Source: a virus
Taxonomy: Duplodnaviria > Heunggongvirae > Uroviricota > Caudoviricetes
Length of the DNA stretch: 48,925 nucleotides
IMG/VR virus record: IMGVR_UViG_3300045988_151382
Direction: 5' to 3' (one strand)
Numbering within the stretch: the stretch's first letter is position 1; the number at the start of each line of letters is the position of its first letter. The translations under genes and the position numbers were made by a program. This document shows, piece by piece, positions 1 through 48,925 of this stretch. The notes under the pieces are model-generated. The model was not told where the DNA came from and made no database searches. It saw only the letters and a list, made by a program, of their open reading frames with translations.

Positions 1-836
1 AAAGCTGATTTATCCTGGATATCTGCACCGTTCTGATTTTTCGCCAGACGTGAATTTGCGTTGTCATTTGCTGCCTTGACCGCTTTTGGCGTTGCCGCCT
101 GCGTTTCAGACGTACTGTTAGTGGCACTACTGAGCTGAACTATCCCTTTTTGTGCCGTGGTGGCATTCTGGGCGGTATATTTTCCGTCAGCCAGGTCATA
201 TGCAGCCTTAACAGCCTTAGGCGTCGCTGCGAGCTTTTCAGACGTGCTATTGGTGGCATTACTGAGTTGAACAATGCCTTTTGATGTTAAAGTTGCATCA
301 GGATGATTACGTGATTGCTCATGTTTTACAATAGCTTGCTTAAGCCGCTTTGCTGAAACAGCCAGGGAATCATCTGTACCTGCATCAATTTCTTGTTCAT
401 TAGCAAATCTTGCTACTCCAACAACAGTTTCGGTTGCGGGAGGGTTAATAAACTCAACATCACCAAATGTAATGTTTTTAGTATCAAGATTTTTAATTGC
501 TATATCACTTGATATTAAAGCAATTGTAGAAGATGCTTTATTTATTATTACTTGTTCTTGCGAGTATACAGCAAACAATGTTCCTTTATTTGTATACAAA
601 CCTATTGTATGGACAACATACTCATCTTTACTATCATCCTTCGCAGTTACATGAATGGTATCAGGAGAAACGACTTTGCCTCCTATTGTGGTAAGTCGCT
701 TTATTTCATCTGTTATTTTTGTTTGTGTGGTTGATGTGGCATAATATCTACTACCTAAACCAACAGAAACGATCTCAACTTTATTTGTTCCAGTCTTGTT
801 GGCATTAACCAGCGCCTTACGCCCGGCGTCAGTCAT
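1..836 (-). CDS. Tail fiber protein, N-terminal portion; ORF starts at ATG 836 and continues across the circular junction into 46847..48836
   Basis: Hand translation from ATG at 836 gives MTDAGRKALVNANKTG... with two diverged copies of the tail-fiber repeat GIVQLS-ATNSTSE-AATPKAVKAA; no stop before position 1; frame matches the ORF ending at 46847. Confidence 0.75.
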   Translation of the reverse strand, partial: MTDAGRKALVNANKTGTNKVEIVSVGLGSRYYATSTTQTKITDEIKRLTTIGGKVVSPDTIHVTAKDDSKDEYVVHTIGLYTNKGTLFAVYSQEQVIINKASSTIALISSDIAIKNLDTKNITFGDVEFINPPATETVVGVARFANEQEIDAGTDDSLAVSAKRLKQAIVKHEQSRNHPDATLTSKGIVQLSNATNSTSEKLAATPKAVKAAYDLADGKYTAQNATTAQKGIVQLSSATNSTSETQAATPKAVKAANDNANSRLAKNQNGADIQDKSA

Positions 837-887
837 CGTAAATAATAATTTACTCACGCTTAATTCCTTGGATTAACAAATCGCAAA

Positions 888-1469
888 TTAGCACTCACCA
901 ATTAATCGTACATAAGACACAGGCTGGAAAGCACCGACAATACCAACACCACCTGAAACATTGGTTGCTTGCGAAAATGTAAATAGTGTTCTTGCCGACT
1001 TTGCACTCTTGATACTTCTTAACGTATCCTCCAACATCTCTTTCGAAGGAACAGCACCATCAAAAGAGTTAATCGAAGCAACAATTGAGGCTGTATATGG
1101 TTCGCCAGGTGGTGATGTTTCAAACCATTCTGTTATGTTTACCTCTCCACCCAAGCTATTTACTACATCTTCAACCGCTGCCCTTGTACCCTTTATTCGC
1201 TTTGTTCGTATTATTGATTTAAAAACAGAACGCTTTAACAATACAGGCCAACTATCCCTCCATGTATCAGCATTCCATTGCCAAGCTAAATGATCGAGAA
1301 CAACTGAGTCCAGGTTATCAACAACGCTATATATTTCTGTCTTATATATTAAATTGTTAATTGCTTGTAGTTCATCATCAATAGCTTTCGACATAGCTAT
1401 CACGTTGGGATCGCTAGCTAAGTTAGGAGGTAAAACATCCAACAAGCTAACATTAAAGATATCAGCCAT
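888..1469 (-). CDS. Tail/baseplate protein, P2 gpI-like
   Basis: 193 aa ORF; position between baseplate J-like and tail fiber genes; N-terminal LLDVLPPN motif typical of gpI family. Confidence 0.6.
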   Translation of the reverse strand: MADIFNVSLLDVLPPNLASDPNVIAMSKAIDDELQAINNLIYKTEIYSVVDNLDSVVLDHLAWQWNADTWRDSWPVLLKRSVFKSIIRTKRIKGTRAAVEDVVNSLGGEVNITEWFETSPPGEPYTASIVASINSFDGAVPSKEMLEDTLRSIKSAKSARTLFTFSQATNVSGGVGIVGAFQPVSYVRLIGEC

Positions 1470-2586
1470 CCTCTAACCCCGCATACTGGCAATTTATATT
1501 TCTCTCTCTGGCGACCTGTGTCTCTCCAATCACAGTAAAAACAGGACTTGATATTTCTAATCTTTTAGCCCCAGCATTTTTTAAACGTTGAATAATTTCA
1601 TCTGGATTTATATCTCTTCCCATAACCGAACGTTGCCATTGTTTATACTCATCAATAGCTTTCTCAACCTCACTTTGAATTAAAGTTGTTCTGTTTTTGT
1701 CCGATGAGTTAATCCAGTATTTAATTATTATATCGTATTCAATGCTCTCTGGTTTCTTAACAAGAACTTTATCTGTGAATGGTCGAATATTAGTTGCAGA
1801 GAGAACGCTATTTATCTGCTCTAATAGTTCATTAGAAGGTATATCTCCGTTCTCTAACAAAGAACGGATTTCTACAATTCCGGGCGATGGTGTATATACA
1901 TTCACATCTTTTATATTCTGATTGGCTGTTCTTGTCCAATATTTATAAGAATCCTCCGGCCCTGCTGTAGACAGTTTTTCCGGCGACAGTTTTATTCTTT
2001 CAGCATAATTATCATCTGACTCCGTATCAGCACCAGAATTAGATGTTGTTACATTCCTTACGCTGGAAACATACGGCAACGGAGTCACCAACTCATTTAT
2101 TTGCCCTGGTAAAAAGCCATTCCCAGATAAACCAGGTATAACAGCATATCCTGAGACTGTACCAACTGTTTTCCCAGCAGGTATTTCCAACAAAATATCT
2201 GTTTGGAAAATAACACCATTTCCAGTTGAAACTTGAGTGCCAGCAGGTATTGTATATATCCCCGATAATTTTGTTGACAGATTAAACTCAAATGTAGTCA
2301 AGGCAGATTGAGCTTCCAGCCTAGGCGTATCCGTCAGATAGCCTATATGGTCGAGATATTCACCTTCACCATATGTAAGAAGGTTTTGTTTTGCAGAAAA
2401 ATCGATAGCTTTTCTTTGCTGTATAATAATCTCACACAATGATAAGATGAATAATCTACGTGGATCAGCAGGTGCTAATGTTTCACCTGTTATACTCTCA
2501 AAAGCCCTGATTGAACGAGTTGTTATATCAGTCGGGTTAGAATCTGCGAAAGTAATATCTGGCAAACCACCACGCGGCAACGTCAT
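1462..2586 (-). CDS. Baseplate protein J-like
   Basis: 374 aa ORF; size and gene order W-J-I-fiber as in P2/Mu baseplate modules. Confidence 0.65.
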   Translation of the reverse strand: MTLPRGGLPDITFADSNPTDITTRSIRAFESITGETLAPADPRRLFILSLCEIIIQQRKAIDFSAKQNLLTYGEGEYLDHIGYLTDTPRLEAQSALTTFEFNLSTKLSGIYTIPAGTQVSTGNGVIFQTDILLEIPAGKTVGTVSGYAVIPGLSGNGFLPGQINELVTPLPYVSSVRNVTTSNSGADTESDDNYAERIKLSPEKLSTAGPEDSYKYWTRTANQNIKDVNVYTPSPGIVEIRSLLENGDIPSNELLEQINSVLSATNIRPFTDKVLVKKPESIEYDIIIKYWINSSDKNRTTLIQSEVEKAIDEYKQWQRSVMGRDINPDEIIQRLKNAGAKRLEISSPVFTVIGETQVARERNINCQYAGLEDG

Positions 2587-2903
2587 TCTCTAACTCCTAT
2601 CACAAGTTTTGGCCTAATAAAACCATCAGAAACGTCCGTTCTTTCAAAAGTAACAGAATGGATAATCGCTCTAGGCTCAAACTCACTAATTTTTTGAATT
2701 ATTTCTCGTGTTGCTGTAGCAATAAAAATTGGACTAGGGCTATCAACAAGACTTGAATTAATTCCTAATTTTCTGGCATATGGTACAGTGCCAATTTGAG
2801 TATTAATAATAGTAGAGACATTTTGCAAAACTTCTTCTACAACTGTTTTGGGCGACCAATCAATCGAGTAAGAAGGTGATGATATGGTAAACGTATTATT
2901 CAT
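2583..2903 (-). CDS. Baseplate protein W (gp25-like)
   Basis: 106 aa ORF immediately upstream of J-like gene with 4-nt overlap; size and position typical. Confidence 0.6.
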   Translation of the reverse strand: MNNTFTISSPSYSIDWSPKTVVEEVLQNVSTIINTQIGTVPYARKLGINSSLVDSPSPIFIATATREIIQKISEFEPRAIIHSVTFERTDVSDGFIRPKLVIGVRE

Positions 2904-3367
2904 AATAATTTACCTAACGCACTTCTAGTTTTTGACTCTATATTGCCAGCAATATCAACTAATGCTTCTTTCAGAGAGGTCTGTCCGACTTCCTGTAATT
3001 TAATGCCGACGATAATCACTCGTGGATTCCCAGTTGGACCGAAATAAGTCCATGATTCCTCTATATCTGTAATTATAAAATTACCAAAATACTGAATACC
3101 AATTACAACAGGATTTACTTCCTGAATTGATTGCATTGTCCTAAGTAATGAAAGCGCAGCCAATGGAACAATGCCAAGTGTTGTATCCAACCGCATATTA
3201 AAACTAACTTCATCCAGATCTGGACCTATATCCTCCAGAACAGGTTTAAGCCCAATAACATCATGGCGCGCTACACGACGCTTTGACGTCCTTTTAAAAT
3301 TGTTGAACGTATTCACCACTATTGATGAGGCAACAAAAGGCATTGTACCAAGCATACCCACAATCAT
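2900..3367 (-). CDS. Baseplate-associated protein, unassigned
   Basis: 155 aa ORF translationally coupled between V-like and W-like genes. Confidence 0.4.
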   Translation of the reverse strand: MIVGMLGTMPFVASSIVVNTFNNFKRTSKRRVARHDVIGLKPVLEDIGPDLDEVSFNMRLDTTLGIVPLAALSLLRTMQSIQEVNPVVIGIQYFGNFIITDIEESWTYFGPTGNPRVIIVGIKLQEVGQTSLKEALVDIAGNIESKTRSALGKLL

Positions 3368-3984
3368 GCCTGAGCCTCCGTTGTCGGAGCGTATTCCCCC
3401 TGAGCTGTGTGATGGTGGCCTTTAGATTTAATCCCATCAACATCTATATCACCACCAACAACCTTAACATTCCCAGAAATTGTAGCTGCAACACCTCCAG
3501 CAGAAGATCCTTTCATTCCACCTTTGAAGGTTAGTAATCCTTCAACTGTAGCATTTCCGGTAATGATGGTTTCTGGAGCATCAATAGTTACGGTTCCTGT
3601 AGCCTTAATGGTTACATCTCCGACAGCATCAACAAGGAGTAAATTAGATTCTCTGTCTATCTCAATACGAGTTCCGTTATTAAATCTAATGACGCGTTTA
3701 TTAACAGTATTAGATGGCGGCTTCTGTGTTTCATCATAAAAACTACCAAGAATAAAACCTTGTTGCGGCCCCGCGGGATGAAAGATACACAAAACTTGCT
3801 CACCAATATCTGGCATCCAGTAATCAGCATTCTTATCTGTATTTTTCACAATAACTGATAACTTTGCCGAAGTGACGTTATCCTGATCATCGAAAGTAAC
3901 TCTTGCTGTAACATCACCATCATCAATATCAGAAACAACGCCAACTCTTATAGTCTGACGTAATAATGTTTCTAAATCATTCAT
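3364..3984 (-). CDS. Baseplate spike/hub protein V-like
   Basis: 206 aa ORF; OB-fold-like N-terminus and beta-rich C-terminus with GG-repeats; position typical of gpV. Confidence 0.55.
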   Translation of the reverse strand: MNDLETLLRQTIRVGVVSDIDDGDVTARVTFDDQDNVTSAKLSVIVKNTDKNADYWMPDIGEQVLCIFHPAGPQQGFILGSFYDETQKPPSNTVNKRVIRFNNGTRIEIDRESNLLLVDAVGDVTIKATGTVTIDAPETIITGNATVEGLLTFKGGMKGSSAGGVAATISGNVKVVGGDIDVDGIKSKGHHHTAQGEYAPTTEAQA

Positions 3985-3986
3985 AA

Positions 3987-4988
3987 TTAATACCCATTAA
4001 TTACTCTTCGGACATCAATCGAGGTGGTATAACCACTAGTCCCAATTGAATGCACAGCTTTCGATATAAGATATTTTCCAGAAAATGAACCGAATCCCTC
4101 CAGATTTATAGTTACACCAGCTACCAATCTGGTGTCTCCAACCAATACTAAAGATCCGGTATTTTGATATCTATTTTTAAGCCGCAAAGCAGCCTTTGCC
4201 TTACGTTTTGCTTCATCTAAATTAGCTACCAGTTTTCTTATCTTAAGATTCGACCCTTCTTCTACGGATGGATCTACCCAAGTATACGAAAGCGACTTTC
4301 TTTTTTTAGGTACGCGATATTTGCACGTGCAACTTTTATACAAATCTGTAGATTGTGTGCTAAAGCTATATCTGATTATCTCATCAATACCTAACGTAAG
4401 CGTAGCGATAGGATCTTTTTGCTCAAACATCTCTTGAGCAAATATTATTAATTGGCTATCAGTGACCTTTAACGACAACCCTTCATCCTGGCAAAGTCGA
4501 TGGAGAAATTTTAAATCGCTTTCCTCCATTTGATCTTCACGCGCATAATATGGATTACTATCACCATCAATAAGAAACAACAGTTCAAGGTTAGCTAATT
4601 TAGCTATAGAAGTTGCTATATCTTTAAGAGTTGTTTTTTCCCATGCATTACTTTTTAAATCACGTCTAATGCCTGATGAAACAGGAACAGAAACAGCAGT
4701 TACCTCAACCACAGAAGGTGGTCCAGAGCAAGTTATGCCATCTACCTGGAATTTCCCGCACTCAAGGACGATTTGATTTATAGGCTTAAAGCTCAAATCA
4801 ATAAAATCACCCTTTTTAGGTGTCCAGTCTCCAGACCATTTCCCATCATCATTTTTTAATATAATAGAAATATCATCGACCTGACCATCTTCATTATCTG
4901 TATAAGACATTGACAAAACATCAGGTGACATATGAGCGGTAATATTTACATTCTGATATATAACATCAAAAAGCGTTTTACGTAACAC
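3987..4988 (-). CDS. Tail protein D-like (late control D family)
   Basis: 333 aa ORF directly downstream of tape measure and X-like gene, as in P2 T-U/X-D order. Confidence 0.55.
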   Translation of the reverse strand: MLRKTLFDVIYQNVNITAHMSPDVLSMSYTDNEDGQVDDISIILKNDDGKWSGDWTPKKGDFIDLSFKPINQIVLECGKFQVDGITCSGPPSVVEVTAVSVPVSSGIRRDLKSNAWEKTTLKDIATSIAKLANLELLFLIDGDSNPYYAREDQMEESDLKFLHRLCQDEGLSLKVTDSQLIIFAQEMFEQKDPIATLTLGIDEIIRYSFSTQSTDLYKSCTCKYRVPKKRKSLSYTWVDPSVEEGSNLKIRKLVANLDEAKRKAKAALRLKNRYQNTGSLVLVGDTRLVAGVTINLEGFGSFSGKYLISKAVHSIGTSGYTTSIDVRRVINGY

Positions 4989-5196
4989 TATTGCGTCTCC
5001 ACGGAGGAAAATTGTTTACTGATATTGGCATAACCGGAGCATCAGGAACTTTAAGAATAATCCCCGCAGAAAAAAGCACCGTAAAGCGGTGCTCAGTATT
5101 AGCATCAATAAGAAGATAAGACAGGTACTCATTACCATACAACTTTAAAGCGATACTATCCCATGAGTCCCCTTGAACCGTTCTATAATCATCCAA
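4978..5196 (-). CDS. Tail protein X-like with LysM-like motif
   Basis: 72 aa ORF, motif DSWDSIALKLYG resembles LysM; located just after tape measure gene. Confidence 0.5.
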   Translation of the reverse strand: MDDYRTVQGDSWDSIALKLYGNEYLSYLLIDANTEHRFTVLFSAGIILKVPDAPVMPISVNNFPPWRRNSVT

Positions 5197-7981
5197 AACT
5201 TAATCTCCGTTGTTGGAACATATGAGCACTCAATTTCTTCTCAAAATCAGAATATCCCGCATCTAATGCTCTTTTAGCTGCCGCCTCAGTTTCCTTTGGT
5301 GAACCAGCCGGAAGATTGATTACAGGTGAATAGGTTATTCCACCAGTCACAGCGTTAACGTTCTGGCGAGGTCCAGAAGTCCCGGCGGCAGATATCCCGT
5401 GAGGTGATAAATTTGATTGCCCGAACTTGCTTGCTATTGCATTCTGTAAGCTGTTATTCCTGCTAACACCTGATGCCAGAGTAGTCATTATTGCACCACC
5501 TGACTTTGTTAGCTGTGAGAATGGACCTTTTTTCGCGTCAGAGAACGGTAAATACTCACGTACAGAAGAAAAAACGCCTTTCACTTCATTAATTAAAGCA
5601 TTTGCTTTTGATTTTATCCCAGTGATTAACGTCTCAATTATTTTTGCGCCTGACTCACTCCAGTTTATTCCAGATAAATAAGTCGTTACAGATTGGAATG
5701 CTCTTATAAAGAGTCCAACTGGTGAAAAACGCATAAAAACAGATACCAGTGTATCTATGATTTTCTTTCCTGTTTCGCTCCAGTTAATGCCAGAAAGGTA
5801 ATTTGTTGTAATTTTAAATGCTTTAATTAAGAACGGAAGCGGAGACATCCATTTAAAAGCACTAATTAATGTACTGTAAATTCTTACACCTGCCGAACTC
5901 CAGTTTATGTTGGAAAGATAATCCCATGCTTTACCAAACATAGATATAATCCATCCATTGAGGTCAAAGTTTAAGATAAAGTTTTTTATAGCCTCAAATG
6001 ATTTAACTGTATATTCCTTAACAGAAGGCCAAACTCTGACAGCATAATCTCTGATCTTATCCCAATTCTGATAGAGCAATATTCCTGCGGCAACCAGCGC
6101 AGATATAGCCATCTGAATCCACCCGAAGGGTGTTAGCTTTGTCGCTACAGATAAAGCCAGCATAGCTACCCTACACGCTATAACCACACTTTTCATGGTT
6201 AGAAACGCACCTGCCGCCATCACTATCTGAGACACAAAATTGGGGTTGTTAGCTACAAATTCACTAATTTTTGTAATCAGCGGAACCAAAACACTAAGCG
6301 CGGCATTCAAAGCAGGTTGCAAGGCCTGACCAAAACTTAATGATGCATTGCTAGCCTGAATACGTAATTGTTTCAATCGCTCCGCATTATCTTTCGTTAT
6401 GTTGGCAAAATCGCGGTCAATAACAGCACTTCCAGCTCCAAGAGATGTTGCTTTGATTCTCTGGTATTCCTTCCAGTTTTGAATCATCGGACGAACAAAG
6501 TTCTGAACCTGCATATCGCCAAATAGTTCACCAAGTAACTTCTGATCTCCGTTCTTAGTCATTTTCATGACAGAATGCATTGCAGCTTCGAATGGATTCT
6601 TCCCTTTTTTCTGCGCTGTTGTAACAATTTTATATAAATCTACACCGAAATTTTTCTTTGCTTTTTTTAGTGTTTCAGGGGAAAGTATTTTTGCCAAAAA
6701 GTTGTTCATATTATTAGCAGCCTCATCCGAAGTTGCAGCCCCCTTGCGAGCTATCTGCAAAGCTGCACCCATCGTCGCGGCTGCTTCTTTACCTCCCATT
6801 TTTAATGCCTGGAACTGAGCACCAAGCACAGGAAGATTTTTGGCCATATCTTTAAATTCAAAGTTCCCCTCTTTCCCTGCCTGAACCAGAATCCCCATTG
6901 CAGACTTCATTTGAGATGGATCAATCTTCAATGAGTCACTTAATGTAAATGATGCTTTCGAGACATCGAGGATATCAGAGCCAGTAGCTGTAGCTGTTCG
7001 CCCAATAGTTAGTAGATTCGCCTGAGCCTCTTTATAATCCTGCCCAGCAGCGACGAGAAAACCCTGAGCGGCCTGAATATCAGATGCAAACTGGTTGGTA
7101 GCCGTTCCGGTAACAAGCATCGCCTGCCCCATCGCCTGAACTTCTTCCGGCTTCATATCTGCCGTAAGACCAATCATTTTGTTTTCACGATTGAAATTTG
7201 CTGCATTGTTAGCAGCAGCAAATGCACCAGCCGCTACAGCACCAGTTTGTAATCCTGACCTTACAAGTTGACTCTTTGCCTCACCAAGATGCTCTCGCTT
7301 CAATTCACGCTGCCTTTCCAACGCGCGGTTTAACTCCTCCTGAGCACGTTTTACTGCAAGAACATTTTTCCGTGCTTCAGCCAACGCATTTTTATAGCTG
7401 TTAATTTTATCAATACGTTGTTTTTCTAATGCCCGGTTAAGTTCCTCCTGCTGTTTTTTCACTTGCTGAACATTTGCTCTGGCTAAAGCCAAAGCCGTTC
7501 TGTAGCGGTTAACCTGCTCAACGCTACGGGCCTGAGCCTCACGATTACGATCAATGCTGGCTTTAAGCTCTTTCTCTCTTGAGGCCAAAGCTCTGGCAGA
7601 TGTATCAGCTCCCTGATAGGCAGACTTTAAAGCGGCCAGTTCTTCACGCTGAGAACGTAGTGATGCTCGTAAATTCGATGAATGTGTTTTTGCCTTCTCA
7701 AAGTCACGAAGCATCGCTCTGGTTGGATTGGCCGTGTTTTTTATTTGCTTCTGTAACTCTTCAACGCGAGCGGCAGCTTTATGATATTCGAGGGCAGTCT
7801 GTCCAACCTTTACTTTTACAGATTGTAGCTTTTGAATTTCCCCATGTTCTTTCGTTAATCCAGCAAGCTCGGCATTTAATTTAGCAACAGCCTGATTAGC
7901 TGTAGTAAAACTTTTGGGGAGAGAGGCGGCAACTTTGCCGCCAATTTCAAAAGCCAGCTTAAAGTTCTTATTGCTGGCCAT
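5189..7981 (-). CDS. Tail tape measure protein
   Basis: 930 aa ORF, N-terminal coiled-coil rich in A/K/E/Q, multiple hydrophobic segments, C-terminal region; position after chaperone pair. Confidence 0.8.
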   Translation of the reverse strand: MASNKNFKLAFEIGGKVAASLPKSFTTANQAVAKLNAELAGLTKEHGEIQKLQSVKVKVGQTALEYHKAAARVEELQKQIKNTANPTRAMLRDFEKAKTHSSNLRASLRSQREELAALKSAYQGADTSARALASREKELKASIDRNREAQARSVEQVNRYRTALALARANVQQVKKQQEELNRALEKQRIDKINSYKNALAEARKNVLAVKRAQEELNRALERQRELKREHLGEAKSQLVRSGLQTGAVAAGAFAAANNAANFNRENKMIGLTADMKPEEVQAMGQAMLVTGTATNQFASDIQAAQGFLVAAGQDYKEAQANLLTIGRTATATGSDILDVSKASFTLSDSLKIDPSQMKSAMGILVQAGKEGNFEFKDMAKNLPVLGAQFQALKMGGKEAAATMGAALQIARKGAATSDEAANNMNNFLAKILSPETLKKAKKNFGVDLYKIVTTAQKKGKNPFEAAMHSVMKMTKNGDQKLLGELFGDMQVQNFVRPMIQNWKEYQRIKATSLGAGSAVIDRDFANITKDNAERLKQLRIQASNASLSFGQALQPALNAALSVLVPLITKISEFVANNPNFVSQIVMAAGAFLTMKSVVIACRVAMLALSVATKLTPFGWIQMAISALVAAGILLYQNWDKIRDYAVRVWPSVKEYTVKSFEAIKNFILNFDLNGWIISMFGKAWDYLSNINWSSAGVRIYSTLISAFKWMSPLPFLIKAFKITTNYLSGINWSETGKKIIDTLVSVFMRFSPVGLFIRAFQSVTTYLSGINWSESGAKIIETLITGIKSKANALINEVKGVFSSVREYLPFSDAKKGPFSQLTKSGGAIMTTLASGVSRNNSLQNAIASKFGQSNLSPHGISAAGTSGPRQNVNAVTGGITYSPVINLPAGSPKETEAAAKRALDAGYSDFEKKLSAHMFQQRRLSFG

Positions 7982-7986
7982 TAGTA

Positions 7987-8169
7987 TTAATCCTCATTAA
8001 ACACGTCAATCCATGCGACGATTCGCCTCAACCGAAGCGAAAGCCAGTAGGATATAGGTGTTGATTGAGATGATTGAGATAGAGAACTCGCGGCCCTCAT
8101 TATTTGCTTATCAATAGGTTTTTGCTCATCAAAACCTACGAGAGCAAAAAATTCTGTACCTTTTGACAA
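7987..8169 (-). CDS. Tail assembly chaperone frameshift extension (E-prime-like)
   Basis: 60 aa ORF overlapping the 3-prime end of 8136..8417 in the -1 frame; slippery heptamer present in the overlap. Confidence 0.5.
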   Translation of the reverse strand: MSKGTEFFALVGFDEQKPIDKQIMRAASSLSQSSQSTPISYWLSLRLRRIVAWIDVFNED

Positions 8170-8417
8170 ACTTTAACAAAGTCTTTCGCTGGTAATCCAT
8201 TCAGATACTCTATTGGACGACCAATACAGCGAGCAGCCAAGGCTGCATGGACTTTATTATCAAGTGATGTTTGAACTGAAACATGCCCTTGAGATTGCAG
8301 TAAGTCCGATACCTCTAAAATATCACTGCCTTTTAGGTTGTCTAAATCAAGGTTGAGTTCAGTCACTGGCTCAAAGTCTTCAAAACGATATTCTTTACTT
8401 AATTTAACGGTTTCCAT
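8136..8417 (-). CDS. Tail assembly chaperone (gpE-like)
   Basis: 93 aa acidic ORF between tube and tape measure genes; ends with codons AAT TTT TTG CTC TCG TAG. Confidence 0.6.
   Translation of the reverse strand: METVKLSKEYRFEDFEPVTELNLDLDNLKGSDILEVSDLLQSQGHVSVQTSLDNKVHAALAARCIGRPIEYLNGLPAKDFVKVCQKVQNFLLS
8143..8151 (-). other. Candidate programmed -1 ribosomal frameshift site (TTTTTTG slippery heptamer)
   Basis: Minus-strand sequence GAATTTTTTGCTC at the end of the chaperone ORF, same heptamer class as P2 E/E-prime. Confidence 0.5.
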
Positions 8418-8426
8418 TTTTTCACC

Positions 8427-8948
8427 TTATAAACCTAAATCATCACGAACAGTTTTTAATATATCTTCGCCATCAAAGATACAAATAAAGTTCAACTTAT
8501 CAATTTCTAAGACTTCTTTCCCATCAATAAATAATTTGATATAGAGAACTTCGAATTCATTTTCTGAATCAGTGGCCTTTGCTACCTGTAGCGAACCTAA
8601 ATCCAGTTTTTTAGGGTTTAGCTTCATTGAAGCCCGAATAGGAACCGTTTTATATTTTCCTGTTCCTGCATCATAAACCTGCTGGCTACCGCGAAAATCT
8701 ACCTGATGCGATGAGGATAGAAATAATTTTGTACCAGCAGAGGTCAGAGTTCGCCATTTAAGAGAGACAGTCATTGGTTTGAAATGCCCCAGCGTTCCGC
8801 TCTCAAGCTCTCCAGCGATACCTGCACCACTAACAGTTTCTGTCATCATCTCAATTGATGGCAGCTTTGCGTCAGCAACACCGATAATACGGTTTCCTTC
8901 ACCGTATACTGTAAAGTTAATAAGTCTCTCAGGAATTTGATTGCTCAA
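8427..8948 (-). CDS. Tail tube protein
   Basis: 173 aa ORF directly downstream of sheath gene; size matches contractile-tail tube proteins. Confidence 0.6.
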   Translation of the reverse strand: MSNQIPERLINFTVYGEGNRIIGVADAKLPSIEMMTETVSGAGIAGELESGTLGHFKPMTVSLKWRTLTSAGTKLFLSSSHQVDFRGSQQVYDAGTGKYKTVPIRASMKLNPKKLDLGSLQVAKATDSENEFEVLYIKLFIDGKEVLEIDKLNFICIFDGEDILKTVRDDLGL

Positions 8949-8964
8949 AGCAACCTCCTATTAT

Positions 8965-10428
8965 TTATTCAGAAAACAAGTTCAGCAGATAATCAGGATT
9001 ATATTCCATGACGAACTCTATATCTCTGGCAGGTGAGAATGGTGTCATTTTCACATGGAATTTAACAATCCCGTCCATCAATGACGTAATCGTGTTTTCA
9101 GACTGATCAAAGGTAACAACACCACCTGCAATATCCTGATTACCAGTGAGGCCGTTAAGCCAAATATTCGCACTAGTAACAATCGATTCAATTAATCGAC
9201 GGTTTGCAGGATTGTCTATTTTTGACCAATGCGAAAGAATTAACGTATTACCCACCCAGTTAAACATACGTCGGCAAACACGAAATGCGTCTTTGGGGTC
9301 TGTAGATGTTGGATAAATAGCATTACGGTTTCCCCATGATTTCCAACCATCAAAATTAAGGCTTGTTACAATCCCCTGTCCATTTAAGTAGTTTGCCTGG
9401 CTAATGTTAAGCCATACCTCACTGCCATCTTTACGTACAGCACCGTCCATCTGTAGTTTTATATTTGACGGAGAACGTGATGGAATATCACCATACTGAC
9501 TATCCAGCAAGCATGTTGCTGCCGCTAAATGGGTTGAGTGATGGTAAATATTGTCACCAAGTTTCACCATCGGCCAGCACACTGTCTGGTTAGCTGCCAT
9601 ATGATTATTGTTCTGCTTCCATTCAGGAACAGCAGAATAATCACTGATAGTAGATTTATCAGTCGGCGCATCGGTGATAGCTTCTGCTTTGAACAATTCA
9701 CTAATCAGCGCAGCTTTAGCCGCCATTAGCTGGCCAACTTCACTATCAGAACTAAATCCAGGCGCAATCACTTGTCCTGGAACTAGTTTGAAGCGGGGAT
9801 AAACATCCGACAGTAACTCAAGCCCCGTATTCGCTTTAGTGTTGGAATCCACGCCACCAATAATATCGTTTTTAGTTACAGCCCCGGGATCAAGATACGT
9901 ATAACTAACCTTAAGAGTGGCGTCTTTTTCAGTAACTTTTCCTCCGCTAATAGCGGTAATGACCGTATAGCCATTATCATCCAGCGCCAGTACATAATCT
10001 GTATCAACCGTTAACCCTGGAGAATCACCATCTGCTTTTTTCACAACAACAGATTTATATAAGACACCATCGTTAGAGAGCGTACCTTTCCCGCCAGAAA
10101 GTTTTACTACCTCATCAGTTACGTCTTTCTTATGCTTTGCTGGATCAAGCACATTGATAAATACAACTGGCGCAACACCATATATTCCAAATGCGACTTT
10201 AATTACTTCGCTTAAAGTATATTTCTCGAAGTTTGTGCTATATCCTATTTTAGATACGGCCTCTGCGTATGTATAAGCAATGATAGGTTTATTTACCGCT
10301 GAGGCTGGATCTTCTAACTGATTAACAGGAGCTGTACCAAATGCGACAATCAACCCAGCACTAACTTGTACTGGAGGAGTTATAGATGTAGCCAGCTCAG
10401 ATATATAAATACCGTGGCGATATCCCAT
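8965..10428 (-). CDS. Tail sheath protein
   Basis: 487 aa ORF upstream of tube; size and order typical of contractile tails. Confidence 0.65.
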   Translation of the reverse strand: MGYRHGIYISELATSITPPVQVSAGLIVAFGTAPVNQLEDPASAVNKPIIAYTYAEAVSKIGYSTNFEKYTLSEVIKVAFGIYGVAPVVFINVLDPAKHKKDVTDEVVKLSGGKGTLSNDGVLYKSVVVKKADGDSPGLTVDTDYVLALDDNGYTVITAISGGKVTEKDATLKVSYTYLDPGAVTKNDIIGGVDSNTKANTGLELLSDVYPRFKLVPGQVIAPGFSSDSEVGQLMAAKAALISELFKAEAITDAPTDKSTISDYSAVPEWKQNNNHMAANQTVCWPMVKLGDNIYHHSTHLAAATCLLDSQYGDIPSRSPSNIKLQMDGAVRKDGSEVWLNISQANYLNGQGIVTSLNFDGWKSWGNRNAIYPTSTDPKDAFRVCRRMFNWVGNTLILSHWSKIDNPANRRLIESIVTSANIWLNGLTGNQDIAGGVVTFDQSENTITSLMDGIVKFHVKMTPFSPARDIEFVMEYNPDYLLNLFSE

Positions 10429-10718
10429 TATTTAATCTCCATGATAGAAGAAGAAACTCTAGAGTACATTACATACTCGACACTGGTTTTATCAGAAAGT
10501 CTTTTTTCTGCATCTGAAAAATCACTGGTTGCCACAAACAAACACTTTGCACCAGGAATATGTGATATTAATTTTTCACACTCTGGAGATAAGCCATTCT
10601 TAAATAGTTTATGCTTCAAAATTGAGAGTTGAGGGATTGTTGGCCCTATATATACAAATGTTTGAGCAACATCTTCCTTCTTTTCTATATCTTCTTTACT
10701 ACTTTTCTTATTAGCCAT
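10428..10718 (-). CDS. Hypothetical protein (head-tail region)
   Basis: 96 aa ORF, AT-rich codon usage. Confidence 0.35.
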   Translation of the reverse strand: MANKKSSKEDIEKKEDVAQTFVYIGPTIPQLSILKHKLFKNGLSPECEKLISHIPGAKCLFVATSDFSDAEKRLSDKTSVEYVMYSRVSSSIMEIK

Positions 10719-11204
10719 TTAGATAAACTCCTGAGACTGAATATTCTGAGGCTTTAATACTAGCCACGTTCCAGTTGCTTCCGTTATCCAATATGGATAT
10801 GGTTGATCATCAAACATTCGCCATCTGATATCACCCTGAAAGAGAAATTTCTCTTCAAGTAAAGGCTTCTCCTGAAAATGAAACATCATCCTTTCAAGAA
10901 GAGCCATTACCCATTCATATCCAGTATGGTCCTCACAAAAACCACCTAGAAGAAACTTAACCTTAACTTCATCCGTTTCAGGCTGCATTCCTCCTTCCGT
11001 GGGCCTGATAATCACATGAGGAAATTCTGGCGGTTTATCTGGAGATGGTTGTGATTTAGGAGGCAAGTACCCTTTAAATATTGTTGGAACAAACAATTTA
11101 ATATCGCTGTCTGTTTCATCATAAGGAGGCCCCTGCACTAATAAATCATGGAAAACCTCATGTTCCAACCGATTTTTTATTGCATCTATCAAAAGATTAA
11201 TCAA
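10719..11204 (-). CDS. Putative head-tail joining/tail completion protein
   Basis: 161 aa ORF between head and sheath genes. Confidence 0.35.
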   Translation of the reverse strand: MINLLIDAIKNRLEHEVFHDLLVQGPPYDETDSDIKLFVPTIFKGYLPPKSQPSPDKPPEFPHVIIRPTEGGMQPETDEVKVKFLLGGFCEDHTGYEWVMALLERMMFHFQEKPLLEEKFLFQGDIRWRMFDDQPYPYWITEATGTWLVLKPQNIQSQEFI

Positions 11205-11545
11205 ATCGGCATTCCTCTGTTAGTATTAACAGTGAGAGTTATTTCCAATACACCAACATTATCTGATACTTCATCAACAATATAATTTTTACCGTTGATT
11301 TTCATTGACTGGTCTTTGACAGGGAGAACAGGAAAATCTTTTCTTGAAACAAATAATATTATTTGCCCCTGATTTATTCCCTCTGCAAACTCAGCATATG
11401 AGCGTTTATTCCGCTCATGAATAAGGTCTGTATCAATAACGGCAAGGATATCCTTGCCGTCTATGTTATATGTATCGGCAAACTCTTTTTCATTGAGGAA
11501 TATTGCAGAAATATCTTGCGCTATAACCTCTTTGAAGGAGTTCAT
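11201..11545 (-). CDS. Putative head completion protein
   Basis: 114 aa ORF translationally coupled in the head-to-tail connector block. Confidence 0.35.
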   Translation of the reverse strand: MNSFKEVIAQDISAIFLNEKEFADTYNIDGKDILAVIDTDLIHERNKRSYAEFAEGINQGQIILFVSRKDFPVLPVKDQSMKINGKNYIVDEVSDNVGVLEITLTVNTNRGMPI

Positions 11546-11937
11546 TACTTCTTATTACCTTTTTTTTGCGTTGATTTTTTCGAATTACTGGTATCAGAAG
11601 TAGCTACAGATTCAGATGAATCATCAGCAACCATTTCCTCATTGCCGCCATCATCCTCAAACTCAACCTCGAATACACAGCTACCCGCCTCCGTTCGCGT
11701 AATCAACCCCGCGTCCACAGCATCATTAACAGCAGATGCGTATCCATGCTCAAAAGCTAACTTAGCAGCATCATAGCCCCCAGCCGATGCCAAATCACCA
11801 TCCTCTTCGGTGGCAATAGCATGTCCTGACGCAATCAGTTCGGCAATTCTGGAGTTATCCATTAGCCCATTAAGCAAACGGCCCGCTTTTAGCGAGCCGT
11901 GGCTTATCGTATCAATGTTTTTAATCAGTCTGGCCAT
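11545..11937 (-). CDS. Putative head-associated protein with basic C-terminal tail
   Basis: 130 aa acidic ORF ending in KKSTQKKGNKK, immediately after major capsid gene. Confidence 0.35.
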   Translation of the reverse strand: MARLIKNIDTISHGSLKAGRLLNGLMDNSRIAELIASGHAIATEEDGDLASAGGYDAAKLAFEHGYASAVNDAVDAGLITRTEAGSCVFEVEFEDDGGNEEMVADDSSESVATSDTSNSKKSTQKKGNKK

Positions 11938-12981
11938 TTAAACCACCTTAGCCACCAGATAGGCATCAGCCACACCAGGATTAGGCAGTGGAGATGACTT
12001 CATGGCAACATAACGGCCAGCCGGCTTACGAGTTACCCAGGTGTCTGGAACTCGTGGTGACTCAACAATCGTTAGAGTCTTTTCGGCGTCATCTACAAGC
12101 TCTACAGCACCATACAGCATCGTTCCTCGACCAGGAGAGCCAAAGAGGATCTTATCTTCCGGTACTAATGATTCAGGTTTTCCTGTTTTATCATTGCGAA
12201 TAAGTTCGTCGTAACCATAAAAATCGACACCTTCAAGATTGCCATAATGAGTTACGCCTTCTTCTAACTCTTTAGGCTCAATATACCCAAGCTCTTTTCG
12301 GCGATTATCAAGATATTTAGTTACTGCTTCATTTTTAACGAAGGCATCAACAACTTTTGCGCCCATTACGGCAACACGAGGTGTAAAACCTGAAGTTAGT
12401 GATACCCGACGTTTCCAGTTGCGAACATTGACTAACGGATCTGATTTTGCTGCACTCCATAAATCATCACCTGTCAGTTCAAGATATGGTTTATCTCCTT
12501 CCTCTTCAGGCCAAAAATAAACTGTGTCATCCACTCCTTCACCAACAATATCAACCTGCCCCGTAAACAAGACTTGTGCACACATCCATTCTTCACGGCG
12601 GTTAACCATTTCATCAAGCTCAAGCAAATCTTTACCTAATTGCTCGGCGGCTCGTTCTGCTGGCGATTTTGCGTTGTAAATATTCTCACCCGGAAGCCTG
12701 TTTAAAAGCAGCTCGGCTGTTGTTACCAAATCAGGTGCAACAAGTGGTGGCTCCAGAGTTCTCGTTACAAAGCCGCGTCGCTCAACGGTTTTTGAGCCAA
12801 AACCTTTACCAACAAACGGAGCCATAGTACGGCCACCGCGAACAAAATCCAGATCAACTTTCTTTGTATTAAAGGTCTGAACACCAGGAAAAAAGGTACG
12901 AAGAAGAAAACGACGAGCCTTGAAATTCTGAATAACAGGCTCAAGCATCGTACGTCGTTCAAAAATATCAATATTCGGCAT
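11938..12981 (-). CDS. Major capsid protein, lambda gpE-like
   Basis: 347 aa; size and position after decoration protein gene; recalled resemblance to Phage_cap_E family. Confidence 0.7.
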   Translation of the reverse strand: MPNIDIFERRTMLEPVIQNFKARRFLLRTFFPGVQTFNTKKVDLDFVRGGRTMAPFVGKGFGSKTVERRGFVTRTLEPPLVAPDLVTTAELLLNRLPGENIYNAKSPAERAAEQLGKDLLELDEMVNRREEWMCAQVLFTGQVDIVGEGVDDTVYFWPEEEGDKPYLELTGDDLWSAAKSDPLVNVRNWKRRVSLTSGFTPRVAVMGAKVVDAFVKNEAVTKYLDNRRKELGYIEPKELEEGVTHYGNLEGVDFYGYDELIRNDKTGKPESLVPEDKILFGSPGRGTMLYGAVELVDDAEKTLTIVESPRVPDTWVTRKPAGRYVAMKSSPLPNPGVADAYLVAKVV

Positions 12982-13001
12982 AAAAATACGACCTCTTTAT
13001 A

Positions 13002-13385
13002 TTATGCAGATGGATTTTGTTGTGCGGTATTAAGGAATATTCCAACCTTCCGGCAAGCCAGATATACATCGGCAACTTTTGCTGATTCAGGAAGGATAAC
13101 CGCATGTGCATTGAACATTCCGGTCAGCCATGCTGTTCCGACTTGCGCTGAATCAGTCGCATCAATATTGTGTTGAGCGATACAATACGGTTCTTTTGCC
13201 TCCCCTTCACCAGAGAGATTTATTGGCGCCACAGTGACAACATTTGTTGTCTGATCAATACTGACAAAAGCAAGTAACTCACCCCGTTTTACTTTACCGC
13301 TGGCAAGTTTAATACTTGTTGGAATTGCTGGCATACCACCAGAAATAATCAGATTATCTGGTTCAAATGAAAAAGACTCTCGCAT
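13002..13385 (-). CDS. Head decoration protein, lambda gpD-like
   Basis: 127 aa ORF between protease/scaffold and capsid genes. Confidence 0.6.
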   Translation of the reverse strand: MRESFSFEPDNLIISGGMPAIPTSIKLASGKVKRGELLAFVSIDQTTNVVTVAPINLSGEGEAKEPYCIAQHNIDATDSAQVGTAWLTGMFNAHAVILPESAKVADVYLACRKVGIFLNTAQQNPSA

Positions 13386-13394
13386 AAACTCACC

Positions 13395-14483
13395 TTAATT
13401 TTTATCGCGGTTTTTAAATACTGACCCAATAACATTTTTTACTGCTTCAGCCTGTTTGTTGCCGTTGTTTTCTGGTTGATTAACATCAACTGAATCATTC
13501 ACCTCACTTGCGTCTTCTTGCCGTTGATTAAGAAAGTTTTTGTTACGCGCTCGCTCTGCATTCATAATTTCCAAAGCAAGTTCAGCCGCAGAAACTCCTG
13601 TTTTGAATTTTGCATTCTTAACCAGGTCGTCATGACCAGGAATCACGCTATTCTCGATTGTTTCAATGCGCTCGCGTTCTGATTTAACGCCCTCGTCTTT
13701 ACCAGCATTAAAAACCTGATTGTATAATTCTGGATATTTATTTTTTAATTCATCAAGAGTCACAATATCGTCCTCATTTTGTTCATTTGATTCAGTAGAT
13801 AACTCATTTTTATTTTGCGGCAACTTTGCGAGTGAATCAGGTAATTTTGAAAACCTTGATGCTTCAAAAGTTATTCCATTAAGCGAAAGCATCCCTTCCT
13901 TTATAGAAGCGGATAAGCGTATTGGTTTTTCAACTTCGTCAGCAAATCCAAGCTCTACAGCCTCTTCTGCATTTAGCCATGTTTCCTGATCCATTAGTTC
14001 AATTAATTTATCCTCAGAAAGCCCTGTTTTCTCCTTATATGCAGATAAAATACTATTGCGTATCTTATCCATCATCTCAGCAATATCACGCAATTCATCC
14101 GCATCGCCAGAAGCAAATGTCCACGGATTATGGATCATCATCATAGCATTAGATGGGATAATAATTTTATCACCCGCCATTGCAATAATAGTTGCAGCCG
14201 ATGCAGCAATCCCGTCGATATAAACCGTAATATTCGCTTTATGACGCTTTAATGATGAAAGAATAGCTTGAGCAGTAAAAACAGAACCACCATAACTATT
14301 AATTTTTACGTTGATAGTATTTGATGAAATATCCTTTAATTTATTAACTATGTCAGAAGAAGAAACCTCATCAAATTCACCAATATACCCGTAAATTAAA
14401 AGTTCAGCCGGAGAGTCATCTTCACCCGTGCTATTTTTTATTTCCCACCAATTAGGCATCATCAGTCTCCATATTTTGTTCAT
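13395..14483 (-). CDS. Prohead protease (ClpP/S49-like) fused to scaffold domain
   Basis: 362 aa; N-terminal half with SYGGSV...GIAASAATIIAMAGD serine-protease-like motifs, C-terminal half coiled-coil acidic region. Confidence 0.7.
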   Translation of the reverse strand: MNKIWRLMMPNWWEIKNSTGEDDSPAELLIYGYIGEFDEVSSSDIVNKLKDISSNTINVKINSYGGSVFTAQAILSSLKRHKANITVYIDGIAASAATIIAMAGDKIIIPSNAMMMIHNPWTFASGDADELRDIAEMMDKIRNSILSAYKEKTGLSEDKLIELMDQETWLNAEEAVELGFADEVEKPIRLSASIKEGMLSLNGITFEASRFSKLPDSLAKLPQNKNELSTESNEQNEDDIVTLDELKNKYPELYNQVFNAGKDEGVKSERERIETIENSVIPGHDDLVKNAKFKTGVSAAELALEIMNAERARNKNFLNQRQEDASEVNDSVDVNQPENNGNKQAEAVKNVIGSVFKNRDKN

Positions 14484-16026
14484 TTACCTCAGAAACAGGA
14501 GGTGTAATAAGCCCCAACTCACGGCGAGCATTCTCTTCTCTGCCACAGATTTGTGCGGTTTCTTCCCAGTTAAGACCTGACATTTCAGCCGCTTCTTTTT
14601 CACGGGTAGAGAATGTTTCCTCAACACGCAGTTTTGCAGCTTTGACTTCTTTAAGGGGATCTAATTGGCCTTGTGATGGGCCATACCATTGAGCGCCACT
14701 CCATGCAGCGCGATATTCAGGCCCATAAAAAAAACCAGGGGCAATAACACGACCTTTAGCAACGGCTTCGGCCAACCATTCCTCATAGATCGGTTGGCAA
14801 AATGACTGAACCATCCAGTCACGTCGCATACGGAACATTTTCCAGGCTTCAAGTAATGCGGCCCTGCTTGCGCTATAACTTGCTGTAAAATGCTTTACCA
14901 AGAGTTCGTAAGGGAGTTCTAAAGCAGCCCCAATTTGACGGCATATGGCGACAACAAAACCATCAAATGCCGTATTTGGTCGCCCGGGATTTGCTGTATC
15001 TATCGACTCACCTTCACCCAAACTTACTATGGAGCCATTCCCCATTTCTTGGGTGTTATCATCATGGTTATCGATCTGCTCGTACTGAGGGATACCCGAT
15101 TCACCGACTGGCCCATCAGGAGCGTCTGTTTTAATAAAGACAGTAAACATCCCTGACACAACCGCAGCAACCAATTCAGCATCGGTGTATCGTCCTAACT
15201 GCTTCAATGCTTCAATTACAGGAGCAAGGACAGGAACGCCACGGCGTTGCCCAGGCCTTTCAAAATCCTGCATGACATGCAGAATATTTCTTCTTCCTGT
15301 TTTACTCCCATATGCGGGAATACGTTCCCACTTGCGGGTTACAAAACCAGAAGTCCCGGCTGGGTGATGTTTTGCAACCCAGTACGCCACAGGCTCGCTA
15401 AATTCACCAACCTCTACGCCACCGTAAAGATTTGGTATAAAACGATCCTCTGGATTGCAAACACGATCACCTTCAATTAAATAGACGCACAAATCATATA
15501 TAACACCCTTACGCTTAATAACTGGTAGCGCAGCAAATATATCGCCAGATGTTAACGCAGATATTTGGACCAATGATTGCAATTGTCCAAAAGTACACAT
15601 TCTTGATGCATCACAATTTGGAGAATCAGCCCATAATCTAAACTCACGCTCAACATGCTTTTCCCATGCTCGCGCTTCTTCCTGCGTCATCCCCAAGAAA
15701 TCGGCATCAATGTTCGCATTTAGTTTTAAACCGGAACCAACAACGTTTGTCCTGATAGTTTTTATTGCGCCAACAGATAGCGGGTTTCCCATGAAGAGAT
15801 CACGAGAACGCTCACGCAATTTATCTATATTTTTAACAATATCATCATCAGGAGAACCAGCTTTACTAAACCAACCCCTTAATGATTTTTTATGAGTGCT
15901 TGCACCATGACGTGAATATCCAAGGTTATTAATACCTTCAAGTGCTTCTAACCGTTTTCTTGCCAAAGCTCGATTTAATGCCCTCTGAGGTGAAAACGGC
16001 GCAATAACTCGATCAAGAATATTCAT
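14452..16026 (-). CDS. Portal protein, lambda gpB-like
   Basis: 524 aa ORF between gpW-like and protease genes; size and order as lambda A-W-B-C. Confidence 0.7.
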   Translation of the reverse strand: MNILDRVIAPFSPQRALNRALARKRLEALEGINNLGYSRHGASTHKKSLRGWFSKAGSPDDDIVKNIDKLRERSRDLFMGNPLSVGAIKTIRTNVVGSGLKLNANIDADFLGMTQEEARAWEKHVEREFRLWADSPNCDASRMCTFGQLQSLVQISALTSGDIFAALPVIKRKGVIYDLCVYLIEGDRVCNPEDRFIPNLYGGVEVGEFSEPVAYWVAKHHPAGTSGFVTRKWERIPAYGSKTGRRNILHVMQDFERPGQRRGVPVLAPVIEALKQLGRYTDAELVAAVVSGMFTVFIKTDAPDGPVGESGIPQYEQIDNHDDNTQEMGNGSIVSLGEGESIDTANPGRPNTAFDGFVVAICRQIGAALELPYELLVKHFTASYSASRAALLEAWKMFRMRRDWMVQSFCQPIYEEWLAEAVAKGRVIAPGFFYGPEYRAAWSGAQWYGPSQGQLDPLKEVKAAKLRVEETFSTREKEAAEMSGLNWEETAQICGREENARRELGLITPPVSEVNEQNMETDDA

Positions 16027-16262
16027 AAATCTCTTATCACCACTCGTTTAATTCGTGGGCCTCGGCGTACACCTGCTGATAATCTTTCTACTTCATTACG
16101 CCAGTAATCCATCTCTTTTCTGACTTCTGATAAATCCGCACGAGTTAACTGCCGCGTACCAAATTTATATGACTGACCGCCAATAGCAATAGCGCGATAT
16201 GCTTCCCGCCAGACAGATAACATCTCTCTGGCTTCAGTCAGAGAAAATGCTTCATTGTTCAT
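16023..16262 (-). CDS. Head-tail joining protein gpW-like
   Basis: 79 aa ORF between terminase large subunit and portal, as in lambda. Confidence 0.55.
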   Translation of the reverse strand: MNNEAFSLTEAREMLSVWREAYRAIAIGGQSYKFGTRQLTRADLSEVRKEMDYWRNEVERLSAGVRRGPRIKRVVIRDL

Positions 16263-16273
16263 TTATATTTCCT

Positions 16274-18130
16274 CTATATGGTTACGCCTTTACTTATAAC
16301 TCTACGGCGTCTTCTACGTATACCTGACGAGTTCTGCACATACACATTACCTCGCATTTCCTGTTCGGCAAGCCAGTTAAAATTAGGGTTCAGAATTTCC
16401 ATCGCGGCAGTTGCATAGTTACGGCAATCAAGAGGCTCGTTACGCTCGTAGACTTTCACCCACTTTTCTTTTGTCTGCCCATTTTTATATTCAAATATTT
16501 TTTTCTCTGATAATAATCCTTTAAAGTATTCGGTATCATATCCTCTGTCAGAATCTAATGGGAAATGCATATAACCAGGACCAGGATCATGTAGTTTAAT
16601 TCTTGCCATGATGGTCCCTTTACCATCATCAACCCCCAAATTAAACAACATAGCACCCACACGGTTATTATTACTTGGCTTTCCTATAAATGGTAAACCT
16701 ACCCCACCACGCCCCCTGATAGAGTATATTCGCCTTGATTCTCTCAGCTTAGTGAAGCGATATACCTCTGTCGTAAAATGCCCACCAGAGTCAATACAAA
16801 CAGAAGAAATCTGTAATTTTCGACCGTCACGGAATGACCAGCTACGGAGTAAGTATTCATCAAGTTGTTTCCAGACAACATCTTGTGCGGGATCACCTGG
16901 GAATATTTTATATTCTATCCCCCATGACTCCTTACCTTTTCCCCAACCGACCAATTCACAAACTAAATACGTGTCCTGTACGTCAACACCAGCACTTAAC
17001 AATAAAACATCATCTGGTAAAAACTCTTCAAACCTTATTCTGCGTTGCAACAAGTATTCAGGATCGATATCGTCTTTAGCATCCTCTTTCCATGGCTCAC
17101 CCAGCTTAAGGTTAATAAACTCCATTAATCCATTTTTATCGCGGTTTCTGGTTGCTTCCGTAAATTCTTCAACCAGCTCTGACAATGCAACCCACGGGGA
17201 GTAAAGACTGTTAATATGAAAACCAACAATACCTTTAACTCCAGTATGTTCAGCTATCCATACCCCCTTTGCCAACCAATCAACGTCTGGTTTACCAGAT
17301 CCGCGCATAATCCCGCCGCACTCACAGCACTCATATCTGGCCGTTTCCGGTAACGCCTCACCTGAATCGCTCTTATCCCATCTGACTTGCGACCATTTCA
17401 TCACCTGCATGGTGCCACAACATGGGCAAGGAACATGGTAGTAACGCTGATCGGAGAGCTTAAACCACTTGTGGATTTTGCTCGTTTCCTCCAAAACAGG
17501 AGTAGAAACAAAAACTTTCTTACGATTATGAAAGTTGGTAGTACGCTGAATACCTAGTTTTAGTGGGTCGCCCTCCTGCGTCACACCGTAACGATCAATC
17601 TCATCACCTAACAGTATTCGAATTGGCCTGGATGCAAGACCTGCTGGGGAATTAGCACCAACAAGTGCTATATATCCACCAGCGTAATGCTTCATACGTA
17701 TAGTCGTGCTGGACTTTTTGGCTGCACCGCGCCCCTCTTTCCCTTCATGCAGCTTGTGTTTCAAACCAGGGGAATATTTGAACGTCGGATCAATACGCTC
17801 CTTTGAAAAAGCCTCAGCCGCCTCTACCGTTGGATAAATCATCAACTGAGGAGATGGCTCCTGATCTGCAAAGTAACCCATAACATTTAGCTGTAATTCG
17901 GATTTACCAATTTGCGAGCTACATTGCATCACTACTGTTTCTGTATCAGCGTCACCAATAACATCCATTGGTTCACGCAAATATGGCACTCGGCTTGTAC
18001 GCCACGGCCCTGGCTCTGGAGACGTTCCCGGCGCTACATGACGATACTTATCAGCCCATTCGGAAACAGTTAGCCGTGATTTAGGGCGAAGCGCACGGAA
18101 AAAAGCGGTGCTCCATACTGTTTCGCCCAT
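16274..18130 (-). CDS. Terminase large subunit, lambda gpA-like
   Basis: 618 aa; cysteine cluster CPCCG...CCECGG and ATPase-like N-terminus; followed by gpW and portal. Confidence 0.8.
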   Translation of the reverse strand: MGETVWSTAFFRALRPKSRLTVSEWADKYRHVAPGTSPEPGPWRTSRVPYLREPMDVIGDADTETVVMQCSSQIGKSELQLNVMGYFADQEPSPQLMIYPTVEAAEAFSKERIDPTFKYSPGLKHKLHEGKEGRGAAKKSSTTIRMKHYAGGYIALVGANSPAGLASRPIRILLGDEIDRYGVTQEGDPLKLGIQRTTNFHNRKKVFVSTPVLEETSKIHKWFKLSDQRYYHVPCPCCGTMQVMKWSQVRWDKSDSGEALPETARYECCECGGIMRGSGKPDVDWLAKGVWIAEHTGVKGIVGFHINSLYSPWVALSELVEEFTEATRNRDKNGLMEFINLKLGEPWKEDAKDDIDPEYLLQRRIRFEEFLPDDVLLLSAGVDVQDTYLVCELVGWGKGKESWGIEYKIFPGDPAQDVVWKQLDEYLLRSWSFRDGRKLQISSVCIDSGGHFTTEVYRFTKLRESRRIYSIRGRGGVGLPFIGKPSNNNRVGAMLFNLGVDDGKGTIMARIKLHDPGPGYMHFPLDSDRGYDTEYFKGLLSEKKIFEYKNGQTKEKWVKVYERNEPLDCRNYATAAMEILNPNFNWLAEQEMRGNVYVQNSSGIRRRRRRVISKGVTI

Positions 18131-18135
18131 GAGGT

Positions 18136-18696
18136 TTATTCTTCCTGCTTAATAAATCGGGATTCCTGGAGCGCCTGAAGCGCAAAATTAATTTCGTCTT
18201 CAATAATGCGTTCGATCTCCCTGGCTGTTTTGCCTTCACAACGGGGAGCTGCTCTTGGAGCAATACTAAATAAGCGGCTACGCAATTCATTAGCTGCCAG
18301 AAATGCATCATCCCTGACCGCATCTTTAGCGATGAGAGAGCCTTCCTTTTCTTCAAATTCAAGGCGTTTCAGCTTTGCCTGATAAATTTTTTCTGCGGTC
18401 TTAGCCTTGTTGAATTGCACCGCAACACCGGAAGTACCACCAGCTAATCCGGCATCATCAGCGGGTAACTCTGGTTGTTCCGAAGATATCCCATGCCCTC
18501 TTTTTCCATTTTCAGCAGATACCTCACGACCAACCTGTCGGCTCGCTTCATAAGCCGCACTGGCTTTATCAAAATCCAGCTTGCCGCTTTTCAGCACTGG
18601 AATGCGACCGGAACGACAGAGCTTCGTAACCATTGCCGGAGAAATACCTTTCCGGCGGGCAAACTCTGACTTACTGACGATGGCCATTACTTGCAA
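18136..18696 (-). CDS. Terminase small subunit, Nu1-like HTH
   Basis: 186 aa ORF directly upstream of the large subunit; N-terminal HTH-like segment KSEFARRKGISPAMVTKL. Confidence 0.55.
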   Translation of the reverse strand: MQVMAIVSKSEFARRKGISPAMVTKLCRSGRIPVLKSGKLDFDKASAAYEASRQVGREVSAENGKRGHGISSEQPELPADDAGLAGGTSGVAVQFNKAKTAEKIYQAKLKRLEFEEKEGSLIAKDAVRDDAFLAANELRSRLFSIAPRAAPRCEGKTAREIERIIEDEINFALQALQESRFIKQEE

Positions 18697-19277
18697 CCAT
18701 TAGCAAGATACTGAACAAATCCCTCATGCGTTTCATGCGCGTCGTGGTACTGACGATAAACATCCAGCAACAATGCAATTTCCATATCCGTCGCGGGAAT
18801 ACGTTCTTTATCAATAGCCAGGTACTTAATTTGAACAACAGGGGAAGAATTATCGTCTTCTTCCTGCGGCTGTTCATCGCTTAACATTTCGTCAAGCTCT
18901 GCATCATTAAACCCAAGCAGATCAATATCAAAATCATCATCCATTAACTCTTTGACTTCTTCGGCCAGAAGCTGCATATCCCAGCCAGCATTTAAGGCCA
19001 GCTTGTTATCTGCAATCCTGTACGCCTTCTTCTGTTTTTCAGAAAGGTTACTCAACCGAATCGCCGGAACTTTATCCATTTCCAGAATTTCGGCTGCTGC
19101 AAGCCGACCATGCCCCGCAATCAGTTCATTCTTTTCATCGATCAGCACAGGATTAGTGAAACCGAACTCACGGATACTGTTCACCAACTGTTCAACCTGC
19201 TCATCTGAATGAGTCCGTGAATTTTTGGCGTATCTGAGCAGCTTACCGACTGGTAAATATTCGATTTTTAGAGCCAT
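18687..19277 (-). CDS. ParB-like nuclease domain protein
   Basis: 196 aa; motif NPVLIDEKNELIAGHGRLAAA characteristic of ParB/Srx N-terminal domain; paralog of 21944..22567. Confidence 0.7.
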   Translation of the reverse strand: MALKIEYLPVGKLLRYAKNSRTHSDEQVEQLVNSIREFGFTNPVLIDEKNELIAGHGRLAAAEILEMDKVPAIRLSNLSEKQKKAYRIADNKLALNAGWDMQLLAEEVKELMDDDFDIDLLGFNDAELDEMLSDEQPQEEDDNSSPVVQIKYLAIDKERIPATDMEIALLLDVYRQYHDAHETHEGFVQYLANGCK

Positions 19278-19834
19278 TTTTTAACCGCCATAACACAACA
19301 GGTTAAAGAAAACTGTTTAACTTATTGATACTAAAAGAGAAAAATGACGATCTTTTTACTCATAAAAAATCACACAAACCAGCATAATTATCTGATTTTA
19401 TTAAGTTTTTATAAGTAAAAAGGATCTTGCGATGGTGTTTTGGTTAAAAGATTGGATGTATTTACATGATTTATAACGATTTTTATCAGAACAACATCAC
19501 ATTGGTTAAAGATCTGCACGTATCTTGATGATCTAAAAGAAAATTTTCTACTTTCTTTTTACCAGCACAAATACAGCAAAAAATCACGTTTTCCCGATAT
19601 TTTTCAATGAGATGAGTAAATTTCTTTTACCGCAACTTTTAACCTAACTTTTTTCACGTTTAGCTAGCCGAACATCGGGGTTCGAATGACCCGCATCCAA
19701 CGCTTTTGGCCAGAAGGACCCAATTCTGCCGGACGATGAAACGATGCTCGTGCTCCCCCACAGACAGCCAGCGAGCGACGCTACAGAACACAGTGAATAC
19801 CCCCTGCATAACAACACCATCAACCACACGATGA

Positions 19835-20554
19835 TTAACGAGAGAACGTCTTAGAAAGGATGTCATCAATAGCCTTTGTGACTTCATCAGCAAACGCATC
19901 CTCACCAGCACGCAGCGCCACGCCATGCCAATCAAGACGCTGCGAATAGTTAGGTTGCTGGATGAACGTAAGGATCAACGTAGGACGCCGCCCAACGCGC
20001 TGCCAGACGCCTGGTTGAAGCGGGTTACTTGTACCAGGTCGAACAACAAAAAACTCCGTAGGCTTGCCCTGACGGCGATTTTGATGCGCATCTCGCTGAA
20101 CTCTTAGGCCAGATAAGACCTGCTGTAATTGCCCCCGCGAAATATTCCCGTATTTGTCCAGCTTTGCGCCGGGACCAGGAGCAAGCTGCCAGCCGTTAGG
20201 CAAATATCCACCAGCCCTTAGCGCCCCTTCTGAGCGTTTGTACTGTCGTTGGCCGCCTTCGATTTGCGGAGTCAACGTTACAGGGGCTGGCGTTCCACCC
20301 CATTCACGAGCATACACAATGGCTGTAGGATCACTCTTCTTTGCGGCTAAAACGTAAGTAGAGTTCTGAATCCACGGCGTGGGCCTGTCAAATACCCGAT
20401 TAATTTCATCCTTAATCGCAGCCTGAGAAGCCTTTGCCGTTCTGGTTGCTGTAAGCGCCATTGCGAACGGCAATTCGCGTTCTTCAATGCGCTGGAGTTG
20501 CCGTTGAATATCCTGAGAAGAAAAATCCATCTTTATCTCAATTCTGTCAGCCAC
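19835..20554 (-). CDS. Hypothetical protein
   Basis: 239 aa ORF between ParB-MTase fusion and a 550-bp non-coding region; no motif recognised. Confidence 0.4.
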   Translation of the reverse strand: MADRIEIKMDFSSQDIQRQLQRIEERELPFAMALTATRTAKASQAAIKDEINRVFDRPTPWIQNSTYVLAAKKSDPTAIVYAREWGGTPAPVTLTPQIEGGQRQYKRSEGALRAGGYLPNGWQLAPGPGAKLDKYGNISRGQLQQVLSGLRVQRDAHQNRRQGKPTEFFVVRPGTSNPLQPGVWQRVGRRPTLILTFIQQPNYSQRLDWHGVALRAGEDAFADEVTKAIDDILSKTFSR

Positions 20555-20570
20555 CAGCGCCTCCTACACA

Positions 20571-21950
20571 CTACTTAATCAGCGGCCGGAAAGCCGCCAG
20601 CACATCATCAGATCGTCCGATTGTTGAACCACCAGGCAACGGCAACTCAAACTCAAAACGAACAGCTTTCTCCAGACTCGCCCAACTAAGGGAATCATCG
20701 TTAATGACGTGCAAATACCAGCTCTTACAGTTGAATATTGACCGCTTAATCCTGAAACCATGTACACGACACAACTGCTTCACTTCATCATCAGAGTGAA
20801 ACTTCTGGTAAAACCAGTGCCCCTTCCGGTACAACGCGGTAAAACCGTTATGATCAATAAAATAAAGCCGGCTTTTGGAACTCGCCGCTTGTGTTTGCTT
20901 CAGGACTGTTTCCAGCTCTCCACGGCTACGACCAGAAAAGAATATTGACCCACCAGCTTTACACAGGCCTTTCAGAACCGTCAGAACAGACCATTCAGCC
21001 TCGACACTATCGACCGAGTTCAAAACGCTATCGCAAATCACGTAGTCGTAACGCCCTCGCGTTTTTAAGTCGTCCACCAGCGTATCAATCATCCGGTTTG
21101 TTGCGGTCCTATCCAGAGTGTTTCCAGCGCCCTTACGGCGGAAAAGCTCGAGATCATGCAGGTTATATCCCTTTGCCCTGAGCATTCGCGCGTAGTCTCC
21201 CTGCCCCGAACCAAAATCAATTCCTCTTGGCGTCTTGGCAATGATCGGGAGGATCAACGACTCATACAGGTTTGATTTCAGGCTGCCACCATTACGCAAC
21301 CGCATAAGCTGCGCATACGTCTGGATGTATGTTGTTTTCTCCAGATGAGAATACTCAAATACACCATAAGTTTTATTCAGATAACTTTGGTATTTTTCCT
21401 TCTCAACATCAGGGATCACAAACACCGTTAGCGGTGTGCGCGTCATTTTCGCTGCTAATGCATACTGAGCACAGTGAATAACCTCACCAGACTGAGTAGC
21501 AACACAACCACCCCACGGACCATACTTGATAACCAGTTCCGCTATGTTCTTTCGAACATATGCCATTTTCGCGCGCATATTGCCTGAGATCTGGCTTGCC
21601 GATACCTGAACAAAACCATGCTTATCTTCCAGACCGGACACCCTGCAACGCTCATCTCCGCTATCAAAATCCGTTCCGTTATGCAGTTGGTTAAACCGTA
21701 CTTCGTCGTATACCGTCGTTTCACAGGGCAACACATACACCGCAGCACGCGTTATTCCCAACTTACGTAGCGCCTTCGTCCTTTGGTGTCCCGCCACCAG
21801 CAAATCGCCGCGCACTATCAATGGCTTCACAAGCCCCAGCTCCCTGACGCTTTCCGCCAGCCTCGCAAGATCATCCTCACCGATAAAACGCGGGTTATAT
21901 TCCGCGCCGCGTAGGTGCGTTATGTCGTAATTCAGGTGAAGCATCAGCAC
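20571..21950 (-). CDS. ParB-like N-terminal domain fused to class I SAM-dependent methyltransferase domain
   Basis: 459 aa; N-terminal KPLIVRGDLLVAGHQR (ParB-like); C-terminal IDFGSGQGDYARML (GxGxG SAM motif), later acidic and DSV motifs; no DPPY/NPPY motif seen. Confidence 0.6.
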   Translation of the reverse strand: MLMLHLNYDITHLRGAEYNPRFIGEDDLARLAESVRELGLVKPLIVRGDLLVAGHQRTKALRKLGITRAAVYVLPCETTVYDEVRFNQLHNGTDFDSGDERCRVSGLEDKHGFVQVSASQISGNMRAKMAYVRKNIAELVIKYGPWGGCVATQSGEVIHCAQYALAAKMTRTPLTVFVIPDVEKEKYQSYLNKTYGVFEYSHLEKTTYIQTYAQLMRLRNGGSLKSNLYESLILPIIAKTPRGIDFGSGQGDYARMLRAKGYNLHDLELFRRKGAGNTLDRTATNRMIDTLVDDLKTRGRYDYVICDSVLNSVDSVEAEWSVLTVLKGLCKAGGSIFFSGRSRGELETVLKQTQAASSKSRLYFIDHNGFTALYRKGHWFYQKFHSDDEVKQLCRVHGFRIKRSIFNCKSWYLHVINDDSLSWASLEKAVRFEFELPLPGGSTIGRSDDVLAAFRPLIK

Positions 21951-22567
21951 ACCTCCCCAGCCAGCAATGCGGATACAAATCCGATATAGCTGCCATTATC
22001 ATCAACATAACGAGACACCGCGCAGTCAAAACGATCCGCTTCCTCATCCGTTGCCGGGATTTTATGACCTCCAAATGACAGGTACTGAACTTTTACGCCT
22101 GATTTGGCCTCATCCTTCTCAAATGGGATATCCATACCCTCTGTGTCATCGTAGACCGCCGCACTCAATAAGTTATCCAGTTCGCGCTGAGTAAAACCAA
22201 TTGAGTCCAGAGCAAAATCATCGGCCGCAAGATCTGCAAGCTCCGCGCTTAACAACTCTTCATCCCAACCAGCATTCAGCGGAATACGGTTGTCGGCCAG
22301 ACGATATGCCTTCTTCTGATTCTCCGTTAGCCCAGCCAGAACAATGCAGGGAACATCATCCATCCCCAACTGAGTGGCCGCAGCAATTCGACCATGACCA
22401 GCAATTATAACGTTGTTCTCGTCTATCAGGATCGGATTAGTCCATCCGTACTCCTGTATGCTGGCAACAATCTGATCTACCTGCTCCACGGAGTGTGTGC
22501 GAGCGTTCTTTTCATAACCAATCAACACAGAAAGTGGTAAAGAAACCACATTAAGATGTTTTGTCAT
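21944..22567 (-). CDS. ParB-like nuclease domain protein
   Basis: 207 aa; motif NPILIDENNVIIAGHGRIAAA; clear paralog of 18687..19277. Confidence 0.7.
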   Translation of the reverse strand: MTKHLNVVSLPLSVLIGYEKNARTHSVEQVDQIVASIQEYGWTNPILIDENNVIIAGHGRIAAATQLGMDDVPCIVLAGLTENQKKAYRLADNRIPLNAGWDEELLSAELADLAADDFALDSIGFTQRELDNLLSAAVYDDTEGMDIPFEKDEAKSGVKVQYLSFGGHKIPATDEEADRFDCAVSRYVDDNGSYIGFVSALLAGEVC

Positions 22568-22689
22568 GCCGTTTATCCGCTAAAATCCCCTCGCTTGTGC
22601 AAGCAAGTGGGCCTCGGTTTGTATCCACGGCACCCTGTGGGTATGAATGACTGTCGTCAGGTCGCAACTGACGGCGGTCGCCCACCTTC

Positions 22690-22745
22690 CAGTAATAAAA
22701 AAGCCACCAGCATTAACTCCACAGCGAGCTGGAGTTAATGAGGCA
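22690..22745 (-). terminator. Stem-loop with downstream T-run on the minus strand (weak intrinsic terminator candidate)
   Basis: 11-bp perfect stem CATTAACTCCA/TGGAGTTAATG with 8-nt loop, then an 8-nt spacer before TTTTTTATT on the minus strand. Confidence 0.3.
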
Positions 22746-22801
22746 GCTTTGGTTTGCGCATTATCGCAGCCCCTGATTAGCACAAGAGCTGCTGTAATGC
22801 G

Positions 22802-23212
22802 TTACGCAGGGATCAAACAGATGTGGCCGTTATTTACCTCAATACGGGAATATTCCGGCTTACCATCCACGATTCCGGTAATGACAAGTTCGCCATCAGG
22901 CGACCATTCTTCTTTGTCGTCTTCAAGTACCGCGCCTTCTGGCAAATCAATACAGGCAAAAACAGGGCAGCCAGGATGACGTTTATCCTCCATCGCAATC
23001 AGCATCGACTCACCGAACCACTCTGTGGTAGCACGGCCATCAGCCGCCTGATAGTGAATCAGATACTGGTTTTCGCCATTTGCATACTGAGCACGGGCTT
23101 GAACTTCTCCCCACTCTTCACTGATACGCATTGTTACCAGTTGGGATAATTCAAACTTAAACGGAACAGACTCTGCACCAATGGCAATCGGTTTATCTTC
23201 TTTCTTTTCCAT
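22802..23212 (-). CDS. Hypothetical protein (start taken at internal Met with SD)
   Basis: ORF track 22802..23281; internal ATG at about 23212 preceded by AGGTGA; upstream part overlaps a terminator. Confidence 0.4.
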   Translation of the reverse strand: MEKKEDKPIAIGAESVPFKFELSQLVTMRISEEWGEVQARAQYANGENQYLIHYQAADGRATTEWFGESMLIAMEDKRHPGCPVFACIDLPEGAVLEDDKEEWSPDGELVITGIVDGKPEYSRIEVNNGHICLIPA

Positions 23213-23222
23213 AACATCACCT

Positions 23223-23253
23223 GAAAATAAAAAGCCCCGCGACACCGCGAGGC
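23223..23253 (-). terminator. Rho-independent terminator (minus strand)
   Basis: GC-rich stem GCCTCGCG/CGCGGGGC with 4-nt loop followed by TTTTTATTTT on the minus strand. Confidence 0.5.
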
Positions 23254-23261
23254 TGTAAGAG

Positions 23262-23414
23262 TTACTTTCGATATAAATCAAGGCGCATTTGCTCCCGCTT
23301 AAGCCGAAAAGCCCTCTGCGCCACTAAGATGCGCCACAGGACACCAGCGATAACCACCAGCGAGATACAAAAACACACGGCCACAACCATCAGAAAAATG
23401 CCAACACCATTCAT
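23262..23414 (-). CDS. Small membrane protein (about 50 aa), not in ORF track
   Basis: Hand translation MNGVGIFLMVVAVCFCISLVVIAGVLWRILVAQRAFRLKREQMRLDLYRK; ATG overlaps stop of upstream gene (ATGA). Confidence 0.35.
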   Translation of the reverse strand: MNGVGIFLMVVAVCFCISLVVIAGVLWRILVAQRAFRLKREQMRLDLYRK

Positions 23415-23623
23415 GAAACTATCCATTCTTCAATGAATATCTCCAGTAATGTCAAGAGATACGCCGTCCCCAGCGCGGTTCCTACCGATATAGCTAAGAC
23501 AAACCTCAAAGATAACGAGGTGTCTTTCGCTTTTCTCCAGACGTAAGCGCCAGCTAGAAATACCAACAAATCTCTTATTGGAAGCGGAAACCAGAACAAA
23601 TCACTCGGCATAAGCACGATCAT
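23411..23623 (-). CDS. Small membrane protein
   Basis: 70 aa ORF with two hydrophobic segments. Confidence 0.4.
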   Translation of the reverse strand: MIVLMPSDLFWFPLPIRDLLVFLAGAYVWRKAKDTSLSLRFVLAISVGTALGTAYLLTLLEIFIEEWIVS

Positions 23624-23900
23624 CTTCCGCTGCTGATTTACATGCCGCAGTTACTGATATATTGATAACCGGTGCGCTAATCGTGATGGACGACGCTGTC
23701 GGTTGACGCGATATAACTGAACGATGGCTATCAATGAAGTCCACAATCTCATTCAGGCACTCTTTAGCTGCCTCATCGTGACTTTTTCCGTATGCTTCAT
23801 GGAGGACTTTCATCCTCATCATTGCTCCGTCACATATAGTCGAAAGCGCGTAAAGCACATCACTAACCGCCATTTCTTTTTTGGTGCTTGTCGAAGGCAT
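23601..23900 (-). CDS. Hypothetical protein
   Basis: 99 aa ORF preceded by terminator and SD. Confidence 0.4.
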   Translation of the reverse strand: MPSTSTKKEMAVSDVLYALSTICDGAMMRMKVLHEAYGKSHDEAAKECLNEIVDFIDSHRSVISRQPTASSITISAPVINISVTAACKSAAEDDRAYAE

Positions 23901-23925
23901 CCCATGTTCTCCTTTGTCTGGATGT

Positions 23926-23951
23926 AAAAAAGCCCCGGCAATTGCCGAGGC
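23926..23951 (-). terminator. Rho-independent terminator (minus strand)
   Basis: Stem GCCTCGGC/GCCGGGGC with AATT loop followed by TTTTTT on the minus strand. Confidence 0.55.
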
Positions 23952-23974
23952 TCGTTGTTCGTTATCGTTACGGT

Positions 23975-24175
23975 TTAATGCTCGCGTCGTCCGGCGACAA
24001 CTTCGGATTTGTATTTCAGGTCGCCCAGCAAGAATTGCAGTTTAAGCATCTTTGCCGCCGTGTAGTTTCCTGATTCCACAACCTCTTTCATGAGGTCATA
24101 AACGGCCGCAACATCATCAGCCAGGAACTCTTTGCGTTGCTGCTCAGTCGCACGTTTGAAGGAAATACGCATCAC
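23975..24175 (-). CDS. Hypothetical protein
   Basis: 66 aa ORF overlapping upstream gene by 4 nt. Confidence 0.35.
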   Translation of the reverse strand: MMRISFKRATEQQRKEFLADDVAAVYDLMKEVVESGNYTAAKMLKLQFLLGDLKYKSEVVAGRREH

Positions 24176-24441
24176 TCATCATCTCCTGCCGCACATACAA
24201 CCTCACAAAAAACATCAGCGGAATGTTTCTTTTTGAATGAATGGCGCTCAAAACCGCACTCAATATCAGGCGCAAAAACATCCACCACATACGGTCTTTC
24301 AGAATGTTTGTTTTCCCAACGATAAACCGTAGTGACGTTGAAATGTTTTAACGCTTCACGGTACTCAACGCTGCCCGTCAGGTTTTTTGAGGTCAGGTAT
24401 TGCAGGAGGTTTTTTACTACTTCACGGTCTTGTACTTTCAT
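24172..24441 (-). CDS. Hypothetical protein, first gene after promoter cassette copy 1
   Basis: 89 aa ORF; ATG preceded by GGAG within conserved leader. Confidence 0.45.
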   Translation of the reverse strand: MKVQDREVVKNLLQYLTSKNLTGSVEYREALKHFNVTTVYRWENKHSERPYVVDVFAPDIECGFERHSFKKKHSADVFCEVVCAAGDDE

Positions 24442-24553
24442 CGGGTTATCTCCGGTTTAACCAGGGCGGGTATCGCTCGGTTTCGGGTATAACCATAGGA
24501 AATTTTTTCCCACCTGTAAAGCACTTTTTATATAAATATATAATTATATAATT
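24442..24553 (-). promoter_or_regulatory. Conserved promoter-plus-leader cassette, copy 1
   Basis: In gene orientation: AT-rich motif, TTTACA, 17-nt spacer, TATGGT, then a conserved ~50-nt leader ending GGAGATAACCCGATG; near-identical copies at 32944..33060 and 41984..42096. Confidence 0.55.
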
Positions 24554-25141
24554 CTATGCCACTTGCCAGAGAGCATCATGCAACTGGATACCTCCATTGC
24601 ACTGGTTGCCCCAGCCATGCCAACCATCAGGTAAATCACCGCGAGCAAACAGCTCAATACGAGGAACATCACCTAACAGCCTTACCAGCTTGTCACGAAC
24701 CACATCAGGCTTCCGAGAATGCTCCAGACGAGGCGATGTAAACGACTGAATGATCCCCGCATCAAGGCGGGTCGGCAATTTGCCTTTTACCGCAAACAAG
24801 CAATCTTCACTGTTTGCACGAGTCATATGCCCCATCCCCATCACCAGCTTATCTGGTTGTCGGCTACCACATTTGTTCCATGTGAAGCCCTTCATGGTCA
24901 TAAGCCTGAATCCCCATGCTTTCACCACCAGCAACGCTTCTTCTGGCTGAGTCGGAACCCACCACATGGCCAACAAACACGATTCAGGATTAGCAAGCTG
25001 CCAGACAGGAATACGAGCAATATCCTCAGCTTTCATCGTTGGATACTTAAAACCAGCTCCACGATTCCCATCCTTACACTTATCTTTGTATTCCCAGGGG
25101 GGATCTGCATAAATCAGATTAAACAATGCAATTGCCTCCAT
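24554..25141 (-). CDS. MT-A70 family DNA N6-adenine methyltransferase
   Basis: 195 aa; N-terminal YADPPWEY motif (DPPW catalytic motif of the MT-A70 family). Confidence 0.7.
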   Translation of the reverse strand: MEAIALFNLIYADPPWEYKDKCKDGNRGAGFKYPTMKAEDIARIPVWQLANPESCLLAMWWVPTQPEEALLVVKAWGFRLMTMKGFTWNKCGSRQPDKLVMGMGHMTRANSEDCLFAVKGKLPTRLDAGIIQSFTSPRLEHSRKPDVVRDKLVRLLGDVPRIELFARGDLPDGWHGWGNQCNGGIQLHDALWQVA

Positions 25142-25449
25142 GTTAGTTGTGCCTCCGGCGCTGATCTCCGGCAGTCATAACGCTGGCCAGCTCTACAGCA
25201 GACACAACGAAAAGGGCACTAACCAGACTGATTAATGCCCTTGCCTGTTGTGTGCCGGATATCGCCCGACAACGCTGTTTTGGTAACACGGCTACAGTTC
25301 CGTGCCGCTCCAGCTTTTACCCCTTTGCGGATAACAGGCCCTGCCTGTAACTTAGCCCCACGTTCGCCCGAAATGCGCACCAGGCACGCATAAAGATGAG
25401 CACGAAGGAAGTAACTCCACCGCGCTTATCTTTATGTGTGAGAGTGAAT

Positions 25450-25525
25450 TGGTGGCCCCTACCGGATTTGAACCGATGACCGTGCGATTATGAGTCGCCT
25501 GCTCTAACCACTGAGCTAAGGGGCC
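25450..25525 (-). tRNA. tRNA with CAU anticodon (Met or Ile2/lysidine type), CCA encoded
   Basis: Minus-strand sequence GGCCCCTTAGCTCAGTGGTTAGAGCAGGCGACTCATAATCGC...GGTTCAAATCC...AGGGGCCACCA; 7-bp acceptor stem, D-loop AGCTCAGTGGTTAGAGC, T-loop TTCAAAT. Confidence 0.8.
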
Positions 25526-25663
25526 ATATTTGATCTGTTTGTCTGGTGTGGCGCCGCGCACGAAAATCCCAGCCAATAAATTCAGGATTTTTGGGCGCGG
25601 CGGCATATCAGACAAACATGGTTGATGCGTGCGCCCATGAGAAAAGCGCATAGAATGTTGTAA

Positions 25664-25698
25664 CTATATATTTATATAATTATAGAAATATATATTAC
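25664..25698 (-). promoter_or_regulatory. AT-rich 17-bp-class motif upstream of the tRNA
   Basis: TATATATTTATATAATTATAGAAATATATAT; member of the dispersed ATTATAGATTTATATAA-like motif family. Confidence 0.4.
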
Positions 25699-25904
25699 TT
25701 TGGGCAGTTGATTTCCCATGCCCTGTTATGAGCCAGAATATCTTTCTTTGTCTGGCGGTCCATAACATTGATGTCGTGATCAGTCAGGTAGATGGGCTTT
25801 ACCCAATCACAGGCGGTATCAACCACCACCGGGACGCTTCCACGACTCCCGCAGCTCGCGATCAACATCGTCATCAGCCATATGGTTAACACTCTGCTGT
25901 ACAT
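25695..25904 (-). CDS. Outer-membrane spanin lipoprotein (Rz1-like)
   Basis: 69 aa; signal peptide ending in lipobox LIASC; overlaps the 3-prime end of the Rz-like gene. Confidence 0.6.
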   Translation of the reverse strand: MYSRVLTIWLMTMLIASCGSRGSVPVVVDTACDWVKPIYLTDHDINVMDRQTKKDILAHNRAWEINCPK

Positions 25905-26097
25905 TCCCCACCTCTTTTGTCACTTCTATACGCCGCTCCGCAGTGGCTTTTACAGCGGCTGCATTCTCATTAATGCGCTGCTTTTCAGCTTCATCTTCGG
26001 CCTTTTCTCGCCCCTTCATACGACCAAAACCAAACGCACCGAATGCAACCAATATAACGGTGCCGATAAATGACAAAACGGCTTTCAAACCAGTCAT
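25819..26097 (-). CDS. Inner-membrane spanin (Rz-like)
   Basis: 92 aa; N-terminal TM helix then charged coiled-coil region; directly downstream of endolysin. Confidence 0.6.
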   Translation of the reverse strand: MTGLKAVLSFIGTVILVAFGAFGFGRMKGREKAEDEAEKQRINENAAAVKATAERRIEVTKEVGNVQQSVNHMADDDVDRELRESWKRPGGG

Positions 26098-26636
26098 ACC
26101 ACCACTCGCTCTTTCATCCAGCCGTAGACAAACGACTCATTAGCCTCGCGCTTCTCCGCCAGCTCCAGATAGCGTTCGCCCTGCGTACAGTTCAGCGACG
26201 TCAGCATCACCCGTTCGCCGTCTTTTCCCCGATTCCCAAGATAAGCACGTAGCGCATTAATGGTACGTGGACCGATTCGTCCGTCTGCATCCAAATCGGG
26301 ATACAGCTTCCCGCGCAGGTTGAACACATTCAGCCAGCGTTGAAGCATTTTTGACGCCACTGTTGGCCCCATGTTCACCCCCGTGTCACACAGCTCTGCG
26401 GCAATATCAGAGGATAATGCGGCCACCTGATCAAAGCGTGGTCCGTACCAGTAATCAGCCTCAAGGATTTCCAGTGCCTGTTCGCGGGTTAAATCGCGCA
26501 TATCGCCACGGTATCCATGAGCACGGGCAGTGTTCTGAGTAATGCCCCACTTTGTTGGGCCTCCCTTGTCGTCAGGGTGATCCACATAGCCGCCCTCTTT
26601 TCCAAGAACGCTGTTAAAAATCTCATCTTTGGTCAT
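26094..26636 (-). CDS. Endolysin, GH108-like lysozyme with peptidoglycan-binding domain
   Basis: 180 aa; N-terminal LGKEGGYVDHPDDKGGPTKWGIT motif; lies between holin-like and spanin genes. Confidence 0.65.
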   Translation of the reverse strand: MTKDEIFNSVLGKEGGYVDHPDDKGGPTKWGITQNTARAHGYRGDMRDLTREQALEILEADYWYGPRFDQVAALSSDIAAELCDTGVNMGPTVASKMLQRWLNVFNLRGKLYPDLDADGRIGPRTINALRAYLGNRGKDGERVMLTSLNCTQGERYLELAEKREANESFVYGWMKERVVV

Positions 26637-26919
26637 GATTAAACCCTAATGCGTCAACTATCCGCGCCAGATTGCCCCTGAAATACAGAACAACGATGCA
26701 GATAATCAGATTTCCAATAACCACCAGCCAGTGGGATTCTTGATAAAGACCGAACACATAACGGAAGGGAACATTGGCGTATACAATGACGTAGATATAA
26801 GCCAGAAAGGAAACAAATGGACGATGCCTGGAGTCTTTCCGTCGATAAAGCATCAGCGCCATTACTATTACTGTGCAAAGCACCGCATTAATCAGTGCTG
26901 ACGGGTCACTGCTTACCAT
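26623..26919 (-). CDS. Small membrane protein of the lysis cassette (holin/antiholin candidate)
   Basis: ORF track 26623..26955; internal Met start; three hydrophobic segments. Confidence 0.4.
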   Translation of the reverse strand: MVSSDPSALINAVLCTVIVMALMLYRRKDSRHRPFVSFLAYIYVIVYANVPFRYVFGLYQESHWLVVIGNLIICIVVLYFRGNLARIVDALGFNHDQR

Positions 26920-27301
26920 TTGAACCCCCTCCACGTAAGCGGGAAAGCATTCCAAAGATGCTACCGAGATCCTGGCTGTTTACGAACGTGAGGATTTTAA
27001 TTGTCAATGCAGCCACAATAACCGCACCAAGTGCATCAAGAGGACGATCGTTGTAGCTGGTCCATTTGGCAAGAAATGAGCCAACTAACGGCGCTCCAAT
27101 CACTCCAACAATGAACGATGTAAAGAAATAGCCAATCAGCTTGAGACGGCTAATATTCACCGCTGTAGCAACATAGAAAACAGCGCCAGCAAATGCCCCG
27201 AATACAACGCCGTAATCAATACCAGTTGCAATACCAAAAACGCTGGCCCCCATCAGGCCACCAGCAGCAACGGCCGTACCGGAAATTGGTTCTGCTGACA
27301 T
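26906..27301 (-). CDS. Holin-like membrane protein
   Basis: 131 aa, glycine-rich multi-TM protein at head of lysis cassette, preceded by SD and terminator. Confidence 0.5.
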   Translation of the reverse strand: MSAEPISGTAVAAGGLMGASVFGIATGIDYGVVFGAFAGAVFYVATAVNISRLKLIGYFFTSFIVGVIGAPLVGSFLAKWTSYNDRPLDALGAVIVAALTIKILTFVNSQDLGSIFGMLSRLRGGGSNGKQ

Positions 27302-27314
27302 TGAAATCCTCGTT

Positions 27315-27345
27315 AAAAAAAAAGCCCCGCCGAAAAAGGCAGGGC
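27315..27345 (-). terminator. Rho-independent terminator immediately upstream of the lysis cassette (minus strand)
   Basis: 8-bp stem GCCCTGCC/GGCGGGGC followed by nine T on the minus strand, then SD GAGGA and holin ATG. Confidence 0.6.
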
Positions 27346-27491
27346 TTCATAAAGCAACAAATTACGCGGTAATCGCTTAACGCAGTTTTACTACGTTAAA
27401 TGAAACACTACACCCAGTTACCACCTAAAACAAGGTTTCTTCATAAAAAAACCTTCAAAATGTGGTTGATCGATCAATAAAAAAACAATAC

Positions 27492-27767
27492 TCACAGTAG
27501 TGCAGAAAAGAATAGCGGCTTAACTGCTTTCCTCACCTCACTAGCGTACATCCCCGCAGCTATCTCAGTTGTGAACAAACGCCCTCCAACTAGCCATGCA
27601 ACAGGTGCAGATGCCAGGGATGCCAGTGCAATTTCATCTGTAGCAAGCTCTCTTTCAAGATATTCACGAAATCCGGGGTTAATAGTTACCGTATCCAACA
27701 TTCTCTGGCGCGCTTCCTTACGTTCACGAATATGGGCAATCAATTGCTCTTTGGTAAAAGTAGCCAT
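27492..27767 (-). CDS. Small protein, member of 3-paralog family
   Basis: Starts MATFTKEQLIAHIRERKE at internal Met; paralogs at 27769..28182 and 28193..28456 share N-terminal motif and upstream leader. Confidence 0.45.
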   Translation of the reverse strand: MATFTKEQLIAHIRERKEARQRMLDTVTINPGFREYLERELATDEIALASLASAPVAWLVGGRLFTTEIAAGMYASEVRKAVKPLFFSALL

Positions 27768-27768
27768 A

Positions 27769-28182
27769 TCACTTCCCTTTCCCCTGAAGCATAGCGGCGC
27801 GGCAGGCGTTCCAGCCTGTAGCGTATGCAGCCGCTTTGCTGCTGCCTTCAACTGGCGCATCCTGCCAATACATTTCATCCGGCACTACCGGCGCTGGCAA
27901 GGCAGCGTGATAGTAGAGTGGCATAGTTTTGTACAGTGGTTCGCCAGGACTTCCGTCAACCTGATTCCATTCTTCAACCCAGGCATCAACAACCGCTTTG
28001 CTGGTTGATACATGTTCTTCTGAATCTACATTTTGTCCTGATATACAGAACATAACTGCCTCTGCTTCCAGCGATGCCAGAGCAATTTCATAAGCCCGAC
28101 GCTCAATATTGTCTCGGACGTCCAGGCTGCCTATGCGCTCTTTGATTTCTTTAATCAGTTCTTTGTCGGTAAAAGTAGTCAT
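27769..28182 (-). CDS. Small protein, member of 3-paralog family
   Basis: Starts MTTFTDKELIKEIKERIG. Confidence 0.45.
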   Translation of the reverse strand: MTTFTDKELIKEIKERIGSLDVRDNIERRAYEIALASLEAEAVMFCISGQNVDSEEHVSTSKAVVDAWVEEWNQVDGSPGEPLYKTMPLYYHAALPAPVVPDEMYWQDAPVEGSSKAAAYATGWNACRAAMLQGKGK

Positions 28183-28192
28183 GTGTTAGTCC

Positions 28193-28456
28193 TTATCCTG
28201 CTGTGCTTTCAACTGATGAGGGGAACAAAATCTTTTCATCAAACCCTGCATTCATATCATGGACAGCAACACACCAATCCATTGACGAACGATTATCAAG
28301 AGCCTCCATGATTTCATCCATGCGGCGCAGGTCATACAGGTAAATGCTTTTATCGCCAATGGTGTAAAAACCAATTTTTTTCGGTGATGGGCAGCGATCA
28401 AGAACGTCCTGTAATTCGTTCAACCATGCCCGTTCTTTTTTTGTTAAAGTTGCCAT
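28193..28456 (-). CDS. Small protein, member of 3-paralog family
   Basis: Starts MATLTKKERAWLNELQD at internal Met. Confidence 0.4.
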   Translation of the reverse strand: MATLTKKERAWLNELQDVLDRCPSPKKIGFYTIGDKSIYLYDLRRMDEIMEALDNRSSMDWCVAVHDMNAGFDEKILFPSSVESTAG

Positions 28457-28457
28457 A

Positions 28458-28952
28458 TCACTCTCCTTTGATGCGAATGCCAGCGGCGCGTGGCACATTA
28501 ACTTCCACGATGCGCACTGTTGGTTTGTACATCTCAATCTCTGTCAGCCAGTCAGCTCCTGTCATGCGCTTTTCCGCATCGCCATTAGTCCACTGAACCG
28601 GTACACCAATAGCCTTCATCGCGATTTCTATTTCCCCGGCAATGGCGCTTTTTCCGCAACCAGTAAAACCAGAAACAACGACAAGAACTTCACCTTTGGC
28701 TGGTTTTATTTCCCGTGCTTCCAGTTCTGCAATGCGCTTTTTGTCTGCTTCCCGTTCATCCAGTAGTGCCAGCACGGTTTCTGGTCCGGCCAGAAATTTG
28801 AAGGCGTTGAGCGCATCAATATCCACACCGTAATCTTTAAGTTCCTGTTCACTTAACAAATCATCATCAGCTGGCAACATTAACAGGCGTTCCATTGCTG
28901 GAATTGCACGTTCCGCCGCCTCACGCAGTGCCTGGTAATTAATTTCGCTCAT
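28458..28952 (-). CDS. Ea22-like lambdoid accessory protein
   Basis: N-terminal MSEINYQALREAAE motif recalled from lambdoid Ea22-like family; shares terminal blocks with the next two genes. Confidence 0.45.
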   Translation of the reverse strand: MSEINYQALREAAERAIPAMERLLMLPADDDLLSEQELKDYGVDIDALNAFKFLAGPETVLALLDEREADKKRIAELEAREIKPAKGEVLVVVSGFTGCGKSAIAGEIEIAMKAIGVPVQWTNGDAEKRMTGADWLTEIEMYKPTVRIVEVNVPRAAGIRIKGE

Positions 28953-29590
28953 TGGTTGCCTCCTTTGCGAAGCTGGGCAGCGAACCTATCAGCTGCATCC
29001 GCGCAAGCAGAAGCAACGGAATCAAAAAATGGATCATCTCCTGTATCGCGCATCGTCAAAGCGAATGCCTCCACCCCTTGTGCCTGTATTTCTACAAGGG
29101 ATGCCTTAGATGTACTGCTTTTCGCCTCGCCTAATTCGTTATGAGCGATGTTCGCTATACATGCGATGTCTATATCTGGATGATTAATTGGGCAATGGCT
29201 AAGAATTGCCTCAAGTGCTGCTTTTTTGCTTTGGCATTCCGCCACCAGCGCCCCGCAATTGCTTTCATATTCGGCAATACGCTGTTTAGCAGCCTCCAGC
29301 TCAACACGCAGCTTCTCAAGCGTTAGAGCCATCTCCATGTTCTCGTCCAGCAGTTCAATCACATCAGGATCGCTATCATCAACTACTGTTATGCGCGATT
29401 TTTTGTAATGCTCGTCAGCATAAGTTCGTCCAGTTTTGAAGCATCCGTCGTCCTCCATGCCGGAACAGGCATAAACGACATGTGATCCAGATATGCGCTG
29501 CATTGACATTTCCTCGCCACAAACAGAGCATTTAGGCGCTGGTTTCGGTGAAAAACGTTCACGTAACGTATGATAGTAAAGCTCGCTCAC
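28949..29590 (-). CDS. Ea22-like protein with Cys-rich zinc-ribbon-like segment
   Basis: 213 aa; CSVCGEE...YACSG..GC cysteines; C-terminal AAQLRKGGNQ shared with 29587..30396. Confidence 0.4.
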   Translation of the reverse strand: MSELYYHTLRERFSPKPAPKCSVCGEEMSMQRISGSHVVYACSGMEDDGCFKTGRTYADEHYKKSRITVVDDSDPDVIELLDENMEMALTLEKLRVELEAAKQRIAEYESNCGALVAECQSKKAALEAILSHCPINHPDIDIACIANIAHNELGEAKSSTSKASLVEIQAQGVEAFALTMRDTGDDPFFDSVASACADAADRFAAQLRKGGNQ

Positions 29591-30396
29591 TGGCTGCCTC
29601 CTTTGCGAAGCTGTTCAGCGATATCTTCGAGAACGCCATCAGAGAATGAGCGGTCAAAATCGCCTTCCGGCGCATTAGCCATAAACTCAGTAGAGGTAAG
29701 AATCATCCGGGCAATATCCGCGGCGTTCTTCGCAGTATCATCAATAAAACCAGCTTCCCAGGCAGCCAGCATTCTGTTCGCCACAAAGTAAGCTCCCTCC
29801 TTGCGTGCTTCAGTCTTCACTTCATCCAGGAAAGCATCGGTGGCTGGGGTTTCGACATTAGGTCGAAGCTCATAATCACAAACTCTTTCAATCCATGGTG
29901 ATACTCTGTCGCATTTCCTCTTCTTGCGTTCACCGACCTTGGTTGCCTGCTGAATAATTACCCCCCAGCAAATGCTTTCGACCTCTTCGCTCCATCCATC
30001 GCAAGCATCGCCTCTATAGTCGTCAATTGCAGCCTCAGCAGCAGCGATAGCCTCCTCAGCAGTTTTGTGACACTCGAAACTAAATTCAGAGCCATATGAG
30101 AAATACATAGCCCCGGCCTTAAGCCCCGCATTCTCCGCCACCAGCGCCGCGAGATTAGTCTCAAGCTCTGCAATTCGACACATAGCATCAATATTTGTGT
30201 CCTCCAGCCGCTTAATTTCATCCAGAAGCGCCAGCACAATATGTGGCGTTATCAAGGACTCAAATTCGGCAACAGCTTGCTCGCCTCGCTTGTAATTCTT
30301 AATCCCACCTAAATTTTTCGCGTTCTGTGCCGCCTCACGCAGTGCCTGGTAATTAATTTCGCTCACTGGTTGCCTCCTGAATACGCTTAAACTCAA
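29587..30396 (-). CDS. Ea22-like protein
   Basis: 269 aa; contains SEINYQALREAAQ and C-terminal EQLRKGGSQ. Confidence 0.45.
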   Translation of the reverse strand: MSLSVFRRQPVSEINYQALREAAQNAKNLGGIKNYKRGEQAVAEFESLITPHIVLALLDEIKRLEDTNIDAMCRIAELETNLAALVAENAGLKAGAMYFSYGSEFSFECHKTAEEAIAAAEAAIDDYRGDACDGWSEEVESICWGVIIQQATKVGERKKRKCDRVSPWIERVCDYELRPNVETPATDAFLDEVKTEARKEGAYFVANRMLAAWEAGFIDDTAKNAADIARMILTSTEFMANAPEGDFDRSFSDGVLEDIAEQLRKGGSQ

Positions 30397-30979
30397 TTAC
30401 CCATACCCACGGGTTAGATAGCCAGTTCTCTTGCCCGTAAATACCGCGCCAGATATCACCAAAGCCAACGCGATAAACCGCTTCCGGCGGTGTAATCTTG
30501 TACGTCGCCGGAGATGCACCTTCCGCTTTAGCATCTGCCTCGCTCATGTCATGTAGCCGTTCCACACGCACGTCGGTTATTTCCAACAGAATACGGCTGG
30601 CCCAACGTGGCATGTGAATTGATGGGGTCCAACCCTCAGCTGGCTTGCTACTATCTGAGTAATCAGCCTTGTAATCACACAGTTCAGAAGCCAGAGAGAC
30701 ACCATCTTTGATTTCCTGAATGACATCGTTATCCAGCCAAAAAGCGTTGAATGTTTCACGTACCCATATGCGATCACCAACGTTACCGAACGGGCATAAA
30801 CCATGTTCAGGTGCATCCATAACGTGGGTATAGACACCATTGCGTTTCTTTGTCGGTTTACGGATAACCAGGCAGTTATCGGCCCTGACATTTTTTACAG
30901 GTCGGCGAGTCTGCGTCTTCCTTCCTTCGAGGATGGCCCTAACCATATCGTCATTAAAAACAACACCACGTTCTTTCAT
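30353..30979 (-). CDS. Conserved prophage protein (possible ASCH/PUA-like fold)
   Basis: 208 aa; N-terminal DDMVRAILEGRKTQTRR motif recalled from prophage hypothetical proteins; assignment uncertain. Confidence 0.3.
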   Translation of the reverse strand: MKERGVVFNDDMVRAILEGRKTQTRRPVKNVRADNCLVIRKPTKKRNGVYTHVMDAPEHGLCPFGNVGDRIWVRETFNAFWLDNDVIQEIKDGVSLASELCDYKADYSDSSKPAEGWTPSIHMPRWASRILLEITDVRVERLHDMSEADAKAEGASPATYKITPPEAVYRVGFGDIWRGIYGQENWLSNPWVWVIEFKRIQEATSERN

Positions 30980-31230
30980 TTAGAAGCCACCTTGTTCAAT
31001 TTCCGGCGACAAGACACGCAATCATCAGGACTCTCAAAAGTGTCTGGCTCACGGTAATCACCAAAATACATCCAACGGCCGCAAATGCTGGTTACTTCAC
31101 CTTCATTAAAATAATGATGTTTATTCGCCTTCATTGGCCTGACCCATCCGGCATTTTTCTTGCTCACTTCAACTCCTCCCGACGACGTTCCTGAAGCTCT
31201 AGCATTGCGGCTCGGAAATCCTGCCACCAT
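30976..31230 (-). CDS. Small cysteine-containing protein
   Basis: 84 aa ORF, probable internal start MKANKHH; cysteines in CGRW and CVSCRR. Confidence 0.3.
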   Translation of the reverse strand: MVAGFPSRNARASGTSSGGVEVSKKNAGWVRPMKANKHHYFNEGEVTSICGRWMYFGDYREPDTFESPDDCVSCRRKLNKVASK

Positions 31231-31529
31231 TCCTCATCTGCAACGGGGGTGTTCCGCTCCAGCACCTTGTCCGCATCGGCGATCAGGTTTGACAGACTCT
31301 TGTCTGAAATCTTCGTTACCGGAGTCGTTGGTTGCTCAACCTGCCCGATAGGTTTTATCGTGCTCAAAAGGAGGCGACGGCGGGAAAGTGGTGCCCCACA
31401 ACGACGGCCATCTTCCTTGCGATATGTTTCTTTCGGACCAACACACCAGGTTGTCGGCGTTTCGCGCAACTTCACTCTTTTCTCACCATCATTGGTAATG
31501 ATTATTCCGGTATGGGTTTTGATGCTCAT
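31164..31529 (-). CDS. Hypothetical protein
   Basis: 121 aa ORF overlapping neighbours by 4 nt. Confidence 0.35.
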   Translation of the reverse strand: MSIKTHTGIIITNDGEKRVKLRETPTTWCVGPKETYRKEDGRRCGAPLSRRRLLLSTIKPIGQVEQPTTPVTKISDKSLSNLIADADKVLERNTPVADEEWWQDFRAAMLELQERRREELK

Positions 31530-31828
31530 GCCACAGCCCCTCTCAACGGCTTAACTTTGGCTAATAAGGTGTTAAACAACATGGAGTTAGGATTCATGCC
31601 AAATGGCAATTCCGGTTTAGCGGAGTAGTACAGGCAACCATTTATTTTCCTGGTTGTTATCTGTCCTTCGGCAACCATGCTTCTCAGTCTGCAACGCATA
31701 GAGTTCTGCGACACACCAATGTGTTCCGCGATTACGTCCACTTTTGAACATGGGTGATCGGTCAGGAAATTAATCACATCTTGGGGGTTAATAATTTTGC
31801 GTTTCATTGTCGAGGCCTCCTTATACAT
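31526..31828 (-). CDS. Putative DNA-binding protein (winged-helix-like)
   Basis: 100 aa; segment VIAEHIGVSQNSMRCRLRSMVAEGQI resembles an HTH; preceded by AT-rich motif and AAGGAGG SD. Confidence 0.4.
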   Translation of the reverse strand: MYKEASTMKRKIINPQDVINFLTDHPCSKVDVIAEHIGVSQNSMRCRLRSMVAEGQITTRKINGCLYYSAKPELPFGMNPNSMLFNTLLAKVKPLRGAVA

Positions 31829-31884
31829 TTATATAAATATATAATTCTATATACAGCGGGAGACATCCCGCCGTAGACTTACTG

Positions 31885-32943
31885 TCAGGCTTTCAATAGC
31901 GATTCTTTCAGATATCGGGCATCAGCCAGGGCGTTTGGAGTAATCTTGCGAACCCATGCATTACGGGTTGGACTCCACTTAAAGGCGCGTGATTTAAGCA
32001 GCGAACGAATGTTTGCCTCTGGTTTGCCAGGGAAATAAAACAGGATACGGTTATCCTCTGGATCTATCTCCATAGAAAAGCCGTCGTATTCTTCGCGCTG
32101 TGCTCCTGTTACAGACTTGACCGATTCAAGCTCCTTAATACGGCTCTGTAGTCGTTTGATTTCGGCATTATTGTTACTCAGTGAGTATGAAGGGAAGCCA
32201 ATGTGCCCACAGAAATCTCCGGCGAGTAACCCTTTGGCTTCGCTTTCAGTAAACTCAAGGTCAATTAATGCGGAAAGCTGCTGTAATTGGTCTTTTTTGT
32301 ATTTGCGAATAGCCTTATTTGCGGCCTTCATTTTGATGTGTGACTTCATGCAGCCTTGCAGCTTACGAAGCAACTTAAATAGCGCATCAGGATCATCAGA
32401 CGAAACTCCATTACGGCCGACACCTGCGGCTTTGCTTTCGTAGTACGATGCTCTGCTTTCACACTCAACAAACGATTTTCTGAATAACGCATCAGCTTTA
32501 GACAAACGGCGGCGATGGCCTTTCGCGCTATAATGGTCAACTAAAATCGGCTGGCCTAACGGGATCACATCCAACAGTTCATGCGCTCGCTTATGCGCCA
32601 CCGCACCTTCTTTTCTGGCTTTTTCTGCACGAGCAATATATCGGGCAAGACGCGCGTTCTGGCGTTCCTGATAGGTATTTACGTAATCATCTCCGCGCTG
32701 CTGCTGTTCAAGCCATGCTTTGCGCAGCTTTTCTGTTACGTCTACCAACTCTGCAGGGATACAACCTGTTTGGGATTCATAAGAGTGACCATCCTCATAA
32801 AGACGTCCATCGTCTTCAACAACGAAAAAGGTTTCGTGCTCATCGCTTTTGACCATACGGCCATTAACATGACGTAATCTATAGCCAGTATCAGTGCTCA
32901 ACAGGCTGTTAGGGTTGTTGATCCAGTCAGAAATAATTACTTG
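31885..32943 (-). CDS. DUF3560-like protein
   Basis: Start at internal ATG 32943 (MNKQVIISD) directly after leader cassette; motifs PLGQPILVDH, SSDDPDAL, MKAANKAIRK, GFPSYSLSN recalled from DUF3560. Confidence 0.5.
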   Translation of the reverse strand, partial: QVIISDWINNPNSLLSTDTGYRLRHVNGRMVKSDEHETFFVVEDDGRLYEDGHSYESQTGCIPAELVDVTEKLRKAWLEQQQRGDDYVNTYQERQNARLARYIARAEKARKEGAVAHKRAHELLDVIPLGQPILVDHYSAKGHRRRLSKADALFRKSFVECESRASYYESKAAGVGRNGVSSDDPDALFKLLRKLQGCMKSHIKMKAANKAIRKYKKDQLQQLSALIDLEFTESEAKGLLAGDFCGHIGFPSYSLSNNNAEIKRLQSRIKELESVKSVTGAQREEYDGFSMEIDPEDNRILFYFPGKPEANIRSLLKSRAFKWSPTRNAWVRKITPNALADARYLKESLLKA

Positions 32944-33060
32944 TTTATTCATCAGATTTCTCCGGTTTAACCAGGGCGGGTATCGCTCGGTTTTGGGTAT
33001 AACCTTAGGAAATTTTTTCCCACCTGTAAAGCACTTTTTATATAAATCTATAATTATATA
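32944..33060 (-). promoter_or_regulatory. Conserved promoter-plus-leader cassette, copy 2 (immediately downstream of Q-like gene)
   Basis: Same architecture and about 90 percent identity to copies at 24442..24553 and 41984..42096. Confidence 0.55.
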
Positions 33061-33122
33061 TTTATAGATTTTCCGATATTCCCGGTGCCTACAAATCACC
33101 AAAACAGCTCAAAATGACACTT

Positions 33123-33500
33123 TCATTCTCTTCTCTTTTTCAAGTAGTCGACAACATACGCCCTGGCTTTTGCCAGCTTCCGGCGATACTGTCTGAGACT
33201 AAGAGAAAGGGCGTGGGCTTTATCAATATGCGGTGCATTTATGTCGAGGCCCCGAATCTCCCACGCCCCGTATTCAATTCGGACAACCAGCGCCGCAGTC
33301 TCATCAACTACCGTGAGGGCCGTCACCGCTCCCTCGATACTGGTTTCCAGTGAGTCATTTGGTGCGCCGCCCCCTCCGGTAAACTGGCAACGCGTAACCA
33401 TCATCATTTCTAACATCGACGCGAAACCGCTACGGGCGTTGCAGCCATTGCGCACCCACAGCGCCCATAGCTCAAACAAGCTATCCAGATCGCGTCTCAC
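33123..33500 (-). CDS. Putative antitermination protein Q (82/QuuD-like family)
   Basis: 125 aa; N-terminal RRDLDSLFELWALW resembles the RD..LE.WGAW start recalled for 82-type Q; lies directly upstream of a promoter cassette. Confidence 0.4.
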   Translation of the reverse strand: MRRDLDSLFELWALWVRNGCNARSGFASMLEMMMVTRCQFTGGGGAPNDSLETSIEGAVTALTVVDETAALVVRIEYGAWEIRGLDINAPHIDKAHALSLSLRQYRRKLAKARAYVVDYLKKRRE

Positions 33501-33503
33501 TGT

Positions 33504-33836
33504 TCAGATCTCCCGTATCGTGACGGGATAAAGCGCCTCTACCTGCTTTTTCTTCATGATGTAGACGTCTGTTCGCACACCTTTAGTGTCGACACAACCA
33601 ATAGTCCCATCGTCATAAAACACCATGAAATCAAGTTTATAAACGACACCACCTGGCAGATGAAAAGGCACCTGCATAAGAAACGTCACAACGCGGCCAG
33701 CTTTTCTCAGTAGCTTCAGTTCGCAGTAGTAATCAGCCTCTTTTTTGCTATCAAAAGCGATATCATCGACAACCGTTTTTTTATTGCCATATTTGCTTTT
33801 TCTGGTCGCTGGTTTGCGAAAGCCGGTATATCTCAT
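33504..33836 (-). CDS. DUF1064-like phage protein
   Basis: 110 aa; KYGNKKT...FDS..EA motif recalled from DUF1064. Confidence 0.35.
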   Translation of the reverse strand: MRYTGFRKPATRKSKYGNKKTVVDDIAFDSKKEADYYCELKLLRKAGRVVTFLMQVPFHLPGGVVYKLDFMVFYDDGTIGCVDTKGVRTDVYIMKKKQVEALYPVTIREI

Positions 33837-34237
33837 TTGGTATCCCCTGGTACTTCACCAAGACTAAGATCAAACCCAATTTCGTCTTTAACTGACTGCG
33901 GCAACAGCTCCCACGTCTGCGCACACAAAAATTCATCGGAGCCATAACGCTCAACAAAGCGAGCACAATTACTCAGGGGAGGGTGACGAACGGCAATATG
34001 CGGAGGCACACGCCCACCACTAGGCACAACACCGCGATGATGTGGTGCGCACAACCCAAAGCTATGGAAGTGGCAATTCTCATCAACGCTGCCGTAATCA
34101 GGATCGTGATGCAGCTCCGTCCACAGCTCTGGATTATCAATTTCACGGCCATCAATAATGCAAGCTATGCAACCCACGTGAGTGAGCACCGCTTGTATAT
34201 AAAGTTTCTCTTTCTTCGTTGGTGTACGTCCGTTCAT
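33833..34237 (-). CDS. HNH-type protein resembling P1 Ref
   Basis: 134 aa; GCIACIIDG...HH...CHFHSFGLCAPHH pattern matches the Cys/His arrangement recalled for P1 Ref. Confidence 0.5.
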   Translation of the reverse strand: MNGRTPTKKEKLYIQAVLTHVGCIACIIDGREIDNPELWTELHHDPDYGSVDENCHFHSFGLCAPHHRGVVPSGGRVPPHIAVRHPPLSNCARFVERYGSDEFLCAQTWELLPQSVKDEIGFDLSLGEVPGDTK

Positions 34238-34470
34238 CAGCGCCCCTTACCATTGATAAAGAGGTTGAACTCGTTAATTAACTGGACATACATGCTTCTG
34301 GCCGCGTAGTTCTTTGCCAGCTCTTTACGGGATGAGATCCCGCAAAACTCACGCAGAATCACAGAGGCCTCAGAACTGTTTGAAATGTTCTTCCCTGTTT
34401 TACTGGTCAGAAAGCGCCAGAATTGGGGATTCTGGCAATGCATCGCAGCACCGCGAACATAACCACTCAT
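34237..34470 (-). CDS. Hypothetical protein
   Basis: 77 aa ORF in the early operon. Confidence 0.3.
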   Translation of the reverse strand: MSGYVRGAAMHCQNPQFWRFLTSKTGKNISNSSEASVILREFCGISSRKELAKNYAARSMYVQLINEFNLFINGKGR

Positions 34471-34982
34471 TGATGCCCCCCGTCATTCCTGGTGCTTTTC
34501 ACCGTGCGGCTGCTTAAAAACCTGCCATCACGAGAAACAGACACATCTCGTTTACCCAACCTCATTTCACGGCGGTAACATTCAGAAAATGCCTCGTCCG
34601 GCAGCATATAAATGCGACGCTTCGCCTCCGAATCCAGAAGGGAACGGCTTGGAGTTACATATAAAAACGACTCATCAATAGGGACAAAACCACGAGCAAG
34701 AATTGCTGGCAGAATGCCAGGAAGAACGCAGAAAACAGCTCCACGATGCAGCAACATCTGGTACTCCATGACCTCCGTTATCCCCGTGACGACTGTTACG
34801 GTGTCACGTCTGTTACGGCTGGCAACCAGTCGCTGCACACGTCCAATTTTCTGCTCTACAGATAGACGTTTACTATCGTTATCAATATGATCGATAACAA
34901 ATCCTTTAATCGTTTGATCAAGGTAGTGCACCACCTGCGATTGAATCTGGTGATTATCACCAAAGAAGGCCAGAATCATCAT
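34467..34982 (-). CDS. Hypothetical protein
   Basis: 171 aa ORF in the early operon. Confidence 0.35.
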   Translation of the reverse strand: MMILAFFGDNHQIQSQVVHYLDQTIKGFVIDHIDNDSKRLSVEQKIGRVQRLVASRNRRDTVTVVTGITEVMEYQMLLHRGAVFCVLPGILPAILARGFVPIDESFLYVTPSRSLLDSEAKRRIYMLPDEAFSECYRREMRLGKRDVSVSRDGRFLSSRTVKSTRNDGGHQ

Positions 34983-35473
34983 TCCTCAAGCCTCCCAAGT
35001 GCTGAACGCCGGGCGTTGCTAATCTCCTTATGAATCAGCTCGATATCGCTGGAATCTTTATTCTTAAACTCCAGCACGGCAATCGCATCACGAACCTCTG
35101 AAACGGTTACGTGTGAGTGTTTCCAGCGAGCAATGAATCGCGGACCGCGTAGATTGCAACGCTCCGCAGGTATCCCCAGCTCAGAGAAAACCGCTTTCAG
35201 CCTTGATAAGCAGTTAACAGGGAGATTCCCTTTGATCTTGTTCTGCCGAACCGATGTGCCATCGCTACGCTGGCGCTGACGTTCGGCAAAATCTGCCGCC
35301 CATTGCTGGACATTAATCCGGCCTTCCGAATACGCCACCAGCAGCGTCAGGTTATCCGCACGAGGGAATCTCTCGAAGCGATACCAGGCACCAATCAGTG
35401 ATGACGTAAAGCCAAACTTTCTGGCAACACCAATTTGGCCTCCATTTTCATCAACCCACTCCTGAAAGGTCAT
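34979..35473 (-). CDS. Early regulator, Cro/YdaS-like HTH N-terminal domain
   Basis: 164 aa; divergent from the CI-like repressor across an operator-containing intergenic region. Confidence 0.45.
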   Translation of the reverse strand: MTFQEWVDENGGQIGVARKFGFTSSLIGAWYRFERFPRADNLTLLVAYSEGRINVQQWAADFAERQRQRSDGTSVRQNKIKGNLPVNCLSRLKAVFSELGIPAERCNLRGPRFIARWKHSHVTVSEVRDAIAVLEFKNKDSSDIELIHKEISNARRSALGRLEE

Positions 35474-35489
35474 TTAACTAACTCCAGTT

Positions 35490-35612
35490 AAACCACGATT
35501 TGTGGTATTAAAACCACAAATCGTGAGTTTTTCAATGGAAAAACAAAAAATAACCTTCTATTTGTGGTCTACCTCTCGTCTTGCCGTGTGAAAACCACTA
35601 AATGTGGTAATG
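35490..35612. promoter_or_regulatory. Immunity operator/promoter region with three ACCAC-N5-GTGGT operators plus a half-site
   Basis: ACCACGATTTGTGGT, ACCACAAATCGTGAG and ACCACTAAATGTGGT between divergent repressor and cro-like genes; TATAAAT -10-like element near 35612. Confidence 0.65.
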
Positions 35613-35645
35613 TATAAATAACCCCCCATTCACGATTGATGAGAA

Positions 35646-36308
35646 ATGAAAAGCAACGACGAGAACATCAAGAAAGAAATAGGTCTGCGCATTCAGACTC
35701 TACGGAAACAATCCGGCATGACTGCCGGAGATCTCCAGCAAGTCACTGGAATAGGCTTAAGCACCTTGCAGAACTATGAGGCCGGATTAAGACAACCATC
35801 TATACCTGCCATCAAGAAAATCGCGCACGCCCTGAAAGCATCAGCGCCTTATATCGCGTGCTTAACAGATAACCCGTTCCCACCCCAGAATACTAACGCT
35901 CCTGTTATTCCTGGGCTTGTAGCTATAAAAAATGACATAGCATCGCACGCCGGAGAAAAGCCAGTGCTGGCGATAGAACAGGAGATTCTACGAAGCAAGA
36001 ACATCAACCCATCGTCTCTGTCTGTTCTCCAGAGCAACGATGAGCTAAAGCTAATGTCACCAACAATATCCCCTGGCTCCCAAGTCCTGATTAATACAGA
36101 CGATACAGAGGTTCATGAGGGGATCTATGCCCTTGAAGACAGAAATGGCCTGGTTGTTTTGAGGCACTGTAGAGTCATACCGGGTGACAATGCTGTTATG
36201 CTGTCAACCGAAAGGGATGCTGAAATAAACACTAAGCATCTGAATAACGAGGAATTTAAGCGTTATAAAGTTCTTGGCCGCGTAGTTAGTGTTGTCAACT
36301 GGTTATGA
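35646..36308 (+). CDS. CI-like repressor (HTH_XRE N-terminus, LexA/S24-like C-terminal domain)
   Basis: 220 aa; N-terminal IGLRIQTLRKQSGMTAGDLQQVTGIGLSTLQNYEAG HTH; C-terminal beta-rich domain. Confidence 0.7.
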   Translation: MKSNDENIKKEIGLRIQTLRKQSGMTAGDLQQVTGIGLSTLQNYEAGLRQPSIPAIKKIAHALKASAPYIACLTDNPFPPQNTNAPVIPGLVAIKNDIASHAGEKPVLAIEQEILRSKNINPSSLSVLQSNDELKLMSPTISPGSQVLINTDDTEVHEGIYALEDRNGLVVLRHCRVIPGDNAVMLSTERDAEINTKHLNNEEFKRYKVLGRVVSVVNWL

Positions 36309-36400
36309 TACACAGCACGGCGAAAGCCGTGCATTTCTACGCTCAAAAAAACCACGCTTTGTGGTTTTGACAACATGAAAAAGTATAAAAGAGGCTACGC

Positions 36401-36775
36401 ATGGAATTACATACAGCCAATAAAAACGAAACTCTGATCACTGCTGGAATCGAAATCCAAGCGTTGAACATAGCGATTGAGTGTATGTTATGCCAACTCA
36501 TTGATAATGAGAAAGATATCGACTGGATAGAATCTATCCTTCATCTGGCATCAGAACAAAAAGTCTGCCTCAAAACGGCCTTACAATACGATGTGCCAGC
36601 GATATCGAAGCTGTGCCAGCCATTGATGGCATATAACAGGGCTATTATTTCTGTATGCCTCATGATTCTCGATGAAAACACCCCTCTTAGCGACCGCTCA
36701 GAAGCTGCTCTAACCCTCTCACGTAAACAGCGACAGCTAGCAAATCAACTGATATCAACGATAGCTGACCTCTGA
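36401..36775 (+). CDS. Hypothetical protein co-transcribed with repressor
   Basis: 124 aa ORF downstream of the CI-like gene. Confidence 0.4.
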   Translation: MELHTANKNETLITAGIEIQALNIAIECMLCQLIDNEKDIDWIESILHLASEQKVCLKTALQYDVPAISKLCQPLMAYNRAIISVCLMILDENTPLSDRSEAALTLSRKQRQLANQLISTIADL

Positions 36776-36784
36776 CTGCAAGCG

Positions 36785-36905
36785 GGCTAACGCCCGCTTA
36801 TATGATTATAGATTTATATAATTATATAAAACACTTTTCATCCGCCAAAAAGTTGGTTATGCTTACCTCATTCTATAAATATAGATTTATAGAATTATAT
36901 AATCA
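36785..36905 (+). promoter_or_regulatory. AT-rich repeat block upstream of the partition genes
   Basis: Two copies of the TATAGATTTATA(T/G)AATTATATAA-class motif. Confidence 0.5.
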
Positions 36906-36925
36906 AACACATGGAGTCTCGACAA

Positions 36926-37579
36926 ATGACTATATCTGTAGGTATTTTCAACGGAAAAGGCGGCGTAACCAAATCAACCATTGCTCGTGCTTTAGCAGTT
37001 GCTTATGCAAAGGCTGGCTGGAATGTATGCCTGATCGATATGGATGTGCTTAACGGAACGGTAACGCGTTGGGTACAACGCAGAATGGCCAACAATATCG
37101 AACCTGCAATCGCGGCGCAGCCGTGCGGCACGCCATCACAAGTCCAGAAAATCATCGAATCAGAAGTATACGACCTGGTTATCGTTGATGGCGGTGCCTA
37201 CGCATCTGAATCAGTACCGAAGCTCTCTGAATTTCTGGATATGGTTATTTTGCCAACCAGATTCTCTACCGATGACCTGGAAACCACCGTTAACACAGCT
37301 CACGGCATCGTTAAAAAGGGTGTACCAATCAAGAAAATTTGCATGGTGTTTTCCGGCGCGGCTGAAAACGAAGCTGACTATATTGAAGCCCAAGAGTACC
37401 TGGCTAATACGCCATACTTTGTTGTCGATAAGTACATTCCCCACAAGCCAGCTCTGAGCAAAGCTCAGGATAAAGGCTTAAGCCTCATTGAGTGCTCATA
37501 CGTTGCGCCACGCAAAAAAGCAGACGACGTTATTCAGGGGATTATCAACCAGCTTGAGGCTCTGACTACTGCCGCGTAA
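36926..37579 (+). CDS. ParA-like partition ATPase (short type)
   Basis: Deviant Walker A GKGGVTKST near the N-terminus when started at 36926 (ORF track starts 36911). Confidence 0.7.
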   Translation: MTISVGIFNGKGGVTKSTIARALAVAYAKAGWNVCLIDMDVLNGTVTRWVQRRMANNIEPAIAAQPCGTPSQVQKIIESEVYDLVIVDGGAYASESVPKLSEFLDMVILPTRFSTDDLETTVNTAHGIVKKGVPIKKICMVFSGAAENEADYIEAQEYLANTPYFVVDKYIPHKPALSKAQDKGLSLIECSYVAPRKKADDVIQGIINQLEALTTAA

Positions 37580-37622
37580 TATATAATTATAGTTTTATAG
37601 ATTTATATAAGAGAGGATACAC

Positions 37623-37871
37623 ATGGCCGCACCATCAAAACCACCAAAGAAGAACAGCAAAGGCGTACCGCCATCGATCGAACAACCGCAGGTTTTCGAC
37701 CCGACTGAAACGCCAGCCAGAACCAAATCAGGTGGGGCACAAATGGCGTTTAACGTCGACCCTGAATTTAAACGCGAGTACAAAACGTTCGCCAGCTCAA
37801 TGGATATGTCATTGAAAGAAGTGCTAACAAAATCTTTTGAGTTACTCAAGGCTCAATACAACCAGAAGTAA
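37623..37871 (+). CDS. ParG-like ribbon-helix-helix partition protein
   Basis: 82 aa; disordered basic N-terminus and C-terminal RHH-like segment; follows the ParA-like gene. Confidence 0.55.
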   Translation: MAAPSKPPKKNSKGVPPSIEQPQVFDPTETPARTKSGGAQMAFNVDPEFKREYKTFASSMDMSLKEVLTKSFELLKAQYNQK

Positions 37872-37900
37872 GAGAAGGTGACGGCCTCCAGCGCCAACTG

Positions 37901-38083
37901 TTGGCCGTAGCGACACAACAAGGGGAATTTGTTATGTCCGAGCAACAATATACACGGTTACTGAAAACTCGTCTAACCGACCTCAAACGGCTGCAAGCTG
38001 GTCGCTTATTTGCCCTGCTATCCACCAGGCCAGCATGGGTACGTGAAGCAGTTCTGAAAGGCTTAATGCGCTCCAGCGTTTAA
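37901..38083 (+). CDS. Hypothetical small protein
   Basis: 60 aa ORF after the par genes. Confidence 0.3.
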   Translation: MAVATQQGEFVMSEQQYTRLLKTRLTDLKRLQAGRLFALLSTRPAWVREAVLKGLMRSSV

Positions 38084-38093
38084 ATTCAACCAT

Positions 38094-38115
38094 AAAAAAG
38101 GCCCCCGAAGGGGCC
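38094..38115 (-). terminator. Rho-independent terminator (minus strand)
   Basis: Stem GGCCCC/GGGGCC with 4-nt loop followed by TTTTTT on the minus strand, just downstream of small ORF 38122..38244. Confidence 0.55.
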
Positions 38116-38121
38116 TAATCG

Positions 38122-38244
38122 CTACTTGCTGCTAATGTTTATCGTCACATTCAGAGCGTTATCAGTAATCTTCCAACCCTCTCCATGTGGCGTAAACAAA
38201 GCTCCAGTAACAACGATAAAAATACACATACAGTATTTTTTCAT
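38122..38244 (-). CDS. Small hydrophobic peptide (about 40 aa)
   Basis: MKKYCMCIFIVVTGALFTPHGEGWKITDNALNVTINISSK from internal Met of ORF 38122..38304; own terminator. Confidence 0.3.
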   Translation of the reverse strand: MKKYCMCIFIVVTGALFTPHGEGWKITDNALNVTINISSK

Positions 38245-38559
38245 TGTATGGCCCTTACAGGCCGTTTCACGGCATCCCCACCGACGAAAACAACGCGAGA
38301 GCAAGCACGGCTGCTTGTGCTTGCATGTACGGCAACGGAGAATCCTCCCCTAAAGTCGGTGCCCGGGTGCGAATCGGCGGGAAGGTCCACAGGTATTTTA
38401 CGATTATTTTAAGATTAGTAATAGGAAAGAAATTAAACGAAAAAACTCGTTTATTTTCACAAAATCAGTAACCTACCCACAATCTGTGAGTTTGCAGGCA
38501 CAACAAGAACCACAATTTTTTGAAGCATAATAGTGGACTATTATTACCTTTTGGGTAAA

Positions 38560-38840
38560 ATTAACTTGCTGCTTGTGCTTGCGTGGTTGTTTATACAACA
38601 ACGTAATGCTGAAAGGACCGCGAATCCGATCAGCACGAAAGAACCGTCCTCAATAGGGCGGTTTTTTTGTTTCTGCCTACCAATAAACCCACGCTATGTG
38701 GTTGTCTCTGTTAAAATCCCGCCGTATTGACATGAATGCGCCATTGGTGGACACTTTCCGAGCCGTAGCAAAATCTACGGTCGGGATTGGAACCCCGTAG
38801 ACACAATGGCGCATACCGCGTTAGCGGTTTTTTTATGCGT
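38560..38840 (+). ncRNA. Candidate regulatory RNA region upstream of the antirepressor operon; two intrinsic terminators
   Basis: Terminators at about 38644..38668 (ACCGTCCT/AGGGCGGT stem then T7) and 38815..38834 (ACCGC/GCGGT stem then T7); no ORF; repeated GATTGGAACC element. Confidence 0.45.
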
Positions 38841-39000
38841 AAAGCACTGCTACACCCAAATTATGGTGGGGCGTGCGGGGGAGTCGTAAGACTCGCCGGT
38901 TCGTCATTGTGTCCGGTAGTTCCAACCCTGCACGTCTCACCACCCAATGATTGGAACCTGACGGTGGTGAGTATCCTTAACCTTTAAGGGAATCATCACA

Positions 39001-39192
39001 ATGACAAACCTACCCCATGACTATTACGTCAACCTCGTAAAGATCCTTCTCAAGAAAGCCTCATACGCCGATAAATTCCGCCTGGCTGAAATCATCGAGC
39101 GCGAAGCTATGCGCATCGCCAGCAACGATAACGCTGTTTCTGTCGCAAAAATCTCCCTCGTAACCAAAGTAGTTATGGGAGGTGCAAAATGA
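39001..39192 (+). CDS. Small protein translationally coupled to antirepressor
   Basis: 63 aa ORF whose stop overlaps the ant ATG (ATGA). Confidence 0.4.
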   Translation: MTNLPHDYYVNLVKILLKKASYADKFRLAEIIEREAMRIASNDNAVSVAKISLVTKVVMGGAK

Positions 39193-40457
39193 AAACGCTT
39201 CCGACCGTTAACACCCTACAGCCTATCCTGCATAACCAAATCCCTGTCATTACTACCGAGTTACTGGCACAGCTTTACGGCGTATCTCCTGTACGCATTC
39301 GACAAAATCATCATGAGAATAAGGAACGCTTCATTGAAGGTAAGCACTACTTCAAAATTGAAGGTAACGAACTTCGAGAGTTAAAGCACAAAGTGACTCA
39401 AGATAATGATGTGAAGAACAAAAACTCTTTAAGAGATTCAGTTAATGACGCCCCCTCTAAAAGAGAGAGCGACGAGCACAGAGTAGTTTTAAACTACTCT
39501 GTTAACCACAAGGTAACTAAAAGTCACTCTGTGAAAATCGCCCGTAACGTTCGCTCCCTCATTCTCTGGACAGAACGCGGGGCTGCACGTCACGCTAAAA
39601 TGCTCGAAACCGATCAGGCATGGGATGTATTCGAACGGCTGGAAGACTGCTACTTCAACCAGAACGCGCAAACGGCCGCGACCGTAACCGTCTCACCAAA
39701 CAATGCTCGTGAGGTTGTCGATACGCTCAACGCTAAACCAATGTATTACGTTAAGGTGTGCAACAACGAGCCACTCACAACCTCAGCCGATGTTGCCCAA
39801 GCATTCAGCACCACAAACAATTCCATCGTTATGGCCATCGATGCGTTACGCATTCCTCGCACGGCTGCGGCGCGTCACTTCTTTAAAGAACAACGACCGC
39901 TGGAAGGAAGCGACCGCGAAATAACAATCTATCGCATGACAAAAGACGGATTTACCTTGCTCATGGAAAGTATCGACGGTCCAGGCGTGAAGGATATCAA
40001 GCTGGCCTACATTGAAGCCTTTAACGCTATCAGCAGCGTGTTAAAGGCAGAATACGAGCGAATGCTATACAACCGACTGTATCAGGAAACAAAGATTATC
40101 CGAACGGCAACAGAACATCATCGGCTATTAACGGAACCAAACTACCGCAAGACACTAATCAAAGAGTTTGACAAGGCGACGGAGAAAACTAAAGCGGCAC
40201 TAAATCTACCAACAATGACTAAAGATGATGTGATATCAGCCTTACTTCTTGATCTGCTCAGAAACGCCAGAGCACTTATCAGTTTTGACGAAAACCTGAA
40301 TCCTCAGCTCAAGCTACTACCACCGACAGGCAAAGTAGTCGACCAAGCAGATCACAACAGCATACTCAGCGTACTGGATGCAAACCTGCCAGCCAGGACA
40401 CTACAGGATCTGATAAAAACATGTGCTGATAAGCTGGCACAGAAAAGCAGACCATAA
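39189..40457 (+). CDS. Antirepressor (ORF6N/KilA-N-type N-terminal domain plus Ant-like C-terminal domain)
   Basis: 422 aa; N-terminal IPVITTELLAQLYGVSPVRIRQNHHENKERFIEGKHYFKIEG resembles ORF6N/Bro-N-type domains. Confidence 0.6.
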   Translation: MKTLPTVNTLQPILHNQIPVITTELLAQLYGVSPVRIRQNHHENKERFIEGKHYFKIEGNELRELKHKVTQDNDVKNKNSLRDSVNDAPSKRESDEHRVVLNYSVNHKVTKSHSVKIARNVRSLILWTERGAARHAKMLETDQAWDVFERLEDCYFNQNAQTAATVTVSPNNAREVVDTLNAKPMYYVKVCNNEPLTTSADVAQAFSTTNNSIVMAIDALRIPRTAAARHFFKEQRPLEGSDREITIYRMTKDGFTLLMESIDGPGVKDIKLAYIEAFNAISSVLKAEYERMLYNRLYQETKIIRTATEHHRLLTEPNYRKTLIKEFDKATEKTKAALNLPTMTKDDVISALLLDLLRNARALISFDENLNPQLKLLPPTGKVVDQADHNSILSVLDANLPARTLQDLIKTCADKLAQKSRP

Positions 40458-40465
40458 CTACAAGG

Positions 40466-40495
40466 GGCTACGGCCCCTTACTCTTTTCTCTCTTA
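40466..40495 (+). terminator. Rho-independent terminator after the antirepressor gene
   Basis: Stem AAGGGGC/GCCCCTT with 4-nt loop followed by a T-rich tract. Confidence 0.5.
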
Positions 40496-41197
40496 TCAAC
40501 ACCAGAGACTTTCTGAAAATCCTTTCGAATAGCGTCAGCATCACGCGCCAAGCCCATACTGGAACGTGTCGCCATATGACGAAAATGATCAACTGCCGGA
40601 AACAAAGAAATAATGGACCCAATAGCTTGCAGCAAACTTGCTTTTCTACGCATCATAATTCCACCATAACCGATAGCCACCCTTCAGACACAACCCCCCC
40701 CTCCCCCCATACAGGGTGCCCTTTACCGGAGTTCCGGCCCCTTCTCAAAAGCATCAAAAAAGCTCGAGATCGAGTACCGGAACTCATGCCACCAGATAGC
40801 TCCACATCGTTTCCAATGCTTCGCCGCCGTGTGCGCCCTGTGGCCCACAATCATGCCATTGGTCGTCTGATATACCTTCTTCTGCTCATTGAGCACAGGC
40901 GAGTTGTCGCACTCCTGCCTTTCTCAGACTCGACTTAGTTTAGATCGCTGTTCCTGGCTTGCGTCAGCACACTTTCCCCTTGTACGCATACCCGCGCGCC
41001 ACTCCGTCCAAAAACACCGAACCCAACGAAGTGGCAAAGACAACGACGCGAGCGTGAGTCTGAAACAGGCACCAGTAAAAAAGGGGTTGCAGGCGCAAAA
41101 AGATTTGATTATCTTTAGACGCAAGAAAGCCGCCCCAATCAAGAGGTGTCTTTTTAAATCCAGCCTACCAAGCAAGATTTAAATTTCAGACTGAAAA

Positions 41198-41222
41198 CCG
41201 CCCGGCAAGGCGGTTTTTGTCT
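41198..41222 (+). terminator. Rho-independent terminator (plus strand)
   Basis: Stem AACCGCC/GGCGGTT with loop CGGCAA followed by TTTTTG. Confidence 0.5.
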
Positions 41223-41266
41223 TTCTGGCGCTTACATTACACCACCATAAAACGATCCGTAAAGGA

Positions 41267-41539
41267 TCATTTGATCTCTTGTTCCAATTCTGACGACACT
41301 TTAACCTTTTCCCATACAAGGGTTTGCAGCCTTAACAGAATCGCATCTTTATCAAGGTGTGAAAGATCCTTAACCATATCGTCAAATGACAGAACGCGAA
41401 TGGCCATCTCAATGACCCTCGGCGGCTCCCCCTTCTCATATCGCTTATATGTAGCCAACGATATCCCAAATTCTTCGGCGGCTCGCTCCTGCGTCCAGTT
41501 CATCCCACGACGCCATAATTTCAATTCATAACCCGTCAT
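41267..41539 (-). CDS. XRE-family HTH regulator
   Basis: Start at internal ATG 41539 preceded by GAGGAGGA; sequence LKLWRRGMNWTQERAAEEFGISLATYKRYE is a typical HTH. Confidence 0.6.
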   Translation of the reverse strand: MTGYELKLWRRGMNWTQERAAEEFGISLATYKRYEKGEPPRVIEMAIRVLSFDDMVKDLSHLDKDAILLRLQTLVWEKVKVSSELEQEIK

Positions 41540-41567
41540 AGCATCCTCCTCGCACAATATTAACACT

Positions 41568-41594
41568 CGCAAAGTGTCAAAATGACACTTTGCG
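41568..41594. promoter_or_regulatory. 27-bp perfect palindrome, probable operator
   Basis: CGCAAAGTGTCA-AAA-TGACACTTTGCG, about 30 nt upstream of the HTH gene start. Confidence 0.55.
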
Positions 41595-41602
41595 TATTGT
41601 GT

Positions 41603-41983
41603 TTACTTAACGAGGAATAAAAATGGTTTATTGTTCGGCGGTGTAATCGGAGCTGGCTCGCTTTTGCTCATGCGATCAGTGTACCAGGCCAGCTCCTTGT
41701 CAAAGTAAGCCTGATTAAAATAGGCAATGAATGTAGTTTCAAATCCATAACGACCGCTAATACGCAGCATCTGATTGCCGTTCTCTGTTTCCAGGTATAC
41801 CTGGGCACGTTCCTGATTCTCCTTCAGCCAGGTTAAAGCCTCATCGCACGAGGACACACGATACTCATCATCGTAGCCGTCATCGATGCGGCTTGAAGAA
41901 GAACGGCAAATCACGCCAACAGAACCAGCCAGGATAGTTTGAATTTTAAGGAAAGCGTTTTTGCGGATTTTAATCATGCTCAT
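41603..41983 (-). CDS. Hypothetical protein, first gene after promoter cassette copy 3
   Basis: 126 aa ORF. Confidence 0.4.
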   Translation of the reverse strand: MSMIKIRKNAFLKIQTILAGSVGVICRSSSSRIDDGYDDEYRVSSCDEALTWLKENQERAQVYLETENGNQMLRISGRYGFETTFIAYFNQAYFDKELAWYTDRMSKSEPAPITPPNNKPFLFLVK

Positions 41984-42096
41984 CGGGTTATCTCCGGTTT
42001 AACCAGGGCGGGTATCGCTCGGTTTCGGGCATAACACTAGGAAATATTTTCCCACCTGTAAAGCGCTTTTTATATAAATCTATAATTATATAATTC
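41984..42096 (-). promoter_or_regulatory. Conserved promoter-plus-leader cassette, copy 3
   Basis: Same architecture as the copies at 24442..24553 and 32944..33060. Confidence 0.55.
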
Positions 42097-42104
42097 CATG
42101 AGCA

Positions 42105-42130
42105 CAAAAAAGCCCCTTTGCAACAGGGGC
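42105..42130 (-). terminator. Rho-independent terminator after the toxin-antitoxin pair (minus strand)
   Basis: Stem GCCCCT/AGGGGC followed by TTTTTTGT on the minus strand, 17 nt after the antitoxin stop. Confidence 0.55.
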
Positions 42131-42146
42131 TTATCATTCGTTCTGA

Positions 42147-42446
42147 TCAGATGTTAAACGCTATTCGTTTTCCTGTGGGAAGCTCAACATCCAGGCTTAA
42201 TTTGCCTCCCATAGCTTCAACGTAACGCTTTAATGTCGCCAGCTTTAAATCATTTCCGCGCTGCTCCAGCTTTGTTACTGCTGGCTGGCTTATACCCATC
42301 GCCTCAGCAACCTGCTTTTGTGATAACTGGAGTTCTTCACGCATCATCTGCAAGCCGACCTCAAGAATCATCTCATCTGCCATTTCTTTAATTCGCGCCT
42401 GGCTTTCCGGTGAACGGCTGGCAATCACCTCATCTAATGTTCTCAT
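42147..42446 (-). CDS. HigA-like XRE-family antitoxin
   Basis: 99 aa; HTH LSQKQVAEAMGISQPAVTKLE; directly downstream of toxin-like gene with ATG/stop overlap. Confidence 0.6.
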   Translation of the reverse strand: MRTLDEVIASRSPESQARIKEMADEMILEVGLQMMREELQLSQKQVAEAMGISQPAVTKLEQRGNDLKLATLKRYVEAMGGKLSLDVELPTGKRIAFNI

Positions 42447-42799
42447 TACTTGCTCTCCAGTGTGTTCAGATGTGCTGCAAACTCATCCTCAGCTATACGC
42501 ACCAGTTTTTTATAAAACCGCTTATCGTTACTTTTGTCTCCTGCACAAAGAACGATAGCCCGGCGAATCGGATCGAACGCATAAAAGGCTCTTATCGGAC
42601 GGCCAGAAAACTGAACGCGAAGCTCTTTCATATTTTTGTACCGAGAACCTTTTACGGTATCGGCATATGGCCTGGGTAACTCAGGTCCGTAAACCTGTAG
42701 CTTTTTCAAATCAGCCAAAACCTTTTCCTGAAGAGCGTCTTCTTGCTCATTTAGCCAGTCGTCAAATCGCTGGCTAAAAAGTACCGTCCACATGCTCAA
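42446..42799 (-). CDS. HigB-like (RelE-fold) toxin
   Basis: 117 aa; toxin-first arrangement characteristic of HigBA modules. Confidence 0.5.
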   Translation of the reverse strand: MSMWTVLFSQRFDDWLNEQEDALQEKVLADLKKLQVYGPELPRPYADTVKGSRYKNMKELRVQFSGRPIRAFYAFDPIRRAIVLCAGDKSNDKRFYKKLVRIAEDEFAAHLNTLESK

Positions 42800-43037
42800 T
42801 CCTATAACCTGTAGTTTATATCACTAACTATATAACCTGTGGGTTATAATTTCAAGAAAAACGGGGCCATTTAACATAATGGACGTTATCGGCACCACCG
42901 GATCACCGTTCATTGTCGGATCTAAAAAATCCGCTCAAAAGATCATGTTTTCCTGGGCGTTTTCCACCGTTTTTTATGTTGCTTATTTGTTAATGAAATC
43001 TCGTTTTCAGTTTCGCCTCATTTTCGACACGAAAGCC

Positions 43038-43328
43038 CTATTTTTGTGACTTTACTCCTGGCATATGGACTTCCCAGCGACGAATCCCCATAGCTGCGCA
43101 AAAATCAGCCACATAATTCAATCCCGCCCATTCGCGGATACCACCACGGGCTTTTTCAATGAAAACGGCAATCCCTTTTTTATTGAGAGCAAAAAGCCGC
43201 CAGCTTTTTGTCACTTCGTCCTGGGTAGCCACAACACAAGTGAAAGCTCCCATGCGATACAGGTCCAAGAACTCTTTGCGTGTTTTGCGTACAAGTTCCA
43301 TAACAAGCCTCATATTTGCATGTTTCAA
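43038..43328 (-). CDS. Hypothetical protein
   Basis: 96 aa ORF, coupled to upstream gene. Confidence 0.35.
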   Translation of the reverse strand: MKHANMRLVMELVRKTRKEFLDLYRMGAFTCVVATQDEVTKSWRLFALNKKGIAVFIEKARGGIREWAGLNYVADFCAAMGIRRWEVHMPGVKSQK

Positions 43329-43624
43329 ACATCTGTTTTGTTATCAATGAAGATTAACCCTAACCCAGCGAAGTAACACAGCAGCGCCCAGGCTGCATAC
43401 GGAATGCTGGATCTGGATGTGGACTCCTTTAACATCTGCCAGTTGCGAACATTGCGACTATCTTTTAAGCCTAGTTTTTTGGCCAACTGCGAGCCGCTCA
43501 TTCCGGTCAGGCCAATGACTGCCCGAACTTCTCCACATGTAGGAGATTCCCATTCATCCGCTTTTTTTAAACAAGCCGGATTCAACATTTTTAAAACAGT
43601 ATCTTTATCCATAACCATCTCCAT
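43325..43624 (-). CDS. Putative HTH protein with C-terminal transmembrane helix
   Basis: 99 aa; HTH-like GMSGSQLAKKLG and hydrophobic AAWALLCYFAGLGLIF. Confidence 0.4.
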   Translation of the reverse strand: MEMVMDKDTVLKMLNPACLKKADEWESPTCGEVRAVIGLTGMSGSQLAKKLGLKDSRNVRNWQMLKESTSRSSIPYAAWALLCYFAGLGLIFIDNKTDV

Positions 43625-43979
43625 TTATTATATCTACGATGGTAGGAAATCTTTTCCTATGTGGCAATAGAAATTTACTACATTGCGTATAAGACAAGTT
43701 TTCTATGTCTAATAGAAAATGATGTTTCTTACGTTTTGTCGCGTTCTGATTGCTACTGTGTGCGTATTTATCGACGTTTATTGATAAGGTCCGTCCCTTC
43801 CTCCTGCAAAGCCCGGCCGTAGGCCTTATTTCGGCCTTATATAAATTGATTTTGTATAGTTCGAAACGTGCCGTTTCGAAAAGGATGATCAGGCTGCTCC
43901 ATGCCTCCGGCAAGTGCCGGAGGAGGTATATTTGAGCGTAGCGACTCGAACCGGCGCGAGCTTTAGCTCGCTGCAAGGG

Positions 43980-44255
43980 CGAACATATTCACAGGCAAAG
44001 CCTGCGTAAGTTAAATAAAGAAAGTCTTAATAAAAGAAAGTGATTTTGCATTTATTTGTTTAGTGCATCTATTATAAAAAACCATTTGCATATACATATC
44101 AAAACTGTGGATAACTTTATTAGCCGATGCCTGTAAAGGCGATATTTTTGCTGTGTCCAGGTTTAGAGAAAATTAATTTAGACTATTTTTTGAACAGATA
44201 TTTTATTGCGACGTAGATAATCCTCCGGTAAAACCGGATTCATCATTCAGGTGGG
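43980..44255. other. Candidate plasmid replication origin region with consensus DnaA box
   Basis: AT-rich region immediately downstream of repA; TGTGGATAA (reverse complement TTATCCACA) at about 44106..44114. Confidence 0.5.
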
Positions 44256-45104
44256 TTAATGTTGGAGTGATTTCCAGGTCTTTCTTAGCCTGTTATAACG
44301 CTGCTCAACGAGGGATCGTAAATATGCAAGGTCAGCACCTGGATACATGCCATCAGCAAATTCCTGGCTAACCTCTCTAGTGATTTGATGACGAAGTTCG
44401 GCCTCTCCCTTTTCCCGGACAAGACGCGCAGCTCTCTCCGCTGCTTTCTGTTTTGCCTTTATCTCTCTGGCCGTCTTCCTCTGGCGCCATACATTCTCCA
44501 TCTGCTCCTGAATAACAATACGCTTATAATCAGCCTCCGTTATCGCTTTTTTAAGCCGTTCGCTATTCTTCGCATTGAAGTAATTAAGTTTCTGGCTAAC
44601 CGCACGTCTCCATGCTTGTTCAGTAATACCAACGGTTTCCAGCAGTTGATCACGAATCTCTATTTTCGCTGGCCAATACTGTTTATTCACCCGATCCCAG
44701 CGACGTTCATAATCAATAAAACCTAACGCTTTCAGTTGCGACAACGCCCTTGTACAGCGCGTTATAGACTTGTTCCCAGCTTCGGATACGGTAGACAGGC
44801 CGCAAAAATCAGCCAACGCCTCAGCACTAGCCAGAACCCGCTTAGAAATGATGTTTACATGGTGCAAAATCGCAGCGATCACAGCATTAATCGCCCGACG
44901 ACGATGCTCGTTTATCCGGCGCTTCCGCCCTGACGGTTGATTAACGTAGAACGCAACCTCACACGTAAGATCACGACCATTAATGCGCTGTAAAGCATCA
45001 GATAACACCAGCGGCAGCTTGTGCGTATGGTGCTTTGGAGGCTGGAACTCCGGCGACAAATTACAAACGTAAGCGGAACGTAGAGACGGCATTGGTCTAT
45101 CCAT
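44256..45104 (-). CDS. repA: Replication initiator RepA, IncFII RepA1-like
   Basis: Segment CGLSTVSEAGNKSITRCTRALSQLKALGFIDYE resembles recalled IncFII RepA1 block; start uncertain (ORF open to 45236, internal ATG at 45104). Confidence 0.65.
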   Translation of the reverse strand: MDRPMPSLRSAYVCNLSPEFQPPKHHTHKLPLVLSDALQRINGRDLTCEVAFYVNQPSGRKRRINEHRRRAINAVIAAILHHVNIISKRVLASAEALADFCGLSTVSEAGNKSITRCTRALSQLKALGFIDYERRWDRVNKQYWPAKIEIRDQLLETVGITEQAWRRAVSQKLNYFNAKNSERLKKAITEADYKRIVIQEQMENVWRQRKTAREIKAKQKAAERAARLVREKGEAELRHQITREVSQEFADGMYPGADLAYLRSLVEQRYNRLRKTWKSLQH

Positions 45105-45136
45105 ATGTTCGCTCTTGCGTCCACGGAAAACCAACG

Positions 45137-45229
45137 TATAATGGGAGTTGTCGAGGCGCCCATGGATTGTTGTTGTTGGTTTTCCGTGGATGTCGCAAGA
45201 AGCCCGCAGATTTATCTGCGGGCTTTTTG
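45137..45229 (+). ncRNA. CopA-like antisense RNA candidate opposite the repA leader
   Basis: TTGCGT-N16-TATAAT promoter, 15-bp inverted repeat CCACGGAAAACCAAC/GTTGGTTTTCCGTGG, then terminator GCCCGCAGA-TTTA-TCTGCGGGC-TTTTT. Confidence 0.5.
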
Positions 45230-45702
45230 TTTCCATATCTGGTCAGTTTCCAACCAGACACCCACAATCATAACCACGTTACGTGGTTTTAAGAGAACTC
45301 TACCACAACACTTTCGGTCATGCACGAAGTCTCTCACTGATCGAACGATAATCCACCAGTAAAAGGATCTAAATTGGATCTCGTTTTGCGAGCATCATAC
45401 TACTGGCCTAACTCCAGTCAATGATTCCCAGCCAGAAACCTGCGGTAAACTCATCGTTCAGCAATATGCTGTCCGGCTTCAAAGATAAGGTGACATCATC
45501 CCTTAACAGCGCGGCCAGTTCAGTTAAAGGGCTGTTCTGATTTAATGCTGGCCACTCATACCTGGTAATAAGTGGTCAGTCTTAACACTCACCATTTGAT
45601 TGCACCCGTGTTGACGATTTGTTACTGGATATCAGACACGCTGGATAGCCAGTAGAAACATACCATTAAAATTATTACAATAATTGGTCACATGATTATC
45701 TT

Positions 45703-46266
45703 ATGCTGAATAATAAAGATATGAATATTAATGAACTTAAAGACTGTATTCACTATGAAGTAATCGGTAGCGAGCGTCCTTTCTCCTGGCGAAAGGCAAT
45801 TGTTCGCGCAATAAAACATAGAAGGGTTCGTTATTTATTTTGGTGGCGCATAGCCAAATACCTTTTTGATAAAGGCGGATACTGTCGGAAGATTGCGGGA
45901 AAAATAGAACGTTTCATTCTTGATAAATATAATGTAACAGTCCCTTTAACTGTAAATATAGGGAAAGGCTTTGATATTTCTTATCTCAACAGTGTTGTTA
46001 TCGGTCACAAAGTAACAATCGGTGAAAATTGTTCAATTAAGCCCGGAGTAACTATTGGACTTCGCGGGGAATTTAATGATATGGATATTGTTATAGGGCA
46101 TAATGTGACCATTGGTTGTAATGCCACCATTCTTGGTGGCAAAGTGCGTATAGGAAACAATGTCACAATAGGTGCTCATGCATTGGTATTGCATGATATT
46201 CCTGATGATTCAACATTCATCACTAAATTTCAGTCTGAAGTTATCTGCTCGTCCTCCCGAACATAA
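45703..46266 (+). CDS. Hexapeptide-repeat (left-handed beta-helix) acyltransferase
   Basis: 187 aa; tandem hexapeptide repeats [21 protein letters not shown]...[34 protein letters not shown]; AT-rich codon usage. Confidence 0.7.
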
Positions 46267-46847
46267 CCCTGATTCATCAGCTCTGGCCATACGATATCCG
46301 GAGCTGTACTGGTGTCAATTCTACTCACTAATACTCTGTATTTTCTCCAGGAATCCAGTTGTGAATTTTCCTCGTTTGTTGCTATTTCAAGATTAACTGC
46401 ATCCTGCAGAATTGCGATGTTATCTGTTGCTTCCTGGATCAACCTTGCCTTTTTCTCTTCCGCTTCCCGTATCCGAAACAGTTTTTCTGCTTCCTCATCA
46501 TTCACCCAGGATACGCCGTCCCACTTCTGATACTCCCCTGCTGGCGACAACCAGGTGACATTCTCTGGTAGCGGTCCGAGTTCAGAAATAAACAATGCGT
46601 CCCCCGACGCCACGTCATAGACCGTTTTACCACGATGGTCTTCAACAATATTCCACGATTCATTTTCACTGTTAAAAACTGCCACAAAGCCAGCAGGAAT
46701 TTCCGGTGGGGCGATATCTGTAGAATTAGCTGGCAGCCCTGTATGAGGTGGAATATATGCGTCACCTTCACCAATAAACTCATTAGTTCCGGCCAGCAGG
46801 TTATAAATTTTTACGGTACGTGATTGTTCACTCATTCTGAATGCCAT
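46230..46847 (-). CDS. Tail fiber assembly protein (Tfa)
   Basis: 205 aa; C-terminal [15 protein letters not shown]...WPE motif matches recalled Tfa consensus; immediately downstream of tail fiber gene. Confidence 0.8.
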
Positions 46848-48836
46848 TATGCAAGCCTCACAATATAATTAAATGCGATGTTTTTAACGGTGTTTTCCGC
46901 GTTACCAGCAGCGTTAACGGTGATGGTGTGTCCATGTGAACCAATCTTAACAGAGTGCGTATGAGCGCCAATACCAACAGTGTGTGCATGTGCCCCAGCA
47001 CTTGTAGCGGTACCTGATACTGAGTGGGTATGTGCGCCAGAAGAAGGCACAGTTCCATTCCCCACCACCGTGCCACTTGATGAACCATCCAGCCAGTCGA
47101 AATTCATACCGCCACTGTTTGGTCTCCTTAATGGAACGGTATGAGTATGTGCGCCAGCACTATTTGCAGTACCAGATACATTGTGGGTATGTGCACCTGT
47201 GTTATTCGTTGATTTAGTACCGTAATCAAACGACGATGTGGTTTTCGTACCCAAATCCGTACTGGATGCGCTGGCACTGTGGGTGTGCGATTTAATGCCA
47301 TCCTGTTCCTGAGACAATACGGCCCGACCACTGGCGGGTTTGCCCTTGATTGTCCAGCCGCGCATATCTGGAATAACACCAGAAGGATAGGCAATAGCCA
47401 GTTTCGGATATGCTGCCTTATCAAACGTCTGCCCCTGCATGATTGCATAACCTGCAGGTGGCGTATCTGATGGCCACGGCAGCGGAACACCTGGCGGAAA
47501 CGCTTCAATATTTGCCGAGCCGTCAAATTTTACGCCGTTAATTGTCCTTGCCGTTTTCAGCTTTGTTGCTGTAGCAGCATTGCCGGATAGTTCGCCTGAA
47601 AGACCACCGCTGAATGTCTGTTTCGCCATCCATGTCTGAGCTTCGTCGATAATTGGCACACGTCTTGTCGTGATCGTGCGGCTTCCCGGATTTCCTGAAA
47701 TGCGAACCATAAAAAAGCGGTAGTTGGCTTTACTTACAGTGCTGCGCCATACATGCATTGAGCGTCCCGAACCAGAATCATCACTCGGACCGACTGAGAT
47801 GTTTATCAGGTTGCCATCAATGACGCCCCAGTCCATACCGTCGGGAATATTGGTCATGTTATCAAGCCGAACGGTTATCAGACTGCCCGGCACAAAATCG
47901 TAGGTCTGCCAGTCCAGGCTGGTGAGCTTTGCCACAGCACCGCCGATACCCAGATTCAGGGGAAGTGAATACGAGGTGTAGACTTCCCGCCATTCGCTCC
48001 ATGAGCTGCCGGTAAAGACGCGCTCAAAGGTGCGGCCTTTAAGGGTTGTACCTGTTCCGGCAGTTGTATAACGCTGCCATACATTAACACCATCAAACCG
48101 CCTCAACACTTCCAGAATGCCGAGTACAGTCACGCCGTTTCCGTCCAGTACTGGACCGTTGGTCGCTTTACCTGTAACGCTGTAAATACCTGGTGAGGTT
48201 ACATCATTCAAATCACCTTCGTAATAACGACTCTCTGACTGATGACCGACTCTTAACCACGGTTCCCACTGCGGATTTGATGCATCCCAGCTTGCCGCAA
48301 GACAGCGGACATACATATTTCCACGGCGAGTGGTATAACGTTGCGTTCTTCCATAATTTCCGCCTTCGAGGATCTCAAGCATCCCCTGAGCAAAGCCGCC
48401 TTCCTCTGGATAATTGCGTTCATATGAAGCTATAGCTGAGCTACTGTTACGCCATAAACCAAGATGCTCAGCGGCTCCAAGCGTATTCAGGTCTATAGTC
48501 GTACTCAAAGGGCGGGTAGCAGATTGAGTGTGACGCCATACGCCCCACGGACCATCAGTGCCATTCCACTTATTGGCGAGTTTACGCATGTATACATTGC
48601 CGTCTCTCGTGGTAAAGCGTTGCGTACCTGCAAAATGGCCGGCAGCAAAAACCTCAAGCACACCGACAGCATTATCTTCCGGGAAATTTTTCTCCAGTGT
48701 TGCGTTGGTGGATGTTGCTTTAGACCAGATACCTGAATAAGCCTTAACAGGACCAAACGTATTCAGATCAGCATCAAGCGGCATTTCGCCATTGTTTTTC
48801 ATAAACGTCAGGCTGGTAACGCCAACATTGTCCAGA
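46847..48836 (-). CDS. Tail fiber protein, C-terminal portion (continuation of 1..836 across the circular junction)
   Basis: ORF track 46847..48802 is the internal-Met part; frame stays open upstream through 48836 and joins position 1; C-terminus has repeated GAHTH(N/S/T)V His-rich motifs. Confidence 0.75.
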
Positions 48837-48925
48837 AAAGCTGATTTATCCTGGATATCTGCACCGTTCTGATTTTTCGCCAGACGTGAATTTGCGTTGT
48901 CATTTGCTGCCTTGACCGCTTTTGG
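48837..48925. repeat. Terminal overlap: exact copy of window positions 1..89
   Basis: 89 identical bases at both window ends, coding frame preserved across the join. Confidence 0.85.

Follow-up and report, generated by a model that had tools for sequence, protein, structure and literature searches.

A diverged relative of timPR on a myovirus-type phage-plasmid: a very probable type I toxin-antitoxin module

RESULTS

The stretch of DNA analyzed here (48,925 nucleotides; hereafter, the window) is, judging by its gene content, an essentially complete phage-plasmid of about 49 kb and of the myovirus type. Its products include terminase, portal, sheath, tape-measure and tail-fibre proteins, along with an IncFII-type RepA, a ParA and a type II toxin-antitoxin pair. 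It also encodes a CI-like repressor and a P1-like immunity region consisting of isrK, the C4 RNA and an anti-repressor (ant). The locus under study lies between the par and ant operons, as the initial annotation of this DNA had stated: ParA and small plus-strand open reading frames (ORFs) are found to its left, and isrK/C4/ant to its right. The coordinates of all features are collected in Table 1.

Using an Rfam scan of the whole window, we found a match to ryfA (RF00126) on the minus strand, at 38390..38094, that covers model positions 1 to 296 of 296 and scores 143.1 bits (E = 7.7e-37), against a gathering score of 80 bits. Homologous loci in other elements (L001, L004, L008, L018, L032 and L048) scored between 134 and 168 bits with the same model. 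ryfA was first described as a noncoding RNA of 300 nucleotides (nt), and is the mRNA of TimP, a toxic inner-membrane protein of 38 amino acids (PMC7667032). The mRNA, formerly called ryfA, is now timP, and its antitoxin small RNA (sRNA) TimR was formerly STnc2070 or RyfB (PMC7667032, PMC11228461, PMC13000454). In Escherichia coli K-12, the annotated genes are timR (b4811), ryfA (b4440) and timP (b4812). The same Rfam scan returned no hok/sok match; at the locus, it returned only ryfA. A few weak matches below threshold (RNAI, with 26.7 bits on the TimR gene, and Atu_C8, PhrS and Phe_leader) were taken as chance.

The strong minus-strand terminator described previously was readily recovered. 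It consists of the hairpin AGGCCCC-UUCG-GGGGCCU (38116..38099), which begins five nt after the stop codon and is followed by U6 down to 38094; with -15.6 kcal/mol, it is the best terminator-like site between 36.5 and 39.5 kb. At the other end of the transcript, every allele has a -10-like hexamer (TAAAAT, TAATAT, TACTAT or TATTAT), always equally far from the RNA start, although the flanks are unrelated. The -35 of this putative promoter is poor, and no good candidate was seen for it. Of the span first assigned to the locus (38094 to 38304), the left edge and the terminator therefore stand, and the right edge does not, as it reflects a mechanically called ORF starting with TTG, and the transcript would extend to about 38390.

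Table 1. Positions of the timPR-like locus and of other features of the window
Feature	Position	Strand	Details
ParA	36911-37579		Left flank of timP
timP toxin mRNA (ryfA RNA family), ~297 nt	38094..38390	minus	From a putative start near 38390-38388 to the terminator U-tract
Intrinsic terminator of timP	38094..38116	minus	7-bp G+C-rich stem, UUCG loop, U6; aligns with the RF00126 terminator helix
TimP-like toxin ORF	38244..38122	minus	40 aa plus stop; ATG at mRNA +147
Stem-loop 4 (SL4), sequestering the Shine-Dalgarno (SD) sequence AAGGG (38256..38252)	38248..38265	minus	From the Rfam alignment; role from PMC11228461
Site 4, ACGGC	38265..38261	minus	mRNA +126..+130; partner of site 2
Pseudoknot site 3, GUCGGUG	38279..38285	minus	mRNA +106..+112; apex of stem-loop 3
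Predicted TimR-binding site, CAUGCAAGCACAAGCAGC	38310..38327	minus	mRNA +64..+81, in stem-loop 2 (38301-38324)
Site 2, GCCGU	38329..38333	minus	mRNA +58..+62; pairs with site 4
Pseudoknot site 1, CACCGAC	38355..38361	minus	mRNA +30..+36, stem-loop 1; pairs 7/7 with site 3
Likely timP -10 box, TAAAAT	38395..38400	minus	Putative; hexamer equidistant from the RNA start in all alleles
TimR promoter-like site	38534..38561	plus	TGGACT, 16 nt, TAAAAT; start placed at ~38568
TimR-like antitoxin sRNA, ~100 nt	38568..38667	plus	Approximate ends; seed nt 1-18, two internal hairpins, intrinsic terminator
TimR terminator	38643-38667	plus	CCGUCC/GGGCGG hairpin, then U7
Gp49/HigB-like toxin and HTH antitoxin, type II toxin-antitoxin	42147-42799		
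IncFII-type RepA	44256-45236		

Within this transcript, the minus-strand ORF of about 40 codons reported in the initial annotation was found with the same product, MKKYCMCIFIVVTGALFTPHGEGWKITDNALNVTINISSK (40 amino acids), reading from the ATG at 38244 to the TAG at 38124-38122. As in timPR, a small ORF (~38 to 41 codons) thus begins at about +145 of the mRNA, with its SD sequence within SL4. A reading of 60 amino acids from the TTG at 38304 was rejected, as L008 and L048 have a stop codon in this frame 9 nt before the ATG. The peptide, previously unrecognized, belongs to the TimP family: it aligned with the NCBIfam model NF040796 (toxic_TimP) over residues 1 to 40 of 40, with an E value of 7.1e-5. 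Its score of 23 bits is below the curated cut-off of this subfamily model, which is used by PGAP and set at 45 bits for the whole protein; K-12 TimP scores 86.8 bits. On this alignment, the peptide is a TimP homologue outside the curated NF040796 subfamily. No Pfam family was found for it. A protein-homologue search with the peptide returned only two clusters, since ORFs so small are rarely called; one of the clusters (P0002) led to the diverged L008 allele.

The window peptide and K-12 TimP (MKIRCFCIVLIVSGALLTEVNNNRSLSGDNLLVVNNLQSSK) align end to end with about 37% identity (15 of 40 aligned residues). Residues common to both include M1, K2, C5, C7, I8, I10 and V11, followed by G-A-L, T, D-N, L, V, N and the terminal S-S-K. 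Their hydropathy profiles are the same: the mean Kyte-Doolittle value of the window peptide is 2.36 for residues 4 to 17 and -0.53 from residue 18 to the end, and the corresponding parts of K-12 TimP have 2.34 and -0.68. Both, by hydropathy, have a hydrophobic N-terminal region of about 20 residues that resembles a Sec signal, and a more polar C terminus. The C-terminal half of the window peptide (GEGWKITDNALNVTINISSK) is unlike that of chromosomal TimP, and the peptide has a conserved C-terminal motif of its own, GxGWK[IV][ST]xNx[LF]NVTIN[IV]S[SG]K. Because of this different C-terminal half and the NF040796 score below the cut-off, toxicity equal to that of chromosomal TimP is an assumption. 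The initial annotation had offered a small secreted peptide as one possibility. By analogy with Salmonella TimP, however, the window peptide is most likely membrane anchored, with an uncleaved signal-like N terminus (PMC7667032).

The ORF is conserved in relatives. In comparisons between alleles, dN/dS ranged from 0.06 to 0.46, with the least variation at codon position 2. The start codon, the SD sequence and the stop codon are conserved across alleles; the frame upstream of the ATG is not. By these substitution patterns, the timP ORF is under purifying selection.

We then compared the leader with the structure published for Salmonella, in which stem-loops 1 to 4 (SL1 to SL4) are combined with an SL1-SL3 pseudoknot that is essential for timP translation (PMC11228461). 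RNAfold, applied to the whole leader, did not reproduce SL1 and SL3 and instead nested the pseudoknot helix, and the published structure was therefore assessed by pair counting. Over seven alleles, 89.6% of its positions are paired, compared to about 41%, with a range of 36 to 44%, in controls with slid partners. Changes on both sides are seen in eight pairs, a level of covariation that no shuffle reached. The 7-bp pseudoknot is 100% paired in all seven alleles, and two of its pairs differ on both sides from those of K-12 (CACCGAC/GUCGGUG in the window versus CGCUGGC/GCCAGUG in K-12). In the helix of SL4, whose 3′ arm contains the SD sequence, two pairs are changed on both sides across alleles. 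The pairing of site 2 with site 4 (GCCGU/ACGGC, 5 bp) is kept in all alleles. In Salmonella, this interaction, which frees the SD sequence, was defined experimentally and involves 6 nt (PMC13000454).

The locus had been described as a stand-alone unit. This description does not hold, as a gene for a partner sRNA, TimR, was identified on the plus strand at about 38568 to 38667. An exact plus-strand direct repeat of 15 nt, GCTGCTTGTGCTTGC, is found at 38310-38324 and 38568-38582, and these are its only exact copies in the window. Because the repeat is direct and the timP mRNA is read from the minus strand, a rightward transcript that starts at 38568 has a 5′ end complementary to the leader. Nucleotides 1 to 18 of TimR (38568-38585) and +64 to +81 of the timP mRNA form a predicted duplex of 18 bp, including one G-U pair, and TimR pairs at the same place, in SL2, in Salmonella (PMC11228461). 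The TimR-like RNA is 67% identical to K-12 TimR, with the common core GAAAGG(A)CCGCGAA. It folds at -39.1 kcal/mol (z = -4.4), better than all of 200 shuffled sequences. The position of TGGAC(T/A) and of the -10 of TimR is conserved in four of the plasmid and phage alleles, although the surrounding spacer has only about 50% identity. Thus, as in timPR, a divergent sRNA has a 5′ end of about 18 nt complementary to SL2 and an intrinsic terminator; the divergent starts are separated by 177 bp in the window and by 399 bp in K-12.

A promoter for an overlapping antisense RNA had been suggested as something to look for. No plus-strand promoter-like site was detected inside 38094-38390, and near timP the only such sites were those at 38456-38483 and 38534-38561. 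A sok-like antitoxin, overlapping the toxin gene in cis, was rejected as a candidate; the antitoxin is divergent, as in chromosomal timPR, and the timP start lies about 180 bp downstream of neither gene's overlap but apart from the TimR start by that distance, on its upstream side.

Comparison of related elements and the chromosome revealed six recognition alleles: that of the window, one shared by L001, L003, L006 and L007 (the type found in Yersinia phages and in ATCC 25922), that of L004, one shared by L008 and L032, that of L048, and that of the K-12 chromosome. In each of the six, the timP mRNA pairs best with its own TimR. The cognate helices comprise 17 to 20 uninterrupted bp in register in five alleles, and 12 + 7 bp around one mismatch in L048. 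Cognate duplexes have energies of -31 to -41 kcal/mol, compared to -18 to -25 kcal/mol for mixed pairs between mobile elements and K-12; the closest plasmid alleles (window, L001 and L004) still cross-pair over 15 to 18 bp. Seventeen positions of the duplex show compensatory double changes among the six alleles, a pattern by which the cognate TimR-timP duplex is kept through compensatory changes. Between plasmid alleles, identity is 98% in the coding sequence and 3′ untranslated region (UTR), 86 to 87% in the leader and 91 to 98% in TimR. The spacer between the two promoters has only 46 to 54% identity, compared to 86 to 98% for the RNA genes, and therefore selection acts on both RNAs and not on the DNA between them.

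The locus is found in 60 PLSDB records of nearly identical, nonmobilizable circular plasmids of 46 to 50 kb, almost all from Escherichia. E. coli ATCC 25922 harbors a related plasmid of 48,488 bp, pATCC25922_4. By blastn against 5,426 complete E. coli genomes, it was present in 72, and 73 of its 74 places were on plasmids. This search never found the chromosomal ryfA, only the plasmid copies, and as a result the homology with chromosomal timPR is visible only with the covariance model and in the alignments of peptide and sRNA. Conversely, megablast detected chromosomal timPR in all 5,426 genomes and never on a plasmid. Every E. coli carrier of the element therefore has two timPR systems, with differing recognition sequences. 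The locus is also present in vB_YpM_39, 41 and 44, three phages for which Yersinia pestis was the isolation host, which indicates that this phage-plasmid family produces virions. In IMG/VR, about 10 further contigs contain it; scans with 15-mers gave mostly chance matches, from which local blastn left 10 genuine ones. A scan of genome contigs with a 21-base pattern of the mobile clade gave a single chance match, in a high-GC Parvibaculum metagenome-assembled genome (MAG), without ryfA.

The position of the module differs between elements. In L008 and L032, it lies downstream of ant and not between par and c4, so the module is not invariably linked to par. A transposase of the IS91 family adjoins it in L008 and L009. 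Judged by these placements, the timPR module behaves as a movable cassette.

DISCUSSION

Taken together, these comparisons make it very probable that the phage-plasmid carries a type I toxin-antitoxin module of the timPR type, with the ORF as its toxin gene. The earlier suggestion of a type I toxin locus is thus borne out by the full-length ryfA/timP match, the homology of the peptide with TimP and a cognate sRNA with covariation. The window locus has every defining feature of timPR that can be read from sequence; only its score against the curated NCBIfam model falls below the threshold. Membership in the family, cognate pairing with covariation, conservation of the RNA elements and coding selection are observed directly. 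Toxicity, membrane targeting and translational repression are carried over from the Salmonella homologue and would apply to the window copy by analogy. The locus is a diverged and mobile relative of the known timPR, and no new mechanism is involved.

According to our model, leftward transcription from about 38390 would give a timP mRNA of about 297 nt that ends with the terminator (38116-38094). The mRNA leader, of 146 nt, would fold into four stem-loops, with SL4 locking the SD sequence. Translation of the 40-amino-acid peptide would need the SL1-SL3 pseudoknot (CACCGAC/GUCGGUG), and the second long-range pairing, GCCGU/ACGGC, would open SL4. TimR, of about 100 nt, would be transcribed rightwards from about 38568 and pair through its 5′ 18 nt with SL2 of the leader. 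In Salmonella, binding of TimR to SL2 destabilizes the translatable pseudoknot form (PMC11228461), and in the window the same event would disrupt this form and block translation. Once TimR falls, TimP would be made and inserted into the inner membrane through its signal-like N terminus, leaving the membrane leaky. In Salmonella, TimP indeed makes the membrane leaky, its toxicity depends on the start codon, and the timP mRNA outlives TimR (PMC7667032).

Chromosomal timPR of Salmonella, E. coli and Shigella (PMC7667032, PMC11228461, PMC13000454) is the closest system. Both share an mRNA that measures about 300 nt and has its ORF at +147, a peptide of about 40 amino acids with a hydrophobic signal-like N terminus, an SD sequence sequestered in SL4, the 7-bp SL1-SL3 pseudoknot and the pairing of sites 2 and 4. 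A divergent sRNA of about 100 nt whose 5′ end pairs with about 18 nt of SL2, and intrinsic terminators on both genes, are likewise common to the two. However, the chromosomal copy lies between sseA and sseB, whereas that of the window is on a phage-plasmid, has a different recognition sequence and belongs to a set in which several recognition alleles circulate among related elements.

Other type I systems resemble the locus in part. hok/sok (parB of plasmid R1) is also plasmid borne, with a small membrane-damaging peptide, a labile RNA and control by mRNA folding, and it is the model for the addiction role proposed below. In contrast, Sok overlaps the hok leader in cis, and hok needs the mok upstream ORF and 3′ processing; the window locus is unrelated to hok/sok in sequence, and timP needs no mRNA processing (PMC11228461). 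In tisB/istR-1, shoB/ohsC and zorO/orzO, a divergent antitoxin with a separate promoter also pairs with a stretch of about 18 to 20 nt of the toxin 5′ UTR, well ahead of the ribosome-binding site, but the RNAs and peptides are unrelated and control relies on mRNA processing and standby sites, not on a pseudoknot switch. In gene setting, the parallel is phd/doc of P1, a toxin-antitoxin system on a low-copy-number plasmid prophage that, as here, also has a par system and immunity functions of the c4/ant type. phd/doc is a protein-protein (type II) system, whereas the element of the window has a type I module in addition to its separate Gp49/HigB-like type II pair.

The locus exposes a gap in annotation. 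The related RefSeq, GenBank and PLSDB plasmid and phage records that we inspected carry no annotation for the peptide or for either of the two RNAs. PGAP does name chromosomal timP; the mobile locus goes unannotated in RefSeq because its peptide scores below the NF040796 cut-off. The papers examined describe timPR/ryfA as a chromosomal locus of enterobacteria (PMC7667032, PMC11228461, PMC13000454, PMC11295053, PMC8594479, PMC13188913), and a full-text search, itself of incomplete coverage, found no paper on a copy in a phage or plasmid. As a model of translation control by an RNA switch, timPR has been dissected in detail. A diverged copy beside par on a phage-plasmid offers a natural setting for testing what timPR is for, all the more useful given that the chromosomal pair is present in every E. 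coli host as well. Moreover, the natural recognition alleles constitute a ready-made set of compensatory mutants.

Plasmid stabilization, which the initial annotation had invoked, is a plausible role for the locus. We regard post-segregational killing that stabilizes the low-copy-number plasmid prophage as the most likely role, and we propose it tentatively, as a reading nearly as apt to prove right as wrong. It is favored by the position of the module beside the par genes, by the timP mRNA outliving TimR in Salmonella, and by a recognition sequence distinct from the one in the host chromosomal TimR. Killing after plasmid loss might nevertheless be weak, because TimP at native levels is only mildly harmful in Salmonella: deletion of timR at its native locus caused mild membrane stress only, without a growth defect (PMC7667032). 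The Gp49/HigB-like toxin and HTH antitoxin of the same plasmid could themselves supply addiction, and the variable linkage of the module to par is a further reason for caution.

A wider proposal, which is possible and which we hold with distinctly less confidence than post-segregational killing, is that these loci form a distinct, horizontally mobile timPR clade on IncFII-RepA myovirus phage-plasmids of Enterobacteriaceae. Its recognition alleles, at least five, would be insulated from chromosomal timPR, and the module would serve as an allele-specific addiction or exclusion device against related phage-plasmids or other phages. If true, this would be the first clear selective function for timPR.

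The module may alternatively act in abortive infection or superinfection exclusion, with the same timPR mechanism and only a different biological role. An invading phage would halt transcription, the labile TimR would decay, and TimP would permeabilize the membrane before the invader finishes. Exclusion of T4 by hok/sok, as cited in PMC13000454, illustrates that a type I system can exclude a phage. The module does lie in the genome part of a temperate phage that holds accessory and immunity functions, beside c4/isrK/ant; it occupies different places in related elements, as a cargo cassette would, and the type II pair already present could serve addiction. On the other hand, no defense island is apparent around the locus, and no anti-phage phenotype of timPR was found in the papers examined. 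We consider this role unlikely, although it deserves more weight than those that follow.

It is still less probable that the 300-nt RNA acts mainly in trans, as the sRNA RyfA, tuning stress, biofilm or virulence genes of the host for the lysogen, with the ORF secondary. Reports assign RyfA a regulatory role in virulence and in the responses to oxidative and osmotic stress in uropathogenic E. coli (UPEC) and describe it as a ProQ-bound sRNA in avian pathogenic E. coli (APEC) (PMC8205139, PMC10664665, PMC13188913). However, the ORF is under purifying selection, with start codon, SD sequence and stop codon conserved and the upstream frame not; the leader keeps all of the elements for translation control; and a dedicated antitoxin sRNA covaries with it. 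The dependence of Salmonella toxicity on the start codon (PMC7667032) likewise argues against a mainly regulatory RNA, although the RNA may have both functions.

Very improbably, TimP could be a holin-like accessory of the phage lytic cycle, released when prophage induction alters TimR levels. Membranes made leaky by TimP (PMC7667032) would suit this role, and TimR immediately precedes the isrK-c4-ant immunity transcript on the same strand. Nevertheless, a nearly identical plasmid has a lysis cassette of its own, with two holin-family genes and a GH108 endolysin, and the adjacency of TimR and isrK is not conserved, because an HTH gene intervenes in some relatives and the module is elsewhere in others.

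Finally, ORFs of this length often arise, and the hairpin, with an A-tract on its plus-strand 5′ side, is found 16 nt past the stop of a plus-strand ORF ending at 38083, but a chance ORF beside a hairpin that merely terminates a convergent par operon is refuted by the full-length match to the RF00126 covariance model and the clear coding signature, by the compensatory changes in the TimR-timP duplex and the leader, by the UAAUCG, in place of a U-tract, that follows the plus-strand hairpin, and by conservation of the locus in 60 plasmids and three phages.

Position of the timPR module in related genomes

We compared the surroundings of the timP-TimR toxin-antitoxin module in the window with those in related genomes. 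In the window, par and c4 flank the module. Conversely, L008, L009, and L032, three relatives that carry a more diverged allele (peptide identity 68%), have it downstream of the anti-repressor gene. Because its position in these relatives differs from that in the window, the comparison suggests that timPR moves as a cassette. In L008 and L009, an IS91-family transposase adjoins timPR. Another group of relatives, which includes L006 and L001, carries a helix-turn-helix gene of about 570 nt on the minus strand, between the TimR terminator and isrK. To the right of TimR, the sequence of this group is unrelated to that of the window.

Directly 3′ of TimR, the window contains a P1-type immunity region. 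The C4 antisense RNA is followed by a 63-aa icd-like ORF, which overlaps the start of a 422-aa anti-repressor gene. The annotation of the related RefSeq plasmid includes none of the three RNA elements (c4-a1b1, isrK, and C4 antisense RNA).

Features of the window and of related genomes (coordinates are those of the window unless a relative is named)
Feature	Coordinates	Strand	Remarks
Diverged timPR allele	L008 373-2654; L009; L032 3074-3368		Convergent with anti-repressor gene
Helix-turn-helix gene	L006 (E. coli ATCC 25922 plasmid pATCC25922_4) 2050-2622; L001 likewise	-	Insertion
Small ORF	37901-38083	+	60 aa from TTG; internal ATG at 37934; stops 16 nt before timP terminator hairpin
P1-type immunity region	38749-38947, then 39001-40457	+	
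c4-a1b1	38749-38801	+	Rfam match, under gathering score
isrK	38762-38834	+	Rfam, 67.7 bits
C4 antisense RNA	38859-38947	+	Rfam, 77.8 bits
icd-like ORF and anti-repressor	39001-40457	+	
tRNA gene	25453-25525	-	Rfam tRNA, 67 bits
Second toxin-antitoxin pair	42147-42799	-	Gp49/HigB-like toxin, 117 aa (PF05973); HTH_3 antitoxin, 99 aa

The timP locus and its left-hand neighbor

Codon 5 of timP (38230-38231) encodes cysteine (TGT) in the window and its closest relatives and tyrosine (TAC), a two-nucleotide change, in the Yersinia-phage, ATCC 25922, and L004 alleles. Cys5 is one of two cysteines common to the window peptide and its chromosomal homologue, K-12 TimP. Within the timP leader, a promoter-like match (GTGAAA, 16 nt, TACAAT) at 38243-38270 (-) overlaps SL4 and ends at the start codon; it is probably a chance resemblance to the consensus.

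The small ORF to the left of timP had no Pfam match. Among the relatives inspected, L003 alone has an annotated ORF here, for a hypothetical protein of 49 aa, and its identity to the window over 38000-38093 is only 37%. Transcripts coming from the par side would extend into timP in antisense orientation if the timP terminator hairpin did not stop them as well.

Further matches to the TimR seed

The 15-nt TimR seed repeat has two additional near-matches in the window, at 20884-20898 (+) and 29003-29017 (-), with two mismatches each, which brings the matches to four, compared to 0.17 expected by chance. The former falls within a minus-strand ORF (20571-21950), a ParB-N-domain protein in relatives, so that the mRNA of this ORF would be partly complementary to TimR. 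This mRNA is a possible second TimR target, or the match may be fortuitous.

Other features of the window

The counterpart of the tRNA gene is annotated as tRNA-Ile in a near-identical plasmid. In the second toxin-antitoxin pair, the toxin gene overlaps the antitoxin gene, and the near-identical plasmid has a counterpart gene annotated as a RelE/ParE-family toxin.

Follow-up and report, generated by a model that had tools for sequence, protein, structure and literature searches.

A P1 immI-type RNA cassette very probably precedes an unrelated antirepressor gene in a plasmid prophage of E. coli and Yersinia

Introduction

What controls the antirepressor-type gene that follows the structured region at 38560-39192 of the window (the whole 48,925-nucleotide stretch of viral DNA analyzed here)? 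An earlier note listed two terminators, several hairpins, repeats and a small ORF translationally coupled to ant, and took them for a single RNA-based control region of ant. Each of these elements is present where it had been placed, but they fall into two unrelated modules, at 38094-38669 and 38688-40457. Module 1 is a ryfA/timP-type type I toxin-antitoxin system, composed of a minus-strand toxin mRNA and a divergent TimR-like sRNA. Module 2 is very probably a P1 immI-type antirepressor control cassette carried by a plasmid prophage of ~48 kb that occurs in E. coli and Yersinia. The type of RNA switch, C4 antisense RNA with decoy and target sites as in P1, has long been known, and this locus adds one more case.

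A toxin-antitoxin module adjoins the cassette

The minus strand at 38094-38390 matches the complete ryfA/timP-type Rfam model RF00126 (positions 1-296; 143.1 bits against a threshold of 80), and the terminator scan places the end of this toxin mRNA at 38116-38099, also on the minus strand. Inside the match lies a minus-strand ORF of 40 codons, MKKYCMCIFIVVTGALF... (38122-38244). It has no match to Pfam or PHROG families; its hydrophobic N-terminus fits the description of TimP (PMC7667032).

Divergent from the toxin mRNA, a promoter-like site found by the promoter scan (TGGACT-16-TAAAAT, 38534-38561, plus strand) implies a transcript start at ~38568. This is the first base of a 15-nt seed (38568-38582) exactly complementary to 38310-38324 in the toxin mRNA, or 18 of 19 nt with the flanks. 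The TimR-like antitoxin sRNA, assigned by seed, fold and arrangement, extends over 38568-38669 on the plus strand and folds with -43.5 kcal/mol (z = -5.9). It ends in terminator 1 (GAACCGTCCTC/GGGCGG followed by seven T; 38641-38668; -14.1 kcal/mol, z = -4.0). RNAduplex of the whole TimR-like RNA with the whole ryfA RNA is uninformative (-60.6 kcal/mol vs a shuffle mean of -60.8), so pairing is argued from the exact 5' seed and from the co-variation of that seed: in allele L124 a T-to-C change in the seed is present in both partners.

The region 38560-39000 could also be read as one structured ant leader, with a regulatory RNA of 70-150 nt arising between the two terminators. Both terminators do lie on the ant strand with no protein-coding gene between them, and the short ORFs within 38533-38987 match no PHROG family. 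Such a reading is nevertheless very improbable for four reasons: i) 38568-38669 carries a promoter-like site and a terminator of its own together with a 5' seed that is complementary to ryfA/timP, which is the published timPR layout (PMC7667032); ii) it is timP, and not the ant leader, with which the seed co-varies; iii) in Yersinia phage vB_YpM_39 a 681-bp insertion lies precisely between the two parts, at window 38674/38685; and iv) similarity to lambdoid and Stx prophages begins only at ~38768. Thus, of the two terminators, both are real, but terminator 1 ends the sRNA of the neighboring toxin-antitoxin system and is not part of a shared ant leader. Likewise the stretch ~38560-38670, claimed as ant control region, belongs to the TimR-like antitoxin of a timP/ryfA locus, as shown by the Rfam match, the seed, the insertion and the paired change in L124.

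By blastn against E. coli genomes, 73 of the 74 places matching the timPR-like module are on plasmids, where it is unannotated. It is a neighboring module and does not belong to the control of ant.

The cassette promoter and the IsrK / c4-a1b1 decoy RNA

The conserved part of the ant-control module opens with an operator-like palindrome, CCCACGCTATGTGGT (38688-38702), located just 3' of the vB_YpM_39 insertion point. The window has 8 copies of its motif, ACCAC-N5-GTGGT, vs 0.84 expected; other sites include 35492 and 35594, in the cI/cro-like intergenic region, and 36351. The motif came to light only on reading that intergenic region. The putative operator, 25 bp upstream of the -35 hexamer of the cassette promoter, resembles these sites beside the CI-like gene and may bind the repressor; the cassette promoter may be under CI control.

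The predicted cassette promoter was read from the sequence: TTGACA (38727-38732), a 17-bp spacer and GACACT (38750-38755), giving a plus-strand element at 38727-38755 and a transcript start at ~38762. The promoter scan did not call it because its -10 hexamer is weak. When the c4-a1b1 matches are aligned, its position is equivalent to that of the P1 promoter P1c4. A second upstream promoter was also considered, with TAAAAT at 38712-38717 and the operator-like site over its -35, as in P1 P2c4; it has no -35 match and was ruled out. A search for 10-mers of the promoter region that recur elsewhere in the window was uninformative apart from an inverted match related to b1.

From the predicted start onward, 38762-38834 (plus strand) matches the Rfam isrK model RF01394 over its full length (1-77 of 77; 67.7 bits vs 50, E = 2e-12). 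The c4-a1b1 model RF03163 reaches 38.8 bits at 38749-38801 (E = 5.5e-8), below its threshold of 46.7, but the stretch scores above threshold with the overlapping isrK model. In P1, too, isrK matches the a1b1 region (35 bits, E = 7e-6). Hairpin 1 of this RNA (38762-38781) is formed by CCGTAG/CTACGG at 38763-38780. Hairpin 2 displays box a1, TTGGAAC (38787-38793), which is part of the repeat GATTGGAACC found at 38785-38794 and again at 38949-38958; the complementary GTTCCAA is at 38919-38925. Box b1, ACACAATGGC (38800-38811), is complementary to box b' of C4. The RNA ends in terminator 2 (ACCGC-GTTA-GCGGT followed by seven T; 38815-38834, terminator scan). A terminator between b1 and C4 is present in 37 of 49 unique relatives. 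We infer both the use of the cassette promoter and the efficiency of termination within the cassette.

The C4 antisense RNA

Downstream of terminator 2, the plus strand at 38859-38947 matches the Rfam C4 model RF01695 from end to end (1-87 of 87; 77.8 bits vs 45, E = 1e-13). By homology to the P1 c4 boundaries the mature C4 is predicted at 38865-38944. Its minimum-energy fold (-46.1 kcal/mol, z = -6.2) consists of a long closing stem, two hairpins and a single-stranded joint; the 3' end reads CUCACCACC, of the CCACC type, and the tRNA-like closing stem ends in CACCACC. In P1 the c4 cut is made by RNase P, and by analogy release of mature C4 from the operon transcript by this enzyme is predicted here. 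Box b', GTCATTGTGT (38903-38912), occupies the loop of the second inner hairpin and pairs with b1 and with b2, CACAATGAC. Box a', GTTCCAA (38919-38925), is in the joint and pairs with TTGGAAC at 38787 and 38951. Taken together, isrK and C4 matches above curated thresholds, a C4 fold of this stability and co-varying boxes are far beyond chance. The exact b' allele is rare, since a scan of one genome per species contains none and viral contigs contain only three copies.

The idea that ant is under RNA control was therefore right, but the regulator itself had been missed. The earlier note put its deletion interval at 38560-38840; since C4 lies at 38859-38947, that deletion would take out the promoter and the a1b1/IsrK decoy, not C4 alone. 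The analogy drawn to P1 c4-icd-ant goes beyond analogy: the RNA part is homologous to immI, as judged by the Rfam C4 and isrK/c4-a1b1 matches and by the layout of the P1 record.

The analogy also drawn to P22 sar-ant did not hold. In P22, sar is a cis-antisense RNA read from the strand opposite to its target. Control of this type, by an opposite-strand RNA encoded in cis across the ant ribosome-binding region, shares with the present locus only the general theme of an RNA-controlled antirepressor. The isrK, C4 and c4-a1b1 matches are all on the plus strand, and a consensus scan of 38700-39400 shows no minus-strand promoter- or terminator-like site, hence no promoter-like site for an opposite-strand RNA across the ant leader; the regulator is on the same strand and upstream of its target. 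Sar-type control is scarcely credible here.

Target sites and competing hairpins in the leader

Both C4 boxes have a second complement downstream. Box a2, TTGGAAC (38951-38957, plus strand), is the complement of a', and box b2, CACAATGAC (38997-39005, plus strand), is a 9-nt exact complement of b' that covers the ATG at 39001. Pairing of a' with a2 alone is weak (7 bp, -9.8 kcal/mol).

Box a2 lies in the loop of an alternative plus-strand hairpin (38937-38970; -14.7 kcal/mol) formed by TCACCACC (38937-38944) and GGTGGTGA (38963-38970). This hairpin had been pointed out from the sequence, and it is real and co-varies across the 49 relatives: 82.7% of cells are paired vs 64.2% in shuffled and 32-48% in slid controls, and changes on both sides are seen at 12 of 12 pairs. 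It uses the C4 3' arm, TCACCACC, and cannot coexist with the lowest pairs of the C4 closing stem. In turn, GGTGGTGA is the 5' arm of a leader hairpin (38963-38999, plus strand; -14.3 kcal/mol, z = -2.5) that encloses the Shine-Dalgarno sequence AAGGGA (38986-38991). Allele L124 retains the leader hairpin with a different sequence (GTGATA...TATCAC).

The C4 3' arm might be a toggle between two conserved, co-varying helices, the C4 processing stem on the one hand and, on the other, the a2-displaying hairpin made with a segment ~18 nt further on, so that the 5' arm of the Shine-Dalgarno hairpin is freed or occupied. We put this forward tentatively, as a possibility that we regard as somewhat doubtful. 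If it were true, C4 maturation and target presentation or silencing would be mutually exclusive on any single read-through transcript, and the cassette would be a kinetic device that tells a newly arrived genome, in which no C4 is yet present, from an established lysogen. Combined with the terminated a1b1 decoy RNA that most relatives, including P1, have, such a toggle would call for a revision of the accepted view of c4 immunity as a two-component system. The co-varying alternative hairpin as such is a small addition to a long-known system.

The coupled genes and the CI-like repressor

Box b2 sits at the start of a 63-codon leader ORF (39001-39192, plus strand, from the ORF list) that matches phrog_7886, a family of unknown function, over its full length (E = 2e-46). 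The ORF has the position of P1 icd, but BLASTP gives no alignment with P1 Icd. It is followed by the antirepressor-type gene of 422 aa (39189-40457, plus strand), whose product contains Pfam ORF6N (1.3e-19) and Phage_pRha (4.2e-12), matches several PHROG families named anti-repressor, and has an N-terminal domain 55-57% identical to annotated Stx-phage antirepressors; BLASTP against P1 Ant1 finds no similarity (E = 0.22). Because neither protein is homologous to Icd or Ant1, membership in the P1 immI type is a matter of the RNA cassette, not of its cargo.

The stop of the 63-codon ORF and the start of ant overlap by 4 nt, ATGA (39189-39192), in the same form as P1 icd/ant1; for this 63-aa/422-aa pair translational coupling, which the earlier note had named, is predicted. 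The target of the antirepressor would presumably, by analogy, be the CI-like repressor, an HTH protein encoded at 35646-36308 in which Pfam finds no S24 peptidase domain even at E <= 10. Activity against this repressor is unproven, since there is no homology to P1 Icd or Ant1. Given the CI-like gene and the operator-like palindrome that precedes the cassette promoter, the earlier suggestion that CI is accompanied by a second layer of immunity is plausible.

Co-variation and natural specificity alleles

The relatives are 49 unique C4 loci from viral contigs. They sample only part of the C4 family because the collecting pattern fixes parts of C4. Across these loci the loop and joint sequences vary, and complements to them lie on both sides of C4, always in the same order. 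Cognate duplexes are more stable than non-cognate ones for loop-to-upstream (-12.4 vs -8.5 kcal/mol), loop-to-downstream (-14.1 vs -8.2 kcal/mol) and joint-to-upstream pairing (-14.3 vs -9.9 kcal/mol); the cognate advantage is small for joint-to-downstream (-9.6 vs -8.3). In most of the 49 a short ORF is overlapped by the next gene. The offset of b2 is +55 in the window vs +25 to +43 in most relatives, where b2 ends in GGA (the Shine-Dalgarno sequence) 7-13 nt ahead of the start codon.

Within the phage-plasmid family, three specificity alleles occur in sequences otherwise ~95% identical. In the E. coli plasmid JE86-ST02_p3, a1, a' and a2 are changed together (TTGGAAC to TTAGCCT; GTTCCAA to AGGCTAA). 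In vB_YpM_39, b', b1 and b2 are changed together (b' CATTGTG to CATGGTG, T38908G; b2 CACAATG to CACCATG, A39000C) and the ATG is kept. The three alleles predict which members of the family are heteroimmune at the second immunity layer.

The position of b2 also bears on attenuation of the P4/N15 type, in which pairing of C4 with b1 by the terminator, or with a2/b2, would promote termination and any translational block would be secondary. Box b1 (38800-38811) does abut terminator 2 (38815-38834), and it overlaps a competing hairpin reported by the scan at 38807-38823. This possibility is also brought up in the Gifsy-1 work, which describes IsrK as structurally homologous to P4 SeqA (PMC4825925), and in some cases a predicted terminator is overlapped by the 3' arm of C4 (Weinberg et al., PMC2864571). 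But b2 is exactly on the start codon and stays there in the Yersinia allele, which argues that translation is what is primarily targeted; b2 has the Shine-Dalgarno sequence at its end in most relatives, as noted above; and no T run follows the a2 hairpin in the window. Attenuation as the main mode of control is accordingly judged improbable.

A model for control of the antirepressor

RNA homology, box positions, co-variation of the boxes and the coupling overlap are established for this locus; the model outlined below adds to them processing, direction of regulation, polarity through Rho and the antirepressor's target, which are carried over from P1 and Gifsy-1. A single promoter (start ~38762) would give a transcript opening with the IsrK / c4-a1b1 element and its decoys, a1 and b1. 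Terminator 2, as a weak terminator, would stop most transcripts and leave an RNA of ~73 nt. On read-through, C4 would be cut out as an RNA of ~80 nt (38865-38944) with its tRNA-like closing stem. Its joint (a') and loop (b') would pair with a2 and b2 in the leader of the downstream message and would thereby block translation of the 63-codon ORF, b2 being over the start codon and the Shine-Dalgarno sequence already held in the leader hairpin. In P1, ant depends on the ORF ahead of it being translated, both for coupling and for protection from Rho. The antirepressor should be silent in the lysogen because, as in P1, ant would depend on translation of an ORF that C4 blocks. Copies of a1/b1, present in cis or supplied in trans as the short terminated RNA, would compete for C4 and relieve the block, as with IsrK of Gifsy-1. 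The supplement of PMC2864571 summarizes a competition model of this kind for c4 and a1b1.

Experiments on Gifsy-1 showed read-through of the IsrK terminator into a long RNA that is translationally silent and is activated by IsrK acting in trans; downstream of IsrK there is also a stable RNA that arises by processing, STnc1160 (PMC4825925). The authors explain regulation by IsrK and by an ORF overlapping the C4 region, not by repression by C4 in trans (PMC4825925). A positive switch of this type alone would have a silencing structure in cis, IsrK as the sole trans regulator (an activator) and no free C4 repressor. It would fit the more than 100-fold rise in anrP translation caused by IsrK in trans and the different effects of IsrK mutations in cis and in trans (PMC4825925), and the minimum-energy fold of 38762-39030, in which the a1/b1 region and the C4 loops pair with each other in cis. 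Several observations oppose it. The full P1-like C4 fold, including the tRNA-like closing stem ending in CACCACC, is retained, and a stable processed RNA does occur in Gifsy-1. The a2 and b2 boxes co-vary with C4 as strongly as a1 and b1 do, which is expected if C4 binds the leader. Finally, the counterpart of Gifsy-1 'orf45' is absent, since the ATG in the C4 5' arm opens just 8 codons. The positive switch alone is for these reasons quite improbable, and the P1-like model, with C4 as repressor and a1b1 as decoy, is preferred.

Significance and comparison with known systems

The analysis supplies an RNA annotation for an otherwise unannotated stretch of 1.3 kb in common plasmid prophages of E. 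coli and Yersinia, in which RefSeq and GenBank relatives list no RNA features. The C4 / a1b1 cassette that governs P1 immunity is found to be attached to unrelated antirepressor genes as well. By blastn, part of the cassette is present in ~2,200 of 5,426 complete E. coli genomes.

Module 1 resembles the enterobacterial timP/timR (ryfA) locus in its full-length ryfA match, small hydrophobic ORF and divergent, terminator-ended sRNA, which through its 5' end pairs with a site in the toxin 5'UTR located over 60 nt ahead of the start. Unlike chromosomal timP/timR, it is plasmid- or phage-borne.

The cassette shows the order and spacing of P1/P7 immI: promoter, a1-displaying hairpins, b1, terminator-like hairpin, C4, a2, b2, small ORF and ATGA overlap. 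In the P1 record a2 is at +4 after c4, b2 is over the icd ribosome-binding site, and icd and ant1 overlap by ATGA. The C4 and a1b1 elements are homologous to those of P1 by covariance model, and specificity alleles differ by coordinated box changes as in P1 and P7. Such changes, according to work by Citron and Schuster in 1990, are said to be the basis of P1/P7 heteroimmunity. There are also differences from P1: i) neither the small ORF nor the antirepressor resembles Icd or Ant1 in sequence; ii) b2 covers the ATG, not the Shine-Dalgarno sequence, and an extra leader hairpin lengthens the distance from a2 to b2; iii) a CI-like HTH protein takes the place of P1 C1 as primary repressor; and iv) the operator-like site is upstream of the -35 and does not overlap a promoter.

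Gifsy-1 isrK-orf45-anrP of Salmonella likewise has an isrK element with its own leaky terminator, a C4-type RNA and then a translationally coupled antirepressor-type gene. Its coupling ORF, orf45, starts inside the equivalent of the C4 5' arm, whereas here, as in P1, a separate 63-codon ORF lies downstream. In the published Gifsy-1 model IsrK is an activator and the downstream RNA is not treated as a c4 repressor; binding of IsrK to Hfq and its trans-activation of the read-through mRNA are known only from the Gifsy-1 experiments.

The CI RNA of P4 (seqA/seqC) and the CA RNA-antA system of N15 are, by description, also small RNAs processed from a leader, with complementary sites on both sides. 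They act mainly by premature termination of transcription, while the downstream target here is on a start codon. P22 sar-ant shares the principle of an antirepressor held off by a small RNA; unlike at P22 sar, the consensus scan gives no sign of an opposite-strand transcript unit, and it is with the P1 immI type that the cassette very probably belongs.

Two modules upstream of the antirepressor gene

An RNA cassette of the C4 / c4-a1b1 (IsrK) family precedes an antirepressor-type gene in this element, and a separate toxin-antitoxin locus lies next to it. The earlier note had read 38560-39192 as a single structured non-coding region leading into a coupled small-ORF/antirepressor pair. Each element it listed is present where it was placed: two terminators consisting of a hairpin and a T run (38641-68 and 38815-34), a CCGTAG/CTACGG hairpin (38763-80), TCACCACC at 38937-44 and GGTGGTGA at 38963-70, a GATTGGAACC repeat at 38785 and 38949 with GTTCCAA at 38919-25, and an ATGA overlap between a 63-codon ORF (39001-39192) and a 422-codon ORF, the antirepressor-type gene ant (39189-40457). 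Chance ORFs within the interval had no PHROG family matches. The single region itself is not borne out, since it comprises two modules. An Rfam scan of the whole window at gathering thresholds gave four matches: ryfA, isrK, C4 antisense RNA and, elsewhere, one tRNA. The tRNA gene lies inside the prophage (25453-25525, minus strand, 67 bits); its anticodon loop, CUCAUAA, implies the anticodon CAU.

Sequence comparison found E. coli plasmids of 47-50 kb with ~98% identity to the window over 18.9 kb. They encode tail fibres as well as RepA and ParA; the ParA gene of the window is at 36911-37579. Three Yersinia pestis phages, 49 kb each, also match. These plasmid and phage relatives argue that the element is a plasmid prophage.

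The timP/timR locus

The ryfA RNA (38390-38094, minus strand, 143 bits) carries a 40-codon ORF; it is timP, the mRNA for the toxin in a type I toxin-antitoxin pair. In timPR loci an opposite-strand sequence is located upstream of timP (PMC7667032), and 38568-38669 matches this rule exactly, which identifies it, at the sequence level, as a TimR-like antitoxin RNA. A promoter scan placed a promoter-like site at 38534-61 on the plus strand. The 5' seed of the RNA, GCTGCTTGTGCTTGC, repeats 38310-24 and is thus antisense to the minus-strand mRNA; in the diverged allele of E. coli plasmid JE86-ST02_p3, the same T-to-C change occurs in the seed and in its target. The segment folds into three stem-loops (z = -5.9), its 3' end being the terminator at 38641-68. 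In Yersinia phage vB_YpM_39, 681 additional bases lie between the equivalents of window positions 38674 and 38685, and similarity to lambdoid and Stx prophages begins only at about 38768. With the timPR features, these observations assign the first ~110 nt of the interval to a neighbouring locus.

The timP/timR locus at 38094-38669 is complete and borne on a plasmid prophage. Of 74 places matched by blastn in E. coli genomes, 73 are plasmid copies, and the copies form two allele groups (at least 95% and about 82% identity). RefSeq relatives have no annotated features there. The locus is probably a module for plasmid maintenance or stress. The vB_YpM_39 insertion (4150-4830 of that phage) falls exactly at the junction of the timPR module with the C4 cassette and holds a 540-bp minus-strand CDS of unknown function. 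The -35 of the TimR-like promoter is overlapped by a perfect palindrome, AATAGT-GG-ACTATT (38529-38542). Both diverged timPR alleles conserve this palindrome, while its flanks (140 nt on the 5' side and the 3' stretch to the TimR start) are nearly unalignable; it may be a protein-binding site governing the antitoxin. The TimR-like RNA (38574-38669) also resembles ColE1 RNAI weakly, below the model's threshold (26.7 bits vs 47, E = 0.016), most likely reflecting only a common shape of three stem-loops plus terminator.

The C4 cassette

A predicted plus-strand promoter, TTGACA-17-GACACT (38727-55), takes the position of P1c4 in phage P1. The isrK RNA follows (38762-38834, plus strand, 67.7 bits), with a first hairpin, a second hairpin displaying box a1 (TTGGAAC, 38787-93), box b1 (38800-11) and the terminator at 38815-34. 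The c4-a1b1 model aligns at 38749-38801 with 38.8 bits, under its threshold of 46.7. C4 antisense RNA lies at 38859-38947 (plus strand, 77.8 bits), whose second inner hairpin displays box b' (38903-12) in the loop and whose joint contains box a' (GTTCCAA, 38919-25). Homology with P1 c4 predicts a mature RNA spanning 38865-38944; this segment folds like the family consensus (-46.1 kcal/mol, z = -6.2). Downstream are box a2 (TTGGAAC, 38951-57) and box b2 (CACAATGAC, 38997-39005), the latter covering the ATG that opens the 63-codon ORF; the ATGA overlap then follows. In most relatives b2 lies on the Shine-Dalgarno sequence, whereas in the window it lies on the start codon with a longer a2-b2 spacing; a few other C4 loci likewise have an ATG within b2.

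Complementarity and specificity alleles

A search pattern constrained only in the hairpin stems and CAACCC was used to gather C4-like loci from viral contigs; removal of clear false positives from 88 candidates left 49 unique loop/joint combinations. Loop sequences are highly diverse, and some nine alleles of the joint occur. Almost every locus has two copies of the joint's reverse complement, one upstream and one 2-14 nt past C4. The loop complement is found ~16 nt past the upstream copy for the joint and a second time 25-43 nt past C4, where it usually ends GGA, 7-13 nt ahead of a start codon. Across the 49 combinations, cognate duplexes were more stable than non-cognate ones for loop-upstream (-12.4 vs -8.5 kcal/mol), loop-downstream (-14.1 vs -8.2) and joint-upstream pairing (-14.3 vs -9.9), with a small advantage for joint-downstream pairing (-9.6 vs -8.3).

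The cleanest support for functional complementarity comes from coordinated changes in the near-identical sequence of the phage-plasmid family. Boxes a1, a' and a2 are altered jointly in JE86-ST02_p3 and one viral contig: TTGGAAC becomes TTAGCCT twice and GTTCCAA becomes AGGCTAA. In vB_YpM_39, b' changes from CATTGTG to CATGGTG and b2 from CACAATG to CACCATG, preserving the ATG, and b1 is changed too. One family thus holds three natural C4 specificity alleles, with one a-box and one b-box swap, each coordinated at all three sites (window 38785-39005; JE86-ST02_p3, L125 and vB_YpM_39). These alleles predict heteroimmunity groups; alleles of the same kind separate P1 from P7.

An alternative hairpin overlapping the C4 stem

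The 3' strand of the C4 closing stem ends in TCACCACC. Some 17-21 nt past C4, the relatives, P1 included, have a segment that complements the 3' arm of C4 of the same locus, with a2 in the loop. Twelve specified pairs were scored in a MAFFT alignment of 49 sequences: they were formed in 82.7% of cells, vs 64.2% after shuffling and 32-48% after a shift of 1-3 columns, and all 12 showed changes on both sides (covariation score 0.52 vs 0.22). Coincidence was rejected as an explanation of the TCACCACC/GGTGGTGA hairpin, as the pairing is conserved and co-varies in relatives. The hairpin noticed earlier is therefore real, and its covariation and its overlap with the C4 3' arm mark it, on comparative grounds, as a conserved alternative structure that would compete with the base of the C4 stem. 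The account of Weinberg et al. mentions overlap of the C4 3' half with a predicted terminator hairpin 'in several cases' and at that point goes no further (PMC2864571). In the window, GGTGGTGA also serves as 5' arm in a second hairpin, within the leader (38963-99); this one contains the Shine-Dalgarno AAGGGA and stops at b2, and the JE86-ST02_p3 allele retains a hairpin at that place with other sequence.

Antirepressor and primary repressor

Two domains, ORF6N and Phage_pRha, are present in the 422-codon product, for which several PHROG antirepressor families give matches; over the N-terminal domain it shares 55-57% identity with Stx phage proteins annotated as antirepressors. The 63-codon product belongs to phrog_7886, of unknown function, which within the phage collection is confined to this phage family.

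A CI-like HTH repressor gene (35646-36308) matches PHROG 4, 'transcriptional repressor', over its full length, and Pfam HTH_3. The palindrome ACCAC-N5-GTGGT occurs eight times in the window (4708, 22524, 35492, 35594, 36351, 38688, 45273 and 48320) vs 0.84 expected, a nearly ten-fold over-representation. Sites cluster around the CI-like gene: the cI/cro-like intergenic region contains two, and a third comes just past the gene. A one-mismatch copy at 38688-38702, 25 bp upstream of the cassette -35, is operator-like and would link the cassette to the primary repressor. Pfam gave no S24 peptidase match in the CI-like protein even at E <= 10, so the repressor may be non-cleavable and depend on the antirepressor for induction. 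By eye, its usual Ser and Lys motifs look altered.

Proposed control and comparison with known systems

None of this is categorically new. The cassette belongs to a known family and is widespread: of 5,426 complete E. coli genomes, 2,199 give partial blastn matches. What the analysis adds is the correct annotation of the region, with the timPR module told apart from the ant cassette, as well as the three natural alleles and the covariation support for the hairpin overlapping the C4 stem.

In P1, C4 pairs with a2/b2 and blocks icd translation, thereby preventing ant expression. By analogy, C4 would here repress the 63-codon ORF and, via coupling, the antirepressor, and the terminated a1b1 RNA would serve as decoy and activator. 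The a1/b1 sites of P1 have been proposed as competitors for C4 (PMC2864571). In Gifsy-1, most transcription from the isrK promoter ends at the IsrK terminator, the read-through RNA is translationally silent and IsrK in trans activates it >100-fold; a stable processed RNA is found downstream of IsrK (PMC4825925).

The earlier comparison with P22 sar proved invalid for the ant cassette on a promoter/terminator scan. That with P1 stood for the RNA and failed for the proteins: the order of RNA elements is the same, but the products of the 63- and 422-codon ORFs are unrelated in sequence to Icd or Ant1. The immI region of the annotated P1 record reads promoters P2c4 and P1c4, a1, b1, c4, a2, b2, icd, ant1, with a2 four bases past c4, b2 on the icd ribosome-binding site and an ATGA overlap of the ant1 start with the icd stop. 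Rfam scores there are 68.8 bits for C4 and 51 bits for c4-a1b1. The P1 a1b1 region (48230-48311 of the P1 record; L122 18231-18312) also resembles the isrK model, below threshold (35 bits, E = 7e-6), and the match takes in a hairpin that resembles a terminator, T run included, between b1 and c4. P1 may thus also make a short IsrK-like RNA, a feature not annotated in the examined stretch of its record. The RNA cassette of the window would, by analogy, work like immI, and its organization fits the P1 and Gifsy-1 models combined.

Follow-up and report, generated by a model that had tools for sequence, protein, structure and literature searches.

The gap between two convergent genes of this phage-plasmid is probably a divergent plasmid origin of the ColE1 class, primed by RNA and embedded in the larger element, to judge from its sequence and that of its relatives. 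The window (the whole stretch of DNA that was analysed, 48,925 nucleotides) comes from a myovirus-type phage-plasmid of about 49 kb, with head and tail genes, an IncFII RepA (Pfam, E 2e-43), ParA and HigBA.

The gap and its coding content

The gap is bordered by an ORF6N/Rha antirepressor gene (39189–40457, plus strand) and a 90-aa HTH gene (41267–41539, minus strand), which confirms the convergent arrangement described in the initial annotation. The C8-T-C6 tract reported there is exact to the nucleotide (C8 at 40694–40701, T at 40702 and C6 at 40703–40708), and a strong plus-strand terminator is indeed present, at 41194–41226, close to the 41198–41222 first proposed. The description of 40496–41266 as poor in ORFs is correct for the 610 bp from 40657 to 41266, which hold no conserved ORF and are unannotated in all relatives inspected, but the left 160 bp or so (40496–40656) lie under a 62-aa ORF on the minus strand. 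The features discussed here are as follows.

40683–41290, minus strand: whole conserved non-coding module, the putative ColE1-related origin
40683–41229, minus strand: predicted RNA II-like structured transcript of ~540 nt (predicted start ~41229–41226; the end given is the end of conservation)
41236–41268, minus strand: predicted RNA II-like primer promoter (−35 TTTACG, 41263–41258; 16-nt spacer; −10 TGTAAT, 41241–41236)
41188–41222, minus strand: stem-loop I of the predicted primer RNA, which aligns with ColE1 stem-loop I (aaaaaccgcc...ggcggttttt)
41086–41226, plus strand: RNA I-like antisense RNA gene, predicted from sequence, terminator scan and folds (−35 TTGCAG, 41086–41091; 17-nt spacer; −10 TATCTT, 41109–41114)
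40998–41035, minus strand: hairpin H_A, with five compensatory base pairs (alignment columns 200–237, helix 12)
40722–40839, minus strand: block with homology to the final ~118 nt ahead of ColE1 oriV (family HMM positions 452–570)
40694–40708, plus strand: C8-T-C6 tract of the dC-rich template strand, proposed to anchor an R-loop or hybrid at the origin's downstream edge
40468–40656, minus strand: 62-aa ORF directly downstream of the module (hypothetical protein WP_004105254 in RefSeq entries of relatives)

The 62-aa ORF has a weak PHROG match (E 1e-3) and is annotated in some relatives, while in others it is missing or replaced. It is variable cargo and lies outside the origin. Translations of six ORFs from the gap gave no credible match in Pfam or PHROGs, the two weak ones (E 0.016 and 0.044) being far above thresholds. 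The longest gap ORF is hydrophilic, shows no excess of substitutions at third codon positions, and is interrupted by 1-nt indels among close relatives. A type I toxin-antitoxin system of the hok/sok kind was considered and rejected, there being no conserved small hydrophobic toxin ORF and the longest frame being hydrophilic, frameshifted and without codon periodicity. A repeat search of the gap detected neither iterons nor tandem repeats; the short inverted repeats that it did detect correspond to the RNA stems. The sequence TGCGTACAA at 40982–40990 resembles the XerC arm of cer; as a Xer/cer site it was dropped by eye, the XerD arm not matching.

A conserved module and its predicted minus-strand RNA

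Alignments of the E. coli, Salmonella, K. aerogenes, Citrobacter and Yokenella-like copies show that the module is 88–91% identical between genera, compared with 68–74% for the adjacent HTH gene. It contains an invariant core of 70 nt, and is present in every lineage found, in at least four genera, and in isolates that predate the use of antibiotics. On the left it ends, at about 40683, in a mosaic junction: at least five different sequences abut the same fixed point. The right edge takes in the predicted primer promoter and extends slightly into the HTH gene at its 3′ end. HTH homologues at 54–57% identity occur in other contexts where the module is absent, and the module accompanies only the close HTH gene.

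RNAalifold gives −174 kcal/mol for the minus strand of the module and −120 for the plus strand. The minus-strand fold has 168 pairs, with 99.3% of cells paired, and compensatory change in 10 pairs and 34 cells, a level equalled by 1 of 500 and 0 of 500 shuffles; slid controls gave 0–2 pairs. C·A mismatches on the plus strand become G·U pairs on the minus strand. On the basis of the covariation and these G·U patterns, the structured RNA of about 540 nt is assigned to the minus strand. The suggestion of a non-coding RNA locus is thus borne out in that a conserved structured RNA is found, but the main RNA lies on the minus strand (~41229–40683), and the plus-strand terminator would belong to a short antisense partner.

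Similarity to ColE1-type origins

A profile was built from 11 genuine ColE1-type origins and run with nhmmer against both strands of the whole 48.9-kb window. The best match (41283–41193, minus strand, E 1.4e-5) spans the RNA II promoter and stem-loop I. Every member of the family matches the profile at the same place with 14–17 bits, while the rest of the 388 kb gives at most 9.1 bits. In the reciprocal search, the family profile matches the promoter and stem-loop I of ColE1 origins with E 1.8e-6. Two other matches in the window were rejected. One, at 29383–29418 (TTTTTTGTAATGCTCGTCAG), is due to chance, lying inside a 213-aa ORF with no G-run after it; the other, at 38636–38672, is merely a generic terminator hairpin.

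The predicted primer promoter aligns with the RNA II promoter in the ColE1 profile (GATC...TTGAGATC...GTAAT). Two GATC sites (41254–41257 and 41265–41268) form an inverted repeat around its −35 element, and among 19 homologues the hexamers are invariant and the spacer is variable. Both candidate promoters, primer and antisense, are weak matches to consensus, and a generic promoter scan called neither; for the primer promoter this is because of the G at position 2 of the −10 element.

The second region of homology is at the other end of the module. The block at 40722–40839 contains a hairpin with a GGAAAC loop (40804–40819, three compensatory pairs) followed by TTTTTTGATGCT. GGGG at 40738–40741 is the equivalent of the ColE1 G-run at −20, and GGTAAA with an A-run (40722–40724) is the equivalent of the RNA-to-DNA switch. 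Positions 452–570 of the family HMM matched 10 of the 11 ColE1-type origins, weakly and in the same order (best E 4.6e-4), with the alignment stopping at the ColE1 A-run. Thirty sets of shuffled origins gave a mean of 0.1 such match per set, the best scoring 3.9 bits against 9.3 observed, and reversed sequences gave no match. The oriV motif is degenerate in the module (TGATGCTTTTGAGAAGGGGCCGGAACTCCGGTAAA), where the strongly conserved ColE1 motif (CAGGGGGGCGGAGCCTATGGAAAAACG; ...TGATGCTCGTCAGGGGGGCGGAGCCTATGGAAAAAC) is only loosely matched. The middle 300 nt or so of the module have no detectable similarity to ColE1.

The spacing also agrees. The 11 ColE1-type origins have 507–555 nt between primer start and oriV. 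In the module, a primer beginning at the predicted start (41226–41229) would reach the switch equivalent (40722) after about 505 nt and the limit of conservation (40683) after about 545 nt. The reference origins have G-runs near +260–290 and about 20 nt before oriV, the latter being G6 in 10 of 11. Counted from 41226, the G-runs of the module are at +248, +486 and +519–533, and conservation stops near +544.

The predicted antisense RNA

On the plus strand, the hairpin of stem-loop I doubles as the terminator of the predicted antisense RNA, which would start at about 41120–41123 and be about 100 nt long. The terminator consists of a plus-strand hairpin (41194–41217) followed by TTTTTGTCTTT, a U-run reaching about 41226, and ends 3–7 nt from the predicted primer start. 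Three stem-loops are predicted in the folds of all six lineages. Variation in the 5′ region peaks at the apex of the middle one (~41160–41185); compensatory change has preserved the stem of this stem-loop.

The Rfam RNAI model (RF00106) scores 18.1 bits on the window, well under its gathering score of 47, and finds no match in four relatives, while a ColE1 control scores 73.8 bits. Searching Rfam at gathering thresholds and at E values up to 10 found no family in the gap, RNAI reaching only 17–18 bits.

The C8-T-C6 tract

In the non-template strand, and in the predicted primer RNA, the sequence at 40694–40708 reads G6AG8 in the window and G6AG7 in nearly all relatives. It is the only C6-N-C6 run in the window, where 0.09 are expected from 100 dinucleotide shuffles. 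The tract lies 14–28 nt past the equivalent of the ColE1 RNA-to-DNA switch, and conservation ends 11 nt beyond it.

The tract is almost invariant. Among 19 distinct homologues from several genera, 16 have C7-T-C6, as do 12 of 13 metagenome contigs. When a 68-nt query with C7-T-C6 was used, 49 of 72 E. coli copies matched it exactly, and 1 of 72 matched the C8-T-C6 query, so that the C8 of the window is a rare +1 variant; in the remaining C8 forms the change is a substitution that leaves the length unchanged. Comparison of tract length among isolates did not reveal the frequent differences expected of the contingency tract first suggested, and the poly-C tract is most likely a fixed part of the origin, rather than a mutable switch.

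Its role as an R-loop or hybrid anchor is suggested by analogy with ColE1 (PMC4412123) and with mitochondrial CSB2 (PMC5027508, PMC3488243). This is an extrapolation, because the tract lies beyond the switch equivalent and does not align with the ColE1 G-run at −20.

Proposed mechanism

On this basis, we hypothesise that the promoter just past the HTH stop codon (41263–41236, minus strand) drives the RNA II-like primer of about 540 nt leftwards. The RNA I-like antisense RNA (41086–41226, plus strand) would overlap the first 100 nt or so of the primer and, by kissing-loop pairing, set the frequency of productive primer folding. The 3′ part of the primer would cross the oriV-proximal block (40839–40722) and then the G6AG7/8 tract, whose template (40708–40694) is C-rich. 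There an rG:dC hybrid may give a lasting R-loop, to which a G-quadruplex in the displaced G-rich strand would possibly contribute, and host RNase H and DNA polymerase I would turn this R-loop into a leading-strand start heading left. Against this reading, nothing is conserved downstream of the tract, and there is therefore no primosome assembly site.

RepA, ParA and the toxin-antitoxin make up a low-copy plasmid kit, which would be superfluous beside an always-active ColE1 origin, and this too speaks against it. We suspect that the module is a copy-up or lytic origin beside the IncFII RepA replicon, whose oriR lies at about 43.6–44.2 kb. A more specific version of this proposal is less likely than not: in a widespread family of enterobacterial phage-plasmids, the module would be a second origin, of ColE1 descent and needing host enzymes only, whose 3′ end has been re-engineered such that a hybrid G-quadruplex or R-loop at G6AG7 fixes the primer end, and which lets the phage escape low-copy control. 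Its use, for instance in copy-up or lytic replication, might then depend on the antisense RNA as a gate, or on transcripts from the adjacent immunity and antirepressor operon.

Alternative explanations

The most serious alternative, to which we give perhaps one chance in a handful, is that the module derives from ColE1 but no longer primes DNA synthesis, its RNA pair being retained for another job. This could be as a regulatory or sponge RNA, or as a barrier to transcription between the convergent antirepressor and RepA-HigBA-HTH operons, with the G tract as the block. Such a reading would explain why clear homology is limited to the two ends and why the oriV motif is a degenerate one in which the −20 equivalent carries G4 rather than G6; it also fits a plasmid equipped with a RepA replicon and partition functions of its own, a location exactly between convergent operons, and the fact that tracts of the G6AG7 type terminate transcription in mitochondria and with T7 RNA polymerase (PMC5027508). 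However, what has been retained is exactly the set of parts required of an origin, correctly ordered and spaced: a primer promoter with GATC sites, stem-loop I, the antisense gene, the oriV-proximal block and the A-run. Conservation stops right after the tract, as expected of the edge of an origin, and a regulatory RNA would have no evident target. That the module is simply an inert, hitch-hiking relic of an old ColE1 plasmid cointegration appears unlikely. ColE1 origins are often co-integrated in large plasmids, where they may or may not function (PMC8683028), but a relic would not be expected to be so much more conserved between genera (88–91%) than the adjacent protein gene (68–74%), to show compensatory base-pair changes and an invariant core of 70 nt, or to persist in all the lineages found, which span at least four genera and include pre-antibiotic-era isolates; rop, mob and cer are moreover absent from its flanks.

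The two remaining explanations, both raised by the initial annotation, are not supported, given that the tract is nearly invariant. A contingency locus, in which slipped-strand changes of tract length switch a nearby gene, for instance the 62-aa ORF, is suggested by the C8 of the window against the C7 of most relatives, and by the position of the tract about 40 nt upstream of that ORF and on its coding strand. The counts given above, with the +1 form in a single E. coli copy out of 72, make it very improbable, and many relatives keep the tract without the ORF. A decayed protein-coding gene is just as hard to sustain. There are ORFs of 57–97 codons on both strands, and one minus-strand frame is open for about 66 codons in several lineages, but 13 of its 66 residues differ between E. 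coli and Salmonella, and substitutions fall 9/6/7 by codon position, without periodicity, compared with 26/13/46 in the HTH gene. No frame has a credible Pfam or PHROG match, 1-nt indels separate close relatives, and a search at this position in the E. coli, Salmonella, Klebsiella and Citrobacter relatives and in a Yokenella-linked viral contig found no intact gene.

Comparison with known systems

The ColE1-type origin that we favour resembles those of ColE1, pMB1 and p15A in several respects. It begins with a predicted primer promoter that has two GATC sites around the −35 element and GTAAT at −10, followed by stem-loop I; it has a convergent antisense RNA of about 100 nt (predicted in the module) whose terminator abuts the primer start, and about 510–555 nt between primer start and origin. 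Close to the putative oriV, where the match is weak, the order is a GGAAAC-loop hairpin, TTTTTGTGATGCT, a G-run, CGGA and an A-run, and no Rep protein is encoded inside the module. It differs in that the middle 300 nt or so are unrelated in sequence and the Rfam RNAI model fails, that the G-run at the −20 equivalent is G4 and not G6, and that it has an extra G6AG7 tract 14–28 nt past the equivalent of the switch point. The setting is also different: a 49-kb phage-plasmid with IncFII RepA and ParA and without rop, mob or cer, as against a small multicopy plasmid. A small, multicopy and often mobilisable backbone (rop, mob) is, however, a trait of the typical carriers of ColE1 origins and not of the origin.

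In human mtDNA, the commonest forms of CSB2 are G6AG7 (37%) and G6AG8 (35%) (PMC5027508). The motif in the module is identical to that of the CSB2/LSP system, in which primers form through a hybrid G-quadruplex R-loop, G6AG7 being the norm of the phage-plasmid family and G6AG8 the form in the window. In both cases it is the non-template strand and nascent RNA that carry the tract, located at the 3′ end of a transcript that primes (in the module, is proposed to prime) leading-strand synthesis. This is analogy without homology, the polymerases being POLRMT and E. coli RNA polymerase. Termination at CSB2 has been demonstrated biochemically, and human CSB2 is polymorphic in length, whereas the tract of the module is nearly fixed.

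The phage T4 origins oriF and oriG are likewise phage elements where a transcript made from a promoter is believed to prime replication by way of an R-loop (PMC4412123). They differ in having a middle-mode promoter and a DNA-unwinding element, no control by antisense RNA, and no sequence relationship to the module. P1 has a plasmid replicon, oriR with RepA, and a lytic one, oriL with RepL, the lytic origin being dependent on its own RepL protein. Like P1, the phage-plasmid combines a low-copy replicon and partition functions with a second origin (putative in the window) on one element; unlike that of P1, this second origin would need host enzymes only.

ColE1-type origins are also known in plasmids above 25 kb that have another replicon (PMC8683028). 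These co-integrated origins are near-canonical, usually with rop, mob or transposons nearby, while the phage-plasmid retains only a strongly diverged module the size of an origin, with fixed boundaries, in a phage genome. It is worth adding that the census of ColE1 plasmids by Ares-Arroyo et al. (2021) required matches to both a whole-ori HMM and an RNA I HMM (PMC8683028). Its Tables S5 and S6 label 45–50-kb plasmids of the Murray collection as 'oriV site uncharacterized' (PMC8683028), and its authors inspected such matches by hand and then discarded them (PMC8683028). One of these plasmids, pERR279269 (47,054 bp), has the gene layout of this phage-plasmid family. The census is an independent detection of the family.

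Implications

If the module is an origin, phage-plasmids can carry a replicon that is independent of protein and controlled by RNA, and the ColE1 family reaches beyond small multicopy plasmids. This would bear on how copy number rises from the one or two of lysogeny to many, on how far these elements are incompatible with small ColE1 plasmids, which are very common, and on the dosage of any cargo genes. It would explain the census matches that were set aside as 'oriV site uncharacterized', and would give a name to an unannotated gap of about 600 bp in some 1.3% of complete E. coli genomes. It would also offer a test system in E. coli for a G6AG7 tract that defines a bacterial replication primer, as CSB2 does in mitochondria. 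Were the G6AG7 tract to set the primer end, bacteria would have arrived by convergence at an equivalent of mitochondrial primer formation, and the phage at a replication switch of a new type. In the literature, we found no paper connecting phage-like plasmids with ColE1-like origins, and none on the Yersinia phages vB_YpM_39/41/44.

The carrier element and its distribution

The phage-plasmid family is found in 72 of 5,426 complete E. coli genomes, and also in Salmonella, Klebsiella and Citrobacter. Its carriers include E. coli ATCC 25922 (plasmid NZ_CP009073) and the Murray-collection isolates of runs ERR279269 and ERR316950. A distant blastn search of plasmid and phage collections gave matches only from this family and none from ColE1 plasmids, and a 19-mer scan of GTDB species-representative genomes gave only chance matches in unrelated MAGs. 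pSLy3 was considered as a member of the family and rejected, as it belongs to the SSU5 supergroup of about 100 kb. No rop, mob or cer flanks the module, and the plasmid is typed as 'non-mobilizable'.

The GC skew has a single sign around the entire circle, with the minus strand G-rich. This is compatible with unidirectional replication that follows the primer's direction, without being specific to it, and is equally accounted for by gene orientation or by a unidirectional IncFII replicon. The skew was therefore rejected as an origin marker, since with a single sign throughout it cannot tell the two replicons or gene orientation apart. In the window, a P1-like immI block (isrK, C4, ant) adjoins the module.

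The conserved module and its neighbourhood

An ORF-poor interval with an interrupted poly-C tract had been marked in the initial annotation at 40496–41266, between convergent genes. The flanking genes are indeed convergent. The interval holds for 40657–41266, which is unannotated in every relative inspected, but the left end of the marked interval contains an ORF of 62 residues. The features referred to here and below are as follows.

38094–40457, P1 immI-like immunity block, just upstream of the module
38094–38390, minus strand, ryfA-like RNA (143 bits)
38762–38834, plus strand, isrK
38859–38947, plus strand, C4 antisense RNA
39001–39192, 63-aa ORF in the icd position
39189–40457, plus strand, ORF6N/Rha antirepressor
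40468–40656, minus strand, 62-aa ORF (WP_004105254), annotated by RefSeq in some relatives
41267–41539, minus strand, HTH gene (90 aa), convergent with the antirepressor
42147–42799, minus strand, HigB/HigA-type toxin-antitoxin pair
44256–45236, minus strand, RepA, an IncFII_repA protein (Pfam, E 2e-43)

The region was aligned using sequences from E. coli, three Salmonella plasmids, K. aerogenes, Citrobacter amalonaticus and one viral contig, the HTH protein of which carries the name Yokenella regensburgei. Identity is 88–91% from about 40683 to about 41330, compared to 68–74% in the neighbouring HTH gene and 62–71% in its first two thirds. We refer to this conserved non-coding block as the module. 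HTH homologues at 54–57% identity are found in other contexts, where the module is absent. Within the HTH gene, roughly the last 60 nt of coding sequence, for the C-terminus (41267–41330, minus strand), are still conserved above 90% at the nucleotide level, and the rest of the gene is at about 65%. This stretch lies upstream of the primer promoter predicted below, and may serve as an upstream element, promoter or regulatory, or else mark where a recombination ended.

At the left, the module ends 11 nt past the C tract in a mosaic junction at about 40683. At least five unrelated sequences adjoin this junction in different relatives, for example the 62-aa ORF, the antirepressor terminator directly, or a 214-aa gene, which suggests a recombination hotspot at the edge of the putative origin. 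The 62-aa ORF, directly downstream of the module, has a weak match to PHROG 26284 (E 1e-3) and is missing or replaced in many relatives. The motif TCAGAC/GTCTGA occurs four times, in both orientations (40683–40692, 40923–40931, 41056–41065 and 41184–41192) and spread across the module, and some of these sites are base-paired in the predicted RNA fold.

A non-coding RNA, a decayed gene and a contingency tract had all been suggested for this region. The translations of six ORFs in the gap gave no credible match in Pfam or PHROGs, and a search of the relatives for an intact gene at this position found none. In the longest conserved frame, 13 of 66 residues differ between E. coli and Salmonella, and substitutions at codon positions 1, 2 and 3 number 9/6/7, as against 26/13/46 in the HTH gene. 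There is therefore no codon periodicity; close relatives moreover differ by single-base indels, and a decayed gene is rejected. The C8-T-C6 sequence lies exactly at 40694–40708, and is the single run of its kind in the window, where shuffles predict 0.09. Read in the RNA sense it is G6AG8, while G6AG7 is the form in 16 of the 19 distinct homologues and in all but one of 13 metagenome contigs, and 49 of 72 E. coli copies match exactly a 68-nt query carrying it. The longer form seen in the window recurs in one of the 72 E. coli copies; the remaining C8 forms result from a T-to-G substitution that leaves the length unchanged. Because G6AG7 dominates in all three sets, the tract is conserved and not hypervariable, which disposes of the contingency reading. 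The suggestion of a non-coding RNA was right in outline: the predictions point to a conserved, structured minus-strand RNA with homology to ColE1 origins.

Predicted structure of the minus-strand RNA

Both strands fold better than shuffled sequences (z about −3). For 19 distinct sequences, the RNAalifold consensus has 168 pairs at −174 kcal/mol on the minus strand, but 120 pairs at −120 kcal/mol on the plus strand. In the minus-strand consensus 99.3% of cells are paired, and ten pairs (34 cells) have changed on both sides; these values were matched by 1/500 and 0/500 column shuffles, respectively, and control structures slid by 1–3 columns had 0–2 pairs with two-sided changes. Variation among the sequences is limited and most helices are therefore simply invariant. 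The covariation is mostly in two hairpins, 41035–40998 and 40819–40804. Many one-sided changes exchange G·U for G-C or A-U, or the reverse, when read on the minus strand; on the plus strand they would give C·A mismatches, and it is for this reason that the structured RNA is assigned to the minus strand. An A6 run (40763–40768; T6 on the minus strand) falls within the loop region of a long hairpin predicted for the primer RNA. In the alignment of the 19 distinct homologues, 11 of the 13 sequences of E. coli type have A7 instead, and the run varies in the other genera too.

Homology to ColE1-type origins

The module would specify a long RNA with a convergent terminator at its 5′ end and a G-rich 3′ end, where conservation stops. 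This layout resembles that of ColE1, and a comparison was therefore made, using a profile of ColE1 plus ten origins at 74–86% identity to it (n=11). Searched against both strands of the whole window, its best match was 41283–41193 on the minus strand (E 1.4e-5), aligning the promoter and stem-loop I of RNA II, the ColE1 primer RNA, and including two GATC sites around the −35 and a GTAAT −10. A pairwise alignment found the same region (z 5.5). All members of the family (the phage-plasmids carrying the module) score 14–17 bits, at the same place in each, while the rest of the 388 kb of DNA fetched scores at most 9.1 bits.

In the reciprocal search, the family profile matches ColE1-type origins in their 5′ region, with E values as low as 1.8e-6. 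In 10 of 11 origins it also matches, in unchanged order, the last 120 nt or so before oriV (best E 4.6e-4). Dinucleotide-shuffled origins (30 sets) gave on average 0.1 such 3′ matches per set, the best at 3.9 bits against 9.3 observed, and reversed origins gave none at the 3′ block. In the 3′ alignment, a covarying hairpin of the module stands opposite a ColE1 hairpin with the same GGAAAC loop. Beyond it come TTTTT(G)TGATGCT, a G-run, then CGGA, and the alignment ends at the A-run of the ColE1 switch from RNA to DNA, equivalent to 40722–40724 in the window. No similarity to ColE1 is detectable in the middle of the RNA, and the Rfam RNAI model fails on the module.

Judged from sequence comparison, the gap is best explained as a divergent ColE1-type origin module. 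We are confident, short of certainty, that it descends from such an origin; that it also works as one is somewhat more probable than the reverse.

Anatomy of the putative origin

The predicted primer would start at 41226–41229, after TTTACG-16-TGTAAT, in which the hexamers are invariant and the spacer variable. Its dimensions are compared with the reference origins below.

Landmarks of the predicted primer in the 11 reference origins and in the module
Primer start to oriV: references, 507–555 nt; module, about 505 nt to the switch equivalent
Primer start to end of conservation: references, not applicable; module, about 545 nt
Mid-transcript G-run: references, about +260–290; module, +248
G-run before oriV: references, G6 about 20 nt before oriV in 10/11; module, G4 at +486
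Long 3′ G tract: references, none; module, G6AG8 at +519–533

The plus-strand terminator noted previously is present, as a 9-bp G+C-rich hairpin at 41194–41217 followed by TTTTTGTCTTT. A candidate plus-strand promoter, TTGCAG-17-TATCTT (41086–41114), would produce an RNA of about 100 nt ending at this terminator, 3–7 nt from the primer start. RNA I, the antisense control RNA of ColE1, has the same arrangement, being antisense with its terminator beside the primer start. The predicted antisense RNA has three stem-loops in folds of six lineages. No part of the 5′ region varies more than the apex of the middle one, whose stem is kept by compensatory change, as might be expected of a kissing-loop specificity determinant.

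The G-run at −20 of ColE1 aligns with GGGG at 40738–40741 and not with the tract, which lies 14–28 nt past the switch equivalent. On account of this offset we take the tract for an R-loop anchor, reinforced or relocated, that would mark the downstream origin edge. No other step of the argument is weaker, and we hold the exact role of the tract with less confidence than the origin function. CSB2 of human mitochondria likewise occurs most often as G6AG7 and G6AG8, although this is an analogy only.

Relation to a published census

Ares-Arroyo et al. (2021; PMC8683028) combined two HMMs, one for the whole origin and one for RNA I, and accepted only what both of them matched. Their Murray-collection tables include 45–50-kb plasmids marked "oriV site uncharacterized", among them pERR279269 (47,054 bp, E. 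coli), whose layout agrees with the family gene for gene. Twelve RefSeq accessions of the family are missing from their final list of 1,035. The ColE1 similarity of the family had thus been met previously and then set aside; we found no paper that interprets it. According to the same authors, the RNA I of Enterobacterales has three stem-loops but that of Vibrionales and Pasteurellales only two, and the ColE1 family therefore tolerates variation.

The carrier element

Copies of the region, 95–99.9% identical, are carried by 72 of 5,426 complete E. coli genomes, nearly all on circular plasmids of about 48 kb, and it is also present in three Yersinia myophages (vB_YpM_39/41/44). One of the 72 carriers has a chromosomal copy, and the E. 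coli plasmid NZ_CP032086.1 (94,204 bp) has two, and may be a dimer or cointegrate. A full-length relative is annotated with a lambda-like head module, a P2-like tail module, holin, endolysin and a CI-like repressor, together with ParA, plasmid RepA and a HigB/HigA pair, and on this basis the element is a phage-plasmid. With RepA, ParA and HigBA the element has the complete equipment of a low-copy plasmid. A ColE1 origin active at all times would be surprising beside it, and we therefore suspect, speculatively, that the module is used as an origin conditionally.

Measured in 2-kb steps over 1–48925, the plus-strand GC skew is negative throughout (−0.03 to −0.23) and never changes sign around the circle, the minus strand being G-rich; this includes the part where the genes are on the plus strand (35.7–40.4 kb). 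This agrees with leftward unidirectional replication, and equally with gene orientation or with the IncFII replicon. An AT-rich stretch at 43600–43800 (GC 0.34–0.37), some 450–650 bp downstream of repA, is in our view a candidate oriR of RepA. On a phage-plasmid, a ryfA-type RNA adjoining isrK/C4 could represent a type I toxin locus. After the lysis genes there is a tRNA gene (25453–25525, minus strand, 67 bits), whose counterpart in a relative is annotated as tRNA-Ile.

Follow-up and report, generated by a model that had tools for sequence, protein, structure and literature searches.

Several described systems resemble the locus analysed here. Toxin-first toxin-antitoxin modules with a separate internal promoter for the antitoxin exist, as in higBA of Rts1, where the HTH gene has its own promoter. 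In acr-aca operons (e.g. AcrIF8-Aca2 of Pectobacterium phage ZF40) the operator is located in the acr promoter or 5' UTR, and Aca2 has been reported to bind an RNA hairpin. In the CUP (conserved upstream repeat) regulon, located in the leading region of the IncN plasmid pKM101, a repeated promoter cassette precedes accessory genes. Closest in sequence to the regulator studied here are the small XRE-HTH proteins encoded by ygeA of IncI/IncK plasmids and by related genes of conjugative plasmids; in the literature searched, we found no tested function for ygeA-type proteins and no functional study of this small XRE regulator family. A conjugation phenotype has been published for the 'ygeA/ygeB' genes of the F plasmid (PMC9849209), but it was rejected as a guide to the protein described here, as the F plasmid YgeA is unrelated and the shared name is coincidental.

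The locus of interest contains a gene for a 126-aa protein that is followed by a gene for an XRE-family HTH protein, with a 27-bp perfect palindrome positioned between them (Table 1). The original prediction, made from the sequence alone, interpreted this arrangement as an effector gene followed by an autoregulating HTH gene, i.e. a HigBA-type toxin-antitoxin or small defence module. Our analysis leads us to favour a different explanation, which we consider likely: the locus is composed of two adjacent, separable transcription units, an orphan cargo gene and a self-repressing plasmid regulator, and is not an effector pair.

The stretch of DNA that was analysed (48,925 nt, hereafter the window) is a complete circular element of ~48.8 kb, as bases 1-89 recur at 48837-48925. 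The locus is 98-100% identical in 62 non-mobilizable plasmids of ~46-52 kb (one record is 94 kb) whose hosts are Escherichia, Salmonella and Klebsiella, including the 48.5-kb plasmid of E. coli ATCC 25922 (98.8% identity across the locus), and it is also matched by the Yersinia phages vB_YpM_39/41/44. Because it matches both plasmids and Yersinia phages, the window is a phage-plasmid. An assignment of this phage-plasmid group to pSLy3 was rejected, as pSLy3 falls in the SSU5 supergroup, and the published account of Yersinia phage vB_YpM_HQ103 contains nothing on this locus. The minus strand carries many more ORFs between 1 and 34 kb of the window, and holin genes are annotated in the matching 1-34 kb part of a near-identical plasmid. 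The locus sits in a mosaic accessory region between repA and the antirepressor operon. Immediately upstream, the HigBA-like pair of the original prediction proved genuine, as it consists of a Gp49/HigB-like gene and an overlapping HTH gene. This operon is closed by a terminator-like hairpin, which parts it from the promoter cassette of the 126-aa gene, while a second hairpin terminator closes the HTH unit and faces the convergent antirepressor operon. The terminator program flagged the second hairpin on the plus strand only; on the minus strand the same hairpin is followed by TTTT, and it would be expected to act in both directions. An Rfam search of positions 40400-42150 returned no match.

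Table 1. Positions of genes, signals and neighbouring features of the locus in the window.
Feature	Position	Strand	Remarks
CI-like repressor	35646..36308		
ParA	36911..37579		
C4-antisense/isrK + antirepressor (immI-like) region	38762-40457		
Hairpin terminator after HTH gene	41219-41192		11-bp stem, A/T runs either side
CDS, 90-aa XRE-family HTH	41539..41267	-	phrog_6962, IncI/K 'YgeA'-like; ATG start
SD of HTH gene, GAGGAGG	41551..41545	-	
Putative extended -10 of HTH gene, TGtTAATAT	41565..41557	-	2 nt downstream of palindrome
27-bp perfect palindrome	41568-41594		12+3+12; in 63-nt gap between genes
TTGACA element	41580..41575	-	coding strand
CDS, 126-aa protein (phrog_8090)	41983..41603	-	ATG start; predicted alpha/beta domain (residues 1-107) and disordered tail ending LFLVK
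Cassette copies, 121-nt unit	24438-24558, 32948-33068, 41980-42100	copy 3 on -	three copies
Copy 3, SD GGAGA	41995..41991	-	ATG at 41983
Copy 3, leader hairpin	42024..42001	-	
Copy 3, -10 TAGTGT	42039..42034	-	
Copy 3, spacer		-	17 nt, with dyad GGAAA-ATA-TTTCC inside
Copy 3, -35 TTTACA	42062..42057	-	
Copy 3, AT-rich 8-bp repeats	about 42070-42101	-	
Terminator-like hairpin	42132-42110	-	8-bp stem, 5 GC pairs, T-run
HTH_3/HTH_37 partner of Gp49/HigB-like gene	42446..42147	-	Pfam; genes overlap
Gp49/HigB-like gene	42799..42446	-	PF05973, E 2.4e-23
phrog_8351 HTH-like protein	43624..43325		
IncFII-type RepA	44256..45236		

The 90-aa protein belongs, as predicted, to the XRE-type HTH proteins: its matches to the Pfam families HTH_3 (E 6.4e-7) and HTH_31 (E 4e-6) both pass the curated cut-offs, and it matches phrog_6962 with an E value of 1.6e-45. 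An AlphaFold2 model (pLDDT 82) contains five helices, of which the last two are long. A longer ORF with a TTG start (41572, 101 aa) was rejected, as it begins inside the palindrome and is not conserved, and the ATG at 41539 is preceded by a strong SD. In PLSDB, a homologue is encoded by 3,711 plasmids, of which 3,241 are conjugative, and a scan of one genome per species yielded 28 further Enterobacterales loci (L027-L054) with homologues of 43-66% identity. The genes located beside these homologues differ among the loci examined. Comparison with PADLOC-DB 2.0 returned only mad1 (E 0.027). Among antitoxins, HipB and MqsA are weakly matched by the HTH profile (E 0.005-0.07), whose match to Aca2 (7ezy, E 0.011) is marginal and no better than those to HipB or MqsA, i.e. 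at the level of a generic HTH. The controller (C) protein of a restriction-modification system would have an endonuclease (R) or methyltransferase (M) gene beside it, but neither is found nearby, and the terminator directly follows the HTH gene; the pOXA-48 homologue does precede a Mrr_cat gene.

Most members of this family share a dyad in their upstream regions. Among the 43 distinct upstream regions compared, the sequence A[AT]GTG-N9-CAC[AT]T occurs in 26 at no more than 130 nt from the start codon, as compared to an expectation of 0.003 per 130 nt, and most of the remaining regions contain variants with one mismatch. In most homologues the dyad is positioned 33-66 nt upstream of the start codon, in many unrelated genomic contexts. 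Two dyad sites precede the IncK pCH42 'ygeA' gene (35% identity, E 5e-16), and in several more distant homologues the dyad, as read from their sequences, lies between a -10-like element and the SD. Because the dyad abuts the -10 element or lies between it and the SD, a dimer occupying it would stand in the way of RNA polymerase. Most likely, therefore, the palindrome is the family's own operator, through which the HTH protein probably regulates itself, and this part of the original prediction, autoregulation of the HTH gene, is well supported by the family-wide occurrence of the dyad.

The palindrome itself, CGCAAAGTGTCA-AAA-TGACACTTTGCG, was found where it had been predicted. By chance statistics alone it is only mildly unusual, as 9 of 200 first-order Markov simulations of the window yielded a perfect repeat with arms of at least 12 bp. 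That it is a real feature follows from the retention of its core in relatives that have reached saturation at synonymous sites (pS 0.54-0.76): the dyad core persists despite this saturation in L002, L004 and L025, and the core sequence AAAGTGTCA-N3-TGAYACTTT is kept at 65-74% protein identity in loci from Salmonella (L002, L003 and L013), Klebsiella (L004) and of Yokenella type (L025 and L026). The outer arms change symmetrically (CGC.../...GCG, GTGG.../...CCAC and GCTC.../...GAGC), a pattern of co-variation that equally fits selection on an RNA or a DNA hairpin. No other AAGTG-N9-CACTT-like site is present in the 48.8-kb element, the cassette promoter included, and because this operator-like site is unique, the HTH protein appears to regulate only itself within the element. 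The TTGACA-like element that the original prediction placed at the palindrome does exist, but it reads TTGATA in L002 and ATGACA in L007 (in which the loop is AAA). The conserved promoter element instead appears to be the extended -10, which is located 2 nt beyond the dyad in the window's clade and has the form TGnTAAWAT in the window, L002, L003, L004 and L007, and a shorter form, TGaTAAAT, in L025. If it were transcribed from the cassette promoter, the palindrome RNA would fold with a free energy of -22.5 kcal/mol (z -4.9). A role as a canonical intrinsic terminator on the coding strand was rejected, as no U-tract follows the hairpin, and a program call of a plus-strand terminator was rejected because it is not conserved in relatives. 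The RNA would thus at most terminate transcription weakly or stabilise the 126-aa transcript at its 3' end.

The promoter cassette that had been noticed before the 126-aa gene is the third copy of a 121-nt unit. Over this length the three copies are mutually 88-94% identical, and the genes behind them have start codons that align. The two remaining copies precede a DUF3560 gene and an 89-aa phrog_6143 gene. Homologous cassettes precede 126-aa homologues in L002, L014, L015 and L019, and in L019 another gene as well. Because the cassette is repeated, or has homologues, before other genes, the 126-aa gene is one of its several cargos. Compensatory changes are found in both of its dyads, AU to CG in the spacer dyad and AA/UU to GG/CC in the leader hairpin, each in 4 of 8 sequences. 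The cassette is probably an active promoter, and constitutes an old, structured and regulated sigma-70 promoter/leader unit. The AT-rich repeats of the cassette are also present in the flanks of parA. Candidate regulators of the cassette are the 82-aa product of 37623..37871, encoded beside parA, the phrog_8351 protein and the CI-like repressor.

The 126-aa protein is confirmed as an ORF lacking a recognisable motif, as it matches nothing in Pfam or PADLOC-DB 2.0, and its sole family match is phrog_8090 (E 2.9e-89). AlphaFold2 produced a confident model (pLDDT 82.5, pTM 0.74), in which residues 1-107 are predicted to adopt a beta-alpha-beta-beta-alpha-beta-beta-beta-alpha topology, and a fold search with this model revealed no known fold, toxin or defence match. 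An exhaustive profile search of 1.84 billion proteins recovered only 36 representatives of the family, and its longer fusion proteins contain no annotated domain either. Five residues are invariant (R7, N9, I14, W52 and L53). At the C-terminus, many homologues contain N-[VI]-[VI]-S-L-C-x-Y-R-x-R, whereas the window's clade has L-[FY]-L-V. The net charge, counted from the sequence, is about 0. Both the 126-aa and HTH ORFs are under purifying selection, because non-synonymous differences amount to ~0.2 per site as compared to 0.54-0.76 per synonymous site, a value that is near saturation; dN/dS is about 0.06-0.08 for the 126-aa gene where dS is finite (one pair is saturated) and 0.06-0.22 for the HTH gene. 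In annotated collections, the 126-aa protein matches only non-mobilizable plasmids of 44-56 kb, three Yersinia phages and three Vibrio phages of 42-44 kb, and the family appears confined to phage-plasmids and some Vibrio phages. The predicted combination of a compact novel domain with a flexible tail that has a short hydrophobic end suggests docking onto another protein. Overall, we regard a non-toxic accessory role as the most likely one for the 126-aa protein: the evidence speaks against a toxin and favours an accessory factor of the replicon-proximal region that binds other proteins.

Natural variants separate the two genes. In L025 and L026, the HTH gene, dyad and -10 element are present and the cassette and 126-aa gene are absent, their place being taken by a reverse-oriented winged-helix gene and a HicAB pair. 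None of the 28 Enterobacterales HTH loci contains a 126-aa homologue within 2.5 kb, and a profile search over all retrieved loci located no 126-aa homologue outside the close clade and L014-L021. Conversely, this HTH is absent beside the distant 126-aa homologues (L014-L021, L073 and L074; 33-50% identity), which are carried by IMG/VR contigs of 16-47 kb, a 56-kb Vibrio campbellii plasmid and Vibrio phages of 42-44 kb. In L007 and L012, a 141-aa antisense gene (phrog_7512) lies exactly between the -10 element and the ribosome-binding site of the HTH gene, and the dyad stays at the 3' end of the 126-aa gene. In a sub-lineage of this form, sampled in at least 16 contigs, the HTH gene is frameshifted at a G8 run, leaving 52 aa, and three of the four frameshift loci shown (L079-L081) retain an intact 126-aa gene, the three full loci differing by point substitutions. 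A toxin that depended on the HTH protein could not persist in such a lineage, which speaks against a toxin-antitoxin pair, although the 52-residue remnant includes the HTH and may retain residual function, or the homopolymer may be a site of phase variation or of sequencing error. In the close clade, whose members share 65-100% protein identity (E. coli, Salmonella and Klebsiella), 62 of 63 PLSDB plasmids carry the genes side by side, a near-constancy that would also be expected of a functional pair. Joint inheritance of the kind seen in toxin-antitoxin pairs is nevertheless not observed, as the 126-aa gene occurs intact with a frameshifted HTH gene, whose remnant might still function, and distant homologues occur without the HTH gene. 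Judged by their distribution, the two genes are separable, independently distributed units.

In the two-unit explanation that we favour, cassette copy 3 would drive the 126-aa cargo gene as the first unit. The second unit would be a self-contained negative feedback circuit, in which the HTH protein, presumably dimeric, would occupy the 27-bp palindrome next to its own extended -10 element and thereby turn off its own transcription. The bound protein would also stop read-through from the cassette promoter, and it would neither control the 126-aa gene nor act as an antidote. Because the operator lies 3' of the 126-aa gene, the HTH protein cannot repress the 126-aa promoter, and the locus lacks a feature that is central to toxin-antitoxin as well as acr-aca logic. 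Pairing of the genes as effector and antidote, or as a defence module, thus appears contradicted by the natural variants and by the operator position, leaving autoregulation as the part of the originally proposed pairing that probably stands. The comparisons show the anatomy, conservation, distribution and separability of the units; DNA binding, promoter activity, lack of toxicity and protein docking are all inferred properties in this scheme.

The first unit can be elaborated by considering the neighbours of the 126-aa gene. A homologue of the HTH-like protein phrog_8351 is encoded within about 1.5 kb of the 126-aa homologue in the window, L014, L015, L019 and Vibrio L073, i.e. in every diverged phage-plasmid lineage examined; in Vibrio phage 230E39-1 no phrog_8351 homologue lies beside the 126-aa homologue, which follows replication genes. 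In L014, P0049 and P0054, the 126-aa homologue forms a fusion with a 76-aa domain, which in other elements has a gene of its own. An HMM of this domain finds no match in the window, and phrog_4595 (43038..43328) was rejected as its counterpart (BLASTP E 1.3, null HMM result). Tentatively, and with low confidence, phrog_8090 can be viewed as a new-fold family of phage-plasmids and some Vibrio phages that forms part of a three-operon cassette regulon and has a role in establishment, e.g. anti-defence or docking to host factors via its C-terminal tail, with phrog_8351 and the 76-aa protein as partners and with the palindrome serving as both a DNA operator and an RNA element that couples the units.

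A related reading, in which the 126-aa protein works with the genes next to repA (phrog_8351 and the 76-aa family) in a copy-number, establishment or lysogeny-control circuit and the XRE-HTH protein is unrelated, refines the first unit and does not exclude the two-unit explanation. It draws on the proximity of phrog_8351, on the Rosetta-stone fusion with the 76-aa domain, on the replication genes preceding the homologue in phage 230E39-1 and on the AT-rich repeats that the cassette has in common with the parA flanks. We consider it unlikely, as the sample is small and consists of related elements that may owe their shared gene order to common descent alone, the window has no copy of the 76-aa domain, and no similarity to known replication or partition proteins was found.

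An alternative that we regard as quite improbable assigns the 126-aa protein to an anti-defence or establishment burst from the strong cassette promoter, with the HTH protein acting in an Aca-like manner and possibly binding the palindrome as an RNA hairpin. The order of a small orphan protein followed by a small HTH, the restriction of the 126-aa family to mobile elements, the stable hairpin with its co-varying outer stem, the weak profile match to Aca2 and the presence of HTH homologues in the leading regions of conjugative plasmids, beside ardA, are all consistent with this idea. It is countered by the position of the sole site, which follows the effector gene while the cassette promoter has none, by the independent distribution of the two families, by the generic level of the Aca2 match, and by the 126-aa protein itself, which has no known anti-defence fold and, at a net charge of about 0, no acidic DNA-mimic character.

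Finally, we regard as very improbable a toxin-first type II toxin-antitoxin module, in which the 126-aa protein is a new toxin and the HTH protein, expressed from an internal promoter like that of higBA, serves as both antitoxin and autorepressor. In its favour, the genes keep their order and adjacency at protein identities as low as about 65%, the plasmid maintenance region in which they lie also holds a genuine Gp49/HigB-like pair alongside, HipB and MqsA are weak profile matches of the HTH protein, and Rts1 offers a precedent for the internal promoter. Against it, the 126-aa protein matches no toxin family or fold, the operator is downstream of the putative toxin gene, whose cassette promoter carries an unrelated dyad, the 63-nt gap shows no sign of translational coupling, the HTH family occurs beside varying neighbours, and in the variants described above the genes occur apart, the HTH gene is frameshifted or another gene lies between the two.

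These results remove a toxin-antitoxin or defence call that looked plausible and is unsupported, and they illustrate that the combination of a small unknown gene, an HTH gene and a palindrome can result from independent modules that abut in a mosaic plasmid region. They also provide AAGTG-N9-CACTT as a testable operator consensus for an XRE family that is encoded by over 3,700 sequenced plasmids of enterobacteria, the majority of them conjugative. The regulator itself is ordinary, and the remaining novelty lies in the phrog_8090 family and the cassette regulon. As an orphan with a confident model and no fold relatives, the 126-aa protein is a reasonable low-priority target for work on phage-plasmid accessory genes.

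Among known systems, the HTH protein most closely resembles the ygeA-type regulators of IncI/IncK and related conjugative plasmids, with which it shares family membership (35% identity to IncK pCH42 YgeA and 42% to the pOXA-48 HTH), size (about 80-90 aa) and the same AAGTG-N9-CACTT dyad upstream, which is present twice before ygeA. In pOXA-48, the HTH gene is internal to a Mrr-like operon whose upstream dyad is AATGTTCA-N4-TGAACATT. All of these genes are plasmid-borne; the one described here is carried by a phage-plasmid and is located directly downstream of an unrelated cargo gene. In addition, its operator precedes the extended -10 element, while theirs overlaps the transcription start region.

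Like HigBA-type modules, the locus contains a small protein gene followed by an HTH gene with what is probably its own promoter, as well as a palindromic operator, in a plasmid maintenance region. However, no RelE/HigB-like or other toxin fold is found, and the operator does not appear to govern the gene that comes first. The two genes also occur apart in natural variants, one lineage of which dispenses with the HTH; the true Gp49/HigB-like and HTH pair (42799..42147), with its overlapping genes, provides a direct contrast immediately upstream. Similarly, acr-aca operons resemble the locus in that the gene for a small orphan protein precedes one for a small, autorepressing HTH protein that acts on inverted repeats, and in that these repeats can form an RNA hairpin, but here the operator is 3' of the first gene and the match to Aca2 is marginal. 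The promoter cassette is most reminiscent of the pKM101 CUP regulon, as both place a repeated, promoter-bearing cassette before several unrelated small accessory genes of one replicon, an arrangement that implies coordinated control. The two differ in sequence, host element and cargo, and the cassette described here is a 121-nt unit with a spacer dyad and a leader hairpin that is common to distant phage-plasmids.

The promoter/leader cassette of 121 nt, present in three copies in the window, also has homologues in distant phage-plasmids (see table, where L-numbers denote loci of relatives, with L002 from Salmonella, L004 from Klebsiella and L073 from Vibrio). Both the dyad within its 17-nt promoter spacer and the 5' leader hairpin immediately ahead of the SD are kept by compensatory changes, which suggests that the cassette is the target of a spacer-binding regulator and produces a structured leader.

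The 27-bp palindrome that separates the 126-aa gene from the XRE-family HTH gene varies at its centre, as the 3 nt on the coding strand read either TTT or AAA among close relatives with near-identical arms (L007:4388-4414 compared with window 41568-41594). The centre thus appears as if inverted between these relatives, and the swap abolishes the TTGACA-like hexamer. In some relatives, a gene for a 141-aa protein (phrog_7512) is inserted antisense to the HTH gene, precisely between its -10 and ribosome-binding site. Judged by eye, the N-terminus of this protein is hydrophobic, and a Pfam search with it returned no match. One sub-lineage that carries the inserted gene has a +1 frameshift in the HTH gene at a G8 run, which could represent either gene decay or phase variation.

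The genomic settings of HTH homologues differ widely. On the pOXA-48-type plasmid the homologue lies inside an operon, immediately 5' of a Mrr_cat nuclease gene, and in L022 its gene overlaps that of a downstream 152-aa hydrophobic protein. Elsewhere, the adjoining locus encodes Gabija-like domains (an OLD-type TOPRIM ATPase and a UvrD helicase), or an adjoining partial ORF resembles HerA/FtsK by eye. Based on these varied neighbours, the HTH family may control effector genes in contexts other than that of the window. The 126-aa family (phrog_8090) also has variable partners: a 76-aa domain with the motif W.M..DNAS.RA.RG.G...F.SL..VE..YKSWRG is joined to it in some elements and encoded by a standalone adjoining gene in others, and none is found in the window. 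In L014, the protein resembling phrog_8351, the HTH-like neighbour of the 126-aa family, bears an additional C-terminal domain.

Approximately 730 bp (window 40458-41190) separate the HTH terminator from the convergent antirepressor gene. This segment contains no convincing ORF and gave no match in an Rfam search; one short ORF within it has a translation that can still be recognised in the relatives from Salmonella and Klebsiella. Because several relatives encode at this position a protein of 211-264 aa whose N-terminus is hydrophobic (phrog_23465 in L002), the comparison indicates that it is a variable cargo site. The antirepressor gene belongs to a P1/P7-type immI-like module that spans 38762-40457.

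Coordinates of repeats, genes and RNAs in the window and its relatives
Feature	Location	Remarks
Cassette copies	24438-24558, 32948-33068, 41980-42100	repeat comparison
Cassette homologues	L002:3660-3815, L014:3860-4010, L015:3860-4010, L019:3850-3990 and 5060-5205	sequence homology
HTH homologues	L075:3043-4329, L022:3001-3728, L024, L005	regions that include the gene; L075, pOXA-48-type IncL plasmid
141-aa gene	L007:4424-5010, L012, L079-L082	
76-aa domain family	L014:4001-4750, L019:4530-4760, L073:2809-3042, L016, L018	
Counterparts of 40458-41190	L002:5159-5803, L004:1480-2136, L006:5353-5988	
isrK	38762-38834	immI-like module
C4 antisense RNA	38859-38947	immI-like module
63-aa ORF	between C4 RNA and antirepressor gene	immI-like module
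422-aa antirepressor	39189..40457	immI-like module
ryfA-like RNA	38094-38390 (-)	
tRNA	25453-25525 (-)	
Perfect inverted repeat	35494-35525	gap between CI-like gene (35646..36308) and divergent gene 34979..35473
Perfect inverted repeat	45200-45225	within repA 5' end
Perfect inverted repeat	39478-39502	within antirepressor gene
50-nt segment	28915-28964, 29553-29602, 30329-30378	minus-strand ORF starts
AT-rich 8-bp repeats, TTATATAA / TCTATAAT	24515, 25651, 31808, 33025, 36785, 36858, 37579, 42057	~40 nt each
parA	36911..37579	

Besides the palindrome, the window contains three perfect inverted repeats with 12-13-bp arms. A 50-nt segment recurs three times with 64-98% identity, and on the minus strand its end resembles a ribosome-binding site; its placement at the starts of successive ORFs suggests that these are paralogous gene starts. 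AT-rich repeats with an 8-bp period are located 5' of all three cassettes, near two further minus-strand ORF starts, and on both flanks of parA. This set looks like a single regulon or a series of centromere-like sites, and the small 82-aa product of 37623..37871 is a candidate that may bind the repeats, like omega or ParG.

Follow-up and report, generated by a model that had tools for sequence, protein, structure and literature searches.

KorC and Aca-Type Repressors

KorC is a global DNA-binding transcriptional repressor of IncP-1 and IncU plasmids (PMC7314908, PMC7414963). In plasmid RP4, the klcA gene is under strong repression exerted by KorA and KorC, with an induction of approximately 120-fold on entering a new cell (PMC7314908, PMC7414963). 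The Aca-type HTH proteins (the C-terminal domain of AcrIF24, Aca3, Aca1) are five-helix Xre-type HTH proteins with a hydrophobic last helix serving as the dimer interface; they act by negative feedback through a palindromic operator between −35 and −10. The C-terminal domains of AcrIF24 dimerise by hydrophobic contacts, and mutations of F212, H216, and Y217 abolish both dimerisation and DNA binding; its operator lies between −35 and −10 of the acrIF23-24 promoter (PMC9001735). We failed to find in the literature any paper on phage vB_YpM_41 or on KorC in phage-plasmids.

The two small genes described here, ORF-A and ORF-B, form a locus that resembles KorC of IncP-1 (RK2/RP4, pA1) and IncU RA3 plasmids in several respects. 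ORF-A belongs to the same size class (85–95 aa) and resembles KorC in its recognition region as well as in its hydrophobic C-terminus. As in the KorC systems, several 17-bp palindromes with TAGG...CCTA ends are present per replicon, lying over the core promoter, and the promoters and leaders that ORF-A would regulate have homologues in klcAp and kleAp. Within the operators, the inner half-site is AAA in the analyzed DNA and GCA in IncP-1; ORF-A has its own promoter beside an IncFII-type origin, whereas korC closes the klcA operon; and neither a KorA operator nor korA/korB partners were seen in the window. The candidate targets also differ, being genes of a 126-aa protein, a DUF3560 protein, and an 89-aa protein of a phage-plasmid instead of klcA and kle. 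With the Aca-type proteins, the locus shares a homologous or similar five-helix fold with its hydrophobic last helix, the position of the palindrome, and the negative-feedback logic.

The Phage-Plasmid and Its Gene Neighborhood

The window, i.e., the whole stretch of 48,925 nucleotides that was analyzed, represents a phage-plasmid of E. coli; it is ~48 kb long, carries genes of the myovirus type, and encodes an IncFII-type RepA. Across 1.46 kb surrounding ORF-A and ORF-B, its identity was 100% with the E. coli plasmid CP025877.1, 98.7–99.6% with dozens of E. coli plasmids that are non-mobilisable and 47–52 kb in size (the 48.5-kb plasmid of ATCC 25922 among them), and 98.7% with the Yersinia phages vB_YpM_41 and vB_YpM_44. 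The annotated relative pTD225C4_47 contains terminase, portal, capsid, contractile tail, tail-fibre, and lysis genes and also encodes ParA, a CI-like HTH protein, and the IncFII-type RepA.

The initial annotation had correctly placed the two genes between a HigBA-like pair and the origin region:

42147..42446, HTH_3 antitoxin, on one flank of ORF-A/ORF-B
42446..42799, Gp49/HigB-like toxin, on the same flank
42855..42827, predicted higBA promoter, TTGAAA-17-TATAGT
44106-44114, DnaA box TGTGGATAA, in an AT-rich region between ORF-A/ORF-B and repA
44256..45236, IncFII RepA gene, on the opposite flank

The toxin and antitoxin region (42147-42855) has its own promoter and palindromes. Paired 18–19-nt repeats at 42803-42848 (TATAACCTGTAGTTTATA and TATAACCTGTGGGTTATA) overlap the predicted higBA promoter and are probably the HigA operator.

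Several other features of the element were recorded. Rfam models detected isrK (38762-38834) and C4 antisense RNA (38859-38947) on the plus strand, directly 5′ of an ORF6N/Rha anti-repressor gene (39189-40457, plus strand); together, they make up an immunity module resembling immI of P1/P7. The minus strand has a ryfA-like RNA at 38094-38390 and a tRNA-Met (CAT) gene at 25450-25525. The ~800-nt segment that separates the anti-repressor gene from a 101-aa HTH gene (40460-41260) contained just short, overlapping ORFs of low credibility; it may have a regulatory role or specify a non-coding RNA. In the interval from repA to the tail-fibre genes, a 187-aa hexapeptide-repeat O-acetyltransferase similar to EpsC/CysE/WcaB (E 7e-23) was encoded at 45703-46266 on the plus strand; its place is taken by a Hin-type DNA invertase in the ATCC 25922 plasmid, vB_YpM_41, and pTD225C4_47. 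The difference may reflect an exchange of cargo with an effect on how surface polysaccharides are modified or tail fibres switched.

Gene Starts and Coding Status

The minus strand contained both ORFs, at the positions given in the initial annotation (43325..43624 and 43038..43328). These coordinates, however, delimit the longest ORFs, and the likely starts are at 43612 and 43301:

43325..43612, minus strand, ORF-A, korC-like gene, 95 aa; start ATG 43612, maximal ORF to 43624
43038..43301, minus strand, ORF-B, phrog_4595, 87 aa; start ATG 43301, maximal ORF to 43328

The starts were set by RefSeq/GenBank relatives, PHROG profiles, and homologue alignments, all of which agreed. ORF-A begins with MDKD... 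and has GGAG 6 nt 5′ of ATG 43612; ORF-B begins with MELV... and has GAGG 6 nt 5′ of ATG 43301. The genes are then separated by a gap of 23 nt. The previously proposed 4-nt overlap (TTGA) requires ORF-B to start with the TTG at 43328, which would give it nine extra residues that are not conserved. An N-terminal extension seen in 97-aa “homologues” (P0002, P0003, P0010) was rejected: these sequences were frameshift chimeras with the overlapping frame.

In comparisons with diverged homologues, the differences by codon position were 52 (third) versus 27 and 21 for ORF-A and 51–67 (third) versus 24–34 for ORF-B. ORF-A matched phrog_8351 (3e-59), ORF-B matched phrog_4595 (2.5e-47), and both are annotated as CDS in RefSeq/GenBank relatives, which are 98.7–98.8% identical across the region. 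Thus, the predominance of third-position differences, the strong PHROG matches, and the CDS annotation in relatives indicate that both genes are real, as had been assumed. ORF-A and ORF-B are probably co-transcribed. Their description as a coupled pair is not supported: the overlap depends on a start that has no backing, and in relatives ORF-A was found without ORF-B and ORF-B without ORF-A.

Similarity of ORF-A to KorC

On sequence similarity, ORF-A is a clear homologue of the KorC family of plasmid repressors. It had 53% identity over 80 residues (E 3e-24) with the annotated KorC (85 aa) of the IncP-1 plasmid pA1, in an alignment that takes in the C-terminus IPYAAWA(I/L)LC..AGLG. A tblastn search against plasmids retrieved annotated korC genes, including that of Sphingomonas plasmid pA1 (52.5% identical), and 3,928 plasmid records contained ORF-A homologues. 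P0027, the remotest of the homologues retrieved (52–54% identical), is encoded in IncP-1-type contigs with the gene order ssb-trfA-klcA-klcB-P0027-kleE-korA-incC-korB; following klcA-klcB, it therefore occupies the korC position. Among 50,697 phage records, KorC-like proteins were found only in this phage-plasmid family and in one Pseudomonas phage.

Along with similarity over its full length, ORF-A has the small single-domain HTH architecture and, in silico, the 17-bp promoter palindromes expected of KorC. The initial annotation had recognized no family for this gene and had named a match to a housekeeping plasmid regulator as evidence that would speak against its proposal; KorC is such a match. 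Curated libraries (Pfam, NCBIfam, PADLOC) yielded a weak “mobile mystery protein A” HTH match for ORF-A and nothing else useful. AcrIE10, considered as a KorC-like plasmid regulator, was rejected as an unrelated RHH protein.

Fold of ORF-A and Its Hydrophobic C-Terminus

The HTH segment noticed in ORF-A is real. In the PDB, a profile of ORF-A homologues matched AcrIF24 in its C-terminal HTH domain (E 1.6e-7) as well as Aca3 (2.4e-3). The AF2 model of ORF-A (pLDDT 83.6) is a compact helical single HTH domain of five or six helices, the last of which spans residues 72–81 and is followed by a low-confidence tail. The best PDB fold match of the model was AcrIF24 (TM 0.70, 31% identity); Aca1, Aca2, HipB, and C-proteins, which are dimeric Xre-type repressors, were also matched. 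The similarity of ORF-A to the Aca-type proteins, at 31% identity by fold alignment and a profile E of 1.6e-7, is nevertheless much weaker than that to KorC. ORF-A also differs from them in having no adjacent validated anti-CRISPR and in having several distant candidate operators.

The C-terminus had been described as a TM helix anchoring the protein in the membrane. The hydrophobic stretch itself is real (residues 71–89, PYAAWALLCYFAGLGLIFI, 19 residues, Kyte–Doolittle mean of 1.77), but, by homology and modelling, it is not an independent transmembrane segment. The C-terminus is common to ORF-A and annotated KorC (IPYAAWAILCDLAGLGVIW against IPYAAWALLCYFAGLGLIF), and the Kyte–Doolittle maximum of annotated KorC was 1.57 versus 1.77 in ORF-A. 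The AcrIF24 profile alignment passes through IPYAAWALL of ORF-A, and in the HMM alignment Y72, A76, and L77 of ORF-A correspond to F212, H216, and Y217 of AcrIF24. A tail anchor would be a hydrophobic segment of ~20 residues outside the globular domain; residues 72–81 lie within the HTH domain. Since the hydrophobic tail is shared with KorC and aligns with the dimerisation helix of AcrIF24, a membrane anchor is not supported. From the alignments and the model, the stretch is best read as a dimer-interface helix with a short hydrophobic tail.

Candidate Operators and Promoter Cassettes

Palindromes of one type were found in four predicted promoters, three of which belong to repeated cassettes:

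43639..43667, minus strand, predicted sigma-70 promoter of the ORF-A/ORF-B operon, TTGCCA-17-TACCAT, from a consensus scan
43643..43659, unstranded, candidate operator O1, TAGGAAATCTTTTCCTA, perfect 17-bp palindrome in the spacer of the ORF-A promoter
42038..42054, unstranded, candidate operator O2, TAGGAAATATTTTCCCA, 71 nt 5′ of the ATG of the 126-aa gene 41603..41983
33006..33022, unstranded, candidate operator O3, TAGGAAATTTTTTCCCA, 5′ of the DUF3560 gene 31885..32952
24496..24512, unstranded, candidate operator O4, TAGGAAATTTTTTCCCA, 5′ of the 89-aa gene 24172..24441
41984..42098, minus strand, promoter/operator/leader cassette, copy 1 of 3; 92% identity among copies
~32953-33066 and 24442-24556, minus strand, cassette copies 2 and 3, ~115 nt each

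With at most one mismatch allowed, a scan of the window found 4 operator-type sites versus 0.02 expected, and 4 were reached in none of 100 shuffles. All four candidate operators are in promoter spacers 5′ of minus-strand genes; O2–O4 are each inside the spacer of a TTTACA-17-TAnnGT promoter, ~71 nt before the gene. We infer from its sequence and position that O1 is the putative autoregulation site of ORF-A. An alternative −10 for ORF-A, TATAAT (43628-43633), was rejected: it is not conserved in an Enterobacter relative (L018), unlike the TTGCAA-17-TACCAT arrangement found there.

Each cassette consists of TTTACA, a 17-nt spacer bearing the operator, a weak −10, a conserved leader of ~55 nt, and a GGAGA-N5-6-ATG end. 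The cassettes align to the klcA and kleA promoter regions of IncP-1 beyond the operator, with equal operator-to-ATG spacing; the shared blocks are GTGCTTkACAGG, the operator, CCGrGC..CGCCC.GGT, and ACCGGAGA...CCGATG. The operator of RK2 KorC is a palindrome of the 17-bp TAGG...CCTA form. In IncP-1 loci, the palindromes TAGGGCATTATGCCCTA, TAGGACATTTTGCCCTA, and TAGGGCATTTTGCCCTA are located 56–72 nt before klcA and kleA, and both their 17-bp TAGG-N9-CCTA format and their position match those of the window operators. An AT-rich palindrome, ATATAATTATAT, was observed 5′ of the cassette −35, at the place taken in IncP-1 by the KorA operator GTTTAGCTAAAC; a second regulator may bind there.

The four sites were present at equivalent positions in pTD225C4_47. 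In the Enterobacter relative (L018), whose ORF-A homologue is 62–69% identical, TAGGAAAATATTTCCTA is located between TTGCAA and TACCAT with 17-nt spacing, while the flanks have diverged. A Serratia relative encodes a KorC-like ORF of 32% identity and has changed palindromes, TAGGA(T/A)AAAAAGTCCTA, before this ORF and two more genes; by sequence, repressor and operator appear to have changed together. The retention of the sites in pTD225C4_47 and the Enterobacter relative and their change alongside the repressor in Serratia support an operator function. In this Serratia relative, plasmid pJSRIV006_2 (L022; 3104-3743, 3781, and 6121), the altered 17-bp palindromes before the three genes are TAGGATAAAAAGTCCTA and TAGGAAAAAAAGTCCTA, and the KorC-like ORF (~3131/3155..3442), which is unannotated, lies directly 5′ of an ORF-B homologue.

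Kle or Klc domains were absent from the first genes behind O2–O4. In pTD225C4_47, the cassette of the DUF3560 gene heads a gene run reaching holins and lysozyme, and that of the 89-aa gene heads a run toward ParB-like genes and terminase.

Distribution of ORF-B

ORF-B encodes a basic protein (pI 9.9) with a confident alpha/beta model. No family match was obtained against Pfam, NCBIfam, PADLOC, and PDB sequences, in agreement with the initial annotation, which had also proposed an accessory cargo role that still stands for this gene. A thioredoxin reductase match in the PDB sequence search was dismissed as chance. The fold search gave no informative match, the best being ribosomal protein eL38 and the FtsH periplasmic domain, and a structure search of BFVD returned uncharacterised phage proteins and nothing else. 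ORF-B showed no similarity to KlcA, KleA, KleE, or neighboring IncP-1 proteins.

Searched exhaustively, 1.84 billion representatives yielded 23 matches, several of them spurious repeats; the long multi-repeat proteins P0040, P0044, P0045, and P0047 were rejected as homologues because the similarity was repeat-driven. The profile search found 209 clusters; every one came from Enterobacterales and carried the label “hypothetical” or “bacteriophage protein”. ORF-B shares the family motif ARGGxREW..L..L..F....G...WEVH with phrog_4595 prophage proteins (e.g., SPN3UB gp57), to which it is 44–56% identical at equal length. The prophage members, however, stand alone 5′ of dinI, whereas ORF-B is located behind a korC-like gene beside a plasmid origin. 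In the nin region of prophage loci (L024-L032, L020), ORF-B homologues were observed 5′ of the dinI homologue, between the replication genes and ninG/Q; the two genes are adjacent in the Salmonella loci and SPN3UB and separated by one small ORF in the Klebsiella loci.

Citrobacter contains close homologues of both ORF-A and ORF-B on contigs of equal length (48,584 bp), which suggests that it keeps the pair, and in Serratia a KorC-like ORF immediately precedes the ORF-B homologue. In Enterobacter relatives, the korC-like gene is followed directly by hicAB, ORF-B being absent. ORF-B homologues with no KorC-like neighbor were found in Salmonella and Klebsiella lambdoid prophages, phage SPN3UB, and metagenomic contigs. 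Because ORF-B occurs alone in prophages and is missing in Enterobacter, it is to be regarded as optional cargo and not as an obligate partner. Judged by its homologues, ORF-B is mobile cargo drawn from the pool of genes found in enterobacterial lambdoid prophages, placed here under the predicted korC-like promoter.

Proposed Regulation and Alternative Explanations

The sequence evidence as a whole is best explained by an autoregulated KorC-type multi-promoter repressor accompanied by ORF-B as optional prophage cargo, an explanation to which we assign a probability of about 0.75. In this scheme, ORF-A would dimerise via its hydrophobic C-terminal helix and bind the 17-bp palindromes TAGGAAA-N3-TTTCCyA; occupying sites between −35 and −10, it would repress four promoters, including its own, where the result would be negative autoregulation. 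The three other putative targets share the cassette whose IncP-1 homologues are the kil promoters under KorC control. In a newly entered cell lacking the repressor, a burst of expression of the ORF-A-controlled genes would be followed by tight low expression; we infer this burst and shut-off by analogy with the KorC-repressed klcA of RP4 and with Aca repressors. ORF-B, 23 nt downstream and presumably on the same transcript, would follow the expression programme of ORF-A. Our best guess is that its product is an accessory protein acting at establishment by binding nucleic acid or a host factor, and an entry-phase accessory or anti-defence role is compatible with the data.

A more far-reaching version, which we consider unlikely, is that the KorC-type repressor was recruited as a second master switch of the phage-plasmid, silencing three phage operons, with ORF-B as an entry-phase effector. 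If it were true, the silenced operons would be those that lead into lysis and packaging genes in relatives, and ORF-B (phrog_4595) would be a new anti-defence or host-takeover effector, delivered in a burst by a negative-feedback circuit.

The locus could alternatively be an anti-defence locus of the Acr–Aca type, in which ORF-A is an Aca-like autorepressor and ORF-B an anti-CRISPR or other effector produced in an initial burst. The nearest solved relatives of ORF-A (the AcrIF24 HTH, 1.6e-7, and Aca3, 2.4e-3, with Aca1 and Aca2 by fold) fit this explanation, as does the position of O1 between −35 and −10, like that in the acrIF23-24 promoter. ORF-B is small, variably present, phage-borne, and without a known family, and klcA, the best-known KorC target, is an anti-restriction gene. 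We nevertheless find this explanation clearly improbable. ORF-A is far nearer to KorC than to any Aca and has three more candidate operators at distant operons, and the HTH-first gene order is unusual for acr–aca operons. As for ORF-B, no solved structure matches it by sequence, its fold matches are eL38 and FtsH and not Acr, it is found in hundreds of prophages with no adjacent Aca-like HTH, and it does not correspond to a known or demonstrably functional anti-CRISPR next to the regulator.

There is a small chance that the repressor has ORF-B as a functional partner, i.e., a co-repressor, an anti-repressor, or a DNA-binding accessory protein, comparable with korC-kfrC of plasmid RA3. The probable co-transcription, the retention of the pairing in E. 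coli, Citrobacter, and Serratia in spite of only 32% identity of the Serratia KorC-like gene, and the very basic character of ORF-B (pI 9.9) agree with such a role. However, repressor and operator occur without ORF-B in Enterobacter and Klebsiella relatives, and prophage homologues of ORF-B have no KorC-like neighbor.

A type II toxin–antitoxin system, with ORF-A as HTH antitoxin and autorepressor and ORF-B as a plasmid-stabilising toxin, is scarcely credible. Its appeal comes from the two small genes with the HTH gene first, their place beside the replicon and another toxin–antitoxin pair, and the promoter palindrome typical of conditional autoregulation. Yet co-occurrence is not obligate, ORF-A existing without ORF-B in Enterobacter and ORF-B standing alone in many lambdoid prophages and phages with no ORF-A homologue beside it; the genes do not overlap at the supported starts; ORF-A falls in a family of global repressors; and ORF-B matches no toxin family in PADLOC, Pfam, and NCBIfam and has a fold that is not toxin-like.

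Least credible of all is a membrane-anchored HTH protein acting with ORF-B in entry exclusion or membrane-linked sensing: the 19-residue stretch (PYAAWALLCYFAGLGLIFI, Kyte–Doolittle mean 1.77) speaks for it, but this stretch is conserved in KorC, a DNA-binding repressor in the literature, its first half is the last HTH helix aligned to the dimer-interface helix of AcrIF24, the ~8 hydrophobic residues past the helix are too few to span a membrane, and ORF-A has neither a signal nor a second transmembrane segment.

Biological Significance

The pair is mostly ordinary, ORF-A being a further member of the known KorC family in a phage-plasmid setting, and the initial proposal of a membrane HTH protein in a coupled pair of no recognized family is largely explained by known biology. 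The false lead of a membrane-tethered regulator is thereby removed. A gene annotated as “hypothetical protein” in the inspected E. coli phage-plasmid and phage records receives a name and a testable regulon, and phrog_4595 is flagged as a family of small conserved prophage proteins without an assigned function. The KorC family is tied to the solved HTH structures of AcrIF24 and Aca, which explains its hydrophobic tail as a dimer interface. What deserves attention is that kil–kor-type circuitry of broad-host-range conjugative plasmids, including homologous promoter/leader cassettes, has been transplanted into a phage-plasmid, which bears on how plasmid maintenance is coordinated with phage gene expression in hybrid elements.
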